In this document: positions 1 through 64,000 of the stretch, one piece after another
Numbering within the stretch: position 1 is the stretch's first letter
Layout: every line of letters begins with the position of its first letter
NCBI GenBank assembly: GCA_902514875.1
Contig: CABXSY010000003.1
Location: 31,139-95,138, forward strand
Origin: an uncultured Alphaproteobacteria bacterium
GTDB taxonomy: Bacteria; Pseudomonadota; Alphaproteobacteria; HIMB59; GCA-002718135
Length of the DNA: 64,000 bases
Direction: 5' to 3'
Notes under the pieces: generated by a model
What the model was told of the DNA's origin: nothing
What the model saw: the letters and a program-made list of their open reading frames with translations, nothing else
Database searches by the model: none
Program-made: the position numbers and the translations under genes

Positions 1-2
1 TA

Positions 3-911
3 ATAGATTTGAAAAAAGCATCTGAAAGTAAAGATTATTGTGATGATATAAAAGGAATTCTTGAAAATAATAATTTACAACTTACAGAGTTATCTACCCA
101 CCTTCAAGGTCAGCTCGTTGCTGTTCATCCTGCATACGATATTCCTTTTGATGGATTTGCAGATGAAAAAGTAAGAGGTAATCCAAGTAAAAGAAAAGAA
201 TGGGCCATTGATCAACTAATGCAAGCAGCAATGGCTTCAAAGAACTTTGGACTAAATGCACATGCAACTTTTTCTGGTGCACTAGCTTGGCCATATTTAT
301 ATCCATGGCCTCAAAGACCAGAAGGATTAGTAGATGAGGCTTTTAATGAACTTGCAAAAAGATGGAAACCAATTTTAAATAAATTTGACGAAGCTGGGGT
401 AGATCTTTGTTATGAAATTCATCCTGGTGAAGATCTCCATGATGGCATTACTTTTGAAATGTTTTTAGAAAAAGTTGGTAATCATCCACGATGTAATATG
501 CTTTATGATCCAAGTCATTTTATTCTTCAACATTTAAATTATTTAGATCATATTGATATCTATCATGACAAATTAAAAATGTTTCATGTAAAAGATGCAG
601 AATTAAATCCAAGTGGGAAACAAGGTGTATACGGAGGTTTTCAATCTTGGATTGATAGAGCAGGCAGATTTAGATCATTAGGAGATGGTCAGGTTGACTT
701 TAAATCTATTTTTTCAAAACTATCTGGTTATAATTTTGATGGTTGGGCAGTGCTAGAATGGGAATGTTGTATAAAAAGCCCTCAACAAGGAGCAGAAGAG
801 GGTGCCAAATTTATAAAAGACCATATCATTGATGTAACTGAAAAAGCATTTGATGATTTTGCTGACTCAGGAATGGATGAAGAAACTAATAAGAAACTTT
901 TAGGTATTTAG
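3..911 (+). CDS. Sugar phosphate isomerase/epimerase family TIM-barrel protein (xylose isomerase-like/AP endonuclease 2 fold), 5'-truncated by window edge
   Basis: Frame is open upstream of the TTG at 9 (ATA GAT TTG = I-D-L); metal-binding motifs YEIHPGEDLHDG, YDPSH, HVKDAE, LEWECC. Confidence 0.85.
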   Translation: MDLKKASESKDYCDDIKGILENNNLQLTELSTHLQGQLVAVHPAYDIPFDGFADEKVRGNPSKRKEWAIDQLMQAAMASKNFGLNAHATFSGALAWPYLYPWPQRPEGLVDEAFNELAKRWKPILNKFDEAGVDLCYEIHPGEDLHDGITFEMFLEKVGNHPRCNMLYDPSHFILQHLNYLDHIDIYHDKLKMFHVKDAELNPSGKQGVYGGFQSWIDRAGRFRSLGDGQVDFKSIFSKLSGYNFDGWAVLEWECCIKSPQQGAEEGAKFIKDHIIDVTEKAFDDFADSGMDEETNKKLLGI

Positions 912-923
912 GAGGGAATTTAA

Positions 924-2075
924 ATGGCAAAAAGATTAAAATTAGGAATGATAGGTGGTGGTCAAGGAGCTTTTATTGGGGCTGTTCATCGTCTATGCGC
1001 AAGAATGGATGATAAATATGAATTTGTTGCTGGCTGTTTATCTTCAACTCCAGAAAAAGCTGCAAAATCTGCTGAAGAAATTGGTCTCGATCCTTCAAGA
1101 AGTTATCCTGATTTTAAAACGATGGCTGAGGAAGAATCTAAAAGAGATGATGGTATTGATGTAGTATCTATTGTTACACCAAATCACATGCATGCTGCGC
1201 CAGCAATTGCATTTCTAAATAAAAATATTCATGTCATTTGTGATAAACCTATGACCTCTACAATGGAAGATGCTCATAAATTAGTTGATGCAGTTTCTAA
1301 ATCTGAAGCTCATTTTTTCTTAACTCATAATTATTCTGGATATCCAGTTGTTAGAGGTATGAGATCACTTATTGAAAATGGATCACTTGGAAAAATAAGA
1401 ATTGTTAAAGGATCTTATCTGCAAGGATGGCTCGGATCAAAAGAAGAAGATTCTGGTTCAAATAAACAAGCAGAATGGAGAACAGATCCCTCAAGAAGTG
1501 GAGCCGCAGGAGGTGTAGGTGATATTGGTAGTCACACTATGCATTTATTGGAATTTATAACTCAATTAAAATTACAATCAGTTAGTGCAGATCTTACAAC
1601 TTTTGTTGAAGGAAGAAAATTAGATGACGATGCGTCGATAATGATAAGATTAAATAACGGAGCTAAGGGCTCATTATCTATCTCTCAAGTTGCGACAGGA
1701 GAAGAAAATAATTTTACTGTAGCTATTTATGGAGACAAGGGAGCATTAAAATGGAGTCAAGAAAATCCAAATTATGCAACATTTAGTCAAGTAGGAGAAC
1801 CTAGCCAAATAATAACAAGAGGTGGTTCTATCAAAGTTGAAGGAACTGAAGCTAACGTGCGAATCCCTGCTGGTCATCCAGAAGGGTATCTTGAAGCATT
1901 TGCACAGATTTATTCAGATGCTGCCGATGTTATACAAAATAAGGAAAATAAAGAAGAATTATTAAAAATTCTTCCAAATATTGATGATGGTTTACAAATT
2001 ATGAAATTCATAAACGCAAGCGTAAACTCTAGTAACAATAACTCTTCTTGGACTGATTTATCAACAATAAAATAG
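924..2075 (+). CDS. Gfo/Idh/MocA family NAD(P)-dependent oxidoreductase
   Basis: GMIGGGQGAFIG Rossmann start, VTPNHMH, ICDKP, GDIGSH motifs; RBS GGAGGG upstream. Confidence 0.9.
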   Translation: MAKRLKLGMIGGGQGAFIGAVHRLCARMDDKYEFVAGCLSSTPEKAAKSAEEIGLDPSRSYPDFKTMAEEESKRDDGIDVVSIVTPNHMHAAPAIAFLNKNIHVICDKPMTSTMEDAHKLVDAVSKSEAHFFLTHNYSGYPVVRGMRSLIENGSLGKIRIVKGSYLQGWLGSKEEDSGSNKQAEWRTDPSRSGAAGGVGDIGSHTMHLLEFITQLKLQSVSADLTTFVEGRKLDDDASIMIRLNNGAKGSLSISQVATGEENNFTVAIYGDKGALKWSQENPNYATFSQVGEPSQIITRGGSIKVEGTEANVRIPAGHPEGYLEAFAQIYSDAADVIQNKENKEELLKILPNIDDGLQIMKFINASVNSSNNNSSWTDLSTIK

Positions 2076-2183
2076 CTAATATTTCACTTAAAACTGGGAA
2101 ATATTACTATATGCATTTTTTGCATATTAATGTTAACGATTATAATCTTACTAAAAATTAATATTAAACTAAGTCAGTATTCA

Positions 2184-2234
2184 CGTTCATCACTCTTTTA
2201 GAGTGACGGAAGTAGACGAAAGTCGAAGGAACGC
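2184..2234 (+). ncRNA. Glutamine riboswitch aptamer (glnA RNA motif), copy 1a
   Basis: P1 CGTTC/GAACG; P2 TCACTC-TTTTA-GAGTGA; junction CGGAAGTA; P3 GAC-GAAA-GTC; E-loop AGTA/GAA; upstream of an amt gene. Confidence 0.88.
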
Positions 2235-2251
2235 ATGCAAAGTTATTAAAT

Positions 2252-2302
2252 CGTTCAATTTGTTGAAAGCAAATCGGAAGTAGGTTTAACCCGAAGGAAC
2301 GC
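2252..2302 (+). ncRNA. Glutamine riboswitch aptamer (glnA RNA motif), copy 1b (tandem)
   Basis: CGTTCA-ATTTG..CAAAT-CGGAAGTA-GG..CC-GAAGGAACGC, the same consensus as 1a with different stems. Confidence 0.85.
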
Positions 2303-2314
2303 GGATCTTATTAT

Positions 2315-2395
2315 TTAATTTCCATAGCTAAGCATGAAAAGTAACGCATGACTCAATGTGAGCCATGTACTGTGAAATTTATAATGGAGGATTAA
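2315..2395 (+). promoter_or_regulatory. Putative riboswitch expression platform: anti-SD tract, hairpin and RBS of amt1
   Basis: TTAATTTCCAT (2315-2325) can pair with ATGGAGGATTAA (2384-2395); intervening hairpin GCATGACTCA-ATG-TGAGCCATGT (2346-2368). Confidence 0.5.
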
Positions 2396-3681
2396 TGTTA
2401 AAAAAATCTATATATTTCATTAGCATTCTTGCTGTCTTTATGCTCTTCAGTTCATATGCAAGAGCCGAAGTAGACGGTGAAGTGCAATACATTTTAAATA
2501 CATTCCTATTTCTTGTATCTGGGTTCTTAGTCATGTGGATGGCAGCAGGATTTGCAATGCTTGAATCAGGACTTGTTACGTCTAAAAGTGTAGCAACAAT
2601 TGCTGCAAAAAATATAGGCTTATATTCGATAGCTGGTTTAATGTTTTGGTTAGTTGGATATAATATGGCATACGGCATTCCTGCAGGTGGCTTTATTGGA
2701 TCTCCAATTCCTTGGAGTGATGGTAGCTCTCTTGATACAGGTTATTCAGATGGTTCTGACTGGTTCTTTCAGATGGTATTTTGTGCAACAACTTGTTCAA
2801 TCGTATCTGGAACACTAGCTGAAAGAATCAAGATTTGGCCATTTTTTATTTTTTGTGCTTTATTAACTGGGTTCATTTATCCAATCGAAATGGGTTGGCA
2901 GTGGGGCGGAGGATACTTAGCGGAAGCAGGTTTCTCAGATTTTGCTGGTTCAACTCTAGTTCACAGTGCAGGAGCAGCCGCAGCACTTGCTGGTGCGATT
3001 TTGTTAGGCCCAAGACTGGGACGTTTTACTGATAGTGGTGAAGCAAGTCCAATGGAACCTTTTGCAAATTCTTCAATACCTCTTGCAACTCTTGGTGTAT
3101 TTATCCTGTGGCTTGGATGGTTCGGATTTAACGGTGGATCACAATTAGCTATGGGTACATTTGATGATGTTACTGCAGTAGCAACAATATATATCAATAC
3201 TAACTTGGCAGCTGGAGCAGGTGTAATGGCTTGTGCAGTAATCTCAAGATTAGCAACTGGTAAAACTGATGTTGTGATGATGCTTAATGGTGCATTAGGT
3301 GGTTTAGTAGCAATTACTGCAGAACCATTAGCTCCTTCCCCATTCTTAGCAGTAATCATTGGTGCTATAGGCGGATTAATTGTCTTCTACGGAACAAGAC
3401 TTTTAATTTCTTTTAAAATTGATGACGTTGTAGGAGCTATTCCAGTACACGGTTTTGCTGGAATTTTTGGAACATTAGTTGTTCCTATTTCAAATAGCGC
3501 AGCAAGTTTTGGTGCACAACTTTATGGGATAATAGCAATTAACGTTTTCGTTTTTGTTGTATCATTTATCATTTGGTACATCATGAAAATGCTGTTTGGT
3601 ATTAGAATCAGTGAAGAAGCTGAAAAACTTGGTACTGATAAATCTGAAGTAGGTGTAATGGCTTACAGCATCAGAGACTAA
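2395..3681 (+). CDS. amtB: Ammonium transporter (Amt family), paralogue 1
   Basis: FFQMVF, DFAGSTLVH, GWFGFNGGS, DDVVGAIPVHG (twin His kept); ATG 2395 follows GGAGG and is preferred over ORF-track start 2365. Confidence 0.95.
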   Translation: MLKKSIYFISILAVFMLFSSYARAEVDGEVQYILNTFLFLVSGFLVMWMAAGFAMLESGLVTSKSVATIAAKNIGLYSIAGLMFWLVGYNMAYGIPAGGFIGSPIPWSDGSSLDTGYSDGSDWFFQMVFCATTCSIVSGTLAERIKIWPFFIFCALLTGFIYPIEMGWQWGGGYLAEAGFSDFAGSTLVHSAGAAAALAGAILLGPRLGRFTDSGEASPMEPFANSSIPLATLGVFILWLGWFGFNGGSQLAMGTFDDVTAVATIYINTNLAAGAGVMACAVISRLATGKTDVVMMLNGALGGLVAITAEPLAPSPFLAVIIGAIGGLIVFYGTRLLISFKIDDVVGAIPVHGFAGIFGTLVVPISNSAASFGAQLYGIIAINVFVFVVSFIIWYIMKMLFGIRISEEAEKLGTDKSEVGVMAYSIRD

Positions 3682-3685
3682 TGAA

Positions 3686-3727
3686 TTTAGTGATTAGCAC
3701 ATCAACTCCTTATAGTTGGTCACTAAA
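3686..3727 (+). other. 3'-UTR stem-loop with C/U-rich loop
   Basis: TTTAGTGATTAGC pairs with GTTGGTCACTAAA (13 bp, 3 G-U); loop ACATCAACTCCTTATA. Confidence 0.5.
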
Positions 3728-3731
3728 AAAT

Positions 3732-3751
3732 GGGAGAGCATTTGCTCTCCC
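3732..3751. terminator. GC-rich hairpin, probable intrinsic terminator after amt1
   Basis: GGGAGAGC-ATTT-GCTCTCCC; A-tract before, AAATTTGTT after. Confidence 0.7.
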
Positions 3752-3780
3752 AAATTTGTTAAAACAAGTGGGAGGGTTAA

Positions 3781-4155
3781 ATGACTGAAACAGAAATTAT
3801 AAAAGAAAAAAAAAGAAACATCTATTCAAGTTTTTTTGCAGAAGATTACGTCTCAAAGTTTTTATTTAAATCAATATTACACCATGTTATTTCTCTAGAA
3901 ATATATGAAAATAACAAATTAAATGGAATTTCTTTTGAAACAATTTGTGCAAATGTACCTAAGTCAATTGGCTCTAGATCATCTATTCAATCGATTTTAA
4001 ACGAAGCATTAGAAAAAAATATTTTTGTTAAAGAACAAAATCAATCTGATAAACGGATTAAAAATTACTATTTAAGCAATAATTTTCTTGATAAGATAAA
4101 TGGATGGTTAAAAAAAGAGGGTACTTTTTTTAATAAAATGATTTTAGAAAATTAA
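3781..4155 (+). CDS. Putative winged-helix (MarR-like) DNA-binding protein
   Basis: 124 aa; SRSSIQSILNEA recognition-helix-like segment, then DKRIKNYYLS wing motif; RBS GGGAGGG. Confidence 0.55.
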   Translation: MTETEIIKEKKRNIYSSFFAEDYVSKFLFKSILHHVISLEIYENNKLNGISFETICANVPKSIGSRSSIQSILNEALEKNIFVKEQNQSDKRIKNYYLSNNFLDKINGWLKKEGTFFNKMILEN

Positions 4156-4188
4156 TTATATTTTAATAATTAAATTTAATACTATTTG

Positions 4189-4216
4189 TTGATACTTTTC
4201 GAATTATAGTTATAAC
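4189..4216 (+). promoter_or_regulatory. Putative sigma70 promoter for the amt2 leader
   Basis: TTGATA-N16-TATAAC ends about 6 nt before the duplicated leader block begins (4222). Confidence 0.4.
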
Positions 4217-4224
4217 TCTTATCA

Positions 4225-4275
4225 CGTTCATCACTGTTTTAGAGTGACGGAAGTAGACGAAAGTCGAAGGAACGC
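4225..4275 (+). ncRNA. Glutamine riboswitch aptamer (glnA RNA motif), copy 2a
   Basis: Identical to 2184-2234 except one base next to the P2 loop. Confidence 0.88.
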
Positions 4276-4292
4276 ATGCAAAGTTATTAAAT

Positions 4293-4342
4293 CGTTCAAT
4301 TTGCAGTTTGCAAATCGGAAGTAGGTATACCCGAAGGAACGC
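4293..4342 (+). ncRNA. Glutamine riboswitch aptamer (glnA RNA motif), copy 2b (tandem)
   Basis: CGTTCA-ATTTGCA-GTT-TGCAAAT-CGGAAGTA-GG..CC-GAAGGAACGC. Confidence 0.85.
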
Positions 4343-4354
4343 GGATCTTATTAA

Positions 4355-4430
4355 TTAATTTCCATAGCTAAGCATGAAGTAATGCATAACTAAAGGTTAG
4401 TTATGTATTTATAATTTTATATGGAGTTAA
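4355..4430 (+). promoter_or_regulatory. Putative riboswitch expression platform of amt2
   Basis: TTAATTTCCATA (4355-4366) can pair with TATGGAGTTAA (4420-4430); hairpin GCATAACTAA-AGG-TTAGTTATGT (4384-4406). Confidence 0.5.
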
Positions 4431-4433
4431 ATA

Positions 4434-5720
4434 ATGTATAAAAAATTTTTAAGTCTTTTTACAATTTTCTCTTTTATTTTGTTGTTAAGTTCAACTGTGA
4501 GAGCAGAGGTAGACGCTGAAGTAGCATATATATTTAATACATTCTCTTTTTTAGTATGTGGATTTTTAGTCATGTGGATGGCTGCAGGATTTCTATTTTT
4601 AGAATCAGGCCTTGTTACAACGAGAAGTGTATCAACTATTGCTGCTAAAAATATTGGAAAGTTCGCAATTGTTTCAATTGTTTTCTATTTAATTGGATAT
4701 AATCTTGGATATTCTGTCCCTGAAGGAGGCTATGTTGGAACACCATCTATATGGACTGATAATTCATCTATGGAAACAGGTTACTCAGATGCTTCAGACT
4801 GGTTTTTTCAAGCTTTATTTGTTTGTGCTACTGTTTCTATTGTATCTGGTGCTGTTGCAGAGCGAATAAAAATTTGGCCTTTCTTTACTTTTGCGGCAAT
4901 TCTTGGAGGAGTAATTTATCCAATTCAAATGGGTTGGGAATGGGGTGGAGGATGGTTAGACGCCCTAGGATTTGCAGATTTCGCTGGCTCAACATTAGTG
5001 CACGCTTGTGGTGGTTCTGCAGCTTTAGCAGGAGTAATTCTTTTAGGTCCAAGACTTGGAAGATTTAGTTCGAGTGGAGAACCAGCTAATATGGCTCCAT
5101 TTGCTCCATCATCAATTCCTTTAGTTACATTAGGAACATTTATTTTATGGATGGGTTGGTATGGTTTTAATGGCGGATCACAACTTGCATTAGGTTCTTA
5201 TGAAGATGCAACAGCAATGTCTAAAATTTTCATGAACACTCAACTTGCTGCTTGCGGTGGATGTATGGCTGGTGCAGCAATAACAAGATTAATTGGTGGA
5301 AAAACTGATATTGTCATGATGCTTAATGGAGCTCTGGCAGGTTTAGTGTCAATAACAGCTGAGCCATTAATGCCTAGTCCATTGCTTGCTATTGGAATAG
5401 GAGCAGTTGGTGGAGTAATAATGTATTATGGAACTAACTTCTTAAATTCATTAAAATTAGATGATGTTGTTGGGGCAATACCAGTACATATGTTTGCTGG
5501 TATTTGGGGAACATTGGTTGTCCCTTTAACTAATCCTGATGCATCATACTCAATTCAGTTATTAGGTGTTGGATCAGTGTGTATCTTTGTTTTTGTTTTC
5601 TCATATATTGTAATATATTTAATTAAAAATATTATGGGATTACGAATTAGTAAAGAAGCTGAAAAACTTGGAACTGATAAAGCTGAGGTTGGAGTCATAG
5701 CTTATTCAATAAGAGATTAA
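4434..5720 (+). CDS. amtB: Ammonium transporter (Amt family), paralogue 2
   Basis: DFAGSTLVH, GWYGFNGGS, DDVVGAIPVH; colinear with paralogue 1, same C-terminus AYSIRD. Confidence 0.95.
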   Translation: MYKKFLSLFTIFSFILLLSSTVRAEVDAEVAYIFNTFSFLVCGFLVMWMAAGFLFLESGLVTTRSVSTIAAKNIGKFAIVSIVFYLIGYNLGYSVPEGGYVGTPSIWTDNSSMETGYSDASDWFFQALFVCATVSIVSGAVAERIKIWPFFTFAAILGGVIYPIQMGWEWGGGWLDALGFADFAGSTLVHACGGSAALAGVILLGPRLGRFSSSGEPANMAPFAPSSIPLVTLGTFILWMGWYGFNGGSQLALGSYEDATAMSKIFMNTQLAACGGCMAGAAITRLIGGKTDIVMMLNGALAGLVSITAEPLMPSPLLAIGIGAVGGVIMYYGTNFLNSLKLDDVVGAIPVHMFAGIWGTLVVPLTNPDASYSIQLLGVGSVCIFVFVFSYIVIYLIKNIMGLRISKEAEKLGTDKAEVGVIAYSIRD

Positions 5721-5734
5721 TACATATAAAAATA

Positions 5735-5762
5735 TTAAGAGAGGTAGTCTTACCTCTCTTAA
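5735..5762. terminator. Hairpin, probable (possibly bidirectional) intrinsic terminator
   Basis: TTAAGAGAGGTA-GTCT-TACCTCTCTTAA just after the amt2 stop. Confidence 0.7.
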
Positions 5763-5779
5763 AAAAAAGGAGGTTAATT

Positions 5780-5971
5780 ATGAAAACATCATTTATGATC
5801 AGTGGAAAGAAGCATTTTTTGAAATATGAAAGAAAAATGCCTGAAAAAGAAGTACTTAAAATGAAATCATTTGTGACTAATAAAGGTATTAAGCTTGCAA
5901 AAACTGCAAAGTTTAAAATAAAAAAAGTTTTAGAAAAAGATAAGGAAAGAGTTTTTGATATTATTTTATAA
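5780..5971 (+). CDS. Small basic hypothetical protein (63 aa)
   Basis: Strong RBS AGGAGG 6-7 nt before ATG; fills the gap exactly up to the convergent gene. Confidence 0.7.
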   Translation: MKTSFMISGKKHFLKYERKMPEKEVLKMKSFVTNKGIKLAKTAKFKIKKVLEKDKERVFDIIL

Positions 5972-6523
5972 TTAACAACTACCTGAAAATATTGAAAGTT
6001 TACTTGCGTCTATTCCTAATAAATTAAATGCATCGTTCCATTTATTATTAACTTTTTCATCAAAAATAAAATCACTGTTTGCTTTTAGTGTCATCCAACT
6101 ATTTGACGCTAGTTCCTTTTCAATTTGTCCTGGACCCCATCCCGCATATCCAAGAGCTAAAATACTATTTTTTGGACCATTACCTTTAGAAAGGTCTTCA
6201 AAAAATTCTGAAGTACTAGTTAACGCCACACCTTTGTCTATTGTTAGAGTTTCTTTTTGAATTACTTCGTCAGAATGTAAAACGAACCCCCTACCACTTT
6301 CAACAGGACCACCATAGCGAATGTATAGCTTCTTATCTTCTAATGGCTTGTCTATACCTAGTTGTTCAAGCAAATCTGGGTAAAGATCATAATCAATTTT
6401 TTTGTTGATTATTATACCCATAGCCCCATCTTTTGAGTGAGCACACATATAAATTACCGTTTTTTCAAATCTATCATCTTCTAATGAAGGCATTGAAATT
6501 AAGAACTGACCAGTTAAATTCAT
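5972..6523 (-). CDS. YqgE/AlgH family protein (DUF179)
   Basis: GQFLISMP, GGPVESGRGFVLHS, LGYAGWGPGQIE motifs. Confidence 0.92.
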   Translation of the reverse strand: MNLTGQFLISMPSLEDDRFEKTVIYMCAHSKDGAMGIIINKKIDYDLYPDLLEQLGIDKPLEDKKLYIRYGGPVESGRGFVLHSDEVIQKETLTIDKGVALTSTSEFFEDLSKGNGPKNSILALGYAGWGPGQIEKELASNSWMTLKANSDFIFDEKVNNKWNDAFNLLGIDASKLSIFSGSC

Positions 6524-6580
6524 ATAGTATATATATTCGTATTAATTTATATTTTTCAATATTGTATTGATTTATTTTAT

Positions 6581-8638
6581 ATGGACAAGGTAATAAAAGT
6601 TATAAATCTATCAAAAATAGCAATAATACTTGCTCTTGGGCTATTTAGCACAGCTGGATACTCCTTATCTTCAGATTGGGCAATTAGTGAAAAATCAAAA
6701 GTTAGATTAATTTCACCAATGACCGCATCAAATAATAACAACCAATTAATTTTAGCATTAGAATATGAACTAGAAGAGGAATGGAAAACCTATTGGAAAT
6801 CTCCTGGAGGAGGAGGTTTTCCTCAAAAAATTATATGGAATAATTCTTCGAATGTTAAAGATATAAAAATACTATGGCCAGAGCCAATAGAATTTGAAAT
6901 ACTAGGTTTAAAATCGATTGGATATAAAGATAAAGTTATCTTTCCTTTGATTGTAGATCTTGAAGATAATCAAAAACAAACAAATTTAAATTTAAATATT
7001 AATTATTTAGTTTGTAGAGATGTTTGCATTCCAGGTAATGCGGATATATTTTTAAACTTACCATCTGGAGATGCCGCATATACAGACTATTTTTTTGAAA
7101 TTGAAAAAGTTTTATCTACTACTTTTAACAATAATATTGATTTTACACCTATTTCTAATTTCTCATTTAAGGCTATTGAAAATAATAATAACGTAATTTT
7201 TGATATAGAAATATCAACCACCTCTTTTTTTGATGATCCAAAAATTTTTATTCACACACCATTTGGACTACCTGTCGTAGAATCAATAAATAATTATTCC
7301 CTTGATTTCCAAAAATTGAACACCTCTCTAAATTATAGTGCCGATCAATTTAATGAAAAAAAATTTCCAATAGAAATATTTTTTTATGATAATAATCACA
7401 GCTTTAAAGTTGAAAAAGATGTAGAAATTGAAAATGTAGATAAAAATATTTCTATAAACAATAGTCTTGTATACTTACTCTTAATTTCGCTCTTAGGCGG
7501 GTTTATTTTGAATCTTATGCCATGTGTATTTCCAGTGTTATCGTTAAAATTATTATCTGTAATTAATACTGAAGATACAAAGATAAAAAGTAGTTTTTTT
7601 ATAACTGTATTGGGTATTATTACTTCTTTTCTAATACTTGGCTCATTCTTTGCTATTCTTAAACAAATTAACATTTCAATATCTTGGGGTATGCAATTTC
7701 AAGAACCTTACTTTTTAATGTTTATTTTAACTATTATATCAATATTCTTCTTGAATACACTTGGTCTTTTCGAAATAAATTTACCAAGTTTTTTATATTC
7801 ATCAAAAATTTTAAATTCAGGAAATAATTTTTATACAAAGAATTTTTTTAATGGTTTTTTTGCTACACTTCTTGCTACACCTTGTTCTGCACCTTATTTG
7901 GGTACAGCTGTAACGGCTGCTTTTACTCAATCAACAACTTATCTATTTTTAATATTCTGTTTTATGGGTATAGGAATGAGCATACCTTATTTGGTTATTG
8001 CTTTTTTTCCAGGCTTAATTTCCTTTTTACCTCGATCTGGAAAATGGATGATTTATTTTAAATATTTTTTATCTATTTTATTATTGATAACAATAGTTTG
8101 GCTATTAAGTGTATTAAATAACTATTTTAATTATTTTTTTGTAGTTACATTTACTCTTTTATTAGTCTTAATATCAGCAATTTTAAAATTTAAAATTTAC
8201 CAAACTCCATTGATTATTTCTTTAATAATTATTTTCTTTTTAACTCCATATTTAAATTTTTTTAAAAAAATCAATGAAGAAAATTATAAAAGTAATGATT
8301 GGTTAGATTTTAATTCCAAAAGTATTTCTGAAATAATAGCTAATAATGAAATTATTTTTTTAGATATAACGGCAGATTGGTGCATTACCTGTAAGTTTAA
8401 TAAAATTAATGTTTTAAACTCAGAAACAGTTTCAGACTTTTTTGATTCACAAGAAGTGATATTAATAAAAGCTGATTGGACAAAACCAAATGAAAAAATA
8501 AATAAATTTTTAAAAAAATATAATAAATTTGGAATACCTTTTAATGCATTTTATTCTTCAAAGTTTCCAGAAGGTATAGTAATGAATGAAATATTGACTG
8601 AGAAACAAATATTTGAAACCTATAATAAAGTTAAATAA
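6581..8638 (+). CDS. dsbD: Protein-disulfide reductase DsbD family (ScsB-like)
   Basis: WKTYWKSPG and CRDVC (alpha domain), NLMPCVFP and ATPCSAP (membrane domain), WCITC thioredoxin domain. Confidence 0.9.
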   Translation: MDKVIKVINLSKIAIILALGLFSTAGYSLSSDWAISEKSKVRLISPMTASNNNNQLILALEYELEEEWKTYWKSPGGGGFPQKIIWNNSSNVKDIKILWPEPIEFEILGLKSIGYKDKVIFPLIVDLEDNQKQTNLNLNINYLVCRDVCIPGNADIFLNLPSGDAAYTDYFFEIEKVLSTTFNNNIDFTPISNFSFKAIENNNNVIFDIEISTTSFFDDPKIFIHTPFGLPVVESINNYSLDFQKLNTSLNYSADQFNEKKFPIEIFFYDNNHSFKVEKDVEIENVDKNISINNSLVYLLLISLLGGFILNLMPCVFPVLSLKLLSVINTEDTKIKSSFFITVLGIITSFLILGSFFAILKQINISISWGMQFQEPYFLMFILTIISIFFLNTLGLFEINLPSFLYSSKILNSGNNFYTKNFFNGFFATLLATPCSAPYLGTAVTAAFTQSTTYLFLIFCFMGIGMSIPYLVIAFFPGLISFLPRSGKWMIYFKYFLSILLLITIVWLLSVLNNYFNYFFVVTFTLLLVLISAILKFKIYQTPLIISLIIIFFLTPYLNFFKKINEENYKSNDWLDFNSKSISEIIANNEIIFLDITADWCITCKFNKINVLNSETVSDFFDSQEVILIKADWTKPNEKINKFLKKYNKFGIPFNAFYSSKFPEGIVMNEILTEKQIFETYNKVK

Positions 8639-8643
8639 AAAAC

Positions 8644-9108
8644 ATGGTTATTGATGATTTTAAAGTTCCTATCATTAAAAAAGGTATTTCATCTATATCT
8701 TCATTAAAAAATGAATTTATAAATAAAAAAATTATTCTATTTGGTGTTCCTGGTGCATTTACGCCAACTTGTTCTGAGAAACATCTTCCAAGTTACATTA
8801 AATTATATGATTCATTTATAGATAAAAAAATTGATGGCATTTACTGTCTATCTGTAAATGATGAACATGTGATGAAATCTTGGTTAGTGAGTTATACAGA
8901 TGGAGAAATAATCAATGGAATTGCAGATGGAAATGCTGAGATTACAAAGTATTTTGACTTGATATCTGATAAGACAAAAAATTATATGGGTTTTAGGTGT
9001 CGAAGGTTTGCGATGATAATTGAGAATAATGTGATTTTAAACAAATTTATTGAAAATGATGGCGAATATAATGTTAGTTCAGCAGAATATATTTTAGAAC
9101 AAATTTAA
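8644..9108 (+). CDS. Peroxiredoxin (Prx5/redoxin family)
   Basis: PGAFTPTCSEKHLP peroxidatic motif, SVND. Confidence 0.92.
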   Translation: MVIDDFKVPIIKKGISSISSLKNEFINKKIILFGVPGAFTPTCSEKHLPSYIKLYDSFIDKKIDGIYCLSVNDEHVMKSWLVSYTDGEIINGIADGNAEITKYFDLISDKTKNYMGFRCRRFAMIIENNVILNKFIENDGEYNVSSAEYILEQI

Positions 9109-9845
9109 TGAATAAAATTAATTTAGAAAATAGAGTCGCAATTGTCACTGGTGGGGCCCAAGGGTTTGGGTTAGCAATTACAAAAAGATTTATAGAGTCA
9201 GGTGCAAGAGTATTAATATGGGACAAAGATATAGAATATTTAAATAAAGTTGATTTAAAAAATACTCAAAAAATCGAAGTTGATGTGTCAAATTATAAAA
9301 GTGTAGAGAAAGCTTTTGCCGAAAGTCTTAAGTATGAAAATAAAATTGATATTTTAGTAAATAATGCAGGAATAGCTGGACCAAACTTTAAGACATGGGA
9401 TTATCCACTTGAGGAATGGCAAAAAGTTATAGACATAGATTTAAGCGGAGTATTTTATTGCTGTAAAACTATAGTTCCTCATTTTATTAAACATAATTAT
9501 GGACGTATTGTTAATATCTCCTCGATAGCTGGTAAGGAAGGTAATCCAAATGCAATGCCTTATAGTGCAGCAAAAGCAGGAGTTATCGCTCTTACTAAAT
9601 CTTTAGGAAAAGAATTAGCTGAAAATAATATTTCAGTGAATTGTGTTACCCCTGCACCTGCTAAGACACGTATTTTTGATCAAATTACGCAAGAACATAT
9701 TGATTATATGTTATCAAAAATTCCTAGAAATAGATTTGTGTTAGTTGAAGAACTAGCTTCTTTAGTTGCATGGATGTCTTCCGAAGAAAATTCTTATACC
9801 ACAGGATCAACTTTTGATTTGAGTGGAGGGCGAGCTACCTATTAA
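9108..9845 (+). CDS. SDR oxidoreductase, 2-keto-3-deoxy-L-rhamnonate dehydrogenase (LRA5)-like
   Basis: TGGAQGFG, NNAG, YSAAK; AGKEGNPNA and C-terminal FDLSGGRATY typical of the LRA5 subgroup. Confidence 0.75.
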   Translation: MNKINLENRVAIVTGGAQGFGLAITKRFIESGARVLIWDKDIEYLNKVDLKNTQKIEVDVSNYKSVEKAFAESLKYENKIDILVNNAGIAGPNFKTWDYPLEEWQKVIDIDLSGVFYCCKTIVPHFIKHNYGRIVNISSIAGKEGNPNAMPYSAAKAGVIALTKSLGKELAENNISVNCVTPAPAKTRIFDQITQEHIDYMLSKIPRNRFVLVEELASLVAWMSSEENSYTTGSTFDLSGGRATY

Positions 9846-10819
9846 TTTTTTCTTCTTTGTATAAGAGCGTAAACTGTAACGGCAACCGTAATCATGAGCC
9901 CATTGATAAATTTTACATAAAAACCAGATAAGCCTAGAGCAACTATGCCCGATTCCAATGAACCAATAATTAATACTCCAATAAAGGTTCCAAAAATAGT
10001 ACCTTTACCACCAAAGACAGAAGTACCTCCAACAAATACAGCAGCTAATGTCGTTAACATTAAACCCTCACCTTGTGTAGGCCAGAAATATAACATTTCA
10101 TACATAGTAAAAATTCCTGCTAAAGCTGAGAAAAATCCTAACTGAACAAACGCAATAATTTTTACATTATCAACATTAATCCCCATCATTTGAGCACTGG
10201 CTTTATTGTCACCTACAAAGTGGATGTGATTTCCAAATTTATGGTATCGATAAACCCATTGCATTAATCCAGTTAATACAATGAACCAAATAAATTGCAT
10301 TGGAATTTTTCCAAATAATTTTTCAACAAATATCATATGATGCCATGTATCATCTGCTACATCTACGATTGCGATACCACTACCTTGGGAAATGACATTA
10401 ACTAGTCCACGCCAAAAAAATAATGTTCCTATGGTGGCAACTATCGAAGGTATACCAATTTTGGTAACAAGTAGCCCGTTAACTAAACCAGCAAACATTC
10501 CAAGTGAAGTTGCTAATATAAAAGCAATAAAAACATTACCATCTGTTGAAGTCATAACCATTCCAAATATGAGTGAGGTAATCCCAACTATAGATGGAAA
10601 TGATAAGTCTATTTCACCAAGCGTTACAACAAATGTTGCTGAAATGGCAATAATTCCAAAAAATGGCATTGATTGCATAAAAGCTCGATAAATAGGAAAT
10701 CTTGTAAATACATGAGGTGCGCCCAAGAAATAAATTAAGAATAGTACAAGGGCAATAATAGTTATACTTATCTCAAGCTTATGGGTTTTTACAAAATAAC
10801 TATTTAATATACTACTCAT
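9842..10819 (-). CDS. Sugar ABC transporter permease (RbsC/CUT2 family)
   Basis: GEIDLSF, IPSIVATIG, GDNKASAQMMGIN, AAVFVGGTS-GGKG motifs. Confidence 0.92.
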   Translation of the reverse strand: MSSILNSYFVKTHKLEISITIIALVLFLIYFLGAPHVFTRFPIYRAFMQSMPFFGIIAISATFVVTLGEIDLSFPSIVGITSLIFGMVMTSTDGNVFIAFILATSLGMFAGLVNGLLVTKIGIPSIVATIGTLFFWRGLVNVISQGSGIAIVDVADDTWHHMIFVEKLFGKIPMQFIWFIVLTGLMQWVYRYHKFGNHIHFVGDNKASAQMMGINVDNVKIIAFVQLGFFSALAGIFTMYEMLYFWPTQGEGLMLTTLAAVFVGGTSVFGGKGTIFGTFIGVLIIGSLESGIVALGLSGFYVKFINGLMITVAVTVYALIQRRKN

Positions 10820-11587
10820 TTACTCTTCGACTTTTATTTTTCCAGATTCATGGAGTTGAATCATTTTTTGTACAAGTTCTTCTCTAGAGATATCTTCTTT
10901 ATTAAATTCTCCAACAACTTCACCTCTATCTAAAATAATAAATCTATCTGCAGCACCATATACATGAATTATATTATGATCGATAAAAATTGCTGATTTG
11001 TTTTCTTTTTTTAAACCTTTAACAAAATTAAGAACTTTTTCAGTTTCTTGAATAGATAAACCCATAGTTGGTTCATCTAGAACGATTAAATCAGAATTAA
11101 AATATAAGGATCTTCCAAATGCAACACCTTGTTTTTCTCCGCCAGATAACCCCATTACTTGAGAGTCAACTGTTATAGCTTTTGATGTAAATCCTATATA
11201 ATCACGAAGAATTTTCTCAGCTTCTTTTCTTTGTTTTTTTATATCTAAAAAACCAAATGAGTTTGTAATTTCTCTTCCCGCAAATATGTTTCTAAATAAT
11301 TCTTGTTGATCACACAATGCTCTTTCTTGATAAACTGCTTCAATTCCCATTTTTCTTGATTGAGCAACTGATTTAATTTTTACTTCTTCTTGTTTAAAAA
11401 AAACTTTTCCTGAGTTTGGACTATGAACTCCCGTTATGACTTTGATAAGTGTTGATTTTCCAGCTCCATTATCTCCTATTAAAGCAACAACTTCACCTTT
11501 ATTTATTTTAATATTTACATTTTTTAAAACTTTTACATTTCCAAAGTTTTTATAAATATTTTCTAATTTTAATAGTTCTTCTGTCAT
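10820..11587 (-). CDS. Sugar ABC transporter ATP-binding protein (single domain)
   Basis: GDNGAGKST Walker A, LSGGEKQ, LDEPT. Confidence 0.95.
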   Translation of the reverse strand: MTEELLKLENIYKNFGNVKVLKNVNIKINKGEVVALIGDNGAGKSTLIKVITGVHSPNSGKVFFKQEEVKIKSVAQSRKMGIEAVYQERALCDQQELFRNIFAGREITNSFGFLDIKKQRKEAEKILRDYIGFTSKAITVDSQVMGLSGGEKQGVAFGRSLYFNSDLIVLDEPTMGLSIQETEKVLNFVKGLKKENKSAIFIDHNIIHVYGAADRFIILDRGEVVGEFNKEDISREELVQKMIQLHESGKIKVEE

Positions 11588-11596
11588 AAAAAAATT

Positions 11597-11623
11597 AACC
11601 TGCCTTATAAAATAAGGCAGGTT
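11597..11623 (-). terminator. Stem-loop between the SBP and ATPase genes (partial terminator or mRNA stabiliser)
   Basis: AACCTGCCTTAT-AAA-ATAAGGCAGGTT followed on the minus strand by a T-run. Confidence 0.7.
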
Positions 11624-11637
11624 TTTAATATTTTAAT

Positions 11638-12618
11638 TTATCTGATTTGTACGGCTGCTAATGGAGCAACAGCTTCCACGTTACCAGCTGTAACAAATGC
11701 AGCACCAGTATCCATTGCTAATCCAGCCATTCCATATTTTGTACTTAGGAATAATTGAATAATTGGCATGTATCCCTGAATAAATGGTTGCTGATCAATT
11801 ACTACATCGATGTAACCAGAATTTATTCCATCAACAATTGGAGCTGATAAGTCGAATCCAGCACCACATACTTCTTCAGTACCGTGACCAGCAGCTTTCA
11901 TGTAAGTTGGTAAACTTGCAGTTAATCCACCATGATCAGTAATTGCCATTTTGATATCAGGATTTGCACTATATGTTGCAACATACATAGGAGTTCCCTG
12001 TGATGCATCTGAATTTACGTTATCAGGAATTTCTTGATAAACAACTTCTACACCAGCTGCTTCAACTCCAGCTATTGCACCTTTAGTTCTTTCTCCTCTA
12101 TTTGGCATACTTGCAAGACCCCAGATAAAAGCTTTATCTCCAGCTTGTAGACCACAAACTTCAACAGCTTTTTTACCTAGATTAAATCCAGCATCAAATA
12201 AATCTGCTCCTGCATAACCAAATCCTTCAGTTTTATACTCTGACTCAAGGTCAGGAAGAGGTGTGTTCATAGTAGTAATAACTATTCCCATTTCTCTAGC
12301 TTCTTGAATGATAGGTCTCATTGCAGCGTCACCTGGGAAACCATAGATAGCAATTCCATCAGGCTGTAAAGCAACAGCTTCTTTGAATTGTTTAATCATG
12401 ATTTCTGAATTCCATTGTGACCAGTAATAGTCTACATCACAACCAGTATGTTCAGCAGCAGCTACTGCACCATTATAAACAATAGTTCCAAATGGACCAC
12501 CTTCAGGTCCGCCTGGGAAAAATATAAATTTCTTATCACAGCTATAATCATTTTTTGCTACTGCTGAAGTAGATGCAAAAGCAAAAAATAGAGCAATGAT
12601 TGCAAAGATTTTTTTCAT
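11638..12618 (-). CDS. Sugar/cyclitol ABC transporter substrate-binding protein (periplasmic binding protein type I)
   Basis: Signal peptide; PDGIAI, AGFDL, IDQQPFIQGY motifs; RBS GGAGG. Confidence 0.9.
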   Translation of the reverse strand: MKKIFAIIALFFAFASTSAVAKNDYSCDKKFIFFPGGPEGGPFGTIVYNGAVAAAEHTGCDVDYYWSQWNSEIMIKQFKEAVALQPDGIAIYGFPGDAAMRPIIQEAREMGIVITTMNTPLPDLESEYKTEGFGYAGADLFDAGFNLGKKAVEVCGLQAGDKAFIWGLASMPNRGERTKGAIAGVEAAGVEVVYQEIPDNVNSDASQGTPMYVATYSANPDIKMAITDHGGLTASLPTYMKAAGHGTEEVCGAGFDLSAPIVDGINSGYIDVVIDQQPFIQGYMPIIQLFLSTKYGMAGLAMDTGAAFVTAGNVEAVAPLAAVQIR

Positions 12619-12808
12619 AATTCCTCCAAATAATTTATGACTCAGTTTATAAGTAAATAAATCAATAATACAATTAAATAAAAGTATTAGAGACTTTATT
12701 ATAAATTAAATTCAAGTTACCTTGAGTAGATAAAATAGTCGCACTTAATTACTAATTTATAGCAATTTTTATATTTATAAGATTATTAAAAAGTGTTATT
12801 TTTTAATT

Positions 12809-13795
12809 ATGGAAGTAGATTTAGGGAAATGGTATCGAGCAAATATAGATAAAAAAGAATTCAAGAAGTTATGCAAGAAATCTGATTGGCAGGGTTTTAA
12901 GCATATGATTATTTATTTTTCATCTCTATTTGTTTTTGGATATCTTGCATATGTCACATGGGGCACTTGGTGGTCTTTATTATTTTTTATAATATACGGA
13001 AATATTTGGGGATGTAGTGATGCTATTTGGCATGAAACTGGTCACAGAACAGCTTTTAAATCTAAATTCTGGAATGATTTCTTTTATTACATTGCAAGTT
13101 TCATGGATAATTTCGAGCCTATAAGATGGAGATATTCTCATTATCATCATCACACTTATACCCAATTTAATGATCCTGTGGATTTTGAAATACATGTAAA
13201 AAAACCAACTGATTTAATTGTATTTTTCTCACACTACATTCCGTTCTCCGGTTTTGTTTTTTTTAAAAATTCTCTTCAATGGGAAACTATAAAACATGCA
13301 TTTGGTGTGACTACTGATGTAATGAAAGTTTGTATTCCTGAAAACGAAAGATGGAAATGTAGATTATCCGCTTGGAGTCATCTCTCTATTTGGATTATAA
13401 GTATTGCTTCTTCAGTATACTTTCAAAGCTGGCTTCCAGTTCTATTCGTTTTATTACCTAATTTTTATGGAAAGACACTCGTAATGCTAATGGGCCTTAC
13501 TCAACACGCAGGACTTAGAGAAGATAAAAGAGATCACAGGTATACAACCAGAACAGTATATTTAAATCCAGTTTTAAGTTTTTTATATTGGCATATGGAA
13601 TATCATGTTGAGCACCATATGTTCCCTCAAGTTCCTTCACATAATTTACCTAAACTACATGCTATGATTAAAGATCAATTACCACCTGCTAGAAAAGGAC
13701 TTATAGGGGCTTACAAAGAAATTGTTCCAGCACTAATAAAACAAGCAAAAAATCCAGACTATCAAATCCCATTGTCAGTTCCAAGTAACGCCTAA
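12809..13795 (+). CDS. mocD: Membrane di-iron fatty acid desaturase-family oxygenase, MocD-like
   Basis: His boxes HETGH, HYHHH, TQHAGL, HVEHH; adjacent to reductase and Rieske ferredoxin as in mocDEF. Confidence 0.8.
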   Translation: MEVDLGKWYRANIDKKEFKKLCKKSDWQGFKHMIIYFSSLFVFGYLAYVTWGTWWSLLFFIIYGNIWGCSDAIWHETGHRTAFKSKFWNDFFYYIASFMDNFEPIRWRYSHYHHHTYTQFNDPVDFEIHVKKPTDLIVFFSHYIPFSGFVFFKNSLQWETIKHAFGVTTDVMKVCIPENERWKCRLSAWSHLSIWIISIASSVYFQSWLPVLFVLLPNFYGKTLVMLMGLTQHAGLREDKRDHRYTTRTVYLNPVLSFLYWHMEYHVEHHMFPQVPSHNLPKLHAMIKDQLPPARKGLIGAYKEIVPALIKQAKNPDYQIPLSVPSNA

Positions 13796-13800
13796 ATTAA

Positions 13801-15030
13801 ATGAAAAATAACATTATAATTTTAGGCGGCGGTCAAGCTGCAATCTATGCTGCTAGAGAGGTTAGAAAAAATGATACAGATTCAAATATAAAAATATTAA
13901 GTGAAGAAAATTTATTACCATATGAAAGACCTCCTTTATCTAAAGATTTTTTGTTAAATAAAAAAAATGAGGATGATCTTTATTTTCATTCTAGCGACGT
14001 ACTAAAAAATGAAAATATAGATTTTGAAAATGTATTAATTAATAAAGTTGATTTTGAAAATAAAAAACTTTTTACAAAAAATGATGATGTTTACTCTTAT
14101 AATAGCCTATTAATTTCAACAGGTTCTGAAAATAAAAAGCTTAGTCTAGATAAAAATTTAAATGATGATATTTATTATTTAAGAAATTTAGAAGAAGCCA
14201 AAACTATTAAAGAAAAAATTTCAAATAAAAATAAAATAACTATTATTGGAGGTGGTTTCATTGGCTTAGAAATAGCTTCATCTATATCTCAGCTTAAAAA
14301 AAAAGTAACAGTTATCGAAATCGGTAATCAACTCATGGGAAGAATTATACCTAAACAAATTGCTGACCTGGTTCAAAAAACTCACATAGAGCATGGTAAT
14401 GATATAATATTAAATAAACAGATAGAAAAAATAAGTAAAAAAAATGATATTTATGAAATTTTATTAAATGATAATTCTTTAATAGAAACAGAATTTATAA
14501 TTGCTGGTATAGGATCAACTCCTTCTATAAAATTATTTGAAAATACAAATTTAAAACTTGATAATGGTATAGTAACCAATCAATATTGTGAAACTTCCAT
14601 TAAAGATGTTTATGCAGCAGGTGACGTATCTAATTTTTATCATCCATTATATGAAAGAAATATAAGACTTGAGTCTTATCAACATGCACAAAATCATGGA
14701 ATTTGTGCTGGAAAAAATATTGCTGGAGTAAAAACAGAATACTCTTCAGTTCCTTGGATGTGGTCTGATCAATTTAATTTAAATCTTCAACTGACCGGTA
14801 TTTGTGATGATTATGATGAAATGGTTGAAAGAGGTAATAATATTAATAATGGTGTAATTTATTTTTTTCTAAAAAATAAAATAATAAAAGGCGCATGTGG
14901 TTTAGGAATTGTAGGAAAAGTGGGTCGTGACATTAGAATAACTTCTAAATTAAGTGAGAAAAATACCATAGTAGATACACAAATTCTCTCAGATGAAACT
15001 CAAAAATTAAATAAACTTATACAAAAATAA
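13801..15030 (+). CDS. mocF: FAD/NAD(P)H ferredoxin reductase (MocF-like)
   Basis: GGGQAA, YERPPLSK, GGGFIGLE, AAGD, PWMWSDQ. Confidence 0.88.
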   Translation: MKNNIIILGGGQAAIYAAREVRKNDTDSNIKILSEENLLPYERPPLSKDFLLNKKNEDDLYFHSSDVLKNENIDFENVLINKVDFENKKLFTKNDDVYSYNSLLISTGSENKKLSLDKNLNDDIYYLRNLEEAKTIKEKISNKNKITIIGGGFIGLEIASSISQLKKKVTVIEIGNQLMGRIIPKQIADLVQKTHIEHGNDIILNKQIEKISKKNDIYEILLNDNSLIETEFIIAGIGSTPSIKLFENTNLKLDNGIVTNQYCETSIKDVYAAGDVSNFYHPLYERNIRLESYQHAQNHGICAGKNIAGVKTEYSSVPWMWSDQFNLNLQLTGICDDYDEMVERGNNINNGVIYFFLKNKIIKGACGLGIVGKVGRDIRITSKLSEKNTIVDTQILSDETQKLNKLIQK

Positions 15031-15082
15031 TAATTTGATTATTTAATATTTATTTTCAGAAAATAGACATTATATACAAATT

Positions 15083-15400
15083 ATGTCTGAAGAAAATTGG
15101 ATAGAAGTAGGCTCAACAGATAGTATTGAAGAAGAAGATCTTATTAGATTTGATCATCAAGATAAAACTTTTTGCGTATACAGATTAACAGATGGTTTTT
15201 ATGCAACTGATGGGATGTGTACACATGAAACAGTACATCTTGAAGATGGCCTGGTTATGGATGATGAAATCGAATGTCCAATGCATCAAGGTATTTTTAA
15301 TATTAAGTCTGGAGAAGCATTAAGCCCACCAGCTTGTGAGGATTTAAAAACATACCCAGTTAAAGTTGATAATGATAAAATATTCATTAAGATAGATTAA
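15083..15400 (+). CDS. mocE: Rieske [2Fe-2S] ferredoxin (MocE family)
   Basis: CTHE...CPMHQG (CxH/CxxH). Confidence 0.9.
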   Translation: MSEENWIEVGSTDSIEEEDLIRFDHQDKTFCVYRLTDGFYATDGMCTHETVHLEDGLVMDDEIECPMHQGIFNIKSGEALSPPACEDLKTYPVKVDNDKIFIKID

Positions 15401-15419
15401 ATATTTTTTTGGAGATTTT

Positions 15420-16247
15420 ATGAGTAGAAAAAAACTTACAGTTTACGATTATTTGCAATGCAAAGGTAAAAGACAATTAAGTGTTATGTTTGTACACAAT
15501 GCTGACGAAGCTGCAGCAGCTGAAGAAGCAGGTATTGACATGATATGTACTTCGCATGATGCTCCACAATTTGGTATTTATAATTCTTTTGATGAGCTGA
15601 AAAGAATTCGTGAGGCTGCACCAACTTGCTTTATGCAGTCCGGAGGTGCAGTAAGAGTAGCTTCTGAGTATGAAGCAATGAAGCTTTCACACAAGTATTT
15701 AGATATAGGCGCAGATGTAATCTATGGAGGTAATTGGAGTTACAAATGGATTAGAGCATTAAGAGACGAATATGTACCAATTAATAGTCATGTTGGATTA
15801 GTTCCAGGAAATGCCACTTGGATTGGTGGATTTGTTGCTCAAGGCAAAACTGCTGATAAAGCAATTAGAATTTTAGAACATACCCTTGAGTTACAAGAAG
15901 CAGGAGCTATTGGAGTTGAGCTCGAAGTAGTTCCACCGAAAGTTGCTGAAGTGATTACAAAAAAAGTTAATATTATGACTCTCTCAATGGGAAGTGGCTC
16001 TGGATGTGACGGACAATATTTATTTGCTAATGATGTTCTGGGATATACTCAGGGAAAAATTCCAAGACATGCACGTATTTATAGAGATTTTAAAAAAGAA
16101 TTTGCAAAACTACAAACTGAAAGAGTTAATGCATTCAAAGAGTTTCATGATGATACAGTAAACAAAAAATTTAATGATCCTAAAATCACAGTTAATATCG
16201 ATGATGGTGAATTTGACAAATTTTTAAAGCTTTCAGAAAAATTTTGA
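15420..16247 (+). CDS. Divergent PanB-like (ketopantoate hydroxymethyltransferase family) protein 1
   Basis: HVGLVP..W.GGF..QGKT, LEVVP, MGSGSGCDGQ, D.LG, PRHA match the PanB C-terminal half; N-terminal GDS and D-x-PF motifs absent. Confidence 0.8.
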   Translation: MSRKKLTVYDYLQCKGKRQLSVMFVHNADEAAAAEEAGIDMICTSHDAPQFGIYNSFDELKRIREAAPTCFMQSGGAVRVASEYEAMKLSHKYLDIGADVIYGGNWSYKWIRALRDEYVPINSHVGLVPGNATWIGGFVAQGKTADKAIRILEHTLELQEAGAIGVELEVVPPKVAEVITKKVNIMTLSMGSGSGCDGQYLFANDVLGYTQGKIPRHARIYRDFKKEFAKLQTERVNAFKEFHDDTVNKKFNDPKITVNIDDGEFDKFLKLSEKF

Positions 16248-16250
16248 TCA

Positions 16251-17264
16251 ATGTTTGCAGGCGAAGTTGATTTAAATACTTGGTATAAACCAAAAATAGA
16301 TAAGAAAAAGTTAAAGGAACTTTCTAAGAGATCTGATTCAAAAGGTTTAATTGATATATCTGTATTTATTGTTGCTCTACTATTAAGCGGATATCTTTGT
16401 GTTGTAAGTTGGGGTACTTTTTGGTCAATTCCTGCTCTTCTACTTTATGGAAACATTTTCTATTGTAAAATCATTAGCATTCAACATGAAACAAATCACG
16501 AAACATATTTTAAAACAAGAGTGTTAAATAAATTTTTTTATCATATAACTTCTTTGCTTGGTGGTTTTGAAGCAGTTCGATGGAAGTGGAGTCATTTTCA
16601 TCACCATACCTACACAATTTTTACTCATGAGGAAGTATATGATTATGAAAATAATAGTCCTAAACCTACAGAACCTATTAGATTTCTTTTAAATTTTTTA
16701 CCTCTGGGTCCTTTAATTAATATTCAAAAAATAAGACATTTTACACATTTTGAAATAATCAAACATTCATTTGGAATAATTACTGCTGTTGTAAATATTA
16801 CTGTACCTGAAAAAGAGATAAAAAAAATTATTAATAGCTCAAGATTATATGTTGTTTTTTGGCTAATCATTATTGCATCCTCAATTCTTTTTAAAACCTG
16901 GTTGCCAATAATAATGTTAATTCTGCCTCCATTTTATGGAAATACTATTTTAATGATTTGTGGAATGACACAACATGCAGGATTAGCTGACAATGTTAAA
17001 GATCATAGAAAAAGTACAAGAACAGTAATCATGAATCCTTTTTTCAGTTTTTTGTATTCGAATATGGAATATCATATTGAGCATCACATCTTTCCAAAAA
17101 TTCCTTGTCATAACCTCAAAGCTTTTCACCAAGTAGTTAAAGATCAAATGCCAACTCCAAGAAAAGGTGTAATAAATGCTTACAAAGAAATTATTCCTGC
17201 TATTTTTAAACAAGCAAAAGATAAAAATTATTATTTGAATGTTGAGGTACCAAGTACTAACTAG
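16251..17264 (+). CDS. Membrane di-iron fatty acid desaturase-family oxygenase, MocD-like paralogue 2
   Basis: HETNH, HFHHH, TQHAGL, HIEHH; colinear with 12809-13795. Confidence 0.82.
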   Translation: MFAGEVDLNTWYKPKIDKKKLKELSKRSDSKGLIDISVFIVALLLSGYLCVVSWGTFWSIPALLLYGNIFYCKIISIQHETNHETYFKTRVLNKFFYHITSLLGGFEAVRWKWSHFHHHTYTIFTHEEVYDYENNSPKPTEPIRFLLNFLPLGPLINIQKIRHFTHFEIIKHSFGIITAVVNITVPEKEIKKIINSSRLYVVFWLIIIASSILFKTWLPIIMLILPPFYGNTILMICGMTQHAGLADNVKDHRKSTRTVIMNPFFSFLYSNMEYHIEHHIFPKIPCHNLKAFHQVVKDQMPTPRKGVINAYKEIIPAIFKQAKDKNYYLNVEVPSTN

Positions 17265-17266
17265 TT

Positions 17267-18100
17267 ATGAGAAAAAAAATAACTGTTAAGGACTTACAAA
17301 GTTTTAAAGGTAAAAAAAAATTAGTTTGTATATTAATTAAAAACGAAGAAGAAGCATTAGCAGCTGATAAGGTTGGTTTTGAGATGCTTGCAACTGGTTT
17401 AGCAGGTAAGTACAAAAATGATGATGACCATCCTAATTTTGATCAATTAGTTAAAATGAGAGAGGCTGCTCCTACTGCATTCATGCACTGTGGCGCTCCC
17501 GACAGTTTTATACCAACAATTGATGAAGCTAAAAAATTTTCATTTAAAATATTAGAGCATGGTTTTGATATGCTTTATTGTAATACACGTTTTGATTTAA
17601 TAGGAGAATTATTCAAAGAAGGAATTCCTTGTTTAGGCCATGTTGGTCTGGTCCCACCCAAACGAACTTGGACTGGAGGATTTGTAGCAGTAGGCAAAAC
17701 AGCAAAAGAAGCTATGTGGATTTATGATCAGTGTTTAAAAATTCAAGATGCTGGAGGGGTTGCTATAGAAATGGAGTGTGTGCCATATAAAATTGCAGAG
17801 GTTATTTCAAAAAAAGTGGAACCAACAGTTATGTCAATGGGAAGTGGGTCTGGATGCGACGTGGAATACGTTTTCGGATGCGACATATTAGGAACTACGA
17901 AGGGTAAAATACCTCGACATGCAAAAAAATATAGGGATTTTCAACAAGAATTTGCAAGACTTCAAAAAGAAAGAGAGTCTGCCTTTAAAGAATTTTATGA
18001 TGATGTTCATACTGGTGCTTTTCCTGAGAAAAAAAATATTGTAGAAATTAATGAAAATGAACTAGATATATTTTTAAATAAATTAGAAAAAAGAGGATAG
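17267..18100 (+). CDS. Divergent PanB-like protein 2
   Basis: GHVGLVPP, MECVP, MGSGSGCD, PRHA; paralogue of 15420-16247. Confidence 0.8.
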   Translation: MRKKITVKDLQSFKGKKKLVCILIKNEEEALAADKVGFEMLATGLAGKYKNDDDHPNFDQLVKMREAAPTAFMHCGAPDSFIPTIDEAKKFSFKILEHGFDMLYCNTRFDLIGELFKEGIPCLGHVGLVPPKRTWTGGFVAVGKTAKEAMWIYDQCLKIQDAGGVAIEMECVPYKIAEVISKKVEPTVMSMGSGSGCDVEYVFGCDILGTTKGKIPRHAKKYRDFQQEFARLQKERESAFKEFYDDVHTGAFPEKKNIVEINENELDIFLNKLEKRG

Positions 18101-18102
18101 TT

Positions 18103-19110
18103 GTGAATAGAGACAAATTAAATGATGAAAATTATGGTACAAGAGACAAAAGAGGTCATTGGAAACCTTTTGGTACTATAAGTATAAATCCTCCTAAAGA
18201 AATTTTTTATAATCCGATAAGATTATTAAAATATTTTTTTAAGTTTCCAGGAATATTTTTTCCATGGACATTTGTTTTTGGAGCAATAACAGTAGCAACC
18301 TATCTATTTTTAACACCTTCCTTAGAAAGCATGAAGACTTTCGAAGTTGGTTGGATATCTTATATTTTTTTGAGAAATGCAGCAATTATACTTTTATGGA
18401 CAGGTTTTTTTCATCTAAGATTAAAAACACAAGGAACTTCATTTAAGTATAATCCACGACCTTTGGAAAAAAACAATTCGACATTTTTGTTCAACGATCA
18501 AACAAAAGATAATTTATTTTATACTTTTTGTAGCGCAATTCCACTTTGGACAGCTTATGAAGTAATTACGTTTTGGGCATTTGCTAATCAAATAATACCA
18601 TATGTAAGTTGGGAAGCTTACCCCATTTATTGTTGTTTTATGTTTTTCTTAGTTCCTTTTATACGTGATGCACATTTTTATTTAACTCATAGATTATTAC
18701 ATTGGGCACCACTTTATAAAATAGCTCATAAAGTACATCATCGTAACACTAATACAGGCGCTTGGTCCGGAATGTCTATGCATCCAATTGAGCACATACT
18801 ATATTTTTCTGGTATACTCATTCACTGGATTATTCCTTCACATCCTCTAGTGGCAATGTATCATGTCTTCCATGCTGGTTTGGCACCTACTCCAGGTCAT
18901 ACAGGATATGAAAAGATGACTTTTAAAAATGGTGTAACAATTCCAACTGGTGATTATATGCATTATATTCATCATAAATATTTTGAATGTAATTACTCTG
19001 GTGGAAATACAAGCTTCCTGGATAAACTAATGGGCACTTTTCATGATGGGTCTGAAGATGCAACAAAAGAAGTGATGGCTCGTATTAAAGATAAAGCTCA
19101 TTATCTTTAA
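18103..19110 (+). CDS. Sterol desaturase / fatty acid hydroxylase superfamily di-iron protein
   Basis: HFYLTHRLLH, HKVHH, HPIE, GHTG, HYIHH...NY motifs; GTG start. Confidence 0.88.
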   Translation: MNRDKLNDENYGTRDKRGHWKPFGTISINPPKEIFYNPIRLLKYFFKFPGIFFPWTFVFGAITVATYLFLTPSLESMKTFEVGWISYIFLRNAAIILLWTGFFHLRLKTQGTSFKYNPRPLEKNNSTFLFNDQTKDNLFYTFCSAIPLWTAYEVITFWAFANQIIPYVSWEAYPIYCCFMFFLVPFIRDAHFYLTHRLLHWAPLYKIAHKVHHRNTNTGAWSGMSMHPIEHILYFSGILIHWIIPSHPLVAMYHVFHAGLAPTPGHTGYEKMTFKNGVTIPTGDYMHYIHHKYFECNYSGGNTSFLDKLMGTFHDGSEDATKEVMARIKDKAHYL

Positions 19111-19154
19111 ACTTATCTTCATAAATTTTTAATTTTATTATATTGATCTTATAT

Positions 19155-20030
19155 ATGAGTAAGGTTGAAATATTTAAAGATGTAAAAAATAGCTTAGGCG
19201 AAGGCATTACATGGTCGCCACTTAATAGTTGTATATATTGGTTAGACATAATGCCAAAATCTGTTTTGTTTAAAATTGATTTAAATTCTAACAAATTAGA
19301 AACTTTTGATTTACCCGAATTTGTTACAGCGTCTTCGATAATATCTAATAATGAAATTGCTTTAGTATCAAACAATGGTGTAAACAAATTTGATTTTAAT
19401 ACCAATAGTTATGAAAGAATTATTGATGTAGAAAAAGATATTCCAACAAACAGGTCTAATGATGGTGCATCTGATGCTAATGGGAGACTTTGGTTTGGAA
19501 CAATGCAAAATAATTTTAATAAAGATGGAAGTGCTAAATCTTTAGATACTAAATCTGGGAGTTTATACTGTCTATCAGGTAATCAATTAAATATTGTTGA
19601 AAAAAATCTTGGCATACCTAATACGTTTGTATGGAGTCCAGATAATACAAAATTTTATTTTGCAGATACAATAGAAGGCTCATTACTTGAATATAAATTC
19701 AACCTAGATGAAGGTATTTTATCAGATAAAAAAATTTTTTTTAATTTTGATAGAGGTGCTCCAGATGGATCAACTATTGATAGTGATGGTTTTATTTGGA
19801 ATTGTCGTTGGGGTGGATCGTGTGTTGTAAAAATTGATCCAAAAGGCAGGGTTGATCAAATTTACGAGCTACCTGTTGAAAATGTAACAAATTGTGTTTT
19901 TGGTGGAAATGATCTCAAAACTCTATTTATTACTACTGCTAATAATTCAGATAAAAATAAATATGATGGCAGTTTATTTGCATTAAATGTAAATACCCCT
20001 GGTATTGAAGATAATAAATTTAAAATTTGA
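19155..20030 (+). CDS. SMP-30/gluconolactonase family sugar lactonase
   Basis: LGEGITW, RSNDG, IPNTFVWSPD, GAPDGS, TNCVFGG; ATG 19155 preferred over TTG 19143. Confidence 0.9.
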   Translation: MSKVEIFKDVKNSLGEGITWSPLNSCIYWLDIMPKSVLFKIDLNSNKLETFDLPEFVTASSIISNNEIALVSNNGVNKFDFNTNSYERIIDVEKDIPTNRSNDGASDANGRLWFGTMQNNFNKDGSAKSLDTKSGSLYCLSGNQLNIVEKNLGIPNTFVWSPDNTKFYFADTIEGSLLEYKFNLDEGILSDKKIFFNFDRGAPDGSTIDSDGFIWNCRWGGSCVVKIDPKGRVDQIYELPVENVTNCVFGGNDLKTLFITTANNSDKNKYDGSLFALNVNTPGIEDNKFKI

Positions 20031-20061
20031 TTTTTTACTTTAATTAGATAAGACTTTTTTG

Positions 20062-21795
20062 ATGAATAAAAAAAATAAATTTAGATCTTCTGATTGGTAT
20101 AATTCTAAATCACATAGAAGAGATACTTTTATACATAGGGGCTGGATGAGAAATCAAGGTCACCCCAATCATTTGTTTGATGGACGTCCTGTAATTGGTA
20201 TTTGTAATACTTGGTCAGAGCTAACACCTTGTAATGGTCATTTTAGGGAGATAGCAGAGTCAGTTAAAAAAGGTGTTTATGAAGCTGGCGGTTTTCCTTT
20301 GGAATTTCCAGTCTTTTCAGCAAGTGAATCCAATTTAAGACCAACAGCTATGTTGTTTAGAAATTTAGCAAGTATGGATGTTGAAGAAGCAATAAGAGGT
20401 AATCCCATTGATGGAGTCGTATTGCTAATGGGTTGTGATAAGACTACACCTTCATTGATGATGGGAGCTGCAAGTGTTGATCTTCCTACAATTGGTGTGT
20501 CAGGTGGACCAATGCTTAATGGACATCATCAAGGAGAAATAATAGGTTCTGGCACTGGCGTTTGGAAACTTGATGCAGATTTAAATGCGGGCATAATAAC
20601 AGAAGAAGATTTTATTAATGCAGAAATTTCAATGAGTAGATCTAAAGGTAATTGTATGACAATGGGGACTGCATCAACAATGGGATCAATGGTAGAAGCA
20701 TTAGGAATGTCACTACCTGGAAATGCCGCAATACCTGCGGTTGATTCAAGAAGATATGCTTTAGCCCATATGTCTGGGAAAAGAATTGTTGAAATGGTCA
20801 AGGAAGATATAACTATGTCAAAAATTGTTACAAAAAAATCATTTGAAAATGCAATTAAGGTCAATGGAGCAATAGGCGGATCAACAAATGCAGTTATCCA
20901 TTTAGCTGCAATTGCAGGTCGAATGGAAATTGATTTAGATTTAGATGATTGGAATAAATGTGGAGATGGTATTCCAACTTTAGTAAATCTACAGCCTTCA
21001 GGAAAATACTTAATGGAAGATTTTTATTATGCAGGTGGTGTTCCAGTAGTCATAAAAAGATTAATGGAAAAAAAATTAATAGATGAAAATTCAATGACTG
21101 TTAACGGAAAAACTATAGCTGAGAATAATATAAACGCTAAATGTTGGAACAATGAAGTTATAAAAGAATTTGAAAATCCGTTAACAAAAAATGGAGGAAT
21201 TAAAATTCTAAGGGGTAATATCGCTCCAAATGGGGCAATTATTAAACCCTCAGCTGCATCACCAGAATTAATGAAACATACTGGAAGAGCGGTAGTTTTT
21301 GAAAGCGTAGAAGAGTTTCATGAAAAGATTGATGATCCTAATTTAGACGTTGATGAAAATTCAATATTAGTTTTAAAAAATTGTGGACCAAAAGGCTATC
21401 CTGGTATGGCTGAAGTCGGTAATATGCGTCTTCCGCAAAAAGTTCTTAAAAAAGGTGTTAGAGATATGATTAGAATATCTGATGCAAGAATGAGTGGAAC
21501 AGCATATGGTACAGTAATACTTCATACTGCTCCAGAAGCTGCAGTCAAAGGTCCTTTAGCAGCAGTTCAAAATGGCGATGAAATAGAAGTAGATGTTGAT
21601 CAAGGCACAATGAATTTAAAAGTGGATAATGAAACAATAAAAAATCGTCTAGAAAAATATTCACCTGTTGTTCCAGAAATCACAGGTGGTTACCAAAAAA
21701 TGTATGTAGAGCATGTTATGCAAGCTGACAAAGGAGCAGATCTAGATTTTCTAATTGGGAAAAGAGGTGCTGAAGTCAAAAGACATAGCCACTAA
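20062..21795 (+). CDS. araD: IlvD/Edd family sugar-acid dehydratase, L-arabinonate dehydratase type
   Basis: CNTWSELTPCN, GCDKTTP, CMTMGTASTM, SDARMSGT, C-terminal HSH typical of L-arabinonate/D-fuconate dehydratases. Confidence 0.85.
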   Translation: MNKKNKFRSSDWYNSKSHRRDTFIHRGWMRNQGHPNHLFDGRPVIGICNTWSELTPCNGHFREIAESVKKGVYEAGGFPLEFPVFSASESNLRPTAMLFRNLASMDVEEAIRGNPIDGVVLLMGCDKTTPSLMMGAASVDLPTIGVSGGPMLNGHHQGEIIGSGTGVWKLDADLNAGIITEEDFINAEISMSRSKGNCMTMGTASTMGSMVEALGMSLPGNAAIPAVDSRRYALAHMSGKRIVEMVKEDITMSKIVTKKSFENAIKVNGAIGGSTNAVIHLAAIAGRMEIDLDLDDWNKCGDGIPTLVNLQPSGKYLMEDFYYAGGVPVVIKRLMEKKLIDENSMTVNGKTIAENNINAKCWNNEVIKEFENPLTKNGGIKILRGNIAPNGAIIKPSAASPELMKHTGRAVVFESVEEFHEKIDDPNLDVDENSILVLKNCGPKGYPGMAEVGNMRLPQKVLKKGVRDMIRISDARMSGTAYGTVILHTAPEAAVKGPLAAVQNGDEIEVDVDQGTMNLKVDNETIKNRLEKYSPVVPEITGGYQKMYVEHVMQADKGADLDFLIGKRGAEVKRHSH

Positions 21796-21798
21796 TTA

Positions 21799-22983
21799 TT
21801 ATTGATGAATTTCAAAGTTGTCTAAATATTTTTCTGTTAACCTAATTCCTAATCCATGTTCATTTTCATCTAATTCAATAAAGCCATTCTTTGCCTGCGG
21901 TTCTCCATCAAAAATATACCAAAATAATTCATTACCAATTTCAACTGGCCAAAAAGGAAAATACTCAACAATTGGAGCATTAACAGAACTCATAGAAATA
22001 TGAAAATTATGTACTTGTCCAGCATGAGGAATAACTGGTATTTGAAATGCCTCAGCTAGAGCAGAAATTTTATGTGCTTGTGTTATTCCCCCAACTCTAT
22101 TTGTATCAAATTGCACAACATCAATTGCTTTTTTCTCTAGTAATTGTCTAAAACCAAAAAGCGTATATTCATGTTCACCCCCAGAAATAGGCGTTCTACA
22201 TGATGCTTTTAAATCAGCATAACCGTCAATATCATCTGCTATAACTGGTTCTTCTAACCAACGTAGATTTTCATTGTCGATTAATCTCATCATTCTTTTT
22301 GCATATTCAAATGTCCAACCCATGTAAACATCTGCCATTATATCAACATTACCACCTACTACTGACCTTACGGTTTTAATAAGCTCAATATTTTTGTGCA
22401 TACCTTCAGCACCATCTGTTGGTCCCCAACCAAGTCTTAATTTCATAGCTTTAAAACCTTGATCTAAATAATCTTTAGCTTCTTTTGCAAGACTATCTAA
22501 TGGCTGGCTGTATAGCTTACTTGCATAACAAGGAAGTTTTGATTTAGTCTTGCCACCTAACAATTTAAATACAGGTTGCTTTGCTGACTTTCCAAGAGCA
22601 TCCCATATTGCAATATCTACAGCACTAATAGCTGTCATTCCTATACCTTTTCTTCCCCAAGCTAATGTTTGTCGATACATTTTTTGCCATATATGTTCAT
22701 AATCCCAAATACTTTCACCAATAATTGCTGGTGTTAAATAATTATCAATTACAGATTTACATGGTTCTGGAGATAATGCTGCATTACCTAAACCTATGAA
22801 ACCATCACTTGTTTCTACTTCAACAACCAACCAACTATGAAATTTATAAGTTGTCCATCTGTCGTTTGAAATATTTTCTTGATTTACAATATCAGCAGCA
22901 TTCGTACAAAAATTTTCATGAATTTTTTGAACAGGTCCTGTCCATTTATAAACTTTGGCTTTTACATTTACAATTTTACTCAC
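21799..22983 (-). CDS. Enolase (mandelate racemase) superfamily acid-sugar dehydratase, L-lyxonate/L-rhamnonate dehydratase-like
   Basis: AISAVDIAIWD, WGPTDG, DVYMGW, WLEEP, GGEHE, PHAG; N-terminal WTGP..NFCTNA recalls the L-lyxonate dehydratase subgroup. Confidence 0.8.
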   Translation of the reverse strand: MSKIVNVKAKVYKWTGPVQKIHENFCTNAADIVNQENISNDRWTTYKFHSWLVVEVETSDGFIGLGNAALSPEPCKSVIDNYLTPAIIGESIWDYEHIWQKMYRQTLAWGRKGIGMTAISAVDIAIWDALGKSAKQPVFKLLGGKTKSKLPCYASKLYSQPLDSLAKEAKDYLDQGFKAMKLRLGWGPTDGAEGMHKNIELIKTVRSVVGGNVDIMADVYMGWTFEYAKRMMRLIDNENLRWLEEPVIADDIDGYADLKASCRTPISGGEHEYTLFGFRQLLEKKAIDVVQFDTNRVGGITQAHKISALAEAFQIPVIPHAGQVHNFHISMSSVNAPIVEYFPFWPVEIGNELFWYIFDGEPQAKNGFIELDENEHGLGIRLTEKYLDNFEIHQ

Positions 22984-23032
22984 AAATCAATATTATACTA
23001 TATTATAAAAATTGAAGACATATTTTTTATTA

Positions 23033-24013
23033 CTAAGATAAAAGTCTGAGTAATAATTTCAAAGATTCTAATGTAGGATTTATATTAGCTTTATTTTTAC
23101 CCACTATATCAAAAGCGGTTCCATGTGCTGGAGTTGTAATTGGTATTGGTAAACCTCCTTGAACAGTAACGCCCTTTTCAAATCCAAATGATTTAAGCCC
23201 TGATTGTATTGCATCGTGATACATACCAACTAGACAATTATACTTTTTATTTTTATACGCTGTTATAAAAGATGTATCGCATGGTAACGGTCCATGTGTG
23301 CTAATTTTCATACGATTTGCTCTTCTTATCGCTGGAATAATTATTTTTTTTTCTTCACTTCCAAATTCTGCATGAGGATTTAATGCCTGTACTGCTATTT
23401 TAGGATTTTTTAATCCATTCATTTTTAAATATTTATTTATTAACTTTATTGGCTCAAGAATATTTTTAATAGTAATATTTTTTGCAACTTCTTTTAAAGG
23501 AATATGAGAAGTCACCCTAGCTGTCCAAAAATTATTTAATACATTAAGTTCACAGACATAACTTTTTATTTTAAATTTTTTTTTAAAATAATGAAGTTCA
23601 TCTTTAACTTTCATTCCTGCAAGTTCTAAACTTGTTTTATTAAATGGAGCAAAATTTATTCCATCTATTTTTTTTTTATTAAATAAATCGACTGCCAAAT
23701 TGATAGAATTTAAAACAGAAATTCCTGATTTTTTATTCGCTTTTCCAATAGGGAATTTTGTTTTTTGTTTAGTAATATCAAAGAAAATCTTATTAGTATT
23801 ATCAAATTCTATTTGATTAATATTACGTATATATTTGATAGATTTGCTAACTTTTTGTTTTGCTATATATTTATCAAATATAGATTTTTCTCCAATAATT
23901 ATAATATTTATCTTTTTCAAAATATTGTGAGATAAAATTTTAGAAATTAACTCACCGCCAATACCAGATGGATCACCCATAAGAATAGCAATAATTTTTT
24001 TTCTATTTTTCAT
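23033..24013 (-). CDS. PdxA-family dehydrogenase (4-hydroxythreonine-4-phosphate dehydrogenase-like paralogue)
   Basis: MGDPSGIG, TSHIPL, LNPH, MYHD, HGTAFDI. Confidence 0.85.
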   Translation of the reverse strand: MKNRKKIIAILMGDPSGIGGELISKILSHNILKKINIIIIGEKSIFDKYIAKQKVSKSIKYIRNINQIEFDNTNKIFFDITKQKTKFPIGKANKKSGISVLNSINLAVDLFNKKKIDGINFAPFNKTSLELAGMKVKDELHYFKKKFKIKSYVCELNVLNNFWTARVTSHIPLKEVAKNITIKNILEPIKLINKYLKMNGLKNPKIAVQALNPHAEFGSEEKKIIIPAIRRANRMKISTHGPLPCDTSFITAYKNKKYNCLVGMYHDAIQSGLKSFGFEKGVTVQGGLPIPITTPAHGTAFDIVGKNKANINPTLESLKLLLRLLS

Positions 24014-24921
24014 TAAACTCTATAAAATTTTTCTGCATTTTCTGAGAAAACTTTATTAAGTTCATTTTGTGATAAATTTTTAGTTATTTCAAAATATGAA
24101 TGCCAATAGTTATCAAAAGTATTAAAAATTTTATCTACTGGAAAATTTGATCCAAACATGCACCTATTAATACCAAAAATTTCAATTGTCTTAAGAACAA
24201 AATATTTGGTAGAAGTAACAGTCCAATTAGCGTTAAACATTCCTAAACCAGATATTTTACAAACAAAATTATCATTTTCTGCTAGAGATTTCATTTCCCT
24301 CATCCAATATTCCTTATACTCTTCTGTTTGAAAACAAGGTTCACCAGTATGATTTAATATAAATAAAACATTTGAATACCTTTTTGCTAATTTAGAGGCA
24401 TCATCAAATTGATGAGGATATATCTGTATATCAAAAGATAATTCTCTATTACTGATATGTTTAAAGTTTTCTATCCATAACTCATCTTTTAAATAATCCT
24501 TTTTTGCATGAGAATATTGAGGCCTATCTCTATCAAATGACAAAATTTGCCGAATTCCTCGCACGTTCTTATAATCTAGATGCTGATCAAGAATATCACT
24601 AACCTTTTCTTTTGAAAAATCAGCAAATGCCACAATTCCATTTGGAATTTTTAAGTTATTATTATCAGAAATATTCTGCAACCATTTTGTTTCTTCTATT
24701 GGATTACTATCATCATGTTCAGCTTGAACATGAATAGATTTTATGAGATTTAAATTTTTAGCATCATTTAAATAATCATCTAATAAATAATTTTTTTTAA
24801 TACTTTTAAAATTTCCAAAAAAAGCTTTTTCTTCATTACCACTTAACCAATGATAATGCGTTTCATTAGAATTAAGATCCCATAAATGGTGATGTGAATC
24901 AACAATAGCTATTTTTTGCAT
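24013..24921 (-). CDS. Amidohydrolase_2 family sugar lactonase (L-rhamnono-/L-fucono-lactonase-like)
   Basis: DSHHHLWD, ILNHTG, CKISG, MFGSNFPVD. Confidence 0.85.
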   Translation of the reverse strand: MQKIAIVDSHHHLWDLNSNETHYHWLSGNEEKAFFGNFKSIKKNYLLDDYLNDAKNLNLIKSIHVQAEHDDSNPIEETKWLQNISDNNNLKIPNGIVAFADFSKEKVSDILDQHLDYKNVRGIRQILSFDRDRPQYSHAKKDYLKDELWIENFKHISNRELSFDIQIYPHQFDDASKLAKRYSNVLFILNHTGEPCFQTEEYKEYWMREMKSLAENDNFVCKISGLGMFNANWTVTSTKYFVLKTIEIFGINRCMFGSNFPVDKIFNTFDNYWHSYFEITKNLSQNELNKVFSENAEKFYRV

Positions 24922-24997
24922 TTATTTTTTTATAAAATTGAATTTTTCCTATAAGTTTATAAAATTAATACAAATATATTATTTGAAAAGAGGTTTT

Positions 24998-25309
24998 ATG
25001 AACTATGCATGGATTCTGGAGATTCAGCCAGGATATGAGGAAGAATATAAAAAAAGACATGATGAAATTTGGCCAGAAATGGTTCAAATGCTTAAAGAAG
25101 CTGGATTACGAAATTATAATATTTTTAGATATGGATTAAAATTATTTGGATATTTTGAAACTGATGATCTAAAAAAATCCATTAACTTTATTTCTAAAAG
25201 TGAAATTAATAAAAAATGGTCTGAATATATGGAGCCCATTATGAAAGTAGATATTGATCTAAAAACAAACTTTCCATATTTGTTACCTTTACAAATGCAT
25301 TTAGATTAA
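24998..25309 (+). CDS. rhaM: L-rhamnose mutarotase
   Basis: EEYKKRHDEIWPE, NYNIF, LFGY; ATG 24998 after AGAGG. Confidence 0.88.
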   Translation: MNYAWILEIQPGYEEEYKKRHDEIWPEMVQMLKEAGLRNYNIFRYGLKLFGYFETDDLKKSINFISKSEINKKWSEYMEPIMKVDIDLKTNFPYLLPLQMHLD

Positions 25310-25318
25310 AGATTAATA

Positions 25319-26374
25319 ATGAGTAAAGTAAGAATTGGAGTCATAGGAGCAGGTTGGTGGGCAACAGAAAATCATATTCCACATTTAGCAGAAAGAAAAG
25401 AAGTTGAGTTAACAAGTGTATGTAAACTTGAAGAAGATCAATTAAAATTTGTTAGGGAGAAATTTGGTTTTAAATTTGCATCAACAAATTATAGAGAAAT
25501 GCTTCAATTATCAGAATTAGATGGTGTAATAATTTCTTCTCCACATCACGCCCATTTTGAAAATGCCAAAGCTGCTCTTGAAAAAAATTGTCATGTAATG
25601 ATTGAAAAACCTATGACAACAAATGTACAAGATTCTGAAATTTTAATTCAACTGGCAAAAAAAAATAATAAACAAATTTTAATTCCAAATGGGTTTAATT
25701 TTAAATCTTTTATGTCAAAAGCAGAAGAAATAATTACTAATGGTGTAATCGGTGAAATTAAGCACTTAGACGCAGCTTTTTCTTCTTCTTTAACTGATTT
25801 ATTTCAAGGAGTTCCATTGAGTGAATCAAATAATCACACTTTTCAACCCCATGCATCAACTTGGTCTGATCCTGAAAAAGCTGGTGGCTATGGTTGGGGA
25901 CAATTATCTCATATGTTCGCCGGAGTATTAAAAATTACTAATCTCGATCCAGAATGTATATTTTGTCTTTCTGTTCCTTCACCAACAAAAGTGGATTATA
26001 CCAATGCAATATCAATGAAATTTACTAATGGCGCAACTGGATCATTTTCCGGCAGTGCTTATGTACCTAAAGATTTTGGAGGAACTTTTTATATTACAGT
26101 TCATGGAACTTTGGGTACTTTATATTTAGACATGGAAATAAAAAGAGAAAGACTATTTGTAAGACTCAATAATGGAAGTAACATCGAACACAAAATTAAA
26201 GAGGCTGATGGCACCTATTCTTATGGCACTAAAGAAGCATTAAATACTTTTATAGATATATGTTTAAATAAAAATGTAGAAAATCACTCTAATGGTGATC
26301 TTGCTCTAAAAACTGTAAGAATACTTGAAGCTATGTATAAATCTTTGAAAAGTGAAAAATTAGAACAAATATAA
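25319..26374 (+). CDS. Gfo/Idh/MocA family oxidoreductase
   Basis: GVIGAGWWA, SPHHAH, IEKP. Confidence 0.9.
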   Translation: MSKVRIGVIGAGWWATENHIPHLAERKEVELTSVCKLEEDQLKFVREKFGFKFASTNYREMLQLSELDGVIISSPHHAHFENAKAALEKNCHVMIEKPMTTNVQDSEILIQLAKKNNKQILIPNGFNFKSFMSKAEEIITNGVIGEIKHLDAAFSSSLTDLFQGVPLSESNNHTFQPHASTWSDPEKAGGYGWGQLSHMFAGVLKITNLDPECIFCLSVPSPTKVDYTNAISMKFTNGATGSFSGSAYVPKDFGGTFYITVHGTLGTLYLDMEIKRERLFVRLNNGSNIEHKIKEADGTYSYGTKEALNTFIDICLNKNVENHSNGDLALKTVRILEAMYKSLKSEKLEQI

Positions 26375-26380
26375 TTATTT

Positions 26381-27163
26381 TCACCATTTATTAACAGATC
26401 CCAAAAGTAGTTTTTGTAAATTACTTCCATTTTTTTTTATTTTTGAAATAATTGGTCCATCAAATGTTTCTCGAGATTTCATCCATGAATTTTGGTAGCA
26501 TATTAGGCTTACTCTTCTATTAGATTTAGAATTATTTGCTAAACCTCTATGATATATCCAGCCATTAAAGAGCACTGCTTGCCCAGGTTTTGCATAAACT
26601 ATCTTTTGATCTGGAAATTCAAAATCTTTTTTCGGTGGTTTAAAAAAAGCTTTTTGACTTCCTGGCACTATTGCAATAGGGCCATTTTTATCTGTTAAAG
26701 AATCTAAGTAATATCCGCAATTTATTTGACCAGGTATACTCCCAATTGGCGTACCATTTGGATCTACAGGCCAATTACCATCTCTATGCCAATTTTGATT
26801 TTTAGAACCAGGCCTTGATAATCTTGCAGAGGCACTGTGCAACTGTATACAGTTTCCAAGAATTGCGGATATTCTTTTAATTACTGGTTTATTATCAAGT
26901 AAAAATAAAAAAGCTTTATCATATTCAAACAAATTAAAGTCAATATGATCTTTATTTTTTAATTTTTTAAAAGTTTTATCAAAAGTTTTTCTTAAAATTA
27001 TAATTTGATTATTTGTTAAGGCTTTATCAATAATAAGATAGCCCCATTTAAGAAAAAAATTTACCTCTTTTTCTAAATTTTTATCTAAATCTGGATTTAG
27101 TTTATCTGGTATTATTTTTTTATCATAATTTATTTCAAACTCATTATTTAATTTATACATCAA
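26381..27163 (-). CDS. Phytanoyl-CoA dioxygenase (PhyH) family Fe(II)/2-oxoglutarate dioxygenase
   Basis: WHRD, NGP..VPGS, IYHRG..N.S...R facial-triad pattern. Confidence 0.85.
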   Translation of the reverse strand: MMYKLNNEFEINYDKKIIPDKLNPDLDKNLEKEVNFFLKWGYLIIDKALTNNQIIILRKTFDKTFKKLKNKDHIDFNLFEYDKAFLFLLDNKPVIKRISAILGNCIQLHSASARLSRPGSKNQNWHRDGNWPVDPNGTPIGSIPGQINCGYYLDSLTDKNGPIAIVPGSQKAFFKPPKKDFEFPDQKIVYAKPGQAVLFNGWIYHRGLANNSKSNRRVSLICYQNSWMKSRETFDGPIISKIKKNGSNLQKLLLGSVNKW

Positions 27164-28523
27164 AAACTTTTCCAGGATTTAAAATATTATTTGGATCAAA
27201 ACTTCTCTTAATTAATTTCATTAGAGGAATATTATCTGGATGTTGTTTCAATAAATACTCTTTCTTTTGAAGACCTATACCGTGTTCGCCTGTTATAGTT
27301 CCATCCATTTCTAATGCTTTATCAATTAATTTATTACTAAATGCTCTAATATATTTATATTCATTTTCTTTGCTAGGATCGTAAACAACAGATACATGAA
27401 AGTTTCCATCCCCTACATGACCAACCATTGGTGCTCTTAATCCAGTATTTCTAAGTTCTGTTTCTGCAAATTTTATACATTCCACAATGTTTGAAATAGG
27501 TACACAAACATCAGTGACATACACTCTAATGTTATCTCCTTCTGCTTTTACTGAATAATACACATTATGCCTTGCTTTCCAGATTTTATTTCTTTCTTCA
27601 GTGTTTGCTGCCCACTTAAATTCACTACCATTATTATTTTTAGAAATTTCCTCCACTACATCAATCGATTCTTTATTAGAAATTTCGCTCCCATGGAACT
27701 CATAGAATAGTGTAGGCAAACTTTCTAAATTTTCTAACTTTGAATATTTAATACTTATATCCATTTGATCTTTATTTAATAATTCTATTCTTGCAATTGG
27801 CACACCATACTGAATTACTTCTTGTGCTGTTAAAACAGCAGAGTCTAGATCCGGGAATTGACAAACAGCACTCATAATACTTTCAGGTATAGGTGATAAC
27901 CTTAGATGAACCTCAGTAATAATCCCAAGTGTTCCTTCTGAACCAACAAAAAGATTTGTTAAATTATATCCAGCAGAGGTTTTTTTTGCTCTACTTCCTG
28001 TTTTAATTATATTGCCATTCGCCATTACAACCGTTAAACCAAGAACACTTGTTCGCATTGTTCCATATCTAACTGCCATCGTTCCGGAAGCAGAACAAGC
28101 CGCCATACCTCCAAGAGAAGCATTTGCACCCGGATCTATTGGGAAAAAAACCCCTTTATCTTTTAAAGCTTCATTTAGTTGTTCACGTGATACGTTTGCT
28201 TGTACACGACAATCAAAGTCCGCCTCATTAATAGAAATAACTTTGTTAAAATTTTCCATTGAAATTGTAAAACCTTCATCATTTCCAACAACATGACCTT
28301 CTAAAGATGTGCCAGTACCATAGGCAGTTATTGGTACTTTAAATTCATTACAAATTTTTAATATTTTTGAGAGTTCTTCGTTATTTTTTGGAAACAAAAC
28401 TGCCCTAGGAAGAACAGGATCATAGGCATCTTCACCTTTTGCATGATTATTTCTTACACTTTCTGAAAATGATATTCTTTCTTGTAAAATATCTTTTAAA
28501 TTGTCTAATAATCCTCTATCCAT
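27153..28523 (-). CDS. FAD-linked oxidase, D-lactate dehydrogenase (cytochrome)-like
   Basis: GTGTSLEG, DPGANASLGGMA, GSEGTLGII, GHVGDGNFH, GEHGIG, NPGK. Confidence 0.88.
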   Translation of the reverse strand: MDRGLLDNLKDILQERISFSESVRNNHAKGEDAYDPVLPRAVLFPKNNEELSKILKICNEFKVPITAYGTGTSLEGHVVGNDEGFTISMENFNKVISINEADFDCRVQANVSREQLNEALKDKGVFFPIDPGANASLGGMAACSASGTMAVRYGTMRTSVLGLTVVMANGNIIKTGSRAKKTSAGYNLTNLFVGSEGTLGIITEVHLRLSPIPESIMSAVCQFPDLDSAVLTAQEVIQYGVPIARIELLNKDQMDISIKYSKLENLESLPTLFYEFHGSEISNKESIDVVEEISKNNNGSEFKWAANTEERNKIWKARHNVYYSVKAEGDNIRVYVTDVCVPISNIVECIKFAETELRNTGLRAPMVGHVGDGNFHVSVVYDPSKENEYKYIRAFSNKLIDKALEMDGTITGEHGIGLQKKEYLLKQHPDNIPLMKLIKRSFDPNNILNPGKVFDV

Positions 28524-28556
28524 GATTTAATAATATTAATTATTCAATAAAAGTAA

Positions 28557-29555
28557 ATGAATACCACACCATTAGAATTAGAAAATATATATGATTTAGC
28601 ATATAATGCACTATCAGCCCATGGATGTGATCATTTCAATGCTGATTCTGTAGCAACAACAGTTTCCCATGCTGAAAGAGATGGAAGTGTTTCTCATGGA
28701 TTGTTTCGTATTCCTGGTTATGTAGCTTCTTTAAAAAGTAAAAAAGCAAATGGAGTTTCACGACCTTCAAATACTTATCTTACACAAAATGCAATTCGTG
28801 TTGAGGGAGATTATGGCTTTGCTCCTGTAGGAATAAAAGTTGGTTTACCTGAATTGATTAATACTACAAATAAACATGGAGTTGGAGTTTTAACTATAAC
28901 TAATACTCATCATTTTGCAGCACTATGGCATGAAACTGAAGCATTAGCTAAAAATAACTTAATAGGAATTGCTTGTACAGCTTATAAACCAAGTGTAGCT
29001 CCTGCAGGTGCAAAAAAACCACTATTTGGAACAAACCCAATTTCATTTGCATGGCCAAGAAAAAATAAAACACCTGTGGTTTACGATATGGCAACTTCTA
29101 CTATGGCTATGGGAGAAGTTCAGGTTGCAGCACGAGATGGTCATAAAGTTCCTCTTGGTACAGGCTTAAATAAAGATGGAGAAAAAACTGATGATCCATC
29201 TCAAATTGCTAATGGAGGAGTTCTTCTGACTTTTGGTGATTATAAAGGTTCCGCAATAGCAATGATGATTGAATTATTAGCTGCTGGCTTAGTTGGAGAT
29301 TTATTTAGTTTTGAAGCTAAAGAAGAAGATAATAATGATGGTGGTCCTGCAAGGGGAGGTGAATTTATTATGGCTCTATCTCCCGAACTTATAGCAGGAA
29401 AAAATTGGAATGAACACGCAGAAAAATTTTTTGAACAAATGACATCTTTAGATGGTGTTCGTTTACCTGGACAACGAAGACATACTAATAGGCTAGATAA
29501 AGGCCCAAGAAAAATTAATTCAGAACTAATAGAAAAAATAAAGAGTTTAATCTAA
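28557..29555 (+). CDS. Ldh_2 (type-2 malate/L-lactate dehydrogenase) family oxidoreductase, DpkA-like
   Basis: SHGLFRIPGY, HHFAALW, FGTNP, DMATS, RLPG. Confidence 0.85.
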   Translation: MNTTPLELENIYDLAYNALSAHGCDHFNADSVATTVSHAERDGSVSHGLFRIPGYVASLKSKKANGVSRPSNTYLTQNAIRVEGDYGFAPVGIKVGLPELINTTNKHGVGVLTITNTHHFAALWHETEALAKNNLIGIACTAYKPSVAPAGAKKPLFGTNPISFAWPRKNKTPVVYDMATSTMAMGEVQVAARDGHKVPLGTGLNKDGEKTDDPSQIANGGVLLTFGDYKGSAIAMMIELLAAGLVGDLFSFEAKEEDNNDGGPARGGEFIMALSPELIAGKNWNEHAEKFFEQMTSLDGVRLPGQRRHTNRLDKGPRKINSELIEKIKSLI

Positions 29556-29562
29556 TCCACTT

Positions 29563-30753
29563 ATGGATAATATTAAATTAGATTTTCAAAAACACATTGA
29601 TGCTGGTAGATGTAATGGAGCTGAATGGATAATAAATTATAAAAATAGTATTTATCATGAAGCAATTGGTTACAGAGATTTGGAGTTAAAAAATAAGCTT
29701 AATAAAAATTCATATTACAGAATTTGGTCAATGACAAAGCCAATTATTGGTTTTGCTGCAATGCAATTAATTGAAAAAAACTTCTTATCCCTTGATGATA
29801 CTATAGATAAACATTTATCTGATTTTAAAAATATTAAAAAACTTAGCAGTATTGAAAGTAACTTAAGCGATACAACTACTCTAGAAAATAAACCTACCGT
29901 AAGACAGCTTTTACAACATACAGCAGGGTTTACGTATAATAGTTGTGATAATTTCTTAGCTAAAGAATATGAGGATAGGAGTCTATTTCATTCTTCATCT
30001 TCAAGTTTGGAGGAAGAGATTAGTAAAATTTCTGAATTACCTTTGTTATATGAGCCTGGTTTAAACTGGCATTATTCTATATCTATAGATGTTTTAGCTA
30101 GAGTTATAGAAGTGGTAACAAAAGATAAAATTTCAGATATTTTGAATGAAAATATTTTTTTACCTTTAGAAATGAATGATACAAATTTTTATATTGATGG
30201 AAATAGTAATAAACAGTTAGTGGAAACATTTGAATACAATAGTGATAAATTAAAACTAACAAATTTAAATTACGATAAAAGAAAATTAATTTTATATGGA
30301 TACCCTGCAAATGATAAAAATTATTCCAGAGGAGGTCACGGTTTATTTTCTACAGCTGAAGATTATGAAAAATTTGCCAGAATGCTTATCAATGGTAAAA
30401 ATAAAAATGGAAAAGAGCTTATTAATTCTCAAAGTTTAGAGTTAATGCGAAATAATTCTTTAAACAAAGAGTTATTTCCAATTGAAATTACATCAATTAA
30501 TACAAATAAAGATGAAGATTATGAAAATGATTTAGATGGGTATGGTTGGGGTTTAGGATTTAGAGTTTTGATGAATAATACCACTCAAAATAAGTTTGGT
30601 CCAGTTGGAGAATTTGGATGGTCAGGATATGCCGCTAGTTACTTTTTGGTAGATCCAAAAAATAATTTATCAGCTGTTTTAATGATGCAAATTTTAGATG
30701 CTGATAAGAATATTAAAAAAGATTTTTATAATAATATCTTTAAAAATCTTTAA
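29563..30753 (+). CDS. Serine hydrolase, beta-lactamase/esterase class C family
   Basis: SMTK (SxxK), LLQHTAG, YS, FGWSG. Confidence 0.88.
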   Translation: MDNIKLDFQKHIDAGRCNGAEWIINYKNSIYHEAIGYRDLELKNKLNKNSYYRIWSMTKPIIGFAAMQLIEKNFLSLDDTIDKHLSDFKNIKKLSSIESNLSDTTTLENKPTVRQLLQHTAGFTYNSCDNFLAKEYEDRSLFHSSSSSLEEEISKISELPLLYEPGLNWHYSISIDVLARVIEVVTKDKISDILNENIFLPLEMNDTNFYIDGNSNKQLVETFEYNSDKLKLTNLNYDKRKLILYGYPANDKNYSRGGHGLFSTAEDYEKFARMLINGKNKNGKELINSQSLELMRNNSLNKELFPIEITSINTNKDEDYENDLDGYGWGLGFRVLMNNTTQNKFGPVGEFGWSGYAASYFLVDPKNNLSAVLMMQILDADKNIKKDFYNNIFKNL

Positions 30754-31613
30754 TGAGCTTTAAATCAAATCCCTATACATATGGAATAACTTTAACCCTT
30801 TTAACTTATTTATCTTTTGGTATTTTAGATACAATTCAAAAAACAGCAGTTCAATATCACTCTGTTTTTGTATTATTATTTGTTAAATATTCTTTCTGTT
30901 TTATTTTTTCTTTTTTTATTGCTAAAAAAAATAAAGTTAAAAAATTTTATCTTTCAAAAAATTACAAGATACAAATAACTAGATGTATTTTATCTGTATG
31001 CGAATCTTGTTTTTTCGTATTATCTTTTAGGCATTTAGCTTTAGCTGATGCTCATACGATAGGTTCTTTAGCACCTGTTTTAGTTTTAGTTTTTTCTTAT
31101 TTCATTTTAAAAGAAAAAATAAATGCAGCTACTTGGTTAGCAATTGGTGTGAGTTTTTGTGGAGTTATTCTAATTATGCGACCTGGACTGACTATATTTA
31201 ATCCTTATCTAATTATTCCATTATGTGCTGCTTTTTTTTATTCATTATTTCAAATAGCAACAAGATTAAATGCTCAATATGATGATAATGAAACTATGTT
31301 GTTCTACAATGGTCTTATAGGTGCGATTATTACATTTGTATTATCACTTTTTTTCTGGCAACCTCTACATTCATTTTCTTTTATCTTTTTTATTTTTTTA
31401 GGCATCTTTTTTTGTACTGGTTTATTTTTACAAATTAAGGCATTGAGTATTACACCAGCAAGTATTTTAGCACCCTACAATTATACTATCATAATTTGGG
31501 GGATAATTTTTGGTTTATTAGTATATAGAGAAGTCCCAGATATATTTACGATTATAGGAGCAATTATTATTGTTTCATCAGGAATATTTATATTTAGATA
31601 TTCTTATAAGTAG
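30753..31613 (+). CDS. DMT/EamA family transporter
   Basis: About 10 hydrophobic segments, LKEKI, GVILIMRPG. Confidence 0.88.
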   Translation: MSFKSNPYTYGITLTLLTYLSFGILDTIQKTAVQYHSVFVLLFVKYSFCFIFSFFIAKKNKVKKFYLSKNYKIQITRCILSVCESCFFVLSFRHLALADAHTIGSLAPVLVLVFSYFILKEKINAATWLAIGVSFCGVILIMRPGLTIFNPYLIIPLCAAFFYSLFQIATRLNAQYDDNETMLFYNGLIGAIITFVLSLFFWQPLHSFSFIFFIFLGIFFCTGLFLQIKALSITPASILAPYNYTIIIWGIIFGLLVYREVPDIFTIIGAIIIVSSGIFIFRYSYK

Positions 31614-31662
31614 ATTTAATTTCTTTGTATCAATTAAAAAATTAATGTTATAAATTTGCTTT

Positions 31663-33147
31663 ATGTTTATTGGAATTGATCTTGGAACTTCATCAATCAA
31701 AATGATTTTAATTGATCAAAATCAAAGCATTCTTGCATCCGCTAATTCAAGTCTTACTGTACAAACTCCTAAAGATGGTTTTAGTGAACAAAATCCACAA
31801 GAATGGATTAATTCAACCATGGAATGTTTCGAGGTTTTAAAGTCAAAAAAACCAAAAGAATTTTCACAAACTATTTCAATAGGAATATCCGGTCATATGC
31901 ATGGAGCTACGTTAATAGATAAAGATGGAAAGGTTATTAGACCATGTATTCTTTGGAACGATACAAGATCATATCAAGAGTGTGAAGAATTTGAAAAACA
32001 AAATTTTGATGTACGATCAATTTCAGGAAATTTAACTATGCCTGGTTTTACCGCACCAAAAATAAATTGGATAAAAAATAATGAACTAGATAATTTTAAA
32101 AAAATTTTCAAAGTCTTACTTCCTAAAGATTACTTACGATTTGTTCTTACTGGTGAATTTTTTTCGGAAATGTCAGACGCTTCTGGAACATTATGGCTAG
32201 ATATCCAAAAAAGAAAATGGTCTAATCAACTTTTATCTTGCTCATTTTTAGAAGAAAAACACATGCCAGATCTAGTGGAAGGTAATGAGCAGACAGGATT
32301 TTTAAAAAAAGATTTAAAAGAGAAATTTAATTTTAATAATAATGTTAAAGTTGTGGGTGGAGCAGGTGATAATGCTGCCGCAGCAACTGGTATGGGTATA
32401 ACAAATAAAAATCAATCATTTATATCTCTTGGCACTTCAGGTGTTTTTTTTACTCCTACTGAAAACTTTTTGAGTAATACTGGTGATGCAGTACATTCTT
32501 TTTGTCATTGTTTACCAAATAAATGGCACCTAATGTCTGTTATGTTAAGTGCGAGTAATTGTTTAGATTGGATTTGCGCTATTACCAATACTTCAATTGC
32601 TGATACTCTTAATAATGTAGAGCAATTTTATAATGATAAAAATTCTATAAAAAATTCATCATATTTTTTACCTTATTTGTCTGGAGAAAGAACTCCGCAT
32701 AATGATCCACATATAAGAGGTTCACTCCATTCTATAAAAACAACTACAAATTCAACAGATTTACAGTATGCAGTAATTGAAGGTGTAAGTTTTGGAATAT
32801 TAGATGGAGTAAATTCTATTTTGAAAGTTAATAATAACTTTGATAAAATATTTATGGTTGGAGGTGGTTCAAAAAGTTCATTTTGGATTGAATTGCTTGG
32901 AGCACTTTTAAATAGAAAGTTAAGTGTTTGTGATCAAAGCGAATTTGGTGCCGCACTTGGTGTTGCAAGATTAGCTATGTATCAGGATTCTACTATTGAT
33001 AATAAAGATAATATTATTAGTGAAATAAAAATAAGTAAAACTTATGAACCTAACGAAGATAAAATTGATCTTTTATTACAAAGGTATACAATTTGGAAAG
33101 ATTTATATAGCAGTAATAATAAAATTGCTAAAAATTTTAATTTTTAG
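31663..33147 (+). CDS. xylB: Xylulokinase (FGGY family)
   Basis: GIDLGTS, SGHMHG, LWNDTR, SDASGT, GERTPHND. Confidence 0.9.
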   Translation: MFIGIDLGTSSIKMILIDQNQSILASANSSLTVQTPKDGFSEQNPQEWINSTMECFEVLKSKKPKEFSQTISIGISGHMHGATLIDKDGKVIRPCILWNDTRSYQECEEFEKQNFDVRSISGNLTMPGFTAPKINWIKNNELDNFKKIFKVLLPKDYLRFVLTGEFFSEMSDASGTLWLDIQKRKWSNQLLSCSFLEEKHMPDLVEGNEQTGFLKKDLKEKFNFNNNVKVVGGAGDNAAAATGMGITNKNQSFISLGTSGVFFTPTENFLSNTGDAVHSFCHCLPNKWHLMSVMLSASNCLDWICAITNTSIADTLNNVEQFYNDKNSIKNSSYFLPYLSGERTPHNDPHIRGSLHSIKTTTNSTDLQYAVIEGVSFGILDGVNSILKVNNNFDKIFMVGGGSKSSFWIELLGALLNRKLSVCDQSEFGAALGVARLAMYQDSTIDNKDNIISEIKISKTYEPNEDKIDLLLQRYTIWKDLYSSNNKIAKNFNF

Positions 33148-33168
33148 TAAATATATTTTAAAAGAAAA

Positions 33169-33732
33169 TTATTCTTTAAAAAGAAAAATATTTGCCTTTA
33201 TCTTTATTCTATCTTTGAGGATTTTTGTGTTTTTCCAATTACCAGTCCCTATCTTAAAGTCATTTCTAGAAAAAGATATTTCACTTTTTACCTGAACCAA
33301 CACACTGGCTAATTTTATTACTTCAATATTAATAGGAATATTTTGACTCTTTCCCTTTATTGTTAATTCACCTGTTAAATTAATTTTATTGTCTTCATAA
33401 TTAAATTTAAAATTATTTGTATCTATAATACCTAAAGGAAATTTTTTAGCATCAAAAAAAAATTCACTAAGCACTAAATCTTTATACCGATTGTAATTTA
33501 TATCTAAGCTATCAATTCTAACATTTATAAGAGCCTTATTGTTATTTTGATTTGACAAATCTAAGGAAACAAAACCATCAAATTCATTAAATTTACCATT
33601 TACATTATTTGCAAATAAAACTGGTACTTCAAATTCTATACTAGAAATGTTTTTATCAATAGTCCATAAATCATTAGCTACACTCTGTTCAAAATACAGA
33701 AATATAAAAAATAAACTAAATATTACTTTCAA
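33169..33732 (-). CDS. YceI family lipid/polyisoprenoid-binding protein
   Basis: Signal peptide, GKFNEFDG, FFDAKKFP, GELTIKG, R.DFKIG. Confidence 0.85.
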   Translation of the reverse strand: MKVIFSLFFIFLYFEQSVANDLWTIDKNISSIEFEVPVLFANNVNGKFNEFDGFVSLDLSNQNNNKALINVRIDSLDINYNRYKDLVLSEFFFDAKKFPLGIIDTNNFKFNYEDNKINLTGELTIKGKSQNIPINIEVIKLASVLVQVKSEISFSRNDFKIGTGNWKNTKILKDRIKIKANIFLFKE

Positions 33733-34144
33733 TATATATCCTTGCTAGTTCATCAGCTTTCTCATTAAATTCGAAACCTGCGTGACCCTTAACCCACTTC
33801 CATGTAACACTATGTTTATTTATTAGATTATCTAATTGCATCCATAATTCTTTATTTTTCACTATTTTTTTTGCTGATGTTTTCCATCCATTTTTTTTCC
33901 AATTTGTAATCCATGATTCAATACCATCCTTTACATATTTGCTATCTGTATAAATGATTAATTCTTTTTTTATCTCAAAATATTCCAGTGCTTTTATTGC
34001 CGCTGTAAGTTCCATTTTATTATTTGTTGTGTGTTGATTTCCGCCATTTAACAATATTTCTTTATTATTTTCTAATATAACAACCCCCCATCCACCTATG
34101 CCTGGGTTGCCAGAACATGCACCGTCAGTATAAATATTAATCAT
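33716..34144 (-). CDS. rnhA: Ribonuclease HI
   Basis: YTDGACSGNPG, TTNNKMEL, TDSKY, WVKGH, NEKAD. Confidence 0.97.
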   Translation of the reverse strand: MINIYTDGACSGNPGIGGWGVVILENNKEILLNGGNQHTTNNKMELTAAIKALEYFEIKKELIIYTDSKYVKDGIESWITNWKKNGWKTSAKKIVKNKELWMQLDNLINKHSVTWKWVKGHAGFEFNEKADELARIYIESNI

Positions 34145-35094
34145 TATTCAGAAATATCATTTTGTCGATGCCATTTTAAAATATTCAAATATTCAAATGG
34201 ATCTTTTTTAACAACCACCGCATTAGGCGGATGAAAAATATAATCATGCACTCTAGTACATAATATTCTAACAGCTGCAGCTCTTAATAAAATATTTAAC
34301 GATTTCTTCTCAAGATTACTTAATTCTCTCAACTTTTGATATTCCTCAAGAATTGTCAGGTAGTTCTTTTTGTTAAAGTTATGTCCATTTTCACTAAAGC
34401 ACCAATCATTAATAACTATAGCTAAATCGTACACATAAAAATAATAACATGAAAAATAGAAATCTATTACTCCAGAAATTTTTTCATCTTCAAAAAAAAT
34501 ATTATCTCTAAACAAATCAGCATGTATTACACCACAAGGAATATTTGTTGGCCAATAATTTTCCAAATATTCTATTTCTTTTTCTAACAAATACATAGTT
34601 TCATTAAACTTTTCGGATTTATTATTAAGGCACTTTTTGTAAATTTCTTTCCAATCCTGTAAATCTAAATTGTTAGATCTTTTTTCATCAAAATTTGTGG
34701 TAAGATTGTGTAAATTGGCAACCATCTTTCCAACCTCTCTACACATTTCCAAATTAGGTTTTTCAATACTTTTACCTTCTAGAAAAGATATAATAACAGC
34801 TGTTTTATTTTTTATTCTTTTTAAAATTTTTCCATTTTTATCTGAGATAGCTTTAGGACATTTAAAATTATTTTTATTTAAAAAGTTTTTTAAATTTATA
34901 AAAAATGGTAATTCTTCTTCATTTACTCTTTTTCCAAAAATTGTTAAAATATATGGTTGATTATTACAAAAAATTTTAAAATTTGAGTTCTCTATCCCAT
35001 CTACAATTTCTTCAAAGCTATCTAAATTTCCAATTGAATAATCAGTGATAAAGTTTTCAATATCTTCTTTAAGTAATTTAGTAAAGACTGCCAT
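34144..35094 (-). CDS. thrB: Homoserine kinase type II
   Basis: MAVFT, GIENSN, IHADLFRDN, IDFYF; ispH-thrB-rnhA synteny. Confidence 0.93.
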   Translation of the reverse strand: MAVFTKLLKEDIENFITDYSIGNLDSFEEIVDGIENSNFKIFCNNQPYILTIFGKRVNEEELPFFINLKNFLNKNNFKCPKAISDKNGKILKRIKNKTAVIISFLEGKSIEKPNLEMCREVGKMVANLHNLTTNFDEKRSNNLDLQDWKEIYKKCLNNKSEKFNETMYLLEKEIEYLENYWPTNIPCGVIHADLFRDNIFFEDEKISGVIDFYFSCYYFYVYDLAIVINDWCFSENGHNFNKKNYLTILEEYQKLRELSNLEKKSLNILLRAAAVRILCTRVHDYIFHPPNAVVVKKDPFEYLNILKWHRQNDISE

Positions 35095-35097
35095 CTT

Positions 35098-36039
35098 CTA
35101 TACGTTTAGTTTTTGTGGTACTTTAAAAAATACATCTTCTTTTTGATAAGATCCTTCATTTATATGTATTTCAAAATTTCTTTTCAAATTATCAAGAAGT
35201 TTTTTAACAAGTACTTCTGGTGATGATGCACTTGCTGTAATTCCTACATTTTCAGATTCTTGAAATATATTTAAATTTAAGGAATCTACATCTTCTACTA
35301 AAATAGCTTTTTTTGACCCATAATTTTTTGCTACTTCAACTAATCTCAAAGAATTTGATGAGTTACTTGCACCAATTACTAAGAAATAATCACATTGATT
35401 CGCTATCTTTTTTACTGCTTCTTGTCTATTTGTTGTTGCATAACAAATATCATTTTTTTTTGGTTCTATAACATTAATAAAATGTAATTTTATCTCTTTT
35501 ATTATATCTTTAGTATCATCTACTGATAGTGTTGTCTGAGTAACATATGCAATCTCATCATTTTGATTAAAAGGTAATTTTTTTACATCTTCAATTTTTT
35601 CTACTAAATGAATTTTTTTATCTGTTTGTCCCATAGTTCCAATAACTTCAGGATGATTTCTATGACCAATTAAAATTACTGGTAGATTTTTTTTATCAAA
35701 GTTTTCAACCTCTTTATGGATTTTGCTAACAAGTGGGCACGTTGCATCATAAAATATTAAATTCAAATTTAAAGCTTCCTCTGGTACTGCTTTTGGAACA
35801 CCATGTGCAGAAAAGATAACCGGCCTGCTTTTATCTTCAATCTCATTTAATTCTTCTACAAAAATAGCTCCTTGTGATTTAAGGTTTTCAACAACAAATT
35901 TATTATGAACTATTTCATGACGAACATATACGGGCGCCCCATATTTTTTTAAAGCACCCTTAACCATTTCTATTGCCCTATCTACTCCTGCACAAAAACC
36001 TCGAGGTCCTGCAAGAAAGATATTAAGTTTTTTTGTCAT
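35098..36039 (-). CDS. ispH: 4-hydroxy-3-methylbut-2-enyl diphosphate reductase
   Basis: PRGFCAGV, DATCPLV, DICYAT.NRQ, SSNS. Confidence 0.97.
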   Translation of the reverse strand: MTKKLNIFLAGPRGFCAGVDRAIEMVKGALKKYGAPVYVRHEIVHNKFVVENLKSQGAIFVEELNEIEDKSRPVIFSAHGVPKAVPEEALNLNLIFYDATCPLVSKIHKEVENFDKKNLPVILIGHRNHPEVIGTMGQTDKKIHLVEKIEDVKKLPFNQNDEIAYVTQTTLSVDDTKDIIKEIKLHFINVIEPKKNDICYATTNRQEAVKKIANQCDYFLVIGASNSSNSLRLVEVAKNYGSKKAILVEDVDSLNLNIFQESENVGITASASSPEVLVKKLLDNLKRNFEIHINEGSYQKEDVFFKVPQKLNV

Positions 36040-36150
36040 TTAAATTTACTAACATTAATTTTGGTTAATTAATAATACTATAGATTTTGAAAATCTTTTA
36101 ATAAAAATTTATTAATATTGAATTCAATTTTGGAATAACTAAATTTACTT

Positions 36151-36636
36151 CTAGTTTTTTAGAACAGAGTTAAATACAGTAATAGATTCATCAATTAAAG
36201 CAGCTTTTTTTTCTTTACTTAGATTTTGAAGCAGAACATTTCTTGTCGCCTCTATTGCAACACTTGTGATATAATTCTTTAAAGAGTTATTGGTATCTCT
36301 AACTAATTGCTCAATTTTATTATTAGCCAAGATTTCCCTTTTTTCAATTTGATCAGACAATTTAGTAGAATATATGTCTTTTAGCTCAGCAATTTTTTTT
36401 TCAGATTCAGATTTTAGATTTTGTATTTCTTTTTCTACTCTAGCTTCTCTGTCTTTTATTTCATCCAAAGTTTTTTGAGCTTCATTTTTCAAATTCTCTA
36501 CTTCATCTATTTTATTTTTTATATCATTAATTTGTGCATCCAAACTAGATGCGAGAATTTTTCGTACTGGATTAAAAATAGCTGCAATAAATAAAATAAA
36601 AGATACTGCTACCCAAAATTGAGGATCAGCAAACAT
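36151..36636 (-). CDS. atpF: ATP synthase Fo subunit b
   Basis: DPQFWVAVSF membrane anchor plus coiled coil; operon position. Confidence 0.9.
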   Translation of the reverse strand: MFADPQFWVAVSFILFIAAIFNPVRKILASSLDAQINDIKNKIDEVENLKNEAQKTLDEIKDREARVEKEIQNLKSESEKKIAELKDIYSTKLSDQIEKREILANNKIEQLVRDTNNSLKNYITSVAIEATRNVLLQNLSKEKKAALIDESITVFNSVLKN

Positions 36637-37127
36637 TAATTATAACTCCCTTTATGTGCTTCAATAACTTTATTAAGCTCATTGTCTGACAATTCTACAT
36701 CTGTAATTTTCCTAATAGTCAGTTTTGTAATATTAGCTATTTCATTATTGATATTTTTCATTTGATCATCTTTACTTTTTAAAATTTCTTTTTCCGCATC
36801 CGAAACTTTTTTTTCTAGATCCTTATCAAGTGATGAAAGTTGAGAAGAGACATCTTCTTGTAAAGAATTGATTATTTCTTTAATTTTCTCATCCGTTTCT
36901 AGTTTGGCTTTATTAATTTGATTGTTTATTTTTTTTTCAATTTCCATTGCCTGTTCTTGTAGCTCTTTTGCTGAAGATAAACTTTTATCTATCTTATTTT
37001 GCCTTTTTTCTAAAACTATAGCTATTCTTGGAAGAGATACTCTCCATAAAAATACAAAAAGGAAAGTAAAGAATACAGCTAACCAAAAGAGCTGTGAAAC
37101 AAAAAACTCAGGATTTAATTGAGGCAT
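36636..37127 (-). CDS. atpF2: ATP synthase Fo subunit b'
   Basis: MPQL..F.SQLFW motif. Confidence 0.9.
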   Translation of the reverse strand: MPQLNPEFFVSQLFWLAVFFTFLFVFLWRVSLPRIAIVLEKRQNKIDKSLSSAKELQEQAMEIEKKINNQINKAKLETDEKIKEIINSLQEDVSSQLSSLDKDLEKKVSDAEKEILKSKDDQMKNINNEIANITKLTIRKITDVELSDNELNKVIEAHKGSYN

Positions 37128-37144
37128 TAATTAAATATAAAGTG

Positions 37145-37369
37145 TTATCCAAACAGAATAACTAACGCAATAACTAGTGCGAAAAGTGCAATTGCTTCAA
37201 CTAATGCGAAACCTAACATTGTCATTGTAAAAACCTCACCTCTTGCTGCTGGATTTCTTCCAACCGCTTGAATAAATGATGAGAAAATGTTGCCAATTCC
37301 AATACCTGATCCAATAACACCGATAACGGCTAAACCCGCTCCGATTACTTTTGCTGCTTCAATTTCCAT
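37145..37369 (-). CDS. atpE: ATP synthase Fo subunit c
   Basis: GxGxG, RNP loop, catalytic Glu in VEAIALF. Confidence 0.97.
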   Translation of the reverse strand: MEIEAAKVIGAGLAVIGVIGSGIGIGNIFSSFIQAVGRNPAARGEVFTMTMLGFALVEAIALFALVIALVILFG

Positions 37370-37387
37370 AAGTCCTCCTATTTTAAA

Positions 37388-38122
37388 TTAATGTAAATGA
37401 TAAGCATCGTTAATATATAAACACGTCAGTATTGCAAACACATATGCTTGCAAAAAAGCAATTAAAATTTCTAATCCTGTTAAAGCTACAATAAAAGCTA
37501 AAGGAAAAACTCCTGTAAAAAAAGGCATTGAAACAACAAATCCTGCAAATACTTTTAATAGTGTGTGACCTGCTAACATGTTTGCAAATAATCTAACTGA
37601 TAAACTTATAGGCCTCGATAAATAAGAAATTACTTCAATGGGAATTAGAAGTGGGTGCATGTAAAATGGTACACCAGGAATATAAAAGAAACTAAAAAAT
37701 TTAATACCATGATTAATAAATCCAAGAATAGTTACGCCTATAAATACAACCGCTGCTAAAGCAAATGTAACAATTATATGGCTGGTGAAAGTAAACTGGT
37801 ATGGTATCATGCCAACCATATTTCCAATTAATACAAACATGAATAAAGAGAAAACAAATGGAAAATATCTTTTTCCATTATCTCCAACTGTATCAGAGAG
37901 TAGTTGAGCGATAAAATTATACATCAACTCTGATATAAGTTGCATCCTTGAAGGGATAATTGATCTTGTGTTCACTGTTAAAGTTAAGAATAGAGTAATT
38001 ACTAAAACAGTAATCAGCATTGAAAAAGATGAATTAGTAAATGATATATTGTAGCCACCAAGTTCGATACTAGATATTGGATCTATTTCGAATTGTTTAA
38101 GTGGACTATCTTTTGCTGCCAT
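37388..38122 (-). CDS. atpB: ATP synthase Fo subunit a
   Basis: SLSVRLFANMLAGH, LQAYVF. Confidence 0.97.
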   Translation of the reverse strand: MAAKDSPLKQFEIDPISSIELGGYNISFTNSSFSMLITVLVITLFLTLTVNTRSIIPSRMQLISELMYNFIAQLLSDTVGDNGKRYFPFVFSLFMFVLIGNMVGMIPYQFTFTSHIIVTFALAAVVFIGVTILGFINHGIKFFSFFYIPGVPFYMHPLLIPIEVISYLSRPISLSVRLFANMLAGHTLLKVFAGFVVSMPFFTGVFPLAFIVALTGLEILIAFLQAYVFAILTCLYINDAYHLH

Positions 38123-38143
38123 TATAGTTACTGAATATTAAAA

Positions 38144-38431
38144 TTACCTTTGCTTTTCAATGCGACGCATTACACGATAAACGTTCAAAAATCCAGCTAA
38201 TGCGCCAAATATGAAGAAAATAATTAACCCTATTGGTTTAGTATTAAAGTAATTATCCACAATAAGCCCAATTCCAACTCCAACAACTAGTGCTGCGATA
38301 AGTTCGGTACTAATTTTGAAGCCAAATCCAGCACCACTCTCTTTTTTTTTAATATTAGGTTGTTTGTTTTGGTTATCTAAATGATTGATTTTTTTACCTA
38401 ATTCTTCTAGTTTTTTATTTTTATATTTCAT
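38144..38431 (-). CDS. atpI: ATP synthase protein I (AtpZ/AtpI family)
   Basis: Two transmembrane helices, G...D.YF.TKP, AGFLNVYR; first gene of the Fo operon. Confidence 0.88.
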   Translation of the reverse strand: MKYKNKKLEELGKKINHLDNQNKQPNIKKKESGAGFGFKISTELIAALVVGVGIGLIVDNYFNTKPIGLIIFFIFGALAGFLNVYRVMRRIEKQR

Positions 38432-41066
38432 TAGTAGTATCTTGCTCTTTTATCTCGATTGCTTTTTCAAGATCAACAGAAACTAACTGTGATACACCTT
38501 TCTCAGGCATGGTAACACCAAATAATCTATTTACTCTAGCCATTGTCATTCTATGGTGAGTTATAACCAAGAATTTTGTCGAAGAAGTTTTAGCTATTTC
38601 CTCAACTAATGAACAAAATCTATCTACGTTAGTATCATCTAAGGGAGCATCAACCTCATCAAGTACACAAATTGGAGCAGGATTTGATAAGAATACAGCA
38701 AATAATAATGATAAGGCTGTAAGTGCCTGTTCACCACCTGAGAGGAGTGTCAAGTTTTGCAATTTTTTTCCTGGAGGGCTTGCAAATATTTCCAAACCTG
38801 CTTGAAGAGGATCTGATTCATCAGTAAATTTAAGGTAGGCTTTTCCGCCACCAAACAGTCTTACAAATAATTTTTGAAAATTTTCATTTACTATCCCGTA
38901 AGCTGCTAGTAATCTTTGTCTACCTTCTGTATTCAATGAATCAATAGCTTCTCTTAGTTTTGAAATTGCACTCAATAAGTCCCTTTGATCATTTTTAATT
39001 GTATTTACTTTTTCTTCTAGATCTTTTGCTTCCTTTTCAGCAAGTAGATTAACACCTCCTAAACGTTCTTGTTCAGCAATAAGTCTTTCTAATTTTTTTT
39101 CTAGATCCTCAGGTTCACCTAAAATTTTGTTTGGATCAATTTCTCCAACATTATAAAGCTCATCTAGCTCTACACCCAATCTCTCTCTAACTTGCGTAGA
39201 CAGTAATTTAATTGCTTCGTTAATTGTATTAATTTGACCCTCAGTTCTAATTCTTTCTTCTCTTAGTTCATTTAATTTAATTTCTTCTAATTTTAATTTT
39301 TTATTAATCTCATTAGCAGTTTGTTCTGTTTGACGAAGTTGCTCAGCAATTTGCTCATAAGAATTTTTATTTTCATTAATTAAATTTTGTATTTTTAATT
39401 TTTCACTTGATACATCTTCTGGAACAGATTGAAGATTTGATAACTCAATAATTAATGAATTTTCCCTTGAATTTAGTTCTTCTATTCTTTGATTAGCTTT
39501 TTCAAATATATCATTCCATTGTTTTTCTTCAGCGCTTAATTGTTTAATTCTTCTATTTTTAAGCTGGTCTAATATTGCTTTAGTAGAATTATTTTGTTTA
39601 CCTTTAGAAACATATCCATCCCACCTCCAAATTTCTCCTAATTTACTTACTAATATTTGACCTGGTTTTAGCCCTTTTTGAATTTCTAAAACATTTTCTT
39701 TATTTTCAATTAATCCAACAAATTCTAACTTCTTTTTCAGATTATCTGGGGCTTTAATCAAAGATGAAAATTTTGTAATTTTTGAATTAAAGGAAGAGTC
39801 TACCACATCTAATTTTCTCCAAAAAATACTTTGTTCTTGATCGATAGATGCAATTAACTCATCTGAAAAGACTGCAGCAATTGCTTGTTCAAGACCATCT
39901 TCAAAGTCTAGATAATCAATTATTGGATTGTTATTTTTTTTATTAGATACATTTTCATTATTAAGATCCTCATCAGTCTGAATAAAAAGATCACCTTGTT
40001 GTTTTAAAAGTATTGATTTCTCTTCTTGAACTCTTTCAAGATTTTGTTTTGCATCTTCATATAAAAATTTTTCTCTATTTATATCATTTTTAATTTGCTC
40101 TATTCGGACTTTTGTCTCGTCCACTGCAATATTTGCTCTTTCAATTTCTTTTTCTTGATTTTCTAAACTAATAGAATATTTTTGAAGTTCAGCTGCAACC
40201 TTACTTTCTTGAAGCCTAAGGTTTGGAAGACTTTCTTGAACTTTTTCAAGCTCTACATTTATTTGAGCAACAACTTGTGTTTGATCATTTACAACATTTG
40301 TTTCAGATTGAACTTTTATATTAGTGTTTTTTAATTTATCTTTTTCATCAATCCATTTTTTATAAAATAATCTTGCCCTTGCCTTTGTTATATCTTTTTG
40401 AATGTACTTATATCTCTCAGCTTGTTTAGATTGTTTCTTTAATATTGTGAGTTGTTCATCTTGTGCTTTTAATACGTCCTTTACACGCTCTAAATTATTT
40501 TCAGTAGCATTTAATCGCAATTCAGCTTCATGTCGTCTTGAATGAAGGCCAGTAATTCCTGCAGCTTCTTCCAGTAAAGTCCTTCTTTGCTCTGGCTTAG
40601 CCGCTATGATTGCACCAACTCTTCCTTGACTGACCATTGATGTTGAACGAGCTCCTGTTGCTGCATCAGCAAATAGTAATTGTACATCCTTTAATCGCAC
40701 CTCTTTGCCATTCACTCTATATTCCGAGCCCTCACCACGCCAAATTCTTCTAGTAACTTCAATAGTGTCATTTTCATTGAAAATACTTGGTGCTTTTCTT
40801 GCTTTATTATCTAAATCTATGGTAACTTCAGCAATATCCCATGCTGGTCTATCATCTGTCCCATTAAAGATAACATCGTCTAATTCGCTTCCTCGCATTT
40901 GTTTAGGAGAAAGTTCGCCCATAACAAACCTAAAAGCCTCTACAAGGTTAGATTTACCACATCCATTAGGACCAACAATACCTGTCAAACCATTTTCAAT
41001 CAAAATTTCTGTTGGTTCAACAAAAGACTTAAAGCCTTTGACTTTAAGGGTCCTAAAATTAATCAT
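38421..41066 (-). CDS. smc: Chromosome segregation protein SMC (short-arm form, 881 aa)
   Basis: GFKSF, GPNGCGKSN, SQG Q-loop, hinge GEIWRWDG, LSGGE, LDEVDAPLD, ITH. Confidence 0.92.
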   Translation of the reverse strand: MINFRTLKVKGFKSFVEPTEILIENGLTGIVGPNGCGKSNLVEAFRFVMGELSPKQMRGSELDDVIFNGTDDRPAWDIAEVTIDLDNKARKAPSIFNENDTIEVTRRIWRGEGSEYRVNGKEVRLKDVQLLFADAATGARSTSMVSQGRVGAIIAAKPEQRRTLLEEAAGITGLHSRRHEAELRLNATENNLERVKDVLKAQDEQLTILKKQSKQAERYKYIQKDITKARARLFYKKWIDEKDKLKNTNIKVQSETNVVNDQTQVVAQINVELEKVQESLPNLRLQESKVAAELQKYSISLENQEKEIERANIAVDETKVRIEQIKNDINREKFLYEDAKQNLERVQEEKSILLKQQGDLFIQTDEDLNNENVSNKKNNNPIIDYLDFEDGLEQAIAAVFSDELIASIDQEQSIFWRKLDVVDSSFNSKITKFSSLIKAPDNLKKKLEFVGLIENKENVLEIQKGLKPGQILVSKLGEIWRWDGYVSKGKQNNSTKAILDQLKNRRIKQLSAEEKQWNDIFEKANQRIEELNSRENSLIIELSNLQSVPEDVSSEKLKIQNLINENKNSYEQIAEQLRQTEQTANEINKKLKLEEIKLNELREERIRTEGQINTINEAIKLLSTQVRERLGVELDELYNVGEIDPNKILGEPEDLEKKLERLIAEQERLGGVNLLAEKEAKDLEEKVNTIKNDQRDLLSAISKLREAIDSLNTEGRQRLLAAYGIVNENFQKLFVRLFGGGKAYLKFTDESDPLQAGLEIFASPPGKKLQNLTLLSGGEQALTALSLLFAVFLSNPAPICVLDEVDAPLDDTNVDRFCSLVEEIAKTSSTKFLVITHHRMTMARVNRLFGVTMPEKGVSQLVSVDLEKAIEIKEQDTTNEI

Positions 41067-41069
41067 CTA

Positions 41070-41681
41070 TTATTGTGATAATATTTTATCGATGATTTGT
41101 CTAAACTCTTTTATGTTTTTATTCCCGGAATATAGAACTCCATTAACAATGAATGACGGTGTGGAACCAATCTTATATTCTCTTTGTGCTTCCATTACAC
41201 CCTCAAGTAATTGATTCTCTAAATCTACATTACCTAAACATTCATCAAAATCACTTTGTTGCATACCGCCACTTTGCATAATTTTGTATAACTCAGATCT
41301 TGTTTTAGAATGATCTCTGTTAACCCAGTTATTTTGCAGTTTATAAAGACCATTCATATAATCATATCTTACATCTTCCGGGACACACCTTAAAATCATA
41401 CTTCCAGCAAGGGCAGGATAATTGAAGGGAAAATCACGAAAAATAAACTTAACTTTACCAGTATCAATGAACTCTTTTTTTAACTCTGCTAGAGTATCAT
41501 TATGAAAATCAGCACAGTGACTACAAGACATAGAAGCATATTCTATAATTGTGATTGGAGCATTTTCTTCCCCAATATAAAAATCATTATCTTTAACATC
41601 CAGTATTGAGTTTTCTGCTGCTTTGGCATTAATAAAAAGTAGTGATAGTATAATAGATATAAATAAAATTTTGATTTTCAT
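41070..41681 (-). CDS. DsbA family protein
   Basis: EYASMSCSHCADFH, FRDFP, STPSF. Confidence 0.92.
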   Translation of the reverse strand: MKIKILFISIILSLLFINAKAAENSILDVKDNDFYIGEENAPITIIEYASMSCSHCADFHNDTLAELKKEFIDTGKVKFIFRDFPFNYPALAGSMILRCVPEDVRYDYMNGLYKLQNNWVNRDHSKTRSELYKIMQSGGMQQSDFDECLGNVDLENQLLEGVMEAQREYKIGSTPSFIVNGVLYSGNKNIKEFRQIIDKILSQ

Positions 41682-42196
41682 TATTTGTCCTCAGTTGTAA
41701 TTTTATTACCTAAATTTAATAGTGATTTCTTCAAATCAGAATTTTGAAATTCTTTAATGTTTTGCTTAACAAATTCTATGTCTTCTTTATCTATTTGTTT
41801 TTTCTTAATTTGTTTCATATGAGTATTTTTAGGTATGTAATTTTGTTGAATTCTCAAGTCAATTATAGCTTTATAGCCAAAATAAGTATTAATTTTTTCA
41901 ATAATAGTGTCTTTAAAGTGTTGAAATTCAATGGCTGCTGCTGGAGCAACACTTATATTTAGATAATTTTTATATACTGTCTCACCTAAATCATTTTCGA
42001 AATCACGCACCCTTGAAACATTTAACGGCTCTGAGTATTCTTTAAAATAACTACCAGCAATTTCCGGCCATTTAGAGTTAATTATAAATTCTGTTCGATT
42101 ATAATTAGAGGAAAATTTTCTATTAACCTTCCTAAGAGTATCGCCAATAGATTGTGGAACAAATGTTCTTTTTTGCTTTATATTTTTTTTGTCCAT
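41681..42196 (-). CDS. DUF721/DciA family protein
   Basis: KWPEIAG, EFQH...IIEKINTYFGY; conserved mutY/DUF721/dsbA/smc synteny; ATG 42196 avoids overlap with mutY. Confidence 0.8.
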   Translation of the reverse strand: MDKKNIKQKRTFVPQSIGDTLRKVNRKFSSNYNRTEFIINSKWPEIAGSYFKEYSEPLNVSRVRDFENDLGETVYKNYLNISVAPAAAIEFQHFKDTIIEKINTYFGYKAIIDLRIQQNYIPKNTHMKQIKKKQIDKEDIEFVKQNIKEFQNSDLKKSLLNLGNKITTEDK

Positions 42197-42235
42197 ATGC
42201 ATAAATAATTTATAGTACCTAAATATGAAAGCAAT

Positions 42236-43285
42236 ATGTTTAAACACGAAACACAAGTAATAAAGTTTTTGCTTCAATGGTACTCCGTGAATGCCAGAAA
42301 TTTACCGTGGCGGAAGAAAAATAATCTAAATTTACCTGATCCATACTTTGTGTTTGTAAGTGAATATATGCTCCAACAAACAACAGTAAATACCGTAAAA
42401 AATAAATTTAATGATTTTATTTTAAAATGGCCTTCACTAAATAAATTAGCGCAAACTTCAGAGCCAAACATTTTAAAGTTCTGGTCAGGCCTTGGTTATT
42501 ATTCAAGAGCAAGAAATTTATTAAAGTCTGCAAAAATAATTCATAAAAATTTTAAAAATAACATACCAAAAACTTATGACGAACTCATCCAACTTCCTGG
42601 TATTGGAGATTACACAGCAAAAGCAATTCTTGGAATAGGATTTAATCAATCAGTTATGCCACTTGATGCTAATATTGAGAGAATTTTGGTTAGGTTATAT
42701 GCTATCGATAAACCAATTAATAAAGTCAAAAATAAACTTAAAGATTTGGGAAATAAATTCATCTCAGATAAATACTCTTCAAATTTAATTCAGTCTTTTA
42801 TGGATTACGGATCAGAGATCTGTCTTCCAAGAAAACCTAAATGTAATATTTGTGGAATTAATAAATTTTGCCAATCATATAAAAAAAATTTACAGCAAAA
42901 AATTCCTTTTAAACTAAAAAAGAAAACTACAAAGCCTATAAAATATACAAGAGCGTATGTAATTGTGAATGAAAAGAATGAAATCCTTGTGCGAAGTAGG
43001 CCAAATAAAGGAATGTTGGCCTCTATGCTTGAAGTACCAAATGATGTCTGGGTTAAAAATAAGAAATTATTAACCACTGATCAAGATATACAAAAAATAA
43101 AAACAAAATTACATTCTAAAGGCTCATTTGAATATTCATTTAGTCATTTTGATTTAGAAACAGAAATTTTTTATGGCAATGTTAAAAAAGCAAAACTATC
43201 AAAAAGTAATTGGATAAAGAAATCTTCTTATTCTAGCTCTAGAATGCCAACTGTGATGAAAAAAATAGTAGATATAGCAGTATAA
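42236..43285 (+). CDS. mutY: A/G-specific adenine DNA glycosylase
   Basis: RNLPWR, SEYMLQQT, GLGYYSRARNL, LPGIGDYTA, CLPRKPKCNIC..C Fe-S motif. Confidence 0.95.
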   Translation: MFKHETQVIKFLLQWYSVNARNLPWRKKNNLNLPDPYFVFVSEYMLQQTTVNTVKNKFNDFILKWPSLNKLAQTSEPNILKFWSGLGYYSRARNLLKSAKIIHKNFKNNIPKTYDELIQLPGIGDYTAKAILGIGFNQSVMPLDANIERILVRLYAIDKPINKVKNKLKDLGNKFISDKYSSNLIQSFMDYGSEICLPRKPKCNICGINKFCQSYKKNLQQKIPFKLKKKTTKPIKYTRAYVIVNEKNEILVRSRPNKGMLASMLEVPNDVWVKNKKLLTTDQDIQKIKTKLHSKGSFEYSFSHFDLETEIFYGNVKKAKLSKSNWIKKSSYSSSRMPTVMKKIVDIAV

Positions 43286-43286
43286 T

Positions 43287-44051
43287 TTATGCAAAGAATT
43301 TTTTTGCGTTCATAAAAATTTTATATCCATCCGCAAATTTTTTTAAGGTTTTACTCTGCCAATTGGGAATATGATAATGATAAAATGCTCTTTCAGGATG
43401 AGGCATCATTGCAAGAACATTCCCATTTTGATTAGTTAGTGCAGCGATATCATCTTTAGATCCATTCGGATTAAAAGGAAATTGACCTTTTGCTAATTTT
43501 TTATGATGATTAATGTATTGCAAACCAATAAGGTTATTAGCTTTGATACTTTTTAGTAGATTAATAGGTATCATAAATTGCCCTTCTTGATGGGCAACAG
43601 GTAAGTTCAGCGTACTAATATTTTTTAGCCATGGTGATTTATTATTACTTACTTTTATATCAACCCATCGACACTCATAACTACCAGATTTATTTTCAAT
43701 CAATGCTACTTCTGGATCTTTTTTATTTAGGCTTGGAACTAATCCAAGATTAATTAATATTTGGCATCCATTACAAATACCTATGATTAATTTATCTTTT
43801 AATGAAAAATCTGTTAGTTGATCATACAAGTTGGTCATAATTTTTTTCGCCATTGCATTTCCTGAACCTGTATCATCACCATAAGAAAAACCACCAGGTA
43901 TAGCGAATACTTGATAGTTATTTAGTTGTTTAGGATTTTGAATCAGATCATTAATATGAATAATTTTTCCTTTAAATCCTACTACTTCAAATGCATGTAG
44001 TGTTTCATTTTCACAATTAATACCATAACCTGACAAGACTAATACGTTCAT
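43287..44051 (-). CDS. purQ: FGAM synthase glutaminase subunit
   Basis: GINCE, PGGFSYGD, GICNG, MPHPER. Confidence 0.95.
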   Translation of the reverse strand: MNVLVLSGYGINCENETLHAFEVVGFKGKIIHINDLIQNPKQLNNYQVFAIPGGFSYGDDTGSGNAMAKKIMTNLYDQLTDFSLKDKLIIGICNGCQILINLGLVPSLNKKDPEVALIENKSGSYECRWVDIKVSNNKSPWLKNISTLNLPVAHQEGQFMIPINLLKSIKANNLIGLQYINHHKKLAKGQFPFNPNGSKDDIAALTNQNGNVLAMMPHPERAFYHYHIPNWQSKTLKKFADGYKIFMNAKKFFA

Positions 44052-46978
44052 AGCCCTTTAATTTTTTGTTTGTATGACTTAGCAAAATCTGAAATTTTAC
44101 CCCTCATAATTTTTTTGTTATCTTTAAACTCAATTATATCTGAGCCCGTACATTTACCAATAATTGTATAATCAGAAGCTTTAAATATTTTTTTAAAATT
44201 GGCTAACTTATTTTTTTTCAAAGAAACAAGAATTCTGCTTTGTGTTTCAGAAAATAAAAATTGGTCAACTGAGATTTTATTTTTAAGTTTTAAATCAATG
44301 GTAAAACCTTTCTTTGAAGCAATTGCCATCTTTGTAACTGCAATTCCAATTCCACCCAAATCTATTCCAATTGCAGAATTTATAATTCCGAGTTTATTAG
44401 CTTTTTCAAAATTTCTATATGTGCGAAGTGCATTCTTGCTATTTACATCTGGATTTTTTGATTTTTCATAACCTATAATTTTGGAATAAACACTATCCTG
44501 TAATTCATTACGGGTAGCTCCTAAAACTAAAAGTATATCACCATCATCTGGTATTATTTTAGTTAAGTGTGAAATTTTATTTACCACTCCAATAGAAGAA
44601 ATAAGCAATGTTGGAGGTATTGAAATTTTTACTGATTTTCCAGTTTTATCAAAACCTTTAAAATCATTAAACATACTATCTTTTCCTGAAATAAAAGGTG
44701 TTTGGTAAGCAACTGCATAATCATAACAAGCTTTTGCTGCTTCTTTCAATTGATATAAGCGATCAGGTTCATCCGAGCTGCACCAACAAAAGTTATCAAG
44801 AATTGCAATTTTTTTTGAGTTGGCACCACTTACAATTAAATTTTTATATGCTGTATCAATAGAGCACCCAGCCATATCATAAGGATTTGTTTCGGCGTAC
44901 TGAGGATATGCAGCTTGAGAAAGAGCTATTGATTTTTCATCATCAAATAGAGGTTTAATAGCAGTAGCATTTCCAAAAACTCTGCCTTCGCCTTGTAATG
45001 GTTTTATAATGGAGGTTGCTTGTACTTCGTGATCATATTGCGTGGCTATAAATTCTTTTGATACAATATTTGGACTAGAGAGGAGTTTATGTAATTTATC
45101 TATTAAGGAACTTTTTTTAATTATTTTTTTCTTTTCTTTTTTAATTTTTGGAAAAGATGTTTTTAAATTTAATTTAGGATAACCTTCATGAAGAAATTCC
45201 ATATCTAAATTGAGAATTTCAGTTTTATTGTATTTTACTATGGCTTTTTCTTTTTTAATAAACTTACCAATTATTGTTGCTTCCACACCTCTTGCATTAA
45301 ATCTCTTAATAACTTTTTTTACATTCTTTGGAGGTACTGCTAGTGTCATTCTTTCTTGTGATTCAGAAACCCAAATCTCCCAAGGATATAAACCATTATA
45401 TTTGAGAGGAATTTTTTCAAGATTAACTATAAAACCACCGCTCTCTTTTGCCATTTCTCCAATTGATGATGATAATCCTCCCGCCCCATTATCTGTTATG
45501 CTTGAGTAAAGATTTTCATCACGCAATTCTCTAATGATGACATCAGACATTTTCTTTTGTGTTATTGGATCACCAATTTGTACGGCAGAAACCGGACTAT
45601 TAGGATCTAACTCTTCCGATGAAAATGTTGCACCGTGAATACCATCTTTTCCCACTCTGCCTCCAGCCATTAGTATAATATCTCCTGGATTAGCTTTCTT
45701 CTTATGTGATAATTTTCCTTTTATTTTTTTTGGAATAATCCCAACTGTGCCACAAAACACAAGAGGCTTTCCAGCAAACCGATCATCAAAATACACATTA
45801 CCTTGAGGGGTAGGGATACCTGAACAATTTCCTCCAACTCTAACACCACTGATAATACCTTTAGCAATAAAATTTGCTGGAAGCATTGGATCCTTACTAT
45901 TTTTTTGACGATACAATTGATAATTTTTATTTGGGTCTGCTAAATAATATGCATACGTATTAGCTATAGGTTTTGCTCCTTTTCCAAATCCAAGACAATC
46001 CCTATTAACACCAACAATTCCTGTGATTGCACCACCAAATGGATCTAAGGCTGAAGGCGTATTATGTGTTTCAACTTTATGACAAATAATCCAATCTTTA
46101 TTAAATTCTATTCCGCCGGCATTATCCGTAAAAAGAGAAACACAAAAATTATCTTTTCTTAATTGAATAATTTTTTCAGTTGCGCCTTTAATGTATTTTT
46201 TAAATATACCTTCATGAATATCGTCAATCTTAGCTGAAAATATTTTGTGTTTACAATGTTCGGACCACGTCTGTGCTAATGTTTCAATTTCTACATCTGT
46301 TGGTTTACGTTTTATAGTGAAAAAATAATTTCTTATGGCTTTTAAAGATTCTAGATCTAAGCCAAGTGTTCCCCTTCTAGATTTATCATTTTCTTCAATA
46401 CCAAGTTTACCAATAAGACTGAGTTGATGATCAGAAATATTTAAATTAATTTCTTTTTTACTATATTTTTTTTTCGGTAATTTTACCTTTTCTATTTTAA
46501 ATTGATTTTTTTTAAAATTATTTAAATATTTTTTAAATGGATAAATCTTAATTGTTTGAATTAAGGGATTTGCTTCATTTTTAGATATTTTGGTAATATC
46601 TTCTTTTCTTCCTTTTATTAAAATAATTTTTGTTGAACCAAGTTCAAAGCTTTTAAAACTACTTTTAAGATTATCTTTGATTATTTCTTTTACAGTTGTA
46701 GCAATATTATCAGTTACACCTGGTAAAAATTTTATTTCTACAACCCAGTTAAAATTACTATAACTAGATAAAACCTTATTTACATTTTTTTTTGTTAATA
46801 TTGTTTGAGAAACGTCATTAGAAATTAGTTTGCTTATTTTAGTAAACTTTTGATCATCAAGATTTCTCGAAAAGAAATATCCATTAATAATCTTAATAGA
46901 TTTATTATTATGTTCTTTTTGTAGTGAACTTTCTTTCCCTGTCTTCTCAATGGAGAGAATTTGAATTGTATTTGTCAT
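44048..46978 (-). CDS. purL: FGAM synthase synthetase subunit with N-terminal PurS-like extension
   Basis: QTWSEHCKH, KVETHNTPS, DNGAGGL, SESQERM, QYDHEVQ, FISGKDS; about 200 aa extra N-terminus. Confidence 0.93.
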   Translation of the reverse strand: MTNTIQILSIEKTGKESSLQKEHNNKSIKIINGYFFSRNLDDQKFTKISKLISNDVSQTILTKKNVNKVLSSYSNFNWVVEIKFLPGVTDNIATTVKEIIKDNLKSSFKSFELGSTKIILIKGRKEDITKISKNEANPLIQTIKIYPFKKYLNNFKKNQFKIEKVKLPKKKYSKKEINLNISDHQLSLIGKLGIEENDKSRRGTLGLDLESLKAIRNYFFTIKRKPTDVEIETLAQTWSEHCKHKIFSAKIDDIHEGIFKKYIKGATEKIIQLRKDNFCVSLFTDNAGGIEFNKDWIICHKVETHNTPSALDPFGGAITGIVGVNRDCLGFGKGAKPIANTYAYYLADPNKNYQLYRQKNSKDPMLPANFIAKGIISGVRVGGNCSGIPTPQGNVYFDDRFAGKPLVFCGTVGIIPKKIKGKLSHKKKANPGDIILMAGGRVGKDGIHGATFSSEELDPNSPVSAVQIGDPITQKKMSDVIIRELRDENLYSSITDNGAGGLSSSIGEMAKESGGFIVNLEKIPLKYNGLYPWEIWVSESQERMTLAVPPKNVKKVIKRFNARGVEATIIGKFIKKEKAIVKYNKTEILNLDMEFLHEGYPKLNLKTSFPKIKKEKKKIIKKSSLIDKLHKLLSSPNIVSKEFIATQYDHEVQATSIIKPLQGEGRVFGNATAIKPLFDDEKSIALSQAAYPQYAETNPYDMAGCSIDTAYKNLIVSGANSKKIAILDNFCWCSSDEPDRLYQLKEAAKACYDYAVAYQTPFISGKDSMFNDFKGFDKTGKSVKISIPPTLLISSIGVVNKISHLTKIIPDDGDILLVLGATRNELQDSVYSKIIGYEKSKNPDVNSKNALRTYRNFEKANKLGIINSAIGIDLGGIGIAVTKMAIASKKGFTIDLKLKNKISVDQFLFSETQSRILVSLKKNKLANFKKIFKASDYTIIGKCTGSDIIEFKDNKKIMRGKISDFAKSYKQKIKGL

Positions 46979-47051
46979 TATGAGTACGAATCAACTTAAT
47001 TTACTATATTAATAGTTTACTCGTTAACGATTCGTTTAAAACTAATTAAAT

Positions 47052-48086
47052 ATGACAACATATAAAGAAGCAGGTGTTGATATAGAAAATACAGATGCCC
47101 TTGTTGAAGATATTTCTGAGCTAAGCAAATCAACAAACAGAAATGGAAATTTTGATAAAATTGGCGGATTTGCTGGAATTTTTGATCTTAAAAATTGTGG
47201 ATATGAAGACCCTTTATTGGTGTCTGGAACAGATGGCATAGGGACAAAAATATTACTAGGGATTGAAACTGACATTTTAGATGGTTTGGGTCATGATCTC
47301 GTTGGTATGTGCCTTAATGATATTCTTTGCCATGGGGCAGAGCCATTATTTTTTTTAGATTACTACGCTTCTTCCAAGATTGATAAAAATTCTTTTTTAA
47401 AAATTATGAAAAGCATCACTGAAGCTTGCAAGATAAATAATTGCTCTCTTATTGGTGGTGAAACAGCAGAGATGCCTGGGCTTTATAAAAAAGACGATTT
47501 TGATTTTGCTGGATTTTGTGTTGGTGCAGTAGAGAGAAAAAAAATTCTACCTAAAAGAGATGTCATGAAAGAAGATGATCTTCTATATGGGATTAGATCT
47601 TCGGGCTTTCATTCAAATGGATATTCTCTCATTAGAAAAGTGTTAAAAGATAAAAATATAGATCTACATAAAAAAACAGAATTTAAATCATCTTACGAAA
47701 CAAATGCAGCAGCCTTAATGGCACCAACAAAATTATATTTTCCTTTTTTAAAAAAAATTTTAACAACAAATATTATCAATGGTATTTCGCATATAACAGG
47801 TGGTGGTATTATTGGTAATGCACCAAGAATGCTATCTGAAAATTTGTCAGCAAAGATTGATAAAAAATTTATTTGTGATGATGAAATTTTCCTATGGTTT
47901 CAAAGTTTAGCCAACATTTCAGATGAAGAAATGTTGAAGACCTTTAATTGTGGATTAGGCTTGATAATGACTATTTCAAAAAATAATTACAAAGAATTTG
48001 AGCAATTAATAAAAGAAGAAAATTTAGATATTTTTGAAATTGGGAAAATAGAAATAAATAAATCATCAAGGTGCACAATTAGTTGA
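47052..48086 (+). CDS. purM: AIR synthetase
   Basis: YKEAGVDI, TDGIGTK, GGETAEMPG, HSNGYSL, HITGGG. Confidence 0.96.
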   Translation: MTTYKEAGVDIENTDALVEDISELSKSTNRNGNFDKIGGFAGIFDLKNCGYEDPLLVSGTDGIGTKILLGIETDILDGLGHDLVGMCLNDILCHGAEPLFFLDYYASSKIDKNSFLKIMKSITEACKINNCSLIGGETAEMPGLYKKDDFDFAGFCVGAVERKKILPKRDVMKEDDLLYGIRSSGFHSNGYSLIRKVLKDKNIDLHKKTEFKSSYETNAAALMAPTKLYFPFLKKILTTNIINGISHITGGGIIGNAPRMLSENLSAKIDKKFICDDEIFLWFQSLANISDEEMLKTFNCGLGLIMTISKNNYKEFEQLIKEENLDIFEIGKIEINKSSRCTIS

Positions 48087-48652
48087 AAAAATTACAAGTT
48101 GCTATTTTCATATCGGGAAGAGGTTCCAATTTGGAATCTCTAATACAATCATCATTTAAAAAACAAAGTTTAGTAGAAGTTCAATTAGTAGTCTCTAATA
48201 ACTCCAAAGCAAAAGGTTTAATTATTGCTAAAAAAAATAAAATTCCATTTATACATTTTATTCCAAGAAAAAATTTTGAAAACAAAGTCGTGAAGTATAT
48301 AAAAAATATAGACATCATTTGTTTAGCAGGTTTTATGCAAGTTTTAGACTCAAAATTTGTAAAACAGTGGCAATCGCGATTAATTAATATCCATCCATCT
48401 TACCTTCCGGCTTTCAAAGGATTAAATGCTCAGGATCAGGCCATAAAGGCTAAAGCGAGCTTTTCTGGTTGCAGTGTTCATTACGTAAGTGCAAAAATTG
48501 ACTCTGGAAAGATTATACTGCAAAAAAAAGTAAAGATTTTGAAGAAAGATAATACCGAATCACTCTCAAAGAAAATATTGATAGAAGAGCATAAGGTTTA
48601 TCCAAGAGCATTACAGATGATTGCAAAAACACTTTTAACAAGACAACAGTAA
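48083..48652 (+). CDS. purN: Phosphoribosylglycinamide formyltransferase
   Basis: SGRGSNL, LAGFM, NIHPS.LP, GCSVHYV. Confidence 0.96.
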   Translation: MKKLQVAIFISGRGSNLESLIQSSFKKQSLVEVQLVVSNNSKAKGLIIAKKNKIPFIHFIPRKNFENKVVKYIKNIDIICLAGFMQVLDSKFVKQWQSRLINIHPSYLPAFKGLNAQDQAIKAKASFSGCSVHYVSAKIDSGKIILQKKVKILKKDNTESLSKKILIEEHKVYPRALQMIAKTLLTRQQ

Positions 48653-48653
48653 G

Positions 48654-50141
48654 ATGAAAAATCGTCTAAATTTCCTAAAAAAATTCGAGATAAGGCAATC
48701 ACATGTTCCCAGATTTAATGAGGAGTGTGGTGTTTTTGGAATAAGCGGAACTAAAGATGCTGCAGCTTTAACAGCTCTTGGTTTGCACGCGTTGCAACAT
48801 CGTGGTCAAGAAGGTTGTGGAATTGTAAGTTATGATGGCAATTCTTATCACTCAGAGAGGAAATTTGGATTGGTTGGAGATAATTTTACAAAGAAACATT
48901 CATTAGATAAACTAAAAGGAAAAATTGCAATAGGTCACAATCGTTATTCAACAACAGGTGGTGAAACAATAAGGAACATACAACCTTTTTATGCTGACCT
49001 TCATGGTGGAGCTATTAGTATTGCTCATAATGGCAATCTAACCAATGCACTTCTTCTAAGAGAACAAATGGTACGTGAAGGAGCAATATTTCAAACAACA
49101 TCCGATACTGAAACAATTGTTCAACTTGTAGCTCGTTCAAAAAAGAAAGATATTTTAAATAAAATTATTGATGCTTTAATGCAAATTCAAGGTGGTTATG
49201 CTTTATCAATTATTGCTAATGGCACATTAATTGGCGCAAGAGATCCATTAGGTATACGACCACTTGTTTTAGGCAAAGTTAAAAATGCATTTATTCTTGC
49301 TTCTGAAACTTGTGCACTAGATATTATAGGTGCAAAATTTATTCGCGAAATTGAAAATGGTGAAGTTGTAGTTATAAAAGATAATAAAGTTGAAAGTAGA
49401 AGACCATTTCCAAAAAAACAAATTAAACCATGTGTTTTTGAATATATTTATTTTTCACGACCAGATAGTATTTTAAAAAACAAAACCGCCTATGAATATA
49501 GAAAAAATTTAGGCACGTACTTAGCAAAAGAAACCGAAATAAAACCTGATGTAGTCGTGCCAGTTCCAGACTCTGGTGTCCCTGCTGCACTTGGTTTTAG
49601 TCAAGAGTCTGGTATTCCTTTTGAATTAGGATTAATACGAAATCATTATGTGGGCAGGACATTTATTGAGCCAACTCAGCAAATTAGAAGTTTAGGTGTA
49701 AAGTTAAAACTAAATCCTAACCAAAGTTCTATTAAAAAAAAGAAAGTTGTTTTAATTGACGACTCATTGGTTCGAGGAACAACATCCACTAAGATAATAA
49801 AAATGCTATATGATTTTGGCGCAAAAGAAGTCCATATGCGTATTGCTTCACCTGCAATTAAATATCCTGATTTTTATGGAGTCGATACTCCGACCCAAGA
49901 AGAATTATTAGCTGCAAACAAAAATTTAGAGGAGATGCGCAAATATATTGGTGCTACATCGTTAAAATTTTTATCTTTAGATGGTCTGTATCAAGCTCTT
50001 GGATACGATGAGAGAGATAATGATAATCCTCAATTTACTGATCATTATTTTACAGGTGAGTATCCAGTCAGACCTTTAGATTACTTGAATGATGAAAGCT
50101 TAAAAAAACTATCATTTTTAAGTCTTGCTTCAAATAATTAA
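48654..50141 (+). CDS. purF: Amidophosphoribosyltransferase
   Basis: EECGVFG propeptide cleavage site, QHRGQ, HNRYST, IDDSLVRGTT. Confidence 0.97.
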   Translation: MKNRLNFLKKFEIRQSHVPRFNEECGVFGISGTKDAAALTALGLHALQHRGQEGCGIVSYDGNSYHSERKFGLVGDNFTKKHSLDKLKGKIAIGHNRYSTTGGETIRNIQPFYADLHGGAISIAHNGNLTNALLLREQMVREGAIFQTTSDTETIVQLVARSKKKDILNKIIDALMQIQGGYALSIIANGTLIGARDPLGIRPLVLGKVKNAFILASETCALDIIGAKFIREIENGEVVVIKDNKVESRRPFPKKQIKPCVFEYIYFSRPDSILKNKTAYEYRKNLGTYLAKETEIKPDVVVPVPDSGVPAALGFSQESGIPFELGLIRNHYVGRTFIEPTQQIRSLGVKLKLNPNQSSIKKKKVVLIDDSLVRGTTSTKIIKMLYDFGAKEVHMRIASPAIKYPDFYGVDTPTQEELLAANKNLEEMRKYIGATSLKFLSLDGLYQALGYDERDNDNPQFTDHYFTGEYPVRPLDYLNDESLKKLSFLSLASNN

Positions 50142-50161
50142 TTAATGAATTATTTTTTTTC

Positions 50162-51439
50162 ATGAACGTTCTTGTGATTGGTAATGGCGGAAGAGAGCAC
50201 GCATTATGTTATGGCATAAAACAATCTCCTAATTGTTCTAATTTATATTGTATTCCTGGAAGTGATAGTATCAGTGAGATTGCTTCTTCGATTATCTCAG
50301 ATGTTGATGATCATGATGCTATTCTTCAATTTTGTCTAGAAAATAAAATTGATCTTGTGGTGATAGGTCCAGAACTACCTTTAACTAAAGGATTATCCAA
50401 CCTTTTAATGAACAATTCTATATTAGTTTTTGGTCCTGATCAAATGGGAGCTGAACTAGAAAAATCAAAAAAGTTTACAAAAGATATTTGTAAAAAATTA
50501 AATATTGCAACAGCTGCCTATGATGTATTTGACAACTATGATGAGGCCTTGAATTTTTGTCAAAACCAGTCCTATCCTCTTGTTATTAAAGCTGATGGTT
50601 TAGCAGCAGGAAAAGGAGTTATTATTTGTCAAACAATGGAAGATGCAAAAGATGCACTGATTAAATGTTTTAAAGATAATTCTTTTGGTGATGCTGGTTC
50701 AGTTGTTGTTATTGAAGAATTTTTAGTTGGTGAAGAGGTAAGTTTATTTTCACTTGTTGATAAAAATGGATTTGTGTTACCACTCACGACAGCACAAGAT
50801 CATAAAAAAATCTTAGAAGGAGAAAAAGGGTTAAACACTGGTGGTATGGGAGCCTACACACCTGTTCCTTCTATTTCATCAAATAAAATGAATGAATTAT
50901 CCAAAACATTTGTTGAGCCTATTGTTCAACATCTTGCTGAACAAGGTATCAAGTATCAAGGAATGTTTTATGCAGGATTAATTCTAACAGATAAAGGTCC
51001 AAATTTACTCGAAATCAACGTTCGTTTCGGTGATCCTGAAACACAAGCAATTATTCCACTATTAGAAACAGATTTATTAGAACTCCTTAATGCATCAGCG
51101 ATAGGGACCTTAAATGAAATAAAAAAAATTAAGTGGAAAAATGATTATGCCATGACAGTAGTAATGGCTGCTCATGGTTATCCTGAGGATTATAAAAAAT
51201 TGACATCAATTAATAATTTGGAAAATCTTAATTTAACAACAGATGACTATCTATTTCATGCAGGAACAATGCTTAAAGAAAACAAATGGCTCTCTAATGG
51301 TGGGCGTGTATTAAATATCTCTAGTACGGGTAAAGATTTAAAAACTATTAGAGAAAATATTCACAATATAATCAATCAAATAAATTGGGATGAGGGATAT
51401 TATCGAAAAGATATTGGTTGGAGATATATTGATGAGTAA
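50162..51439 (+). CDS. purD: Phosphoribosylamine-glycine ligase
   Basis: GNGGREHA, KADGLAAGKGV, NTGGMG, RFGDPE, GGRVL. Confidence 0.97.
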   Translation: MNVLVIGNGGREHALCYGIKQSPNCSNLYCIPGSDSISEIASSIISDVDDHDAILQFCLENKIDLVVIGPELPLTKGLSNLLMNNSILVFGPDQMGAELEKSKKFTKDICKKLNIATAAYDVFDNYDEALNFCQNQSYPLVIKADGLAAGKGVIICQTMEDAKDALIKCFKDNSFGDAGSVVVIEEFLVGEEVSLFSLVDKNGFVLPLTTAQDHKKILEGEKGLNTGGMGAYTPVPSISSNKMNELSKTFVEPIVQHLAEQGIKYQGMFYAGLILTDKGPNLLEINVRFGDPETQAIIPLLETDLLELLNASAIGTLNEIKKIKWKNDYAMTVVMAAHGYPEDYKKLTSINNLENLNLTTDDYLFHAGTMLKENKWLSNGGRVLNISSTGKDLKTIRENIHNIINQINWDEGYYRKDIGWRYIDE

Positions 51440-52328
51440 TTCTTTTTTAGTTGAAGGAAAAACAAAAATTATTGAGAAAACAAATGATCAAAATATCATT
51501 CGAATTGTAACAAAAGATTTTTTAACAGGCGGGGATGCAGCGAAGAAAGAGGAAATTAAAGATATTGGAATACAAAAGACAAAACAAACAAGTAATGTGT
51601 TTAGTATGCTTACCAAGGCAGGTATTGCAACATCATTTATTGAACAAGATTCGCCAAACAGTCTTTTAAGCTACAACTGTAATATGCTTCCTTTAGAATT
51701 TGTAGTAAGACGTTATGCATGGGGAAGTTATTTAAGTAGAAACACTCAATTTTTAAAAGATAAAAGCAATCCTCATCAATTTGAAAACTTAGTTTGGGAA
51801 GTATTTCATAAACAAGCGGTTGTTATCCCTCCGCATGTTGCAGAACCTGTTCAAATGAATGAGACTGAAGCGAGAAGACAATTTTTAAGAGATGGAAAAT
51901 GGGAAGAGGGTGTATTTACGGATCCTTTTGTAAAAACTGGAGAAGAGTGGGAATTATTTTCTGCCAAGCAACCTATTACAAGCAAAAATTTGATGAAAAC
52001 CAAAAAATTATTGTCTGATAAAGAATTAGAAATAGCTATTAATGGAATTATTCTTCCAAGTTTTGAGCTTATTGAAGATAAATGGAAAACTATTAAGACA
52101 ATTGATGGTCCTATACATTTAGTAGATATAAAGTTTGAACTTGGTTTTAAAGTATCAGATAATTCTTTAGTTTTATCTGATGTAGTTGATAATGATAGTT
52201 GGCGAATATGGCCAGGAGGAGATCCAACCAAACAATTAGATAAACAATCTTTTCGTGAAGGAGAGGATTTAGTAAATGTTGCCAATAAATATCAATTGGT
52301 AACAAATTTAACCAATCAATTTAATTAA
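51432..52328 (+). CDS. purC: SAICAR synthetase (PAICS/ADE2-like sequence type)
   Basis: EGKTK, PLEFVVRR..WGS, VDIKFELG, DVVDNDSWRIWP, DKQSFR; ATG 51432 overlaps the purD end. Confidence 0.9.
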   Translation: MSNSFLVEGKTKIIEKTNDQNIIRIVTKDFLTGGDAAKKEEIKDIGIQKTKQTSNVFSMLTKAGIATSFIEQDSPNSLLSYNCNMLPLEFVVRRYAWGSYLSRNTQFLKDKSNPHQFENLVWEVFHKQAVVIPPHVAEPVQMNETEARRQFLRDGKWEEGVFTDPFVKTGEEWELFSAKQPITSKNLMKTKKLLSDKELEIAINGIILPSFELIEDKWKTIKTIDGPIHLVDIKFELGFKVSDNSLVLSDVVDNDSWRIWPGGDPTKQLDKQSFREGEDLVNVANKYQLVTNLTNQFN

Positions 52329-52338
52329 AATTAATAAA

Positions 52339-53382
52339 TTATTTTTCAATAATCGTTATATGACCCATTTTTCTTTTATTTTTAATTTCTGTTTTTAAAT
52401 AATCATAAAAAAACTCATTATTCTTAAATGTTTTATTTCGATAAGGCGTTATATCATCACCAATTAAATTAATCATTTTGGCATTATACAATTTTTTTGT
52501 CTTAATCTTATCTAGGCCGCATACCGCTCGTACATGATTTTCAAATTGACTAATATTATGCGAGTTCATTGTAAGATGCCCAGAATTATGAACACGAGGA
52601 GCAATTTCATTCGCATATAAATTATCATCAGCATCAATAAAAAATTCTACACATAACGTTCCAATGTAATCTAGTTTTTCTACAACTTTTTTTGCCCACT
52701 CAATTGATTTTGTTCGTATATTATCAGGAATATCACTTGGTATTGTTGAATATTTTAAAATTTGGTCTTCATGAACATTCTCAATAGGATCATAGATCTC
52801 ATAACTATTTTGATCATAACGCGTAATTACTACTGAAATTTCTTTTTTAAGATGAATGAGCTTTTCTAAGATATATTCTTTTGTAAAATCAATCTCATTC
52901 GTAATATCATCTATAGTGTTTAATTTATACTGACCTTTACCATCGTATCCTAACGTTGTGGTTTTTAACAAACCAGGAAGCAAGTCTAGATTTTCATTTA
53001 AATCTTTTTCATTTTTAACAGTCATATATTTTGTTGTTGTTATATTATTGTCATTTAGAAAATTTTTTTCTGTTTCTCGGTGTTGAATGAGTTGATTAAT
53101 TTCTGGTTTTGGTAAAACTTTTTTCTTTTCATTAATTTTTTTTAATATTGCAAAGGGAATATTTTCAAATTCATATGTAACAAGATCAATTTCATTAATA
53201 AAATTATTTATTGTTGTGTCATCATCATACTGACCAAAAATAAATTTAGTAGCAAAGTGTTTTGCAGGTGCATCAGGATCATCACTCAATATGACAGTTT
53301 TAATATCTATTTTTTTTGCAGCATCTGCTAAGAGACTTCCTAATTGTCCACCACCGATAATTCCAAGTGTGGGTTTGTTCAT
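52339..53382 (-). CDS. purK: N5-CAIR synthetase
   Basis: GGGQLG, YEFEN, GYDGKGQ, NEIAPRVHNSGH, RKMGH. Confidence 0.96.
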   Translation of the reverse strand: MNKPTLGIIGGGQLGSLLADAAKKIDIKTVILSDDPDAPAKHFATKFIFGQYDDDTTINNFINEIDLVTYEFENIPFAILKKINEKKKVLPKPEINQLIQHRETEKNFLNDNNITTTKYMTVKNEKDLNENLDLLPGLLKTTTLGYDGKGQYKLNTIDDITNEIDFTKEYILEKLIHLKKEISVVITRYDQNSYEIYDPIENVHEDQILKYSTIPSDIPDNIRTKSIEWAKKVVEKLDYIGTLCVEFFIDADDNLYANEIAPRVHNSGHLTMNSHNISQFENHVRAVCGLDKIKTKKLYNAKMINLIGDDITPYRNKTFKNNEFFYDYLKTEIKNKRKMGHITIIEK

Positions 53383-53385
53383 GAC

Positions 53386-53877
53386 TTATGGTTTTTGTTT
53401 AACAGCTTTTGATTGCTTACTTCGATAATTTTTTAAATTTTTCTTTATCTCTTTATTTGAAAGAGCAATAATAGATGCTGCATATAAACCGGCGTTCATT
53501 GCTCCATCCTCACCAATTGCCACACTGCCAACAGGAATGCCCTTTGGCATTTGTACTATTGATAATAAACTATCTAATCCTTTTAATTTACGACTTTCTA
53601 CTGGTACGCCGATTACAGGTATAGTTGTCAAGGATGCAATCATTCCTGGCAAATGCGCAGAACCTCCTGCACCAGCAATGATGACAGAAATATTATTGTC
53701 TTCAGCACTTTTGGCAAATTTAAACATTCTCTCCGGGGTTCGGTGTGCAGAAACGATTTTAGTTTCAAATTTAACTTTAAGTAATTTTAAAATTTTCTCA
53801 CAATTTTTCATGGTTGCATAATCAGATTTACTACCCATCACGATTGCTACCTTATGTTTTGTTGATGCTGAAATCAT
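53386..53877 (-). CDS. purE: N5-CAIR mutase (class I PurE)
   Basis: [29 protein letters not shown]. Confidence 0.97.
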
Positions 53878-53918
53878 TTTATTTTATTGTATCAATTCAA
53901 TGATGATTCGACACATTA

Positions 53919-55025
53919 TTACATAATGACATCGTGAACATTACTTTCGCGGGCTCCCGCTTTAGAAATAAATACAAATTTACAGTTGCCCTGCATTTTC
54001 TTGATCGTTTTATGACCTGTGTAACCCATAGAAGATTTTAAACCACCAACAAGTTGATACGCTACATCTTCTATTTTACCTTTGTATGGAACCATTCCTT
54101 CCACACCTTCTGCTACTAATTTTTTTGCATTCTTTGTTTCTTCTTGTGAGTATCGATCAAAAGATCCTTTTTGCATTGCTCCTACAGAACCCATACCTCT
54201 ATAAGATTTAAATTTCTTACCTTTAATAGTTAATAATTTTCCTGGTGATTCTTCAGTGCCAGCAAATAAAGAACCTATCATGCAAGCACTTGCACCGCCC
54301 GCTATAGCTTTTGCAATATCACCGGATGTTTTTATTCCCCCATCTGCAATTACAGGTATTTTAAATTTTTTGGCAACTTGAAATGTATCCATCACTGCTG
54401 AAAGCTGAGGAATTCCAACACCAGTTACTACTCTTGTTGTGCAAATAGAACCTGGTCCAATACCTACTTTAATTGCATCTACACCAGCACTAATTAAATC
54501 TGATGCAGCTTTTTTTGTTGCAATATTTCCAACAATAAGAGGCGTTTTCTTTAAAACTTTTTTTGCTTTTTCAATAAACTGTAAAGTTGTTTTTGTGTGC
54601 GCATGAGCAACATCAATAAAGACTATATCAACGCCCACTTTTAATAATTCTAAAAGTCGTAAATAGGCATTATTTTCAACACCGATTGCAGCTCCTACGG
54701 CAATCTGTTTATCAGAATTAATTACAGCCTTTTGAAATTTTTTAACGTTAACTTTAAAGCCATGAACTTTTTTAACTTCACTTGCTTGTTTATCAATTGG
54801 CATATTGCGGTGAATAACACCTAGACCACCATTTAGTGCTAGATTTATAGCCATCTTGTTTTCTGTAACTGTGTCCATGGCAGCAGAGAGTATTGGAATG
54901 TGTAATTTTACTTTCCCAATCGTTATAGAAGTATCTACATTTTTTGGTTTAATTTCTGAATACGCTGGTGAAAGCAGAACATCATCAAAGGTAACGGAAT
55001 AATTAGTATTGATCTGGTAGGCCAT
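53919..55025 (-). CDS. guaB: IMP dehydrogenase lacking the CBS subdomain
   Basis: [40 protein letters not shown]; ATG 55025 (TTG 55031 also possible). Confidence 0.93.
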
Positions 55026-55143
55026 TTCCAACTATATTTATTTTGTTTCGATTTGTTAAGTAAATAGTTCATAATTTTAAATTAAAAGATCTAAAATTTA
55101 ATATGTACTTGTAATAAAGAATAAATTCATATTATATTTTGCC

Positions 55144-56034
55144 ATGAAATTTATATTTTTCTTCTTAACTATCATTCTTGTTAATCTGAGCTTTGCTTCT
55201 GATAAAAAAGAAGGTAGATTTTTTGAAGACCAGCCAGATGTAAGCGATGATTATCAAATTCATTTTATTTATATGCTTGATAAAAACGGCAAAGATAATG
55301 AGTTGGATTTAAATGGTGAGATGGAGAGTATGGTTGAAGAGATGAATGAGAAAATGTTTGAATTAACAGGTAATAAACAAAAATATAAACTTGATTATAG
55401 ATTAGATGGGAAACTCGATATTTCTTTTGTAAGATTAGATGTAAAAGGAAGAAAAGAAGGGTGGAATAATAACTATCCGGATTTCTTCATTCAAAATCTT
55501 GGATTTAATAATCCCAAAAAATTATATTTTTCCTTTGTCGATAGTTTCACGCATAGGGATAGCGGTCAAATGGGAACCCATTCTGGTTATACTTTTATGA
55601 AAAGAGCGGGATCCAGAGAAGAAATAATTAAAATTACCATTCATGAGCTTTTACACGGTCAAGGATTTTCCTGGAAATGTACAAAAGGTAATACGAATAG
55701 TCACGTATCTGGTCCAAGTGTTTTAAGTAATCAAAACAATCAATATATTTTAGGTAAGATGATTTATGAGCACGGTGATGATAGCTGTCCTGATTTAAAA
55801 GACTCTATTTATATGACACCAACATCAGCTGATCCTTTTGATCCACTTCCCATGGTCTGTCATTTAGCAGAGAGATCAGGAAGAGCACACGGAGGCACCT
55901 ACGGATTTGAAGATCAGTGGCCAGCAAGATACGATCATAAAAAATTTAAAAAAATACGAAAGAAATCTTATTGGTGTACCTATAAATTAAATGAATTTGC
56001 TGATCCAATGTGGTTTAAAAAGTGGAAAAAATAA
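55144..56034 (+). CDS. Secreted hypothetical protein with HEXXH zinc-metallopeptidase motif
   Basis: Signal peptide; IHELLHGQG. Confidence 0.6.
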   Translation: MKFIFFFLTIILVNLSFASDKKEGRFFEDQPDVSDDYQIHFIYMLDKNGKDNELDLNGEMESMVEEMNEKMFELTGNKQKYKLDYRLDGKLDISFVRLDVKGRKEGWNNNYPDFFIQNLGFNNPKKLYFSFVDSFTHRDSGQMGTHSGYTFMKRAGSREEIIKITIHELLHGQGFSWKCTKGNTNSHVSGPSVLSNQNNQYILGKMIYEHGDDSCPDLKDSIYMTPTSADPFDPLPMVCHLAERSGRAHGGTYGFEDQWPARYDHKKFKKIRKKSYWCTYKLNEFADPMWFKKWKK

Positions 56035-56052
56035 ATAAGTTAAAAATAAATT

Positions 56053-56532
56053 TTAAATTTTATATTCAAAGTTTTGTGTTGTTGGATTAATTTTAATTAA
56101 TCTTGCACCATTTCTGATGTGATAATGTGTGGCAACAGGCGTTAATGGCGAAAGGGTAACTATACTTTCAAATTGGTCTTTTGATTTAATATATTTTTGT
56201 AATTCCTTCATTATTTTCTTACCAGCTCCTTTTTTGAAAGACCAAACTGTATAAGCGATTGGAATAGAAGCTTCATCTTCCTTCACACTCATCAAATCCA
56301 TTTCTTTAATCGTTGCAGGAATTTCTTTCGTAAAAGCAAAACAGGCAATACCTTCAATATCATCTTTATATTTTAGACCAAAAATTTTTCTGCCCTTTGA
56401 CGTACGAAATTCGTTATCAAGTTCTGGACGCACCGGATCATCATCTGGGTTCACACTTTCTAGTTCAACTAGTTCTGTTTTTTTTATCCAACTAAAGAAA
56501 TCAAATTCGTATTTGTATCTGCCAATTTTCAT
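56053..56532 (-). CDS. Hypothetical protein, minimal malonyl-CoA decarboxylase-like (GNAT-fold) domain
   Basis: VTLSP and PVA..YHIRNGA.L..IN motifs. Confidence 0.55.
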   Translation of the reverse strand: MKIGRYKYEFDFFSWIKKTELVELESVNPDDDPVRPELDNEFRTSKGRKIFGLKYKDDIEGIACFAFTKEIPATIKEMDLMSVKEDEASIPIAYTVWSFKKGAGKKIMKELQKYIKSKDQFESIVTLSPLTPVATHYHIRNGARLIKINPTTQNFEYKI

Positions 56533-56651
56533 TTTAAATTAATTTGAGCTTTATAAGATTTTCGAAATAAAGATAGTGATTAATTTGGTCCTTTAGACAT
56601 TAGATAAATAGTTTATTATCAAATTTTACTAATATAAAATTTATCTTTAAC

Positions 56652-57965
56652 ATGTCTTCAAGATCATCGATCCAAAATATTTTTAAATTATCTATTCCTA
56701 TTTTCTTTGCTAACCTAGTCATTCCGTTTGTAGCTATTGTTGATACTGGATTAATGGGTAATCTAGATAATGCTAGTTACTTAGTTGCTACTAGTATTGC
56801 AGCAAGTGTTTTCTCCATTCTTTTTGGCAGTTTTGGTTTTTTGAGATCAGGAACAGTTGGCTTGGTAGCACAAGCAGATGGATCAAATGATTATCAAGAG
56901 GTTGTAAATATTTTTCTCAGAAACATTGCTTTTGTCATAATTATTTCTTTACTCTTAATACTTTTACAAAGTCATATCTTTCAGATTTCCTTATCAGTAT
57001 TTGAATTATCATCAGACACCAAAAGATATTTTAAAGATTATTTTAATCTTCGTATTTACTCAACCTTTGGTGAGCTTACTATTTTTGTTATTACTGGTTT
57101 ATTTATTGGTCTCCAAAAAACTAAAACATCAAGCATCATTGTTGGTTTTTATTCAATTGCAAATATAATTTTTAGTTTAGTTTTTGTTTTATATTTTAAT
57201 TTAAACGTTTTTGGTGTTGCTTTAGGAACACTTTTAGCCTCAACCCTTACGACGATTATTTTTTTATTTTATTCTTTTTTTGCGCTTAGTAAAATTACGA
57301 AATTAGAATTTAGTACAAACAAAATATTTGATCCAAAGAAAGTTAAAACTATTTTTAATATTAATCTTAATATATTTATTCGATCCCTTCTTCTTGCTTT
57401 TGCCTTCTTATATTTTACCTATCTTGGTAATTCCATTAGTGAAGAAACAGTAGCCGCCAATACAATTCTCCTAAATTTTATTATGTTATCTGCCTATGTG
57501 CTGGACGCGTACGCTTTTTCAACAGAAGGGATTGTTGGATACTCTATTGGATCAAAAAACCGACAGTTATTAAATGATGTGATAAAAAATTCCTTTATCT
57601 TAAGCACGGCAACAGGATTAATAATTTGTGTCATCTATTTCTTGAGCAAAAATTATTACATTATCACGATGACAGACTTACCAAATATACGAGAGATCAG
57701 CTTTACTTATTCTTACTGGATTATTATTATTCCTTTTGCGGCTTCTTTTTGTTTTCAATTTGATGGTATCTTTGTTGGAGCCTCGCAAACAACGGAACTG
57801 CGAAATGCCATGATTGTCTCTGTTGCCATTTATATAGTTGTTTCTTTCTTCTTAATTGCAAGTTTTGGAAATACAGGCTTATGGCTGTCACTTTGCATTT
57901 TCTTTATTGCAAGAGCCTTGACCCTTTTCTCTTATATGGGTAGGATTTATCAACGAATAAGCTAA
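56652..57965 (+). CDS. MATE family efflux transporter (DinF-like)
   Basis: About 12 transmembrane segments; VDTGLMG.L, GFLRSGT.G, DGIFVG. Confidence 0.9.
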   Translation: MSSRSSIQNIFKLSIPIFFANLVIPFVAIVDTGLMGNLDNASYLVATSIAASVFSILFGSFGFLRSGTVGLVAQADGSNDYQEVVNIFLRNIAFVIIISLLLILLQSHIFQISLSVFELSSDTKRYFKDYFNLRIYSTFGELTIFVITGLFIGLQKTKTSSIIVGFYSIANIIFSLVFVLYFNLNVFGVALGTLLASTLTTIIFLFYSFFALSKITKLEFSTNKIFDPKKVKTIFNINLNIFIRSLLLAFAFLYFTYLGNSISEETVAANTILLNFIMLSAYVLDAYAFSTEGIVGYSIGSKNRQLLNDVIKNSFILSTATGLIICVIYFLSKNYYIITMTDLPNIREISFTYSYWIIIIPFAASFCFQFDGIFVGASQTTELRNAMIVSVAIYIVVSFFLIASFGNTGLWLSLCIFFIARALTLFSYMGRIYQRIS

Positions 57966-58111
57966 GGTTAGAGCTACAAAATGCAATAATTTTTATTTTT
58001 CTTTAAATACTGTTAAATTTTAATTGTAAATATTTACTAAATTTGATCTACACTAAATTTTAATTAAGGTTGGTCAAAACCCTTGTAAAAAAAAGGCTTC
58101 GTAAAAATATT

Positions 58112-61100
58112 ATGAGAGTCTTTATTACTTTAATTATAACAACTTTTTATTCCTGCTTTGTATTGGCTGAGCTGCCAGGTGGTAACGCAACTATTGCAGG
58201 CGATATTACTATTACCTCCAATGATCAGTCGATGACCATACAGCAACAATCGGATCAAGCCATTATTGAATGGAATAGTTTTAATATCGGAGAAAATAAT
58301 ACCGTTACCTTTGATCAACCATCATCAAGTTCTAGTGCACTTAATAGAGTTGTCTCCGGCAATCCTACCACACTGGCAGGATCTTTGAATGCGAATGGTA
58401 AGGTATATGTTGTCAATGAAAACGGTGTCTACTTTACACCAACTTCAACAATCAATGCACATTCGTTTGCTGCCTCCACGCTTGCTCTCTCCAATGATAA
58501 TTTTCTCAATAATATTTTTTCTTTTACCTCATCTAATCAATCATCCCTTCAATCCATTATTAATAAAGGATCGATCACGACATTAGATGGAGGCTTCACT
58601 GCTCTACTTGGTGGTGCGATCGACAATGAGGGCACCATTAATGCGAACCTTGGAAAAGTGGGTCTTGGTGCAGGAAAAGAAATGACGTTAGACTTGAGCG
58701 GGGATAAATTTTTACAAGTAGCAGTGCCAATAGATGCGGCAACAACATTACTTGATCATGAAGGTGATACTCTTCATACTTTAATCAGTCATAGTGGCTC
58801 AACAAAGGGAAACACTATAGAGTTAGATGTTGGAACAGCTAAAAATATTTTATCTAATGCAATCAATATTCCTGGCTCGTTGATTGCGAATAAAGCTGAA
58901 CAACAAAAGGGGAAAATTATTTTATCAGGAAGTGGAACTATTAAAATCGATGGATTTCTTAAAGCACCATCAACAGGGGACATTAATATTACCAGTGATA
59001 CTCTTTCTCTTGGTGGAACAATAGATGTATCAGATGATTTACCGGGGAGCATTACAATTACGAGTAAAGGAGAACTTAGTGTTTCTGGATCTATTCTAGC
59101 TGACTCTCAAAACAATACTGGTGGTGCAATAGAACTTACATCACCGTCTATCATGCAAATGGATAAAAGTCTTATTTCCGCTAATGGCACAAATGGAGGA
59201 TCAATAGCATTATCAGGTAATACGATTATTTCCTCAGGTACACTGTTATCAAATGGGAGTACGGCTAAGGGTGGTCGCATTGATATAGAAGGAACAAATT
59301 TTATTCGACTTCTATCATCGGATATTACTGCCTCAGGCTCACAACAAGGAGGGCTTGTACGCATAGGAGGTGCCTTTCAAGGAGGATATGATCTCACTAG
59401 AACAAATGAGCAAGAAGAAACATTTGTAACAAGGTGGGGAAATGTACCAACAATGGAAAATGTTAACACACTTTTTATTAACGATGGATCAACCCTCAAT
59501 ATTGAATCAGATCATACACCTGGCACACTGATTTTGTGGAGTGATCAAGAGACAACCATGTTAGGGCATATTAATGCAATGGGACTTCAAGGAGGTTCAG
59601 TAGAAATTTCATCAAAAGATACTCTTCGTTATTTAGGCTTACAAAATATCAAGATGGTAGAGGGTGGTCATCTTCTTCTTGATCCAAAAAATATTATCAT
59701 CAGTGATACTGCTGGATCACAAAGTTGGTCTTTACAAGGTGTGATTGGTTTTGATTATACCGGCAGTAAGGACTTTGATTTTAATAATACTGTTGCTGCT
59801 GATTCTTTTCGGGCAGCAACTATGTCAAACGGCGCCAATCGAGGTTATGGAGCTGGTGTCTCTATAAGTGGTAATGGAAAAAATTTAGCTTTAGTAGCAA
59901 GAGAAGATGTTAATGATGCTCATTTTGACTCTGATCTTGGTAGAATCTTACTTTTTACTTTTGATGACACAAATTTTAGTAATGCAACATTAAGAGGACA
60001 ATTTGTTTATAATGCAAGTGGCAGCAATAATCTCGATACTGGAGGTGATAAAATACGTCATGTTGCCCTTGATCAAGATGGTGATCGATTAGTTTACACT
60101 GTTGATGGAATTTATAACTTGAATGGTTATATAAGCGGGACTATTAATGGTACGGCAGTTAGTACTCATCATAGAGCTTTTGCTCGAACTATAAAATTTG
60201 ATGATACAAATTTTACTAACCCTCAACGTGTTGGGGTAATTGGTGCTTTTACAGGTGCTGCAGGATATGGGAATAGTCCAACAGTATTATCAAATGATCT
60301 TGATCTGTACGCTAATTCTATTAATCAAAACTATCCTAAATATTCTCCAGATGTTGAACTTAATGCAGATGGTTCACGAATGGCATTAAGCTATATGGAT
60401 TACGATCAGGGTGGTGACGCAATACACTTAATTTCTTTTAGTGATACAAATTTCTCTTCACCATCTCTTACAGGAAGAATAGGTGGAGATTACACTGGAG
60501 TTAAAGATTTAGATTTGTCCTCTGATGCAGCAATTAGTCAAAATCGTATATTAAGCGGCCAGGTTGGTTTTGGATGGGATATAGAATTATCAAGTGATGC
60601 AACAAAATTGGTAGCACTTTATAATTCTAAAAATGAATCTTCTTCCAGTGGTAGACATAAAAGTATTCATCTTTTTACTTTCTCTGATGGAAATTTCTCC
60701 AATCCAACTTATGTAGGCGCAATTACATCTGATGATGATATTAGTACAAGTTATCAAACTGGTAGTAAAACAGATACTGGGTATACGTATAATAATAATA
60801 AAATATTAGAGGATTTTGATTGGGGGCAGTACGGTGAATATGGTTGTTACGCCTATTCATGTTCTCATGCTAGCATTGGAAAAATAACGAGTTCCGCCTA
60901 TGGATCATCTATTCATCAGATTAAAATAGCTTTAAGTGGTGATGGTACTCGTTTAGTTATTAGTGGTCGTGGATCTGATGATGATAGTGGACTGTATCTA
61001 ATAGGTTTTTCAGATTCTAATTTTGGCAACCCTGAAGTAAAACAAATAATAAATCCAGGTATTTTTAAAACATCAGATAGTTCTTATGGAGATCAATACG

Positions 61101-62206
61101 TAGGAGGATCTATGTCTTTGGATGATACTGGTAAACTGTTAGTTATAGGCACACCTGGAGATAATGGTTTTAATAATGATGCTGCTACTAATTCTGATAA
61201 TAATGATTATGGTGCTGCACTTTTACTGAAAGAAAATATTTTATCAGGGGGGTATTCGTATACAGACTCGTCAAGCGATGATGTGATTATTAATACAACA
61301 GAATTAAAAAATCTTCTTGATGCAAATGTGAATGTGACGTTGCAAGCAAATAGTGATATTACTGTTAACTCAGCCATTACAACAACTGGTACAGGAACAT
61401 TAAGTCTGCATGCTGGACGTGATGTTGATATTAATAAGTCGATTAGTACTTCTGGTAATTTAGCTATTATTGCGAGTGACACATCAAGTAATAACGTGGT
61501 GGGTGCGCAGCGTGATAGTGGGACCGGTGATATTTTAGCAGCCTATGAAAGTGATGGGACGACGGCGATTAGTTTAACGGCGAGCGATCTTGATATAACA
61601 TTAAATAATGGAAGCGGTGTTACAAATGCTAGTATGGGGAATATTGAACTTGCTACCATTACGGCTACAACAGGAACACTACAATCAGCAAACTTTAGTG
61701 CGTCAGGAGCTGGCGTTAGTGATAAAACCTATGATGGTAATACCTCGGCGACTGTTTCTACTACTGGTTCTGTTTCAGGATTAACGTTAGTTGGTAGTGA
61801 TCTATCATTGGTGAATACAGCAAGTTTTACATCGTCAACTGCTGGATCTGCAAAAGATGCAACAGTGGATTATGATCTTAGTGGCTATTTAAGTAGTGCT
61901 ATGGATGTAACAGATACAAGCAGCACTGCTATTACCGAGAGTGTCACAGCTGCAATCACTGAAGCTAGTTCTAGCAGTTCATCAAGTAGCAATTCAAATA
62001 ATTCTTCAGAAGAAAATAATATTGCTGCAGTGACTAGTAGGGATCAAAGAGATATTGTGGAAAACATGATTGGAGACATTAACAAAATTGTTCCTTTCGT
62101 ATCTGTAGACGCTATAGTTGGCTCCACTATGTCCCTTCAATTAGCAAGAGAAGCCAACATACAATCCGCTCCAAACGCTGAAGGTTTAGGTATTCAAAGT
62201 CTATAA
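58112..62206 (+). CDS. Filamentous-haemagglutinin N-terminal (TPS-type) domain exoprotein with beta-helix, propeller-like repeats and YDG domain
   Basis: Signal peptide; LPGG..G, IIEWNSFNIG, FDQP, LNRV, NENG; Gly-rich GG.I.I repeats; LLLDP; KTYDG; Ser-rich tail; ATG 58112 preferred over TTG 58070. Confidence 0.85.
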   Translation: MRVFITLIITTFYSCFVLAELPGGNATIAGDITITSNDQSMTIQQQSDQAIIEWNSFNIGENNTVTFDQPSSSSSALNRVVSGNPTTLAGSLNANGKVYVVNENGVYFTPTSTINAHSFAASTLALSNDNFLNNIFSFTSSNQSSLQSIINKGSITTLDGGFTALLGGAIDNEGTINANLGKVGLGAGKEMTLDLSGDKFLQVAVPIDAATTLLDHEGDTLHTLISHSGSTKGNTIELDVGTAKNILSNAINIPGSLIANKAEQQKGKIILSGSGTIKIDGFLKAPSTGDINITSDTLSLGGTIDVSDDLPGSITITSKGELSVSGSILADSQNNTGGAIELTSPSIMQMDKSLISANGTNGGSIALSGNTIISSGTLLSNGSTAKGGRIDIEGTNFIRLLSSDITASGSQQGGLVRIGGAFQGGYDLTRTNEQEETFVTRWGNVPTMENVNTLFINDGSTLNIESDHTPGTLILWSDQETTMLGHINAMGLQGGSVEISSKDTLRYLGLQNIKMVEGGHLLLDPKNIIISDTAGSQSWSLQGVIGFDYTGSKDFDFNNTVAADSFRAATMSNGANRGYGAGVSISGNGKNLALVAREDVNDAHFDSDLGRILLFTFDDTNFSNATLRGQFVYNASGSNNLDTGGDKIRHVALDQDGDRLVYTVDGIYNLNGYISGTINGTAVSTHHRAFARTIKFDDTNFTNPQRVGVIGAFTGAAGYGNSPTVLSNDLDLYANSINQNYPKYSPDVELNADGSRMALSYMDYDQGGDAIHLISFSDTNFSSPSLTGRIGGDYTGVKDLDLSSDAAISQNRILSGQVGFGWDIELSSDATKLVALYNSKNESSSSGRHKSIHLFTFSDGNFSNPTYVGAITSDDDISTSYQTGSKTDTGYTYNNNKILEDFDWGQYGEYGCYAYSCSHASIGKITSSAYGSSIHQIKIALSGDGTRLVISGRGSDDDSGLYLIGFSDSNFGNPEVKQIINPGIFKTSDSSYGDQYVGGSMSLDDTGKLLVIGTPGDNGFNNDAATNSDNNDYGAALLLKENILSGGYSYTDSSSDDVIINTTELKNLLDANVNVTLQANSDITVNSAITTTGTGTLSLHAGRDVDINKSISTSGNLAIIASDTSSNNVVGAQRDSGTGDILAAYESDGTTAISLTASDLDITLNNGSGVTNASMGNIELATITATTGTLQSANFSASGAGVSDKTYDGNTSATVSTTGSVSGLTLVGSDLSLVNTASFTSSTAGSAKDATVDYDLSGYLSSAMDVTDTSSTAITESVTAAITEASSSSSSSSNSNNSSEENNIAAVTSRDQRDIVENMIGDINKIVPFVSVDAIVGSTMSLQLAREANIQSAPNAEGLGIQSL
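59840..61230 (+). repeat. Intragenic ~80-aa protein repeats (F-[SD]-D-x-N-F-x-[NS]-[PA] core with LS.DG/FG-GAP-like elements)
   Basis: LFTFDDTNFSNA, IKFDDTNFTNP, LISFSDTNFSSP, LFTFSDGNFSNP, LIGFSDSNFGNP at about 59951, 60191, 60428, 60671 and 60998. Confidence 0.7.
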
Positions 62207-62212
62207 GCATTT

Positions 62213-64000
62213 ATGAAAAATGCTTTTATTTTTCTTCTCACTTTTCTCTTTTTAGAAACACAATTTGTTTACGCTGCCTCTCTTCCAAGTGGGGAAAATG
62301 TTATCTCTGGTGATATTTCGATCAGTTCATCACAAAACTCCATGACGATTACCCAGTCTTCTGAACAATCAATTATTGAATGGACGAGTTTTGATATTGG
62401 CGCGCAAAATAGTGTAACTTTTAATCAACCTTCTATTAATGCAAGCGCTCTAAATAGAGTTGTTTCAGGAAATCCAACAAAGCTTGCGGGGGCATTAAAT
62501 GCGAATGGTAAAGTTTTTGTTGTGAATGAAAACGGTGTCTACTTTACACCCACGTCAACGATCAATGCGCATTCCTTTGCTGCATCAACGCTGGCTCTCT
62601 CCAATGATGATTTTTTCAATAATAAATTTTTATTTAAAGCAGATAATGTAAATAATATTTTTTCTTCTATTATTCATAAAGGTTCTATTACTACTTTGGA
62701 TGGAGGTTTTACTGCTCTCTTAGGTGGTGCCATTGATAGTGAAGGTACTATTAATGCTAATCTTGGTAAAATTGGAATAGGGGCTGGAAAAGAAATTACG
62801 TTAGACTTGAGTGGTGATAAATTTTTACAAGTAAGCATTCCATTTAGTGAAGCGATAACGTTACTCGATCAAAATACAGAAGAATTGAATACCATTATCA
62901 ATCATGCAGGAACATCAATGGCAAATAGAATAGACATTGAAGTTGGTGCTGCCAAAAATGTTGTTCAGCGCGCTGTCAATATTCCAGGTAATCTTGTTGC
63001 AACAACTGCCTCACAAAAAAATGGCGTCATTACCCTTGGGGGTGCAGGTGATATTGTCGTTGCAGGAAATTTAACAGCCAAAGAAAATGGTAAAATTAAC
63101 GCAGAAGGTAATTTTTTATCTTTTGGTGGTAAAGTTGATGTGTCAGGTGCAAATGCAGGAACAATAAATTTTAATAGTACAGGTGAAATATCTTTAGGTG
63201 GAACTCTAAATGCTTCTTCCTCTACTAATGCTGGTGGTAAAATTGATATTCAATCTGATTATAAAATTATTCAAAGTCATGGCAGTGAAATTAATACATC
63301 AGGACATACTAAGGGTGGTAATATTCTAGTATCAGCACCAAACATTATGTCTTCAGGCTCCATGTCTTCAAAAGGCAGTCAACAAGGTGGTTTCATTGAT
63401 ATAGAGTCTGAAGGTTACATTCGTTTATTATCTACTGATATTAATGTAGCAGGTAATACTAATGGAGGGTTAGTTCGTATCGGGGGAGAATTTCAGGGTA
63501 ATAATAATTTAACCAGAACTACCCAGCAACAAGATGTTTTTATTGATAGGTGGGGTGAAAGAAGATCACTTGTTAACGCAAAAACTATTTTAATATCAGA
63601 TGGATCGAATATTGATATTTCCTCTTCTAATGGCAATGCAGGTACAGCAATCATTTGGAGTGACAGAGAAACGACTATGCTTGGTAATATTGATGCAACA
63701 GGCATAACAGGTGGTGCTGTTGAGATTTCCTCTAAAGACACATTACGACATGTTGGATTATCAAACGTCAATATATCAGAGGGTGGACAATTATTACTTG
63801 ATCCAAAAAATATTACTGTTGGAACGGGTGTAACGTCTCAAAACTGGGTTCATAAAGGCTTAATCGGAAAGGATTATGCCGTTGTATCATCAACCAATGT
63901 CGGGGAGCCTAAACTAACTAGAGGTGGAAATTTTGGATCTGATATAGCAATCAGTGATGATGCAACTTTAATGGCTGTGGGTGCTAGAGAAGGTGGAGCG
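62213..64000 (+). CDS. Second filamentous-haemagglutinin N-terminal domain exoprotein, 3'-truncated by window edge (absent from ORF track)
   Basis: ATG 62213 gives MKNAFIFLLTFLFLETQFVYAASLPSG...IIEWTSFDIG...LNRVVSGNPT...VVNENGVYFTPTST; same frame at window end (FGSDIAISDDATLMAVGAREGGA). Confidence 0.88.
   Translation, partial: MKNAFIFLLTFLFLETQFVYAASLPSGENVISGDISISSSQNSMTITQSSEQSIIEWTSFDIGAQNSVTFNQPSINASALNRVVSGNPTKLAGALNANGKVFVVNENGVYFTPTSTINAHSFAASTLALSNDDFFNNKFLFKADNVNNIFSSIIHKGSITTLDGGFTALLGGAIDSEGTINANLGKIGIGAGKEITLDLSGDKFLQVSIPFSEAITLLDQNTEELNTIINHAGTSMANRIDIEVGAAKNVVQRAVNIPGNLVATTASQKNGVITLGGAGDIVVAGNLTAKENGKINAEGNFLSFGGKVDVSGANAGTINFNSTGEISLGGTLNASSSTNAGGKIDIQSDYKIIQSHGSEINTSGHTKGGNILVSAPNIMSSGSMSSKGSQQGGFIDIESEGYIRLLSTDINVAGNTNGGLVRIGGEFQGNNNLTRTTQQQDVFIDRWGERRSLVNAKTILISDGSNIDISSSNGNAGTAIIWSDRETTMLGNIDATGITGGAVEISSKDTLRHVGLSNVNISEGGQLLLDPKNITVGTGVTSQNWVHKGLIGKDYAVVSSTNVGEPKLTRGGNFGSDIAISDDATLMAVGAREGGA

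Follow-up and report, generated by a model that had tools for sequence, protein, structure and literature searches.

Genes and features of the locus

The window, which is the whole 64,000-nucleotide stretch of DNA analysed, carries two ammonium transporter genes, amt1 and amt2, sharing 65% identity. A 5' leader roughly 215 nt long, which holds two aptamers, a conserved linker and a conserved 3' element, precedes each gene (Table 1). The first-pass annotation had placed a tandem pair of glnA-motif copies upstream of each amt gene, and both downstream ORFs were indeed matched by PF00909. Both products also passed the 514-bit cut-off of the NCBIfam model TIGR03644 ('marine subtype'). The amt1 ORF was listed as 2365/2395-3681. 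The ATG at 2365 falls inside the variable hairpin of leader 1, at a position where relatives have ATG or GTG, and the true start is likely ATG 2395-2397.

Between the two amt units lies ORF124, which was present in 30 of 31 relatives' loci. No family was found over threshold for its product; the weak matches were to SarA/Rot (E 0.04) and to the MsvR N-terminal domain (E 5e-4). A single-sequence AF2 model reached a pLDDT of 56.8, with the order helix-helix-strand-helix-helix-strand-strand-helix, and was too poor for fold comparison. ORF124 is possibly a small winged-helix DNA-binding protein. The surrounding housekeeping genes were recovered much as they had been named at first pass and included LytB/ispH, an APH-type kinase, RNase H, ATP synthase A/B/B', SMC, a thioredoxin-like protein and MutY. 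Promoter-like sites in the region were not more numerous than in shuffled sequences; the site upstream of leader 2 was not above chance, and the one upstream of leader 1 is a candidate only.

Table 1. Features of the two amt units in the window; SD regions and start codons were assigned from sequence.
Feature	Position	Strand	Details
Promoter-like site, leader 1	2119-2146	+	TTTGCA-16-TATAAT; 10/12 in consensus scan; about 35 nt upstream of aptamer 1a
Glutamine aptamer 1a	2182-2237	+	RF01739 63.2 bits, E 1.3e-11; P1 2184-2188 with 2229-2233
Aptamer 1a core	within 2182-2237	+	CGGAAGUA ... GAAGGAACG
Conserved inter-aptamer linker, leader 1	2234-2251	+	CAUGC-AA-AGUUAU-UAAAU; proposed 5' strand of helix with 3' element
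Glutamine aptamer 2a	2250-2305	+	RF01739 58.1 bits; P1 2252-2256 with 2297-2301
Conserved 3' element (output platform), leader 1	2302-2336	+	
3' element head, leader 1	2302-2307	+	CGGAUC
3' element anti-SD, leader 1	2315-2325	+	UUAAUUUCCAU
3' element linker-complementary part, leader 1	2324-2336	+	AUAGCU-AA-GCAUG
Variable hairpin, leader 1	2347-2367	+	between 3' element and SD
SD region and likely true amt1 start	2384-2397	+	AUGGAGGAUUA; ATG 2395-2397
amt1, ammonium transporter (marine subtype)	2395-3681	+	PF00909 E 7e-98; TIGR03644 574 bits
Terminator-like GC hairpin 3' of amt1	3731-3752	+	nine pairs, six G-C
ORF124 (124 aa)	3781-4155	+	
Promoter-like site, leader 2	4143-4170	+	9/12 in consensus scan
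Glutamine aptamer 1b	4223-4278	+	RF01739 63.2 bits; P1 4225-4229 with 4270-4274
Conserved linker, leader 2	4275-4292	+	CAUGC 4275-4279, AGUUAU 4282-4287
Glutamine aptamer 2b	4291-4345	+	RF01739 55.4 bits; P1 4293-4297 with 4337-4341
Conserved 3' element, leader 2	4342-4376	+	head CGGAUC 4342-4347, AAUUUCC 4357-4363, AUAGCU 4364-4369, GCAUG 4372-4376
Variable hairpin, leader 2	4385-4405	+	CAUAACUAA / UUAGUUAUG; compensatory changes versus leader 1
SD region and amt2 start	4421-4436	+	AUGGAGUUAAAUA; start codon 4434-4436; complementary to 3' element anti-SD
amt2, ammonium transporter (marine subtype)	4434-5720	+	PF00909 E 1.9e-95; TIGR03644 533 bits

Tandem glutamine aptamers

When the whole window was searched with cmscan against Rfam 15, a covariance-model run of the kind proposed at first pass, exactly four matches to RF01739 (Glutamine riboswitch) were found above the gathering score of 35 bits. 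All were on the + strand, covered the full model (1-53) and scored 55.4-63.2 bits. They form two tandem pairs, one upstream of each amt gene, and agree in span and motif string with the four copies that had been recognized at first pass at 2184-2302 and 4225-4342. The two aptamers of a pair are 12 nt apart, and there is one platform and one SD per gene. Leaders 1 and 2 are near-identical over a stretch that starts at the first aptamer and runs roughly 45 nt beyond the second.

Among 103 unique tandem leaders, P2 and P3 of both aptamers covaried with two-sided changes. P1 was invariant, as was the CGGAAGUA / GAAGGAACG core around which the three helices (P1, P2 and P3) form a junction, and GAACG-C was found after both aptamers in 103/103 leaders. 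The identity of these RNAs as type-1 glutamine aptamers (glnA RNA, glutamine-I) is close to certain; they would be expected to bind L-glutamine, and the tandem aptamers may do so cooperatively. In this class, the partner in a long-range G-C pair is a conserved C directly 3' of P1 (Ren 2015, quoted in PMC6212724), and the invariant C 3' of P1 probably plays the same linchpin role in the present leaders.

Linker, 3' element and variable hairpin

The linker and the 3' element were conserved across four classes of leaders in the family, those of amt1, amt2, glnA and CP_ATPgrasp, and in a second lineage. Within the linker, CAUGC was invariant in 103/103 leaders, AGUUAU was nearly invariant and two internal-loop positions varied; the core of the 3' element was invariant. 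The linker was paired with 2324-2336 in the RNAalifold, single-sequence MFE and centroid folds. A covariation test of this linker helix detected no compensatory change, its positions being either invariant or changed on one side.

The amt1 SD region can form 11 pairs with 2315-2325, two G.U pairs and one bulge included, and complementarity of 10-11 pairs was found in both leaders despite different SD flanks. In the covariation test, the anti-SD helix likewise gave no two-sided change and its arms were almost invariant. Since the arms of the linker and anti-SD helices hardly vary, their conservation could have another cause, and the pairings of the 3' element are put forward here as proposals. 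At the fourth pair between the head and UCC, GGAA occurred with UUCC in 7 heads, GGAU with AUCC in 8 and GGAA with AUCC in none, and a U.U mismatch was present in 21; this distribution was not significant. An alternative register, AAUUUC with GAAAUU, can also be written.

Between the 3' element and the SD of leader 1, five of the eight pairs of the variable hairpin were changed on both sides. Counted jointly over both helices of the structure tested, 93% of cells were paired, compared with 37-50% when the partner columns were slid by 1-3 positions. No U-tract was found 3' of this hairpin, and no + strand intrinsic terminator was called in either leader.

Proposed mechanism and modelling of SD accessibility

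Taken as one statement, a glutamine riboswitch regulon with a translational OFF mechanism is the reading that we favour and regard as reasonably probable. At low glutamine, the AUAGCU..GCAUG part of the 3' element would pair with the linker after aptamer 1 and its UCC part with the CGGA head after aptamer 2, the SD would be left free and Amt would be made. With glutamine bound, the nucleotide just 3' of each P1 would be drawn into the aptamer fold and the attached helices would melt; the freed UUAAUUUCCAU strand would then pair with AUGGAGG..UUA(A), turning translation off. The mask strand is single and each aptamer holds it, so that glutamine probably needs to occupy both of them, and a steep response would result. 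We infer that the direction of the switch is OFF. Melting of a short helix attached to P1 upon glutamine binding is described by Klahn 2018 (PMC6212724, citing Ren 2015), where negative regulation of glnA is called 'reasonable'.

When the four bases 3' of each P1 were kept unpaired, the modelled SD accessibility decreased in 12 of the 14 amt leaders, from 0.60 to 0.22 in leader 1 and from 0.15 to 0.02 in leader 2. One of the other two was nearly unchanged (0.27 to 0.23) and in the last the SD was mis-assigned. In the model of single-aptamer leaders, SD accessibility was lost in 3/3 on aptamer formation. When the aptamers were merely enforced, with no melting assumption, the leaders of the window were unchanged and accessibility rose in many relatives (mean 0.29 to 0.46, 20 tandem leaders). 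The modelled OFF result thus hinges on the melting assumption, which comes from the literature. A plain comparison of aptamer formed versus free gave no consistent SD change. No SD response was seen in the five glnA leaders modelled, and the whole-leader fold was not more stable than shuffles (z -0.72).

The rise on enforcement is what would be expected if the same aptamers were ON switches, glutamine stabilising P1 and the stacked linker helix so that the anti-SD stays tied up and Amt is produced under nitrogen-rich conditions, for example as an efflux or low-affinity form. The sole glutamine riboswitch tested in vivo, going by PMC6212724, is an ON switch, and PMC3870248 reports one Pelagibacter Amt seen only in N-replete cells, for which an RNA activator was proposed. 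The Pelagibacter precedent, however, concerns another RNA, RF01739 being found in 0/3 of the Pelagibacter genomes searched. Moreover, glnA too is preceded by this linker and 3' element, and its induction by glutamine makes little physiological sense. In the ON design of relatives (L190-L192) the anti-SD directly follows P1, whereas the amt leaders insert an extra complementary strand, as for an inverter. We therefore consider an ON switch unlikely.

Control might instead be exerted on transcript elongation or stability: Rho could terminate transcription within the long AU-rich leader or RNases could gain access to it, and the 3' element would be a protein or RNase site. The invariance of the 3' element and linker without covariation is as expected for a sequence-specific site, and the glnA leaders possess the 3' element yet lack a modelled SD effect. 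Against this stand the absence of a called intrinsic terminator, the SD complementarity kept in both leaders with their differing flanks, and contigs from metatranscriptome-labelled runs that continue from the leader into the coding sequence (2217-2562, 2301-2687, 4258-4582 and 4341-4663); these are contigs only, carrying no transcript starts, ends or levels, and one of the runs is probably DNA. Such control at elongation or stability seems improbable to us. The stretch 3836-4207 was without contig cover in four runs, which is not a sign of silence.

Host and distribution of the motif

The locus was syntenic in 30 of 31 relatives' loci, with an upstream oxidoreductase gene and ORF124 flanking the leaders. 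The nearest relatives of the Amt proteins were alphaproteobacterial. The nearest named relatives are SAGs labelled Alphaproteobacteria or Pelagibacteraceae. GC was 31-39% throughout, and the genome of the window is 1.27 Mb at 78% completeness. This context makes it close to certain that the host is a streamlined, non-cyanobacterial alphaproteobacterium, as had been proposed at first pass. On sequence evidence, a contig chimeric or contaminated with cyanobacterial DNA, a point raised by the first-pass annotation, and aptamers that are decaying relics can both be dismissed. No support for either idea was found, apart from the fact that the first descriptions of RF01739 came mainly from cyanobacteria. 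Synteny, Amt relatives, GC and the motif in 68/69 genomes of the genus speak against them, as do the scores of the four aptamers, all well over the cut-off, and the invariance of their core positions among the 103 leaders. From the two-family structure of the order, and from the agreement of the sister family with the account of strain HIMB59 in Smith 2013, we infer that the host belongs to family GCA-002718135 of order HIMB59 (AEGEAN-169). Both cultured strains of this order are assigned in PMC10734472 to the other family.

RF01739 was detected in 77/79 genomes of the host family versus 0/71 of the sister family, and in 1/150 other families of the class; it was also found in 0/24 of the sister-family genomes used for the comparison of protein regulators described below. 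An expectation that typical Pelagibacter amt leaders carry the motif was not borne out, as it occurred at 2/80 Amt-homologue loci by pattern (2/20 of the loci scanned with Rfam) and in 0/3 named Pelagibacter-type genomes. The genome of the window contains six aptamers in three tandem pairs, the third located elsewhere, between glnB and glnA. The small glutamine regulon would comprise amt1, amt2 and glnA in this genome, to which relatives would add a third paralog of amt as well as a CP-ATP-grasp gene; among other leaders of the genus, a tandem pair precedes the PF14403/PF04174 gene and a single aptamer precedes the third Amt paralog.

Protein nitrogen regulators

A search for the GlnD domain (PF08335) gave 0/36 in genomes of the genus (a draw 55-89% complete), no match in the genome of the window and 24/24 in the sister family. 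For GlnE (PF03710) the counts were 0/36 in the genus and 22/24 in the sister family, again with no match in the genome of the window. A second PII was never found in the genus, which has at most one PII, not adjoining amt; two PII copies occurred in 20/24 sister-family genomes. Since all genus genomes are 55-96% complete, these absences mean not found in the genomes searched. In the complete genome of the sister family, glnK and amt are 9 nt apart and the order glnB-glnA-(GlnE) is found, without a riboswitch. The host family thus appears to lack GlnD, GlnE and GlnK, and the RNA and the protein network were mutually exclusive between the two families sampled.

The PII of the window's genome is of the glnB type (113 aa, PF00543 E 1.1e-33), is encoded immediately before the third riboswitch pair and glnA, and has a non-canonical T-loop. 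An NtrX-like response regulator and a histidine kinase were present, the former being the only regulator related to NtrC-type activation, and Sigma-54 (PF04552) had no match over cut-off among the 61 genomes searched across the two families. The first-pass suggestion of RNA-level sensing in place of protein regulators is hence partly supported: GlnD, GlnE and a second PII were not found in the genus, but the host keeps one PII with an altered T-loop and the NtrX-like regulator.

Comparison with known systems and significance

Tandem glnA RNAs upstream of amt, glnA, PII and GOGAT genes were reported from marine metagenomes by Weinberg et al. 2010 (PMC2864571), so the novelty claimed at first pass was overstated. 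The present leaders share with those RNAs the Rfam family, the tandem arrangement and the gene associations, and the window almost certainly represents such reads in assembled form. Klahn 2018 (PMC6212724) states that the taxonomic affiliation and the glutamine effect of the metagenomic copies are unknown, and Bolay 2018 (PMC6316151) describes such associations as restricted to environmental sequences. What has been in the literature since 2010 is the motif, with its tandem form and its association with amt and glnA; new here are the host and the output platform. The metagenomic reads had no host, whereas the present data allow a host lineage, the regulon as a whole and a conserved output platform to be described.

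The metagenomic tandem motifs are reportedly also described in Ames & Breaker 2011. The tandem glycine riboswitch resembles the leaders of the window in having two like aptamers before one expression platform and a conserved joining sequence. It differs in ligand and fold, and its inter-domain helix runs from leader to linker, whereas the one proposed here joins the linker to the 3' tail.

The gifB leader of Synechocystis (Klahn et al. 2018, PMC6212724) belongs to the same class of aptamer and controls translation by a strand attached 3' of P1, as proposed here. It is described there as an ON switch with one aptamer that controls a glutamine-synthetase inactivating factor, whereas the present leaders have two aptamers and an extra complementary strand, the proposed inverter and hence OFF, and would control amt and glnA directly. 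The GlnD / GlnK-AmtB / GlnE network of the sister family, reported for strain HIMB59 (Smith et al. 2013, PMC3870248), has the same physiological task, to sense glutamine and restrain both ammonium uptake and glutamine synthetase. It works post-translationally on the activity of proteins, whereas the RNA here presumably acts on synthesis.

A more far-reaching proposal, which we put forward tentatively and hold to be possible rather than probable, is that aptamers, linker and 3' element form one two-input inverter used on amt1, amt2, the third amt, glnA and the CP-ATP-grasp operon. Its anti-SD strand, held by helices on both P1 stems, would be freed only with both aptamers bound. The whole GlnD-GlnK-GlnE layer would have been replaced by RNA in one HIMB59/AEGEAN-169 family, and the remaining PII, with its remodelled T-loop, would be free for another role.

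The metagenomic glnA/amt riboswitch copies can now be given a host, a single family within a very abundant ocean lineage, and there is an explicit, mutable model of how the output part of such a tandem could work. In one family the RNA is present and the protein sensors of glutamine are missing, and in the other the reverse holds; together the two families offer a clean natural case of a protein-to-RNA regulatory swap during genome streamlining.

Tandem glutamine aptamers upstream of two amt genes

When the whole 64 kb was scanned against Rfam 15, exactly four matches exceeded the gathering score of 35 bits for RF01739 (Glutamine riboswitch aptamer). All were full length and on the + strand, and no other Rfam family reached gathering level in the window. 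The first-pass annotation had proposed four tandem-paired glutamine aptamers before amt genes, and these covariance matches of 55.4-63.2 bits confirm them. Downstream of each pair lies a gene for an ammonium transporter (PF00909, E 7e-98 for amt1 and 1.9e-95 for amt2), and both proteins scored above the cut-off of the NCBIfam 'marine subtype' TIGR03644 (574 and 533 bits vs 514). The 5' leaders of amt1 and amt2 (leaders 1 and 2) are near-identical from the first aptamer through about 45 nt past the second, unlike the proteins, which share only 65% identity. In two relatives the amt2 leader carried aptamer-2 loop sequences of the amt1-leader type, which suggests occasional gene conversion between the leaders. 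On sequence grounds amt1 likely starts at ATG 2395, with GGAGG (2386-2390) ending four bases before it. The start called by the ORF finder, ATG 2365, lies inside a leader hairpin, and relatives have ATG or GTG at the same position. Contigs of metatranscriptome-labelled runs span leader and coding sequence at both amt genes, with one run probably DNA and with transcript ends and levels not readable.

Coordinates of features in the window, in its own genome (G000) and in loci of relatives
Feature	Location	Strand	Score or remark
RF01739 aptamer 1a (leader 1)	window 2182-2237	+	63.2 bits
RF01739 aptamer 2a (leader 1)	window 2250-2305	+	58.1 bits
RF01739 aptamer 1b (leader 2)	window 4223-4278	+	63.2 bits
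RF01739 aptamer 2b (leader 2)	window 4291-4345	+	55.4 bits
ORF between the amt units	window 3781-4155	+	124 aa
Desaturase / ketopantoate-hydroxymethyltransferase-like, first pair	window 12809-13795 with 15420-16247	+	
Desaturase / ketopantoate-hydroxymethyltransferase-like, second pair	window 16251-17264 with 17267-18100	+	
Large ORF, first	window 58070-62206	+	1378 aa
Large ORF, second	window 62213-64000	+	>595 aa, exceeds window
Third tandem pair of own genome	G000 contig C17:9088-9215 (L007 5950-6250)	-	~250-nt spacer, glnB (113 aa) to glnA (476 aa)
PII gene of own genome	L007 6258-6599	-	upstream of riboswitch-glnA unit
Tandem aptamers before PF14403/PF04174 gene, genus	loci L092-L097, L100-L109, L116-L117, L119		
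Third Amt paralog with single aptamer	loci L091, L180-L182		divergent, ~31% identical to other Amts, N-terminus MTLEELNVF
amt2 leaders with amt1-type loops	L154 800-959; L149 800-959		

Host of the contig

The assembly comprises 1.27 Mb in 54 contigs (completeness 78%, contamination 0.09%). The housekeeping genes named in the first-pass annotation are present. In named records the Amt protein was closest to those of marine single-cell genomes, which carry the label 'uncultured Alphaproteobacteria' (98% and 82% identity) or 'Pelagibacteraceae' (~70%), followed by more distant alphaproteobacteria. Relatives' loci kept the oxidoreductase gene upstream and the small ORF separating the amt units in 30 of 31 cases; GC content was 31% overall and 36-39% within the amt genes. 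Together with the lack of any sign of cyanobacterial DNA, these results uphold the contig as non-cyanobacterial and non-chimeric. The small ORF may code for a small DNA-binding protein that regulates the amt locus; the hints of a winged helix are weak (SarA/Rot at E 0.04, the N-terminal domain of MsvR at E 5e-4, an AF2 topology of low confidence).

Elsewhere in the window (12809-18100), there are two copies of a gene pair, a fatty-acid desaturase and then a ketopantoate-hydroxymethyltransferase-like gene, with a fatty-acid hydroxylase gene next. Two very large adjoining ORFs at the window's end both begin with a TPS (two-partner secretion) domain, an unexpected bulk in so small a genome.

Distribution of the riboswitch and its regulon

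In the genome collection searched, the order holding this genome has two families only; GTDB order HIMB59 (AEGEAN-169; once SAR11 subclade V) is described with the families HIMB59 and GCA-002718135 (PMC10734472). RF01739 was found in 68 of 69 genomes of the window's genus, in 9/10 from other genera of its family (probably GCA-002718135) and in 0/71 of the sister family. One of 150 other families of the class, sampled by one genome each, carried it, there as a single aptamer, and three named Pelagibacter-type genomes gave no match. Around Amt homologues in named records, 2/80 loci showed the motif by pattern, and an Rfam scan of the first 20 of these loci found RF01739 in 2. A second lineage, relatives of a 'SAR116'-labelled SAG, had it in 8/41, one tandem pair apiece. 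A 2025 paper mentions RF01739 in SAR86 and in one Pelagibacter-labelled MAG (PMC12379486).

Four gene classes of the genus have tandem pairs upstream: amt1, amt2, glnA and a circularly permuted (CP) ATP-grasp gene (PF14403/PF04174). The window's own genome, at 78% completeness, held six aptamers in three tandem pairs, the third between glnB and glnA; no riboswitch before a CP-ATP-grasp gene or a third Amt paralog was found in it. One subtype of CP-ATP-grasp leaders has a possible 20-codon upstream ORF whose end overlaps the main start as UGAUG, and in another alphaproteobacterial family (L132) a single aptamer precedes the PF14403/PF04174 gene. The third Amt paralog of the genus has a single aptamer upstream; its leaders are without the 3' element described below and contain a U/C-rich stretch, e.g. 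UACUUCC, complementary to the aptamer core GGAAGUA and also to the Shine-Dalgarno sequence (SD).

Architecture of the tandem leaders

We aligned 103 unique tandem leaders. The aptamer cores were invariant, and helices P2 and P3 covaried in both aptamers. Two extra blocks were conserved irrespective of the downstream gene: a linker between the paired aptamers (consensus CAUGC-(AA)-AGUUAU-UAAAU) and a 3' element after aptamer 2 (CGGAUC...UUAAUUUCC-AUAGCU-(AA)-GCAUGA). Leaders of glnA have GAUUUC-AUAACU-(AGA)-GCAUGA; in the own-genome glnB-glnA pair the linker is identical to that of the amt leaders and is joined by the variant 3' element GAUUUCAUAACUAGAGCAUGA, then a different hairpin ahead of the SD.

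Both linker arms have their complement in the 3' element (AUAGCU and GCAUG), and RNAalifold, single-sequence MFE and centroid folds alike drew this helix, enclosing aptamer 2. Also, UUAAUUUCCAU (the anti-SD) is complementary to the SD regions of amt1 and amt2 over 10-11 pairs, with differing flanks. Changes in the linker helix fell at internal-loop positions, its arms being fixed or altered on one side only (U.G to U-A, A-U to G.U), second lineage included. Since the arms scarcely vary, neither the anti-SD nor the linker helix had covariation support in the 103 leaders, and we put both forward as proposals. Covariation was clear in the hairpin that separates the 3' element from the SD, with two-sided changes in 5/8 pairs. 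The CGGA head of the 3' element could pair with its UCC; at the fourth pair, unique heads had A-U in 7, U-A in 8, A.A in 0 and a U.U mismatch in 21.

Proposed switching mechanism

According to Klahn et al. 2018, citing Ren 2015, the C immediately 3' of P1 enters a long-range G-C pair when glutamine binds, and a short P1-attached helix is melted; the gifB leader is an ON switch, since its ribosome-binding site is masked by that helix (PMC6212724). Three leaders of the second lineage (L190-L192) share this design, with CACCU right after P1 opposite AGGUG of the SD. Their tandem aptamers, with a 9-nt linker, precede an ORF for a basic peptide of 36-38 aa followed by a terminator hairpin, a layout resembling the ON-type switch found in cyanobacteria upstream of small glutamine-synthetase inactivating factors. 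The amt leaders, by contrast, have one additional strand, and their P1-attached helices would hold the anti-SD rather than the SD. Melting of these helices on both P1 stems by glutamine would release the mask strand to cover the SD, and the switch would therefore be OFF.

This was modelled by constraining the four bases that follow each P1 to stay single-stranded. The SD became less accessible in 12/14 amt leaders (leader 1, 0.60 to 0.22; leader 2, 0.15 to 0.02); of the other two, one was practically flat (0.27 to 0.23) and one had a mis-assigned SD. When the aptamers were formed without this melting assumption, SD accessibility changed inconsistently and often upward. None of five glnA leaders responded, and in single-aptamer leaders modelled SD accessibility was lost in 3/3 once the aptamer formed. 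We lean towards OFF control through translational masking, which fits physiology because amt and glnA should both drop at high glutamine. That expectation speaks against an ON switch, which we consider unlikely. Control through transcript elongation or stability seems about as unlikely, no + strand terminator being called in leader 1 or leader 2.

Protein nitrogen regulators

Regulator genes were counted in one draw of 60 relatives, in which RF01739 occurred in 35/36 genomes of the genus and 0/24 of the sister family. PII was present as one copy in 28/36 genus genomes, was missing from 8 and never occurred twice, whereas 20/24 sister-family genomes had two copies and 4 had one. The GlnD domain (PF08335) and GlnE (PF03710) were found in 0/36 genus genomes and not in the window's own, as against 24/24 and 22/24 in the sister family. 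Genus genomes were 55-96% complete over two draws, so absence here means not found in those searched; 36 independent misses of GlnD and GlnE are nevertheless hard to put down to assembly gaps. No sigma-54 DNA-binding domain scored above cut-off in the 36 genus genomes and the window's own (one weak sub-threshold match) or in the 24 of the sister family. The sister family's complete genome has the canonical arrangement, with glnK-amt spaced by 9 nt and glnB-glnA by 44 nt with GlnE convergent. In two PII genes, glnD and glnK-amt, the sister family resembles strain HIMB59 as described by Smith et al. 2013 (PMC3870248). With the two-family make-up of the order, this match points to GCA-002718135 as the probable family of the window.

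The first-pass suggestion of RNA in place of protein regulators is thus partly supported: GlnD, GlnE and a second PII were not found in the genus genomes searched, but one PII persists, as does an NtrX-like regulator with its kinase (398.8 bits, under the model's strict cut-off of 600). The genus PII T-loop read GFGRQRGSTGG(I/M)D..D.YDDEF in 14/14 distinct sequences compared (own genome and loci L098-L126), one residue longer than usual, with a variable mid-loop and Tyr retained; the sister family's GlnB T-loop is canonical. The altered loop fits a PII that has lost its usual partners GlnD, GlnE and GlnK.

Relation to published work

Weinberg et al. 2010 report these motifs, some of them tandem, from upstream of amt, glnA, PII and GOGAT genes in marine metagenomes and list 'Cyanobacteria, marine' as their taxa (PMC2864571). 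Bolay et al. 2018 describe these gene associations as confined to environmental sequences (PMC6316151), and Klahn et al. 2018 give both the affiliation of those organisms and the effect of glutamine as unknown (PMC6212724). In the literature searched we found no assignment of tandem glutamine riboswitches to HIMB59/AEGEAN-169 and no description of the linker and 3' element; the word 'riboswitch' was absent from the main texts of the HIMB59/AEGEAN-169 papers checked. To a known riboswitch class, this work thus adds a host, a phyletic pattern of replacement and the hypothesis of an output platform.

Follow-up and report, generated by a model that had tools for sequence, protein, structure and literature searches.

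A MocD-type oxygenase operon with PanB-like partners that may demethylate imported sugars in an uncultured alphaproteobacterium

The rhizobial clusters are named mocDEF in the literature. Operons on plasmid p42e of Rhizobium etli and on a plasmid of Rhizobium bangladeshense are annotated as encoding a fatty acid desaturase family protein, a MocE ferredoxin, an FAD oxidoreductase and a 3-methyl-2-oxobutanoate hydroxymethyltransferase. A Marivivens plasmid operon carries the same annotated set but without the oxidoreductase gene, and this module abuts iolG, iolC and iolD. According to one report (PMC3082293), an R. etli panB mutant is auxotrophic despite the presence of RHE_PE00443, and over-expression of RHE_PE00443 gives no complementation. 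A literature search found no paper connecting the MocD-like and PanB-like families.

The window analysed here is a stretch of 64,000 nucleotides (contig CABXSY010000003.1, positions 31,139 to 95,138) from an uncultured alphaproteobacterium whose source genome is about 1.3 Mb and 78% complete. Nine co-directional genes on the forward strand (12809–21795) diverge from a CUT2-type sugar ABC transporter on the reverse strand, which consists of a permease (9842–10819; BPD_transp_2, 114.6 bits against Pfam), an ATPase (10820–11587; ABC_tran, 103.1 bits) and a periplasmic sugar-binding protein (11638–12618; Peripla_BP_4, 105.6 bits). The run opens with a MocD-like membrane di-iron hydroxylase of the FA_desaturase family, hydroxylase A (12809–13795; Pfam, 114.4 bits), followed by a MocF-like FAD-dependent ferredoxin-NAD(P)+ reductase (13801–15030; Pyr_redox_2, 194.4 bits, and Reductase_C, 46.6 bits) and a MocE-family Rieske [2Fe-2S] ferredoxin (15083–15400; TIGR02377, 136.9 bits with a cut-off of 136.15). 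PanB-like protein 1, which has the PanB fold (15420–16247; PF02548 Pantoate_transf, 131 bits over residues 82–251 only), then precedes a second MocD-like FA_desaturase enzyme, hydroxylase B (16251–17264; Pfam, 113.3 bits), an accessory PanB-like protein 2 (17267–18100; PF02548, 111.1 bits) and a membrane di-iron enzyme of the FA_hydroxylase family (18103–19110; PF04116, 71.5 bits over residues 182–312). The last two genes encode an SMP-30/gluconolactonase-family lactonase (19143–20030; PF08450, 236.4 bits) and an IlvD/Edd-family sugar-acid dehydratase (20059–21795; NF004784, 916.8 bits with a cut-off of 539). Successive genes are separated by 5, 52, 19, 3, 2, 2, 32 and 28 bases. The original prediction had read the first seven of these genes as a demethylation system for methylated sugars or cyclitols, and its gene set was recovered in full: the open reading frames lie where it placed them, their domains were matched with Pfam and NCBIfam, and the gaps and Pfam matches agree with its tight packing, divergent sugar transporter and downstream lactonase and dehydratase. 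Gene content, motifs and operon-like packing are thus direct observations. Of 27 close-relative loci, 26 share the gene order, which, together with the recurrence of the MocD/PanB-like pairing in distant taxa, indicates that the arrangement is not due to chance. Four marine RNA-library runs from two studies yielded contigs that span most of the operon and bridge six gene junctions, a hint that the operon is expressed; RNA-library contigs also cover the gene of the sugar-binding protein.

All three membrane di-iron enzymes keep intact histidine boxes, as had been predicted, according to motif inspection and an alignment of 23 MocD-like proteins in which H75, H79, H111, H115, H233, H266, H269 and H270 are invariant. 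The boxes of hydroxylase A are H75/H79, H111/H114/H115 and H266/H269/H270. This protein shares 37–43% identity with rhizobial and rhodobacterial MocD-like proteins encoded next to MocE ferredoxins and 46% identity with hydroxylase B, where the boxes are also present. The FA_hydroxylase protein displays the motifs HFYLTH, HKVHH and HYIHH, with histidine motifs at residues 191, 209 and 287; no NCBIfam model matched it, and its gene has one paralogue, on contig C6 (46% identity). The reductase scores 296.7 bits with an HcaD-like NCBIfam model, under the cut-off of 450, and no further copy of it was found in the genome, where its sole other BLASTP match reaches 24% identity (E 2.6e-8). The ferredoxin, whose Rieske CxH...CxxH motif lies at residues 46–68, is likewise the only MocE-like ferredoxin found in the genome and shares its operon with the only reductase. 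We propose that the genes at 12809–19110 constitute a single operon encoding a three-component monooxygenase that would act on a small water-soluble substrate and not on lipids. NAD(P)H would supply the electrons, which the lone FAD reductase and the lone MocE-type Rieske ferredoxin would relay to three membrane di-iron hydroxylases, namely the two MocD-like enzymes and the FA_hydroxylase family member. The FA_desaturase and FA_hydroxylase families both include lipid and carotenoid enzymes, and the Pfam assignments by themselves would favour desaturation, hydroxylation or ketolation of such compounds. This is highly improbable, because no lipid desaturase or carotenoid model was reached (the best was DesB, 38.6 bits with a cut-off of 500) and the enzymes are surrounded by a dedicated MocE-type ferredoxin, a reductase, a sugar transporter and sugar-acid enzymes. 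Lipid work would also sit oddly with six MocD-like genes in a genome of this size, four of which belong to solute-uptake loci.

The substrate of the monooxygenase would most likely be a methylated or otherwise O-alkylated sugar, taken up by the divergent CUT2 transporter and hydroxylated at its methyl group by the di-iron enzymes. The lactonase, the dehydratase and the products of neighbouring genes would then oxidise the freed sugar by way of a lactone, an aldonate and a keto-deoxy-aldonate. A sugar or cyclitol is the probable substrate class, and the proposal that the chemistry is demethylation could fall either way. The nearest solved chains to the sugar-binding protein are sugar-binding proteins (E 2.5e-14 or weaker), with no close relative among solved structures, and the rhizopine-binding protein model NF052284 gives 81.2 bits with a cut-off of 420. 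By its sequence, the dehydratase appears close to L-arabinonate dehydratase (NF009559, 836.9 bits, under the cut-off of 882); none of the neighbouring catabolic genes exceeded the cut-off of an equivalog model. Since no iolD over cut-off was found in the 78% complete genome and the gene neighbours are of the sugar-acid type, a sugar fits better than a cyclitol in this genome. The cyclitol link of the original prediction holds in other bacteria, given the iol genes beside the Marivivens module and the rhizobial mocDEF clusters, and loses ground at this locus.

The setting of related genes bears on the same question. The MocD/PanB-like pair of a second family in the same order is accompanied by a glutamine-synthetase-like gene and the gene of a GbcA-like Rieske oxygenase instead of sugar genes. 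The GbcA-like gene lies two genes from the PanB-like gene and was scored at one locus (163.9 bits with a cut-off of 670), and three others carry unscored open reading frames of the same length in the matching position. This setting suggests that the substrate class may differ between loci. Together with weak NCBIfam matches of both MocD-like proteins of the operon to the GntB arginine hydroxylase (31.9 and 43.6 bits, cut-off 380), it also speaks for hydroxylation or N-demethylation of a solute that is not a carbohydrate, for example an amino acid or a methylated amine, by a system with no relation to the sugar genes beside it. For the present locus we regard this as quite unlikely, considering the divergent CUT2 transporter, the lactonase and dehydratase genes that follow after gaps of only 32 and 28 bases, the layout kept among close relatives and the sugar loci that house other MocD-like paralogues of the genome. 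These paralogues adjoin CUT2 sugar ABC transporters, GFO/IDH/MocA dehydrogenases, ThuA, PhyH and an aldehyde dehydrogenase.

The PanB-like proteins (47–49% identical to each other) resemble PanB in fold but not in active site. The AF2 model of PanB-like protein 1 (pLDDT 85.3) finds PanB as its best Foldseek matches (TM 0.75–0.81). The two proteins score 103.8 and 85.7 bits with the panB equivalog TIGR00222, whose cut-off is 207.55, and residues D45, D84, K112 and E114 of PanB, three of which we take to be Mg ligands, are replaced, whereas H136 and E181 are kept. A true panB (255.6 bits) is found elsewhere in the genome. These scores, the substituted sites and the separate panB rule out a role as the panB of pantothenate synthesis. 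PanB-like protein 1 is 43% identical to the PanB-like protein of R. etli p42e, and we infer that RHE_PE00443 encodes its orthologue, so that the lack of complementation in R. etli leads to the same conclusion: the PanB-like proteins are not PanB. The original prediction had relied on the exchange of a hydroxymethyl unit between PanB and methylene-tetrahydrofolate, an argument that transfers weakly to proteins with these substitutions.

As TIM barrels of the PanB fold that are devoid of the putative keto-acid/Mg site, the PanB-like proteins would process the hydroxymethyl or formaldehyde unit, most plausibly onto tetrahydrofolate. Folate-linked handling of C1 units is encoded in the genome (FTHFS, FolD and eight GCV_T-domain matches), and no glutathione-dependent formaldehyde dehydrogenase was found in its 78% complete sequence. 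A scan of 96 loci placed no GcvT or FolD homologue close to a PanB-like gene, its one match being separated by about 16 kb on R. etli p42e; the folate link for these proteins therefore draws only on distant PanB homology, and C1 transfer to folate is a rather doubtful step. PanB chemistry, a reversible hydroxymethyl addition beside a keto group, would lend itself to the reverse direction, in which the PanB-like proteins would be C–C lyases: a C-methyl branch of a sugar or cyclitol would be hydroxylated, a dehydrogenase would provide the adjacent keto group and the hydroxymethyl would leave by retro-aldol cleavage. The retained H136 and E181 equivalents, a new set of residues invariant in 30 sequences (E30, R64, W134, E167 and H217) and the GFO/IDH/MocA dehydrogenases that often flank the MocD/PanB-like module favour such a lyase, and the retention of a PanB-like protein by every member of the MocD-adjacent clade described below would follow from an essential catalytic role. 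A lyase is nonetheless unlikely, because the presumed Mg-ligand positions of PanB, through which the keto acid would be bound and polarised, are replaced, C-methylated sugars and cyclitols occur far less often in plants and seawater than O-methylated ones, and the association of PanB-like genes with PhyH and GbcA-like oxygenases suits generic C1 handling equally well or better. The PanB-like fold is also that of the isocitrate lyase/PEP mutase superfamily, among whose members are keto-acid lyases, and the operon has no obvious keto-deoxy-aldonate aldolase; at two marine loci, PanB-like genes occur with IlvD-type dehydratases. An aldolase or other sugar-acid step, for example 2-keto-3-deoxy-aldonate cleavage, with no functional tie to the oxygenases is very unlikely, given the substituted site and the rhizobial and rhodobacterial modules, which pair PanB-like genes with MocD, MocE and usually MocF but contain neither lactonase nor dehydratase.

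The co-occurrence of both families in other genomes, on which the original prediction turned, was found at 23 of 50 distant loci, where MocD lies within five genes of a PanB-like gene (20 of them with a Rieske match and 15 with a reductase match), and at all seven further loci from same-genus and same-order relatives, within three genes. The paired distant loci belong to Rhizobium, Sinorhizobium, Mesorhizobium, Rhodobacterales and one Chloroflexi, and plasmids of R. etli, R. bangladeshense, S. meliloti, S. medicae and Marivivens carry the pair. In a phylogenetic tree, 20 PanB-like proteins, all MocD-adjacent, form one clade (SH-aLRT 96). The pairing is thus conserved across taxa. The partner is not obligatory, since four of the six MocD-like genes of this genome lack a PanB-like neighbour and PanB-like protein 2 is missing at 18 of the 23 close-relative loci that span its site. 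Of the seven genes at 12809–19110, two differ in presence between loci. Tree labelling placed no recognised oxygenase near 20 of the 50 distant PanB-like genes, and an actinobacterial clade (n = 7) has a housekeeping-like setting. Elsewhere, PanB-like genes adjoin PhyH (on contigs C2 and C6 of this genome and at three other loci) or lie beside FA_hydroxylase family genes (four loci). These neighbours, together with the GbcA-like oxygenase, point to a role that follows oxygenase products rather than a single substrate scaffold.

Our preferred reading, which we hold tentatively, is that the three-component oxygenase demethylates imported sugars and that its PanB-like partners take the C1 unit, possibly on tetrahydrofolate. 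The pairing of oxygenase and PanB-like protein recurs in many bacteria, root-nodule symbionts included, and the Moc-type electron chain sits here in a carbohydrate setting.

Nine open reading frames run in the same direction on the forward strand between positions 12809 and 21795, and the ORF listing, together with Pfam and NCBIfam searches, placed the gene set at exactly the coordinates given in the original prediction. The first gene (12809-13795) encodes an FA_desaturase-family protein, MocD-like A (114.4 bits, Pfam), and is followed by an FAD ferredoxin reductase with Pyr_redox_2 and Reductase_C domains (13801-15030; HcaD-like, 296.7 bits) and by a Rieske ferredoxin of the MocE family TIGR02377 (15083-15400), whose 136.9 bits lie barely above the cut-off of 136.15 and whose CxH...CxxH cluster ligands are intact at residues 46-68. 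Next come PanB-like 1 (15420-16247), a Pantoate_transf protein whose match of 131 bits is limited to residues 82-251, a second FA_desaturase protein named hydroxylase B (16251-17264; MocD-like, 113.3 bits) and PanB-like 2 (17267-18100; Pantoate_transf, 111.1 bits). The seventh gene (18103-19110) encodes an FA_hydroxylase protein (PF04116, 71.5 bits against a cut-off of 31) that carries the His motifs HFYLTH, HKVHH and HYIHH and matched zero NCBIfam models. An SMP-30 lactonase (19143-20030) and an IlvD/Edd dehydratase (20059-21795), near L-arabinonate dehydratase at 836.9 bits against a cut-off of 882, complete the series, in which the intergenic spacings are, in order, 5, 52, 19, 3, 2, 2, 32 and 28 bases. 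Motif reading and an alignment of the MocD-like proteins bore out the intact His boxes that had been predicted, and the sugar ABC transporter expected to diverge from the operon lies upstream of it on the reverse strand; it is of the CUT2 type and comprises a binding protein (11638-12618), an ATPase (10820-11587) and a permease (9842-10819). Sequence searches of the PDB gave only weak solved relatives for this binding protein and nothing, at E up to 1, for MocD-like A.

Downstream of the operon lies an enolase-superfamily dehydratase with L-rhamnonate dehydratase as its best, sub-cut-off match (235.8 bits), and on that side there are also genes for a PdxA-like dehydrogenase, an Amidohydro_2 lactonase-like protein, a rhamnose-mutarotase-like protein, a GFO/IDH/MocA dehydrogenase and a PhyH dioxygenase. 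The only neighbour in the window above an equivalog cut-off is a xylulokinase (31663-33147; TIGR01312, 524.5 against 380.25 bits). A promoter and terminator scan, which found 44 promoter-like sites where 54.7 were expected and 2 terminator-like sites where 3.5 were, did not define the ends of the operon. Contigs from four marine RNA-library runs, representing two studies and at most three samples, covered, with at least 92% identity, 22-27 of the 30 bins into which positions 11000-22000 were divided. The junctions bridged by them are reductase/ferredoxin, ferredoxin/PanB-like 1, PanB-like 1/hydroxylase B, hydroxylase B/PanB-like 2, PanB-like 2/FA_hydroxylase and FA_hydroxylase/lactonase. Such contigs, which prove neither transcription nor a single transcript, are a weak sign that the operon is expressed. 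Summed contig depth, a measure unfit for ranking genes, reached up to 2458 (run X2) over the binding-protein gene (11734-12467) and 0-81 across the seven oxygenase-operon genes.

The two PanB-like proteins of the operon score above the PF02548 gathering cut-off of 28.7 bits and far below the cut-off of the panB equivalog TIGR00222 (103.8 and 85.7 against 207.55 bits). The window's own genome (G000) contains a true panB elsewhere, which reaches 255.6 bits on PF02548, and its five PanB-like copies score 109-133 bits. A PanB-like AF2 model (pLDDT 85.3) matched the PanB structures 3vav, 3ez4 and 1m3u in Foldseek with TM values of 0.75-0.81, as a PanB-type TIM barrel with only 20-24% identity; the next matches were members of the isocitrate lyase/PEP mutase superfamily. 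The PDB sequence matches are confined to the C-terminal half, which is the half conserved relative to PanB. E. coli numbering was anchored by aligning the true PanB of G000 to 1m3u. At what we take to be the Mg/keto-acid site of PanB, D45, D84 and E114 with K112 added, the five PanB-like copies have S or G for D45, G for D84, V, M, A or S for K112 and Y, H or M for E114; against 3ez4, the KxE motif (K112-x-E114) falls in a gap. Equivalents of H136 and E181 are retained. Across 30 members, the invariant set of the family consists of T7, E30, R64, W134, E167, E169, D197, D205 and H217. The ESM Atlas returned PanB-named clusters only.

A probable rhizobial relative of these proteins has been studied genetically. 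According to the available text of that work, a panB mutant of Rhizobium etli is a pantothenate auxotroph despite a second 'panB', RHE_PE00443, on plasmid p42e, which does not complement the mutant when it is constitutively expressed or over-expressed, keeps 5 of 12 active-site residues and has no detected metal-binding domain (Villasenor et al. 2011, PMC3082293). The PanB-like protein encoded on p42e is 43% identical to PanB-like 1 over its full length, its gene follows mocDEF-like genes, and it is the only PanB-like gene in the p42e stretch 470000-505334; we infer that it is RHE_PE00443. Current locus tags are RHE_RS26335 for the PanB-like gene and RHE_RS26350 for the MocD-like one. The PanB-like proteins are not PanB, the ketopantoate hydroxymethyltransferase of EC 2.1.2.11. 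On the plasmids inspected they are annotated as 3-methyl-2-oxobutanoate hydroxymethyltransferase and given a GO term for pantothenate, a label that is probably wrong.

A lack of co-occurrence of MocD-like and PanB-like genes in other genomes had been named beforehand as what would refute the original prediction, and co-occurrence was found. Scanning one genome per species with motifs of the five PanB-like paralogues identified confirmed relatives in at least 578 species genomes; up to 253 plasmid records also hold near-full-length matches, and homologues are numerous in marine metagenomes. From these relatives, 78 loci were fetched and scanned with HMMs built from the G000 proteins. Among the 50 distant loci, those with 40-47% identity in which a PanB-like ORF was called, 23 have a MocD gene within five genes of the PanB-like gene, 20 of them also with a Rieske match and 15 with a reductase match. 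Chance adjacency should be about 1 percent, MocD-like genes being few per genome; this value is our own estimate rather than a computed one. The distant pairings occur in Mesorhizobium, Rhizobium, Ensifer, Allorhizobium, Hoeflea, Nitratireductor, Defluviimonas, Tateyamaria and one Anaerolineales genome. Tree building by a quick maximum-likelihood method (57 rows) grouped 20 PanB-like proteins, all MocD-adjacent, in one clade (SH-aLRT 96); the two copies of the window branch deeper, in a placement without resolution. Further, 38 of 41 relatives, G000 counted among them, carry one to five PanB-like genes, and in all seven further loci from these relatives MocD lies within three genes of a PanB-like gene. 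The pairing is real and old. No paper linking MocD-like with PanB-like genes, or giving the function of the latter, was found in a search that lay outside most subscription journals.

In the close-relative loci the order reductase/ferredoxin/PanB-like 1 is kept in 26 of 27 cases, and MocD-like A is present wherever the contig extends to its site. Of the 23 loci that extend across the site of PanB-like 2, just 5 contain this gene, and one locus also has neither hydroxylase B nor the FA_hydroxylase gene. This pattern of retention indicates that the core of the operon consists of MocD, reductase, ferredoxin and PanB-like genes. The same module is found on rhizobial plasmids. On R. etli p42e and on a plasmid of R. 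bangladeshense, an operon of a desaturase-family protein, a MocE ferredoxin, an FAD-dependent oxidoreductase and a PanB-labelled gene adjoins genes for a LacI regulator and a TIM-barrel protein, and the module is also present on S. meliloti pSymA and S. medicae pSMED01. In Marivivens it has no reductase gene, and its immediate neighbours are a sugar ABC transporter and the genes iolG, iolC and iolD. Near the rhizobial modules, 6 of 10 ORFs had no Pfam match, some of which may be wrong-frame ORFs in high-GC DNA. A DUF4432 protein adjoins the MocD/ferredoxin/PanB-like module in three loci of Tateyamaria and Mesorhizobium: in L085 and L088 its gene directly precedes MocD, and in L080 (303.4 bits) it directly follows the PanB-like gene. 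GFO dehydrogenase and ABC transporter genes are close by.

The association does not extend to every PanB-like gene. There is no recognised oxygenase near 20 of the 50 distant PanB-like genes, and none was seen in the actinobacterial and Chloroflexi contexts. Seven actinomycetotal PanB-like proteins (loci L050, L054, L055, L056, L060, L061 and L062) form a tight clade in a housekeeping-like setting, with an acyl-CoA dehydrogenase, an alkyl-sulfatase-like metallo-beta-lactamase, a radical SAM protein, a BldD-like regulator and an RsmE-like methyltransferase as neighbours.

Oxygenases of other classes also stand beside PanB-like genes: FA_hydroxylase in four loci (L043, L076, L081 and L087), and PhyH on the G000 contigs C2 and C6 and in loci L064, L084 and L126. 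A different setting is seen in L120-L123 (genomes G230, G231, G239 and G235; same order, different family), where a single MocD/PanB-like pair follows a 140-residue membrane protein without any family match. In L120, the one locus of the four that was scored, a glutamine-synthetase-like gene adjoins the PanB-like gene, and a divergent GbcA-like Rieske oxygenase gene (163.9 bits against a cut-off of 670) lies two genes away, beyond the gene of that small membrane protein; L121-L123 have ORFs of the same length at the corresponding places. The setting of these four loci resembles that of methylated-amine metabolism more closely than that of sugar use. Another variant, L124:6970-10793 (G220), has the order MocD-like, flavodoxin (CysJ-type FMN domain), aldehyde dehydrogenase, PanB-like, CUT2 transporter, ThuA and GFO. 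Here the aldehyde dehydrogenase gene stands after that of the hydroxylase and before the PanB-like one, and the flavodoxin may offer a different source of electrons.

The G000 assembly measures 1.27 Mb, is 78% complete and has about 30% G+C. Its nearest PanB-like proteins are source-labelled 'Pelagibacteraceae bacterium', and the closest loci are from single-cell genomes labelled 'uncultured Alphaproteobacteria'. It encodes six MocD-like and five PanB-like proteins, one true panB and two FA_hydroxylase genes, with a single reductase and a single MocE-type ferredoxin, which both belong to this operon. As only this pair was found for six MocD-like genes, the electron chain of the operon may serve hydroxylases encoded elsewhere. 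Four of the MocD-like genes lie outside the operon, on contigs C16 (L013:8281-9291 and 16415-17413), C38 (L014:267-1250) and C23 (L015:404-1423), three of them in solute-uptake loci with CUT2 transporters, aldehyde dehydrogenase, ThuA, GFO dehydrogenases or PhyH. Four of the six MocD-like genes have no PanB-like neighbour, and the same applies to hydroxylase B in most relatives. On contig C2, a GH4/PhyH/GH4/PanB-like cluster (L016:4835-9314) adjoins a tryptophan-halogenase-family gene, and on contig C6 a tandem PanB-like pair (L017:7542-10045) lies beside PhyH, BNR-repeat (sialidase-like) proteins, an MFS transporter and an SBP_bac_1 ABC transporter. All PanB-like genes of G000 thus lie in carbohydrate loci and no more than two genes away from an oxygenase gene. 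Four single-cell genomes (L065, L069, L078 and L084) retain the C2 cluster, and PanB-like proteins of this type form a clade of their own (SH-aLRT 100). The folate C1 genes of G000 include FTHFS, FolD and eight GCV_T-domain matches, and a glutathione-dependent formaldehyde dehydrogenase was not found in this 78% complete assembly. Searching 96 loci with FolD and five GcvT-domain proteins (FTHFS and one GcvT ORF being left out) gave no homologue near a PanB-like gene.

The oxygenase resembles rhizobial MocDEF in all three components, since an FA_desaturase-family membrane protein with three His boxes is encoded beside a MocE-family Rieske ferredoxin and an FAD reductase, and the MocD-like protein is 37-43% identical to its counterparts in rhizobial and rhodobacterial mocDEF-like clusters. 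Bahar et al., in 1998, are said to have described an O-demethylase role of MocDEF. In the accessible text of two papers, rhizobial plasmid clusters homologous to moc are named mocDEF and tied to an inositol derivative, and the mocDEF genes are needed to catabolise 3-O-methyl-scyllo-inosamine (PMC3538637; PMC10107442); the string 'demethyl' is absent from PMC10107442. The locus differs from a rhizopine (moc) catabolic locus in that its binding protein falls far under the cut-off of the rhizopine binding-protein model NF052284 (81.2 against 420 bits) and in that neither the mocA, mocB, mocC and mocR set nor, above cut-off, the inositol-route gene iolD was found in the 78% complete G000. It further differs from MocDEF in having three terminal hydroxylases and two PanB-like genes. 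A rhizopine binding protein above cut-off is absent from all five rhizobial or rhodobacterial genomes examined that carry the MocD/PanB-like module. Such a protein occurs in 8 of the 201 genomes of the family of G001 (reached via the Ensifer adhaerens locus L087), and the stretches of about 3 to 10 kb fetched to each side of it contained neither a MocD-like nor a PanB-like gene.

Three other known systems offer points of comparison. The P450 demethylation of 6-O-methyl-D-galactose in marine Bacteroidota would share with the operon the oxidative removal of a methyl group, with formaldehyde as by-product, and also the genetic link of demethylation with formaldehyde handling, as far as the available portions of the reports go (PMC6292453, PMC9400963, PMC10033563). 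Unlike that system, the window has no P450, its oxygenase is a membrane di-iron enzyme that would receive electrons via a Rieske ferredoxin, and the proposed C1 sink is folate via a PanB-like protein rather than the ribulose monophosphate pathway. TMAO demethylase and the dimethylglycine and sarcosine dehydrogenases, described in the accessible part of PMC13619132 as capturing formaldehyde with a built-in folate-binding domain, are earlier examples of an oxidative demethylation whose C1 unit is captured on tetrahydrofolate. In those enzymes the GcvT-type domain is fused to the catalytic protein, whereas here the candidate is a separate PanB-fold protein with putative folate binding. The His boxes confirmed in the window hydroxylases are also a likeness to a third group. 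AlkB, XylM and alkylglycerol monooxygenase are His-box di-iron enzymes that receive electrons from a small iron-sulfur protein and whose hydroxylation target is a methyl group or the alpha-carbon of an ether. They act on hydrophobic substrates, whereas the genomic setting of the window points to sugars or cyclitols. The oxygenase itself is of a known kind; its novelty lies in a PanB-like partner that is conserved, in the presence of several hydroxylases in one operon and in the sugar-acid context within a marine bacterium with a streamlined genome.

The anatomy and the co-occurrence anticipated in the original prediction stand; its chemistry, in which the operon acts as an oxidative sugar O-demethylase and the PanB-like proteins capture the C1 unit, is still an inference from genomic context. 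An aldose fits better than a cyclitol as the substrate here, because iolD was not found in G000 and the operon runs into sugar-acid enzymes. Judged from the neighbouring genes, it is perhaps a methylated deoxy-hexose or pentose, a closer assignment not following from the sugar-catabolic neighbours, which all score below equivalog cut-offs. The accessible text of a pinitol paper concerns a fungus and enterobacteria and does not treat MocD (PMC9788770), and inositol, desaturase and pantothenate are each absent from that of an AEGEAN-169 paper (PMC10308909).

Hydroxylation of a methyl group could be the act common to the MocD-like, FA_hydroxylase, PhyH and GbcA-like enzymes, and the presence of PanB-like genes alongside several unrelated oxygenase classes makes their products candidate takers of the resulting C1 unit. 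As the descendant of a methylene-THF-dependent hydroxymethyltransferase without the keto-acid site, a PanB-like protein would be a reasonable candidate for this task. It is possible, though less likely than not, that these proteins are a new PanB-derived family of stand-alone folate-dependent acceptors of a hydroxymethyl or formaldehyde unit, which have lost the keto-acid/Mg site. The unit would be supplied by the membrane di-iron demethylases and, at other loci, by 2-oxoglutarate and Rieske demethylases. This proposal combines two known themes, folate demethylases that trap formaldehyde and a coupling of sugar demethylation to the detoxification of formaldehyde, going by the available text of the reports (PMC13619132; PMC6292453, PMC9400963, PMC10033563). 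The role of a retro-aldol lyase that removes a hydroxymethyl branch would agree about equally with the chemistry of the PanB family and is a possible alternative. A complex prediction for MocD-like A with PanB-like 1, run with controls absent, scored 0.00 and returned 'no answer', which speaks neither for nor against a complex.

Methylated sugars are a sizeable, poorly degradable fraction of marine dissolved organic matter. The P450 of polysaccharide-degrading Bacteroidota was the sole route of sugar demethylation met in the literature search, in those parts of the sources that were available. The four-gene module of rhizobia is genetically tractable and could settle the roles of MocDEF-type and PanB-like proteins, the use of legume O-methyl-inositols included. 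If very abundant free-living oligotrophs use a di-iron route driven by ferredoxin, methylated-sugar carbon would gain a new sink. If the C1-acceptor role is true, streamlined marine bacteria, with up to five PanB-like copies per genome of about 1.3 Mb, could harvest the methyl groups of sugars as methylene-THF, a capture that would replace the release of toxic formaldehyde, and rhizobia could likewise use plant O-methyl-inositols.
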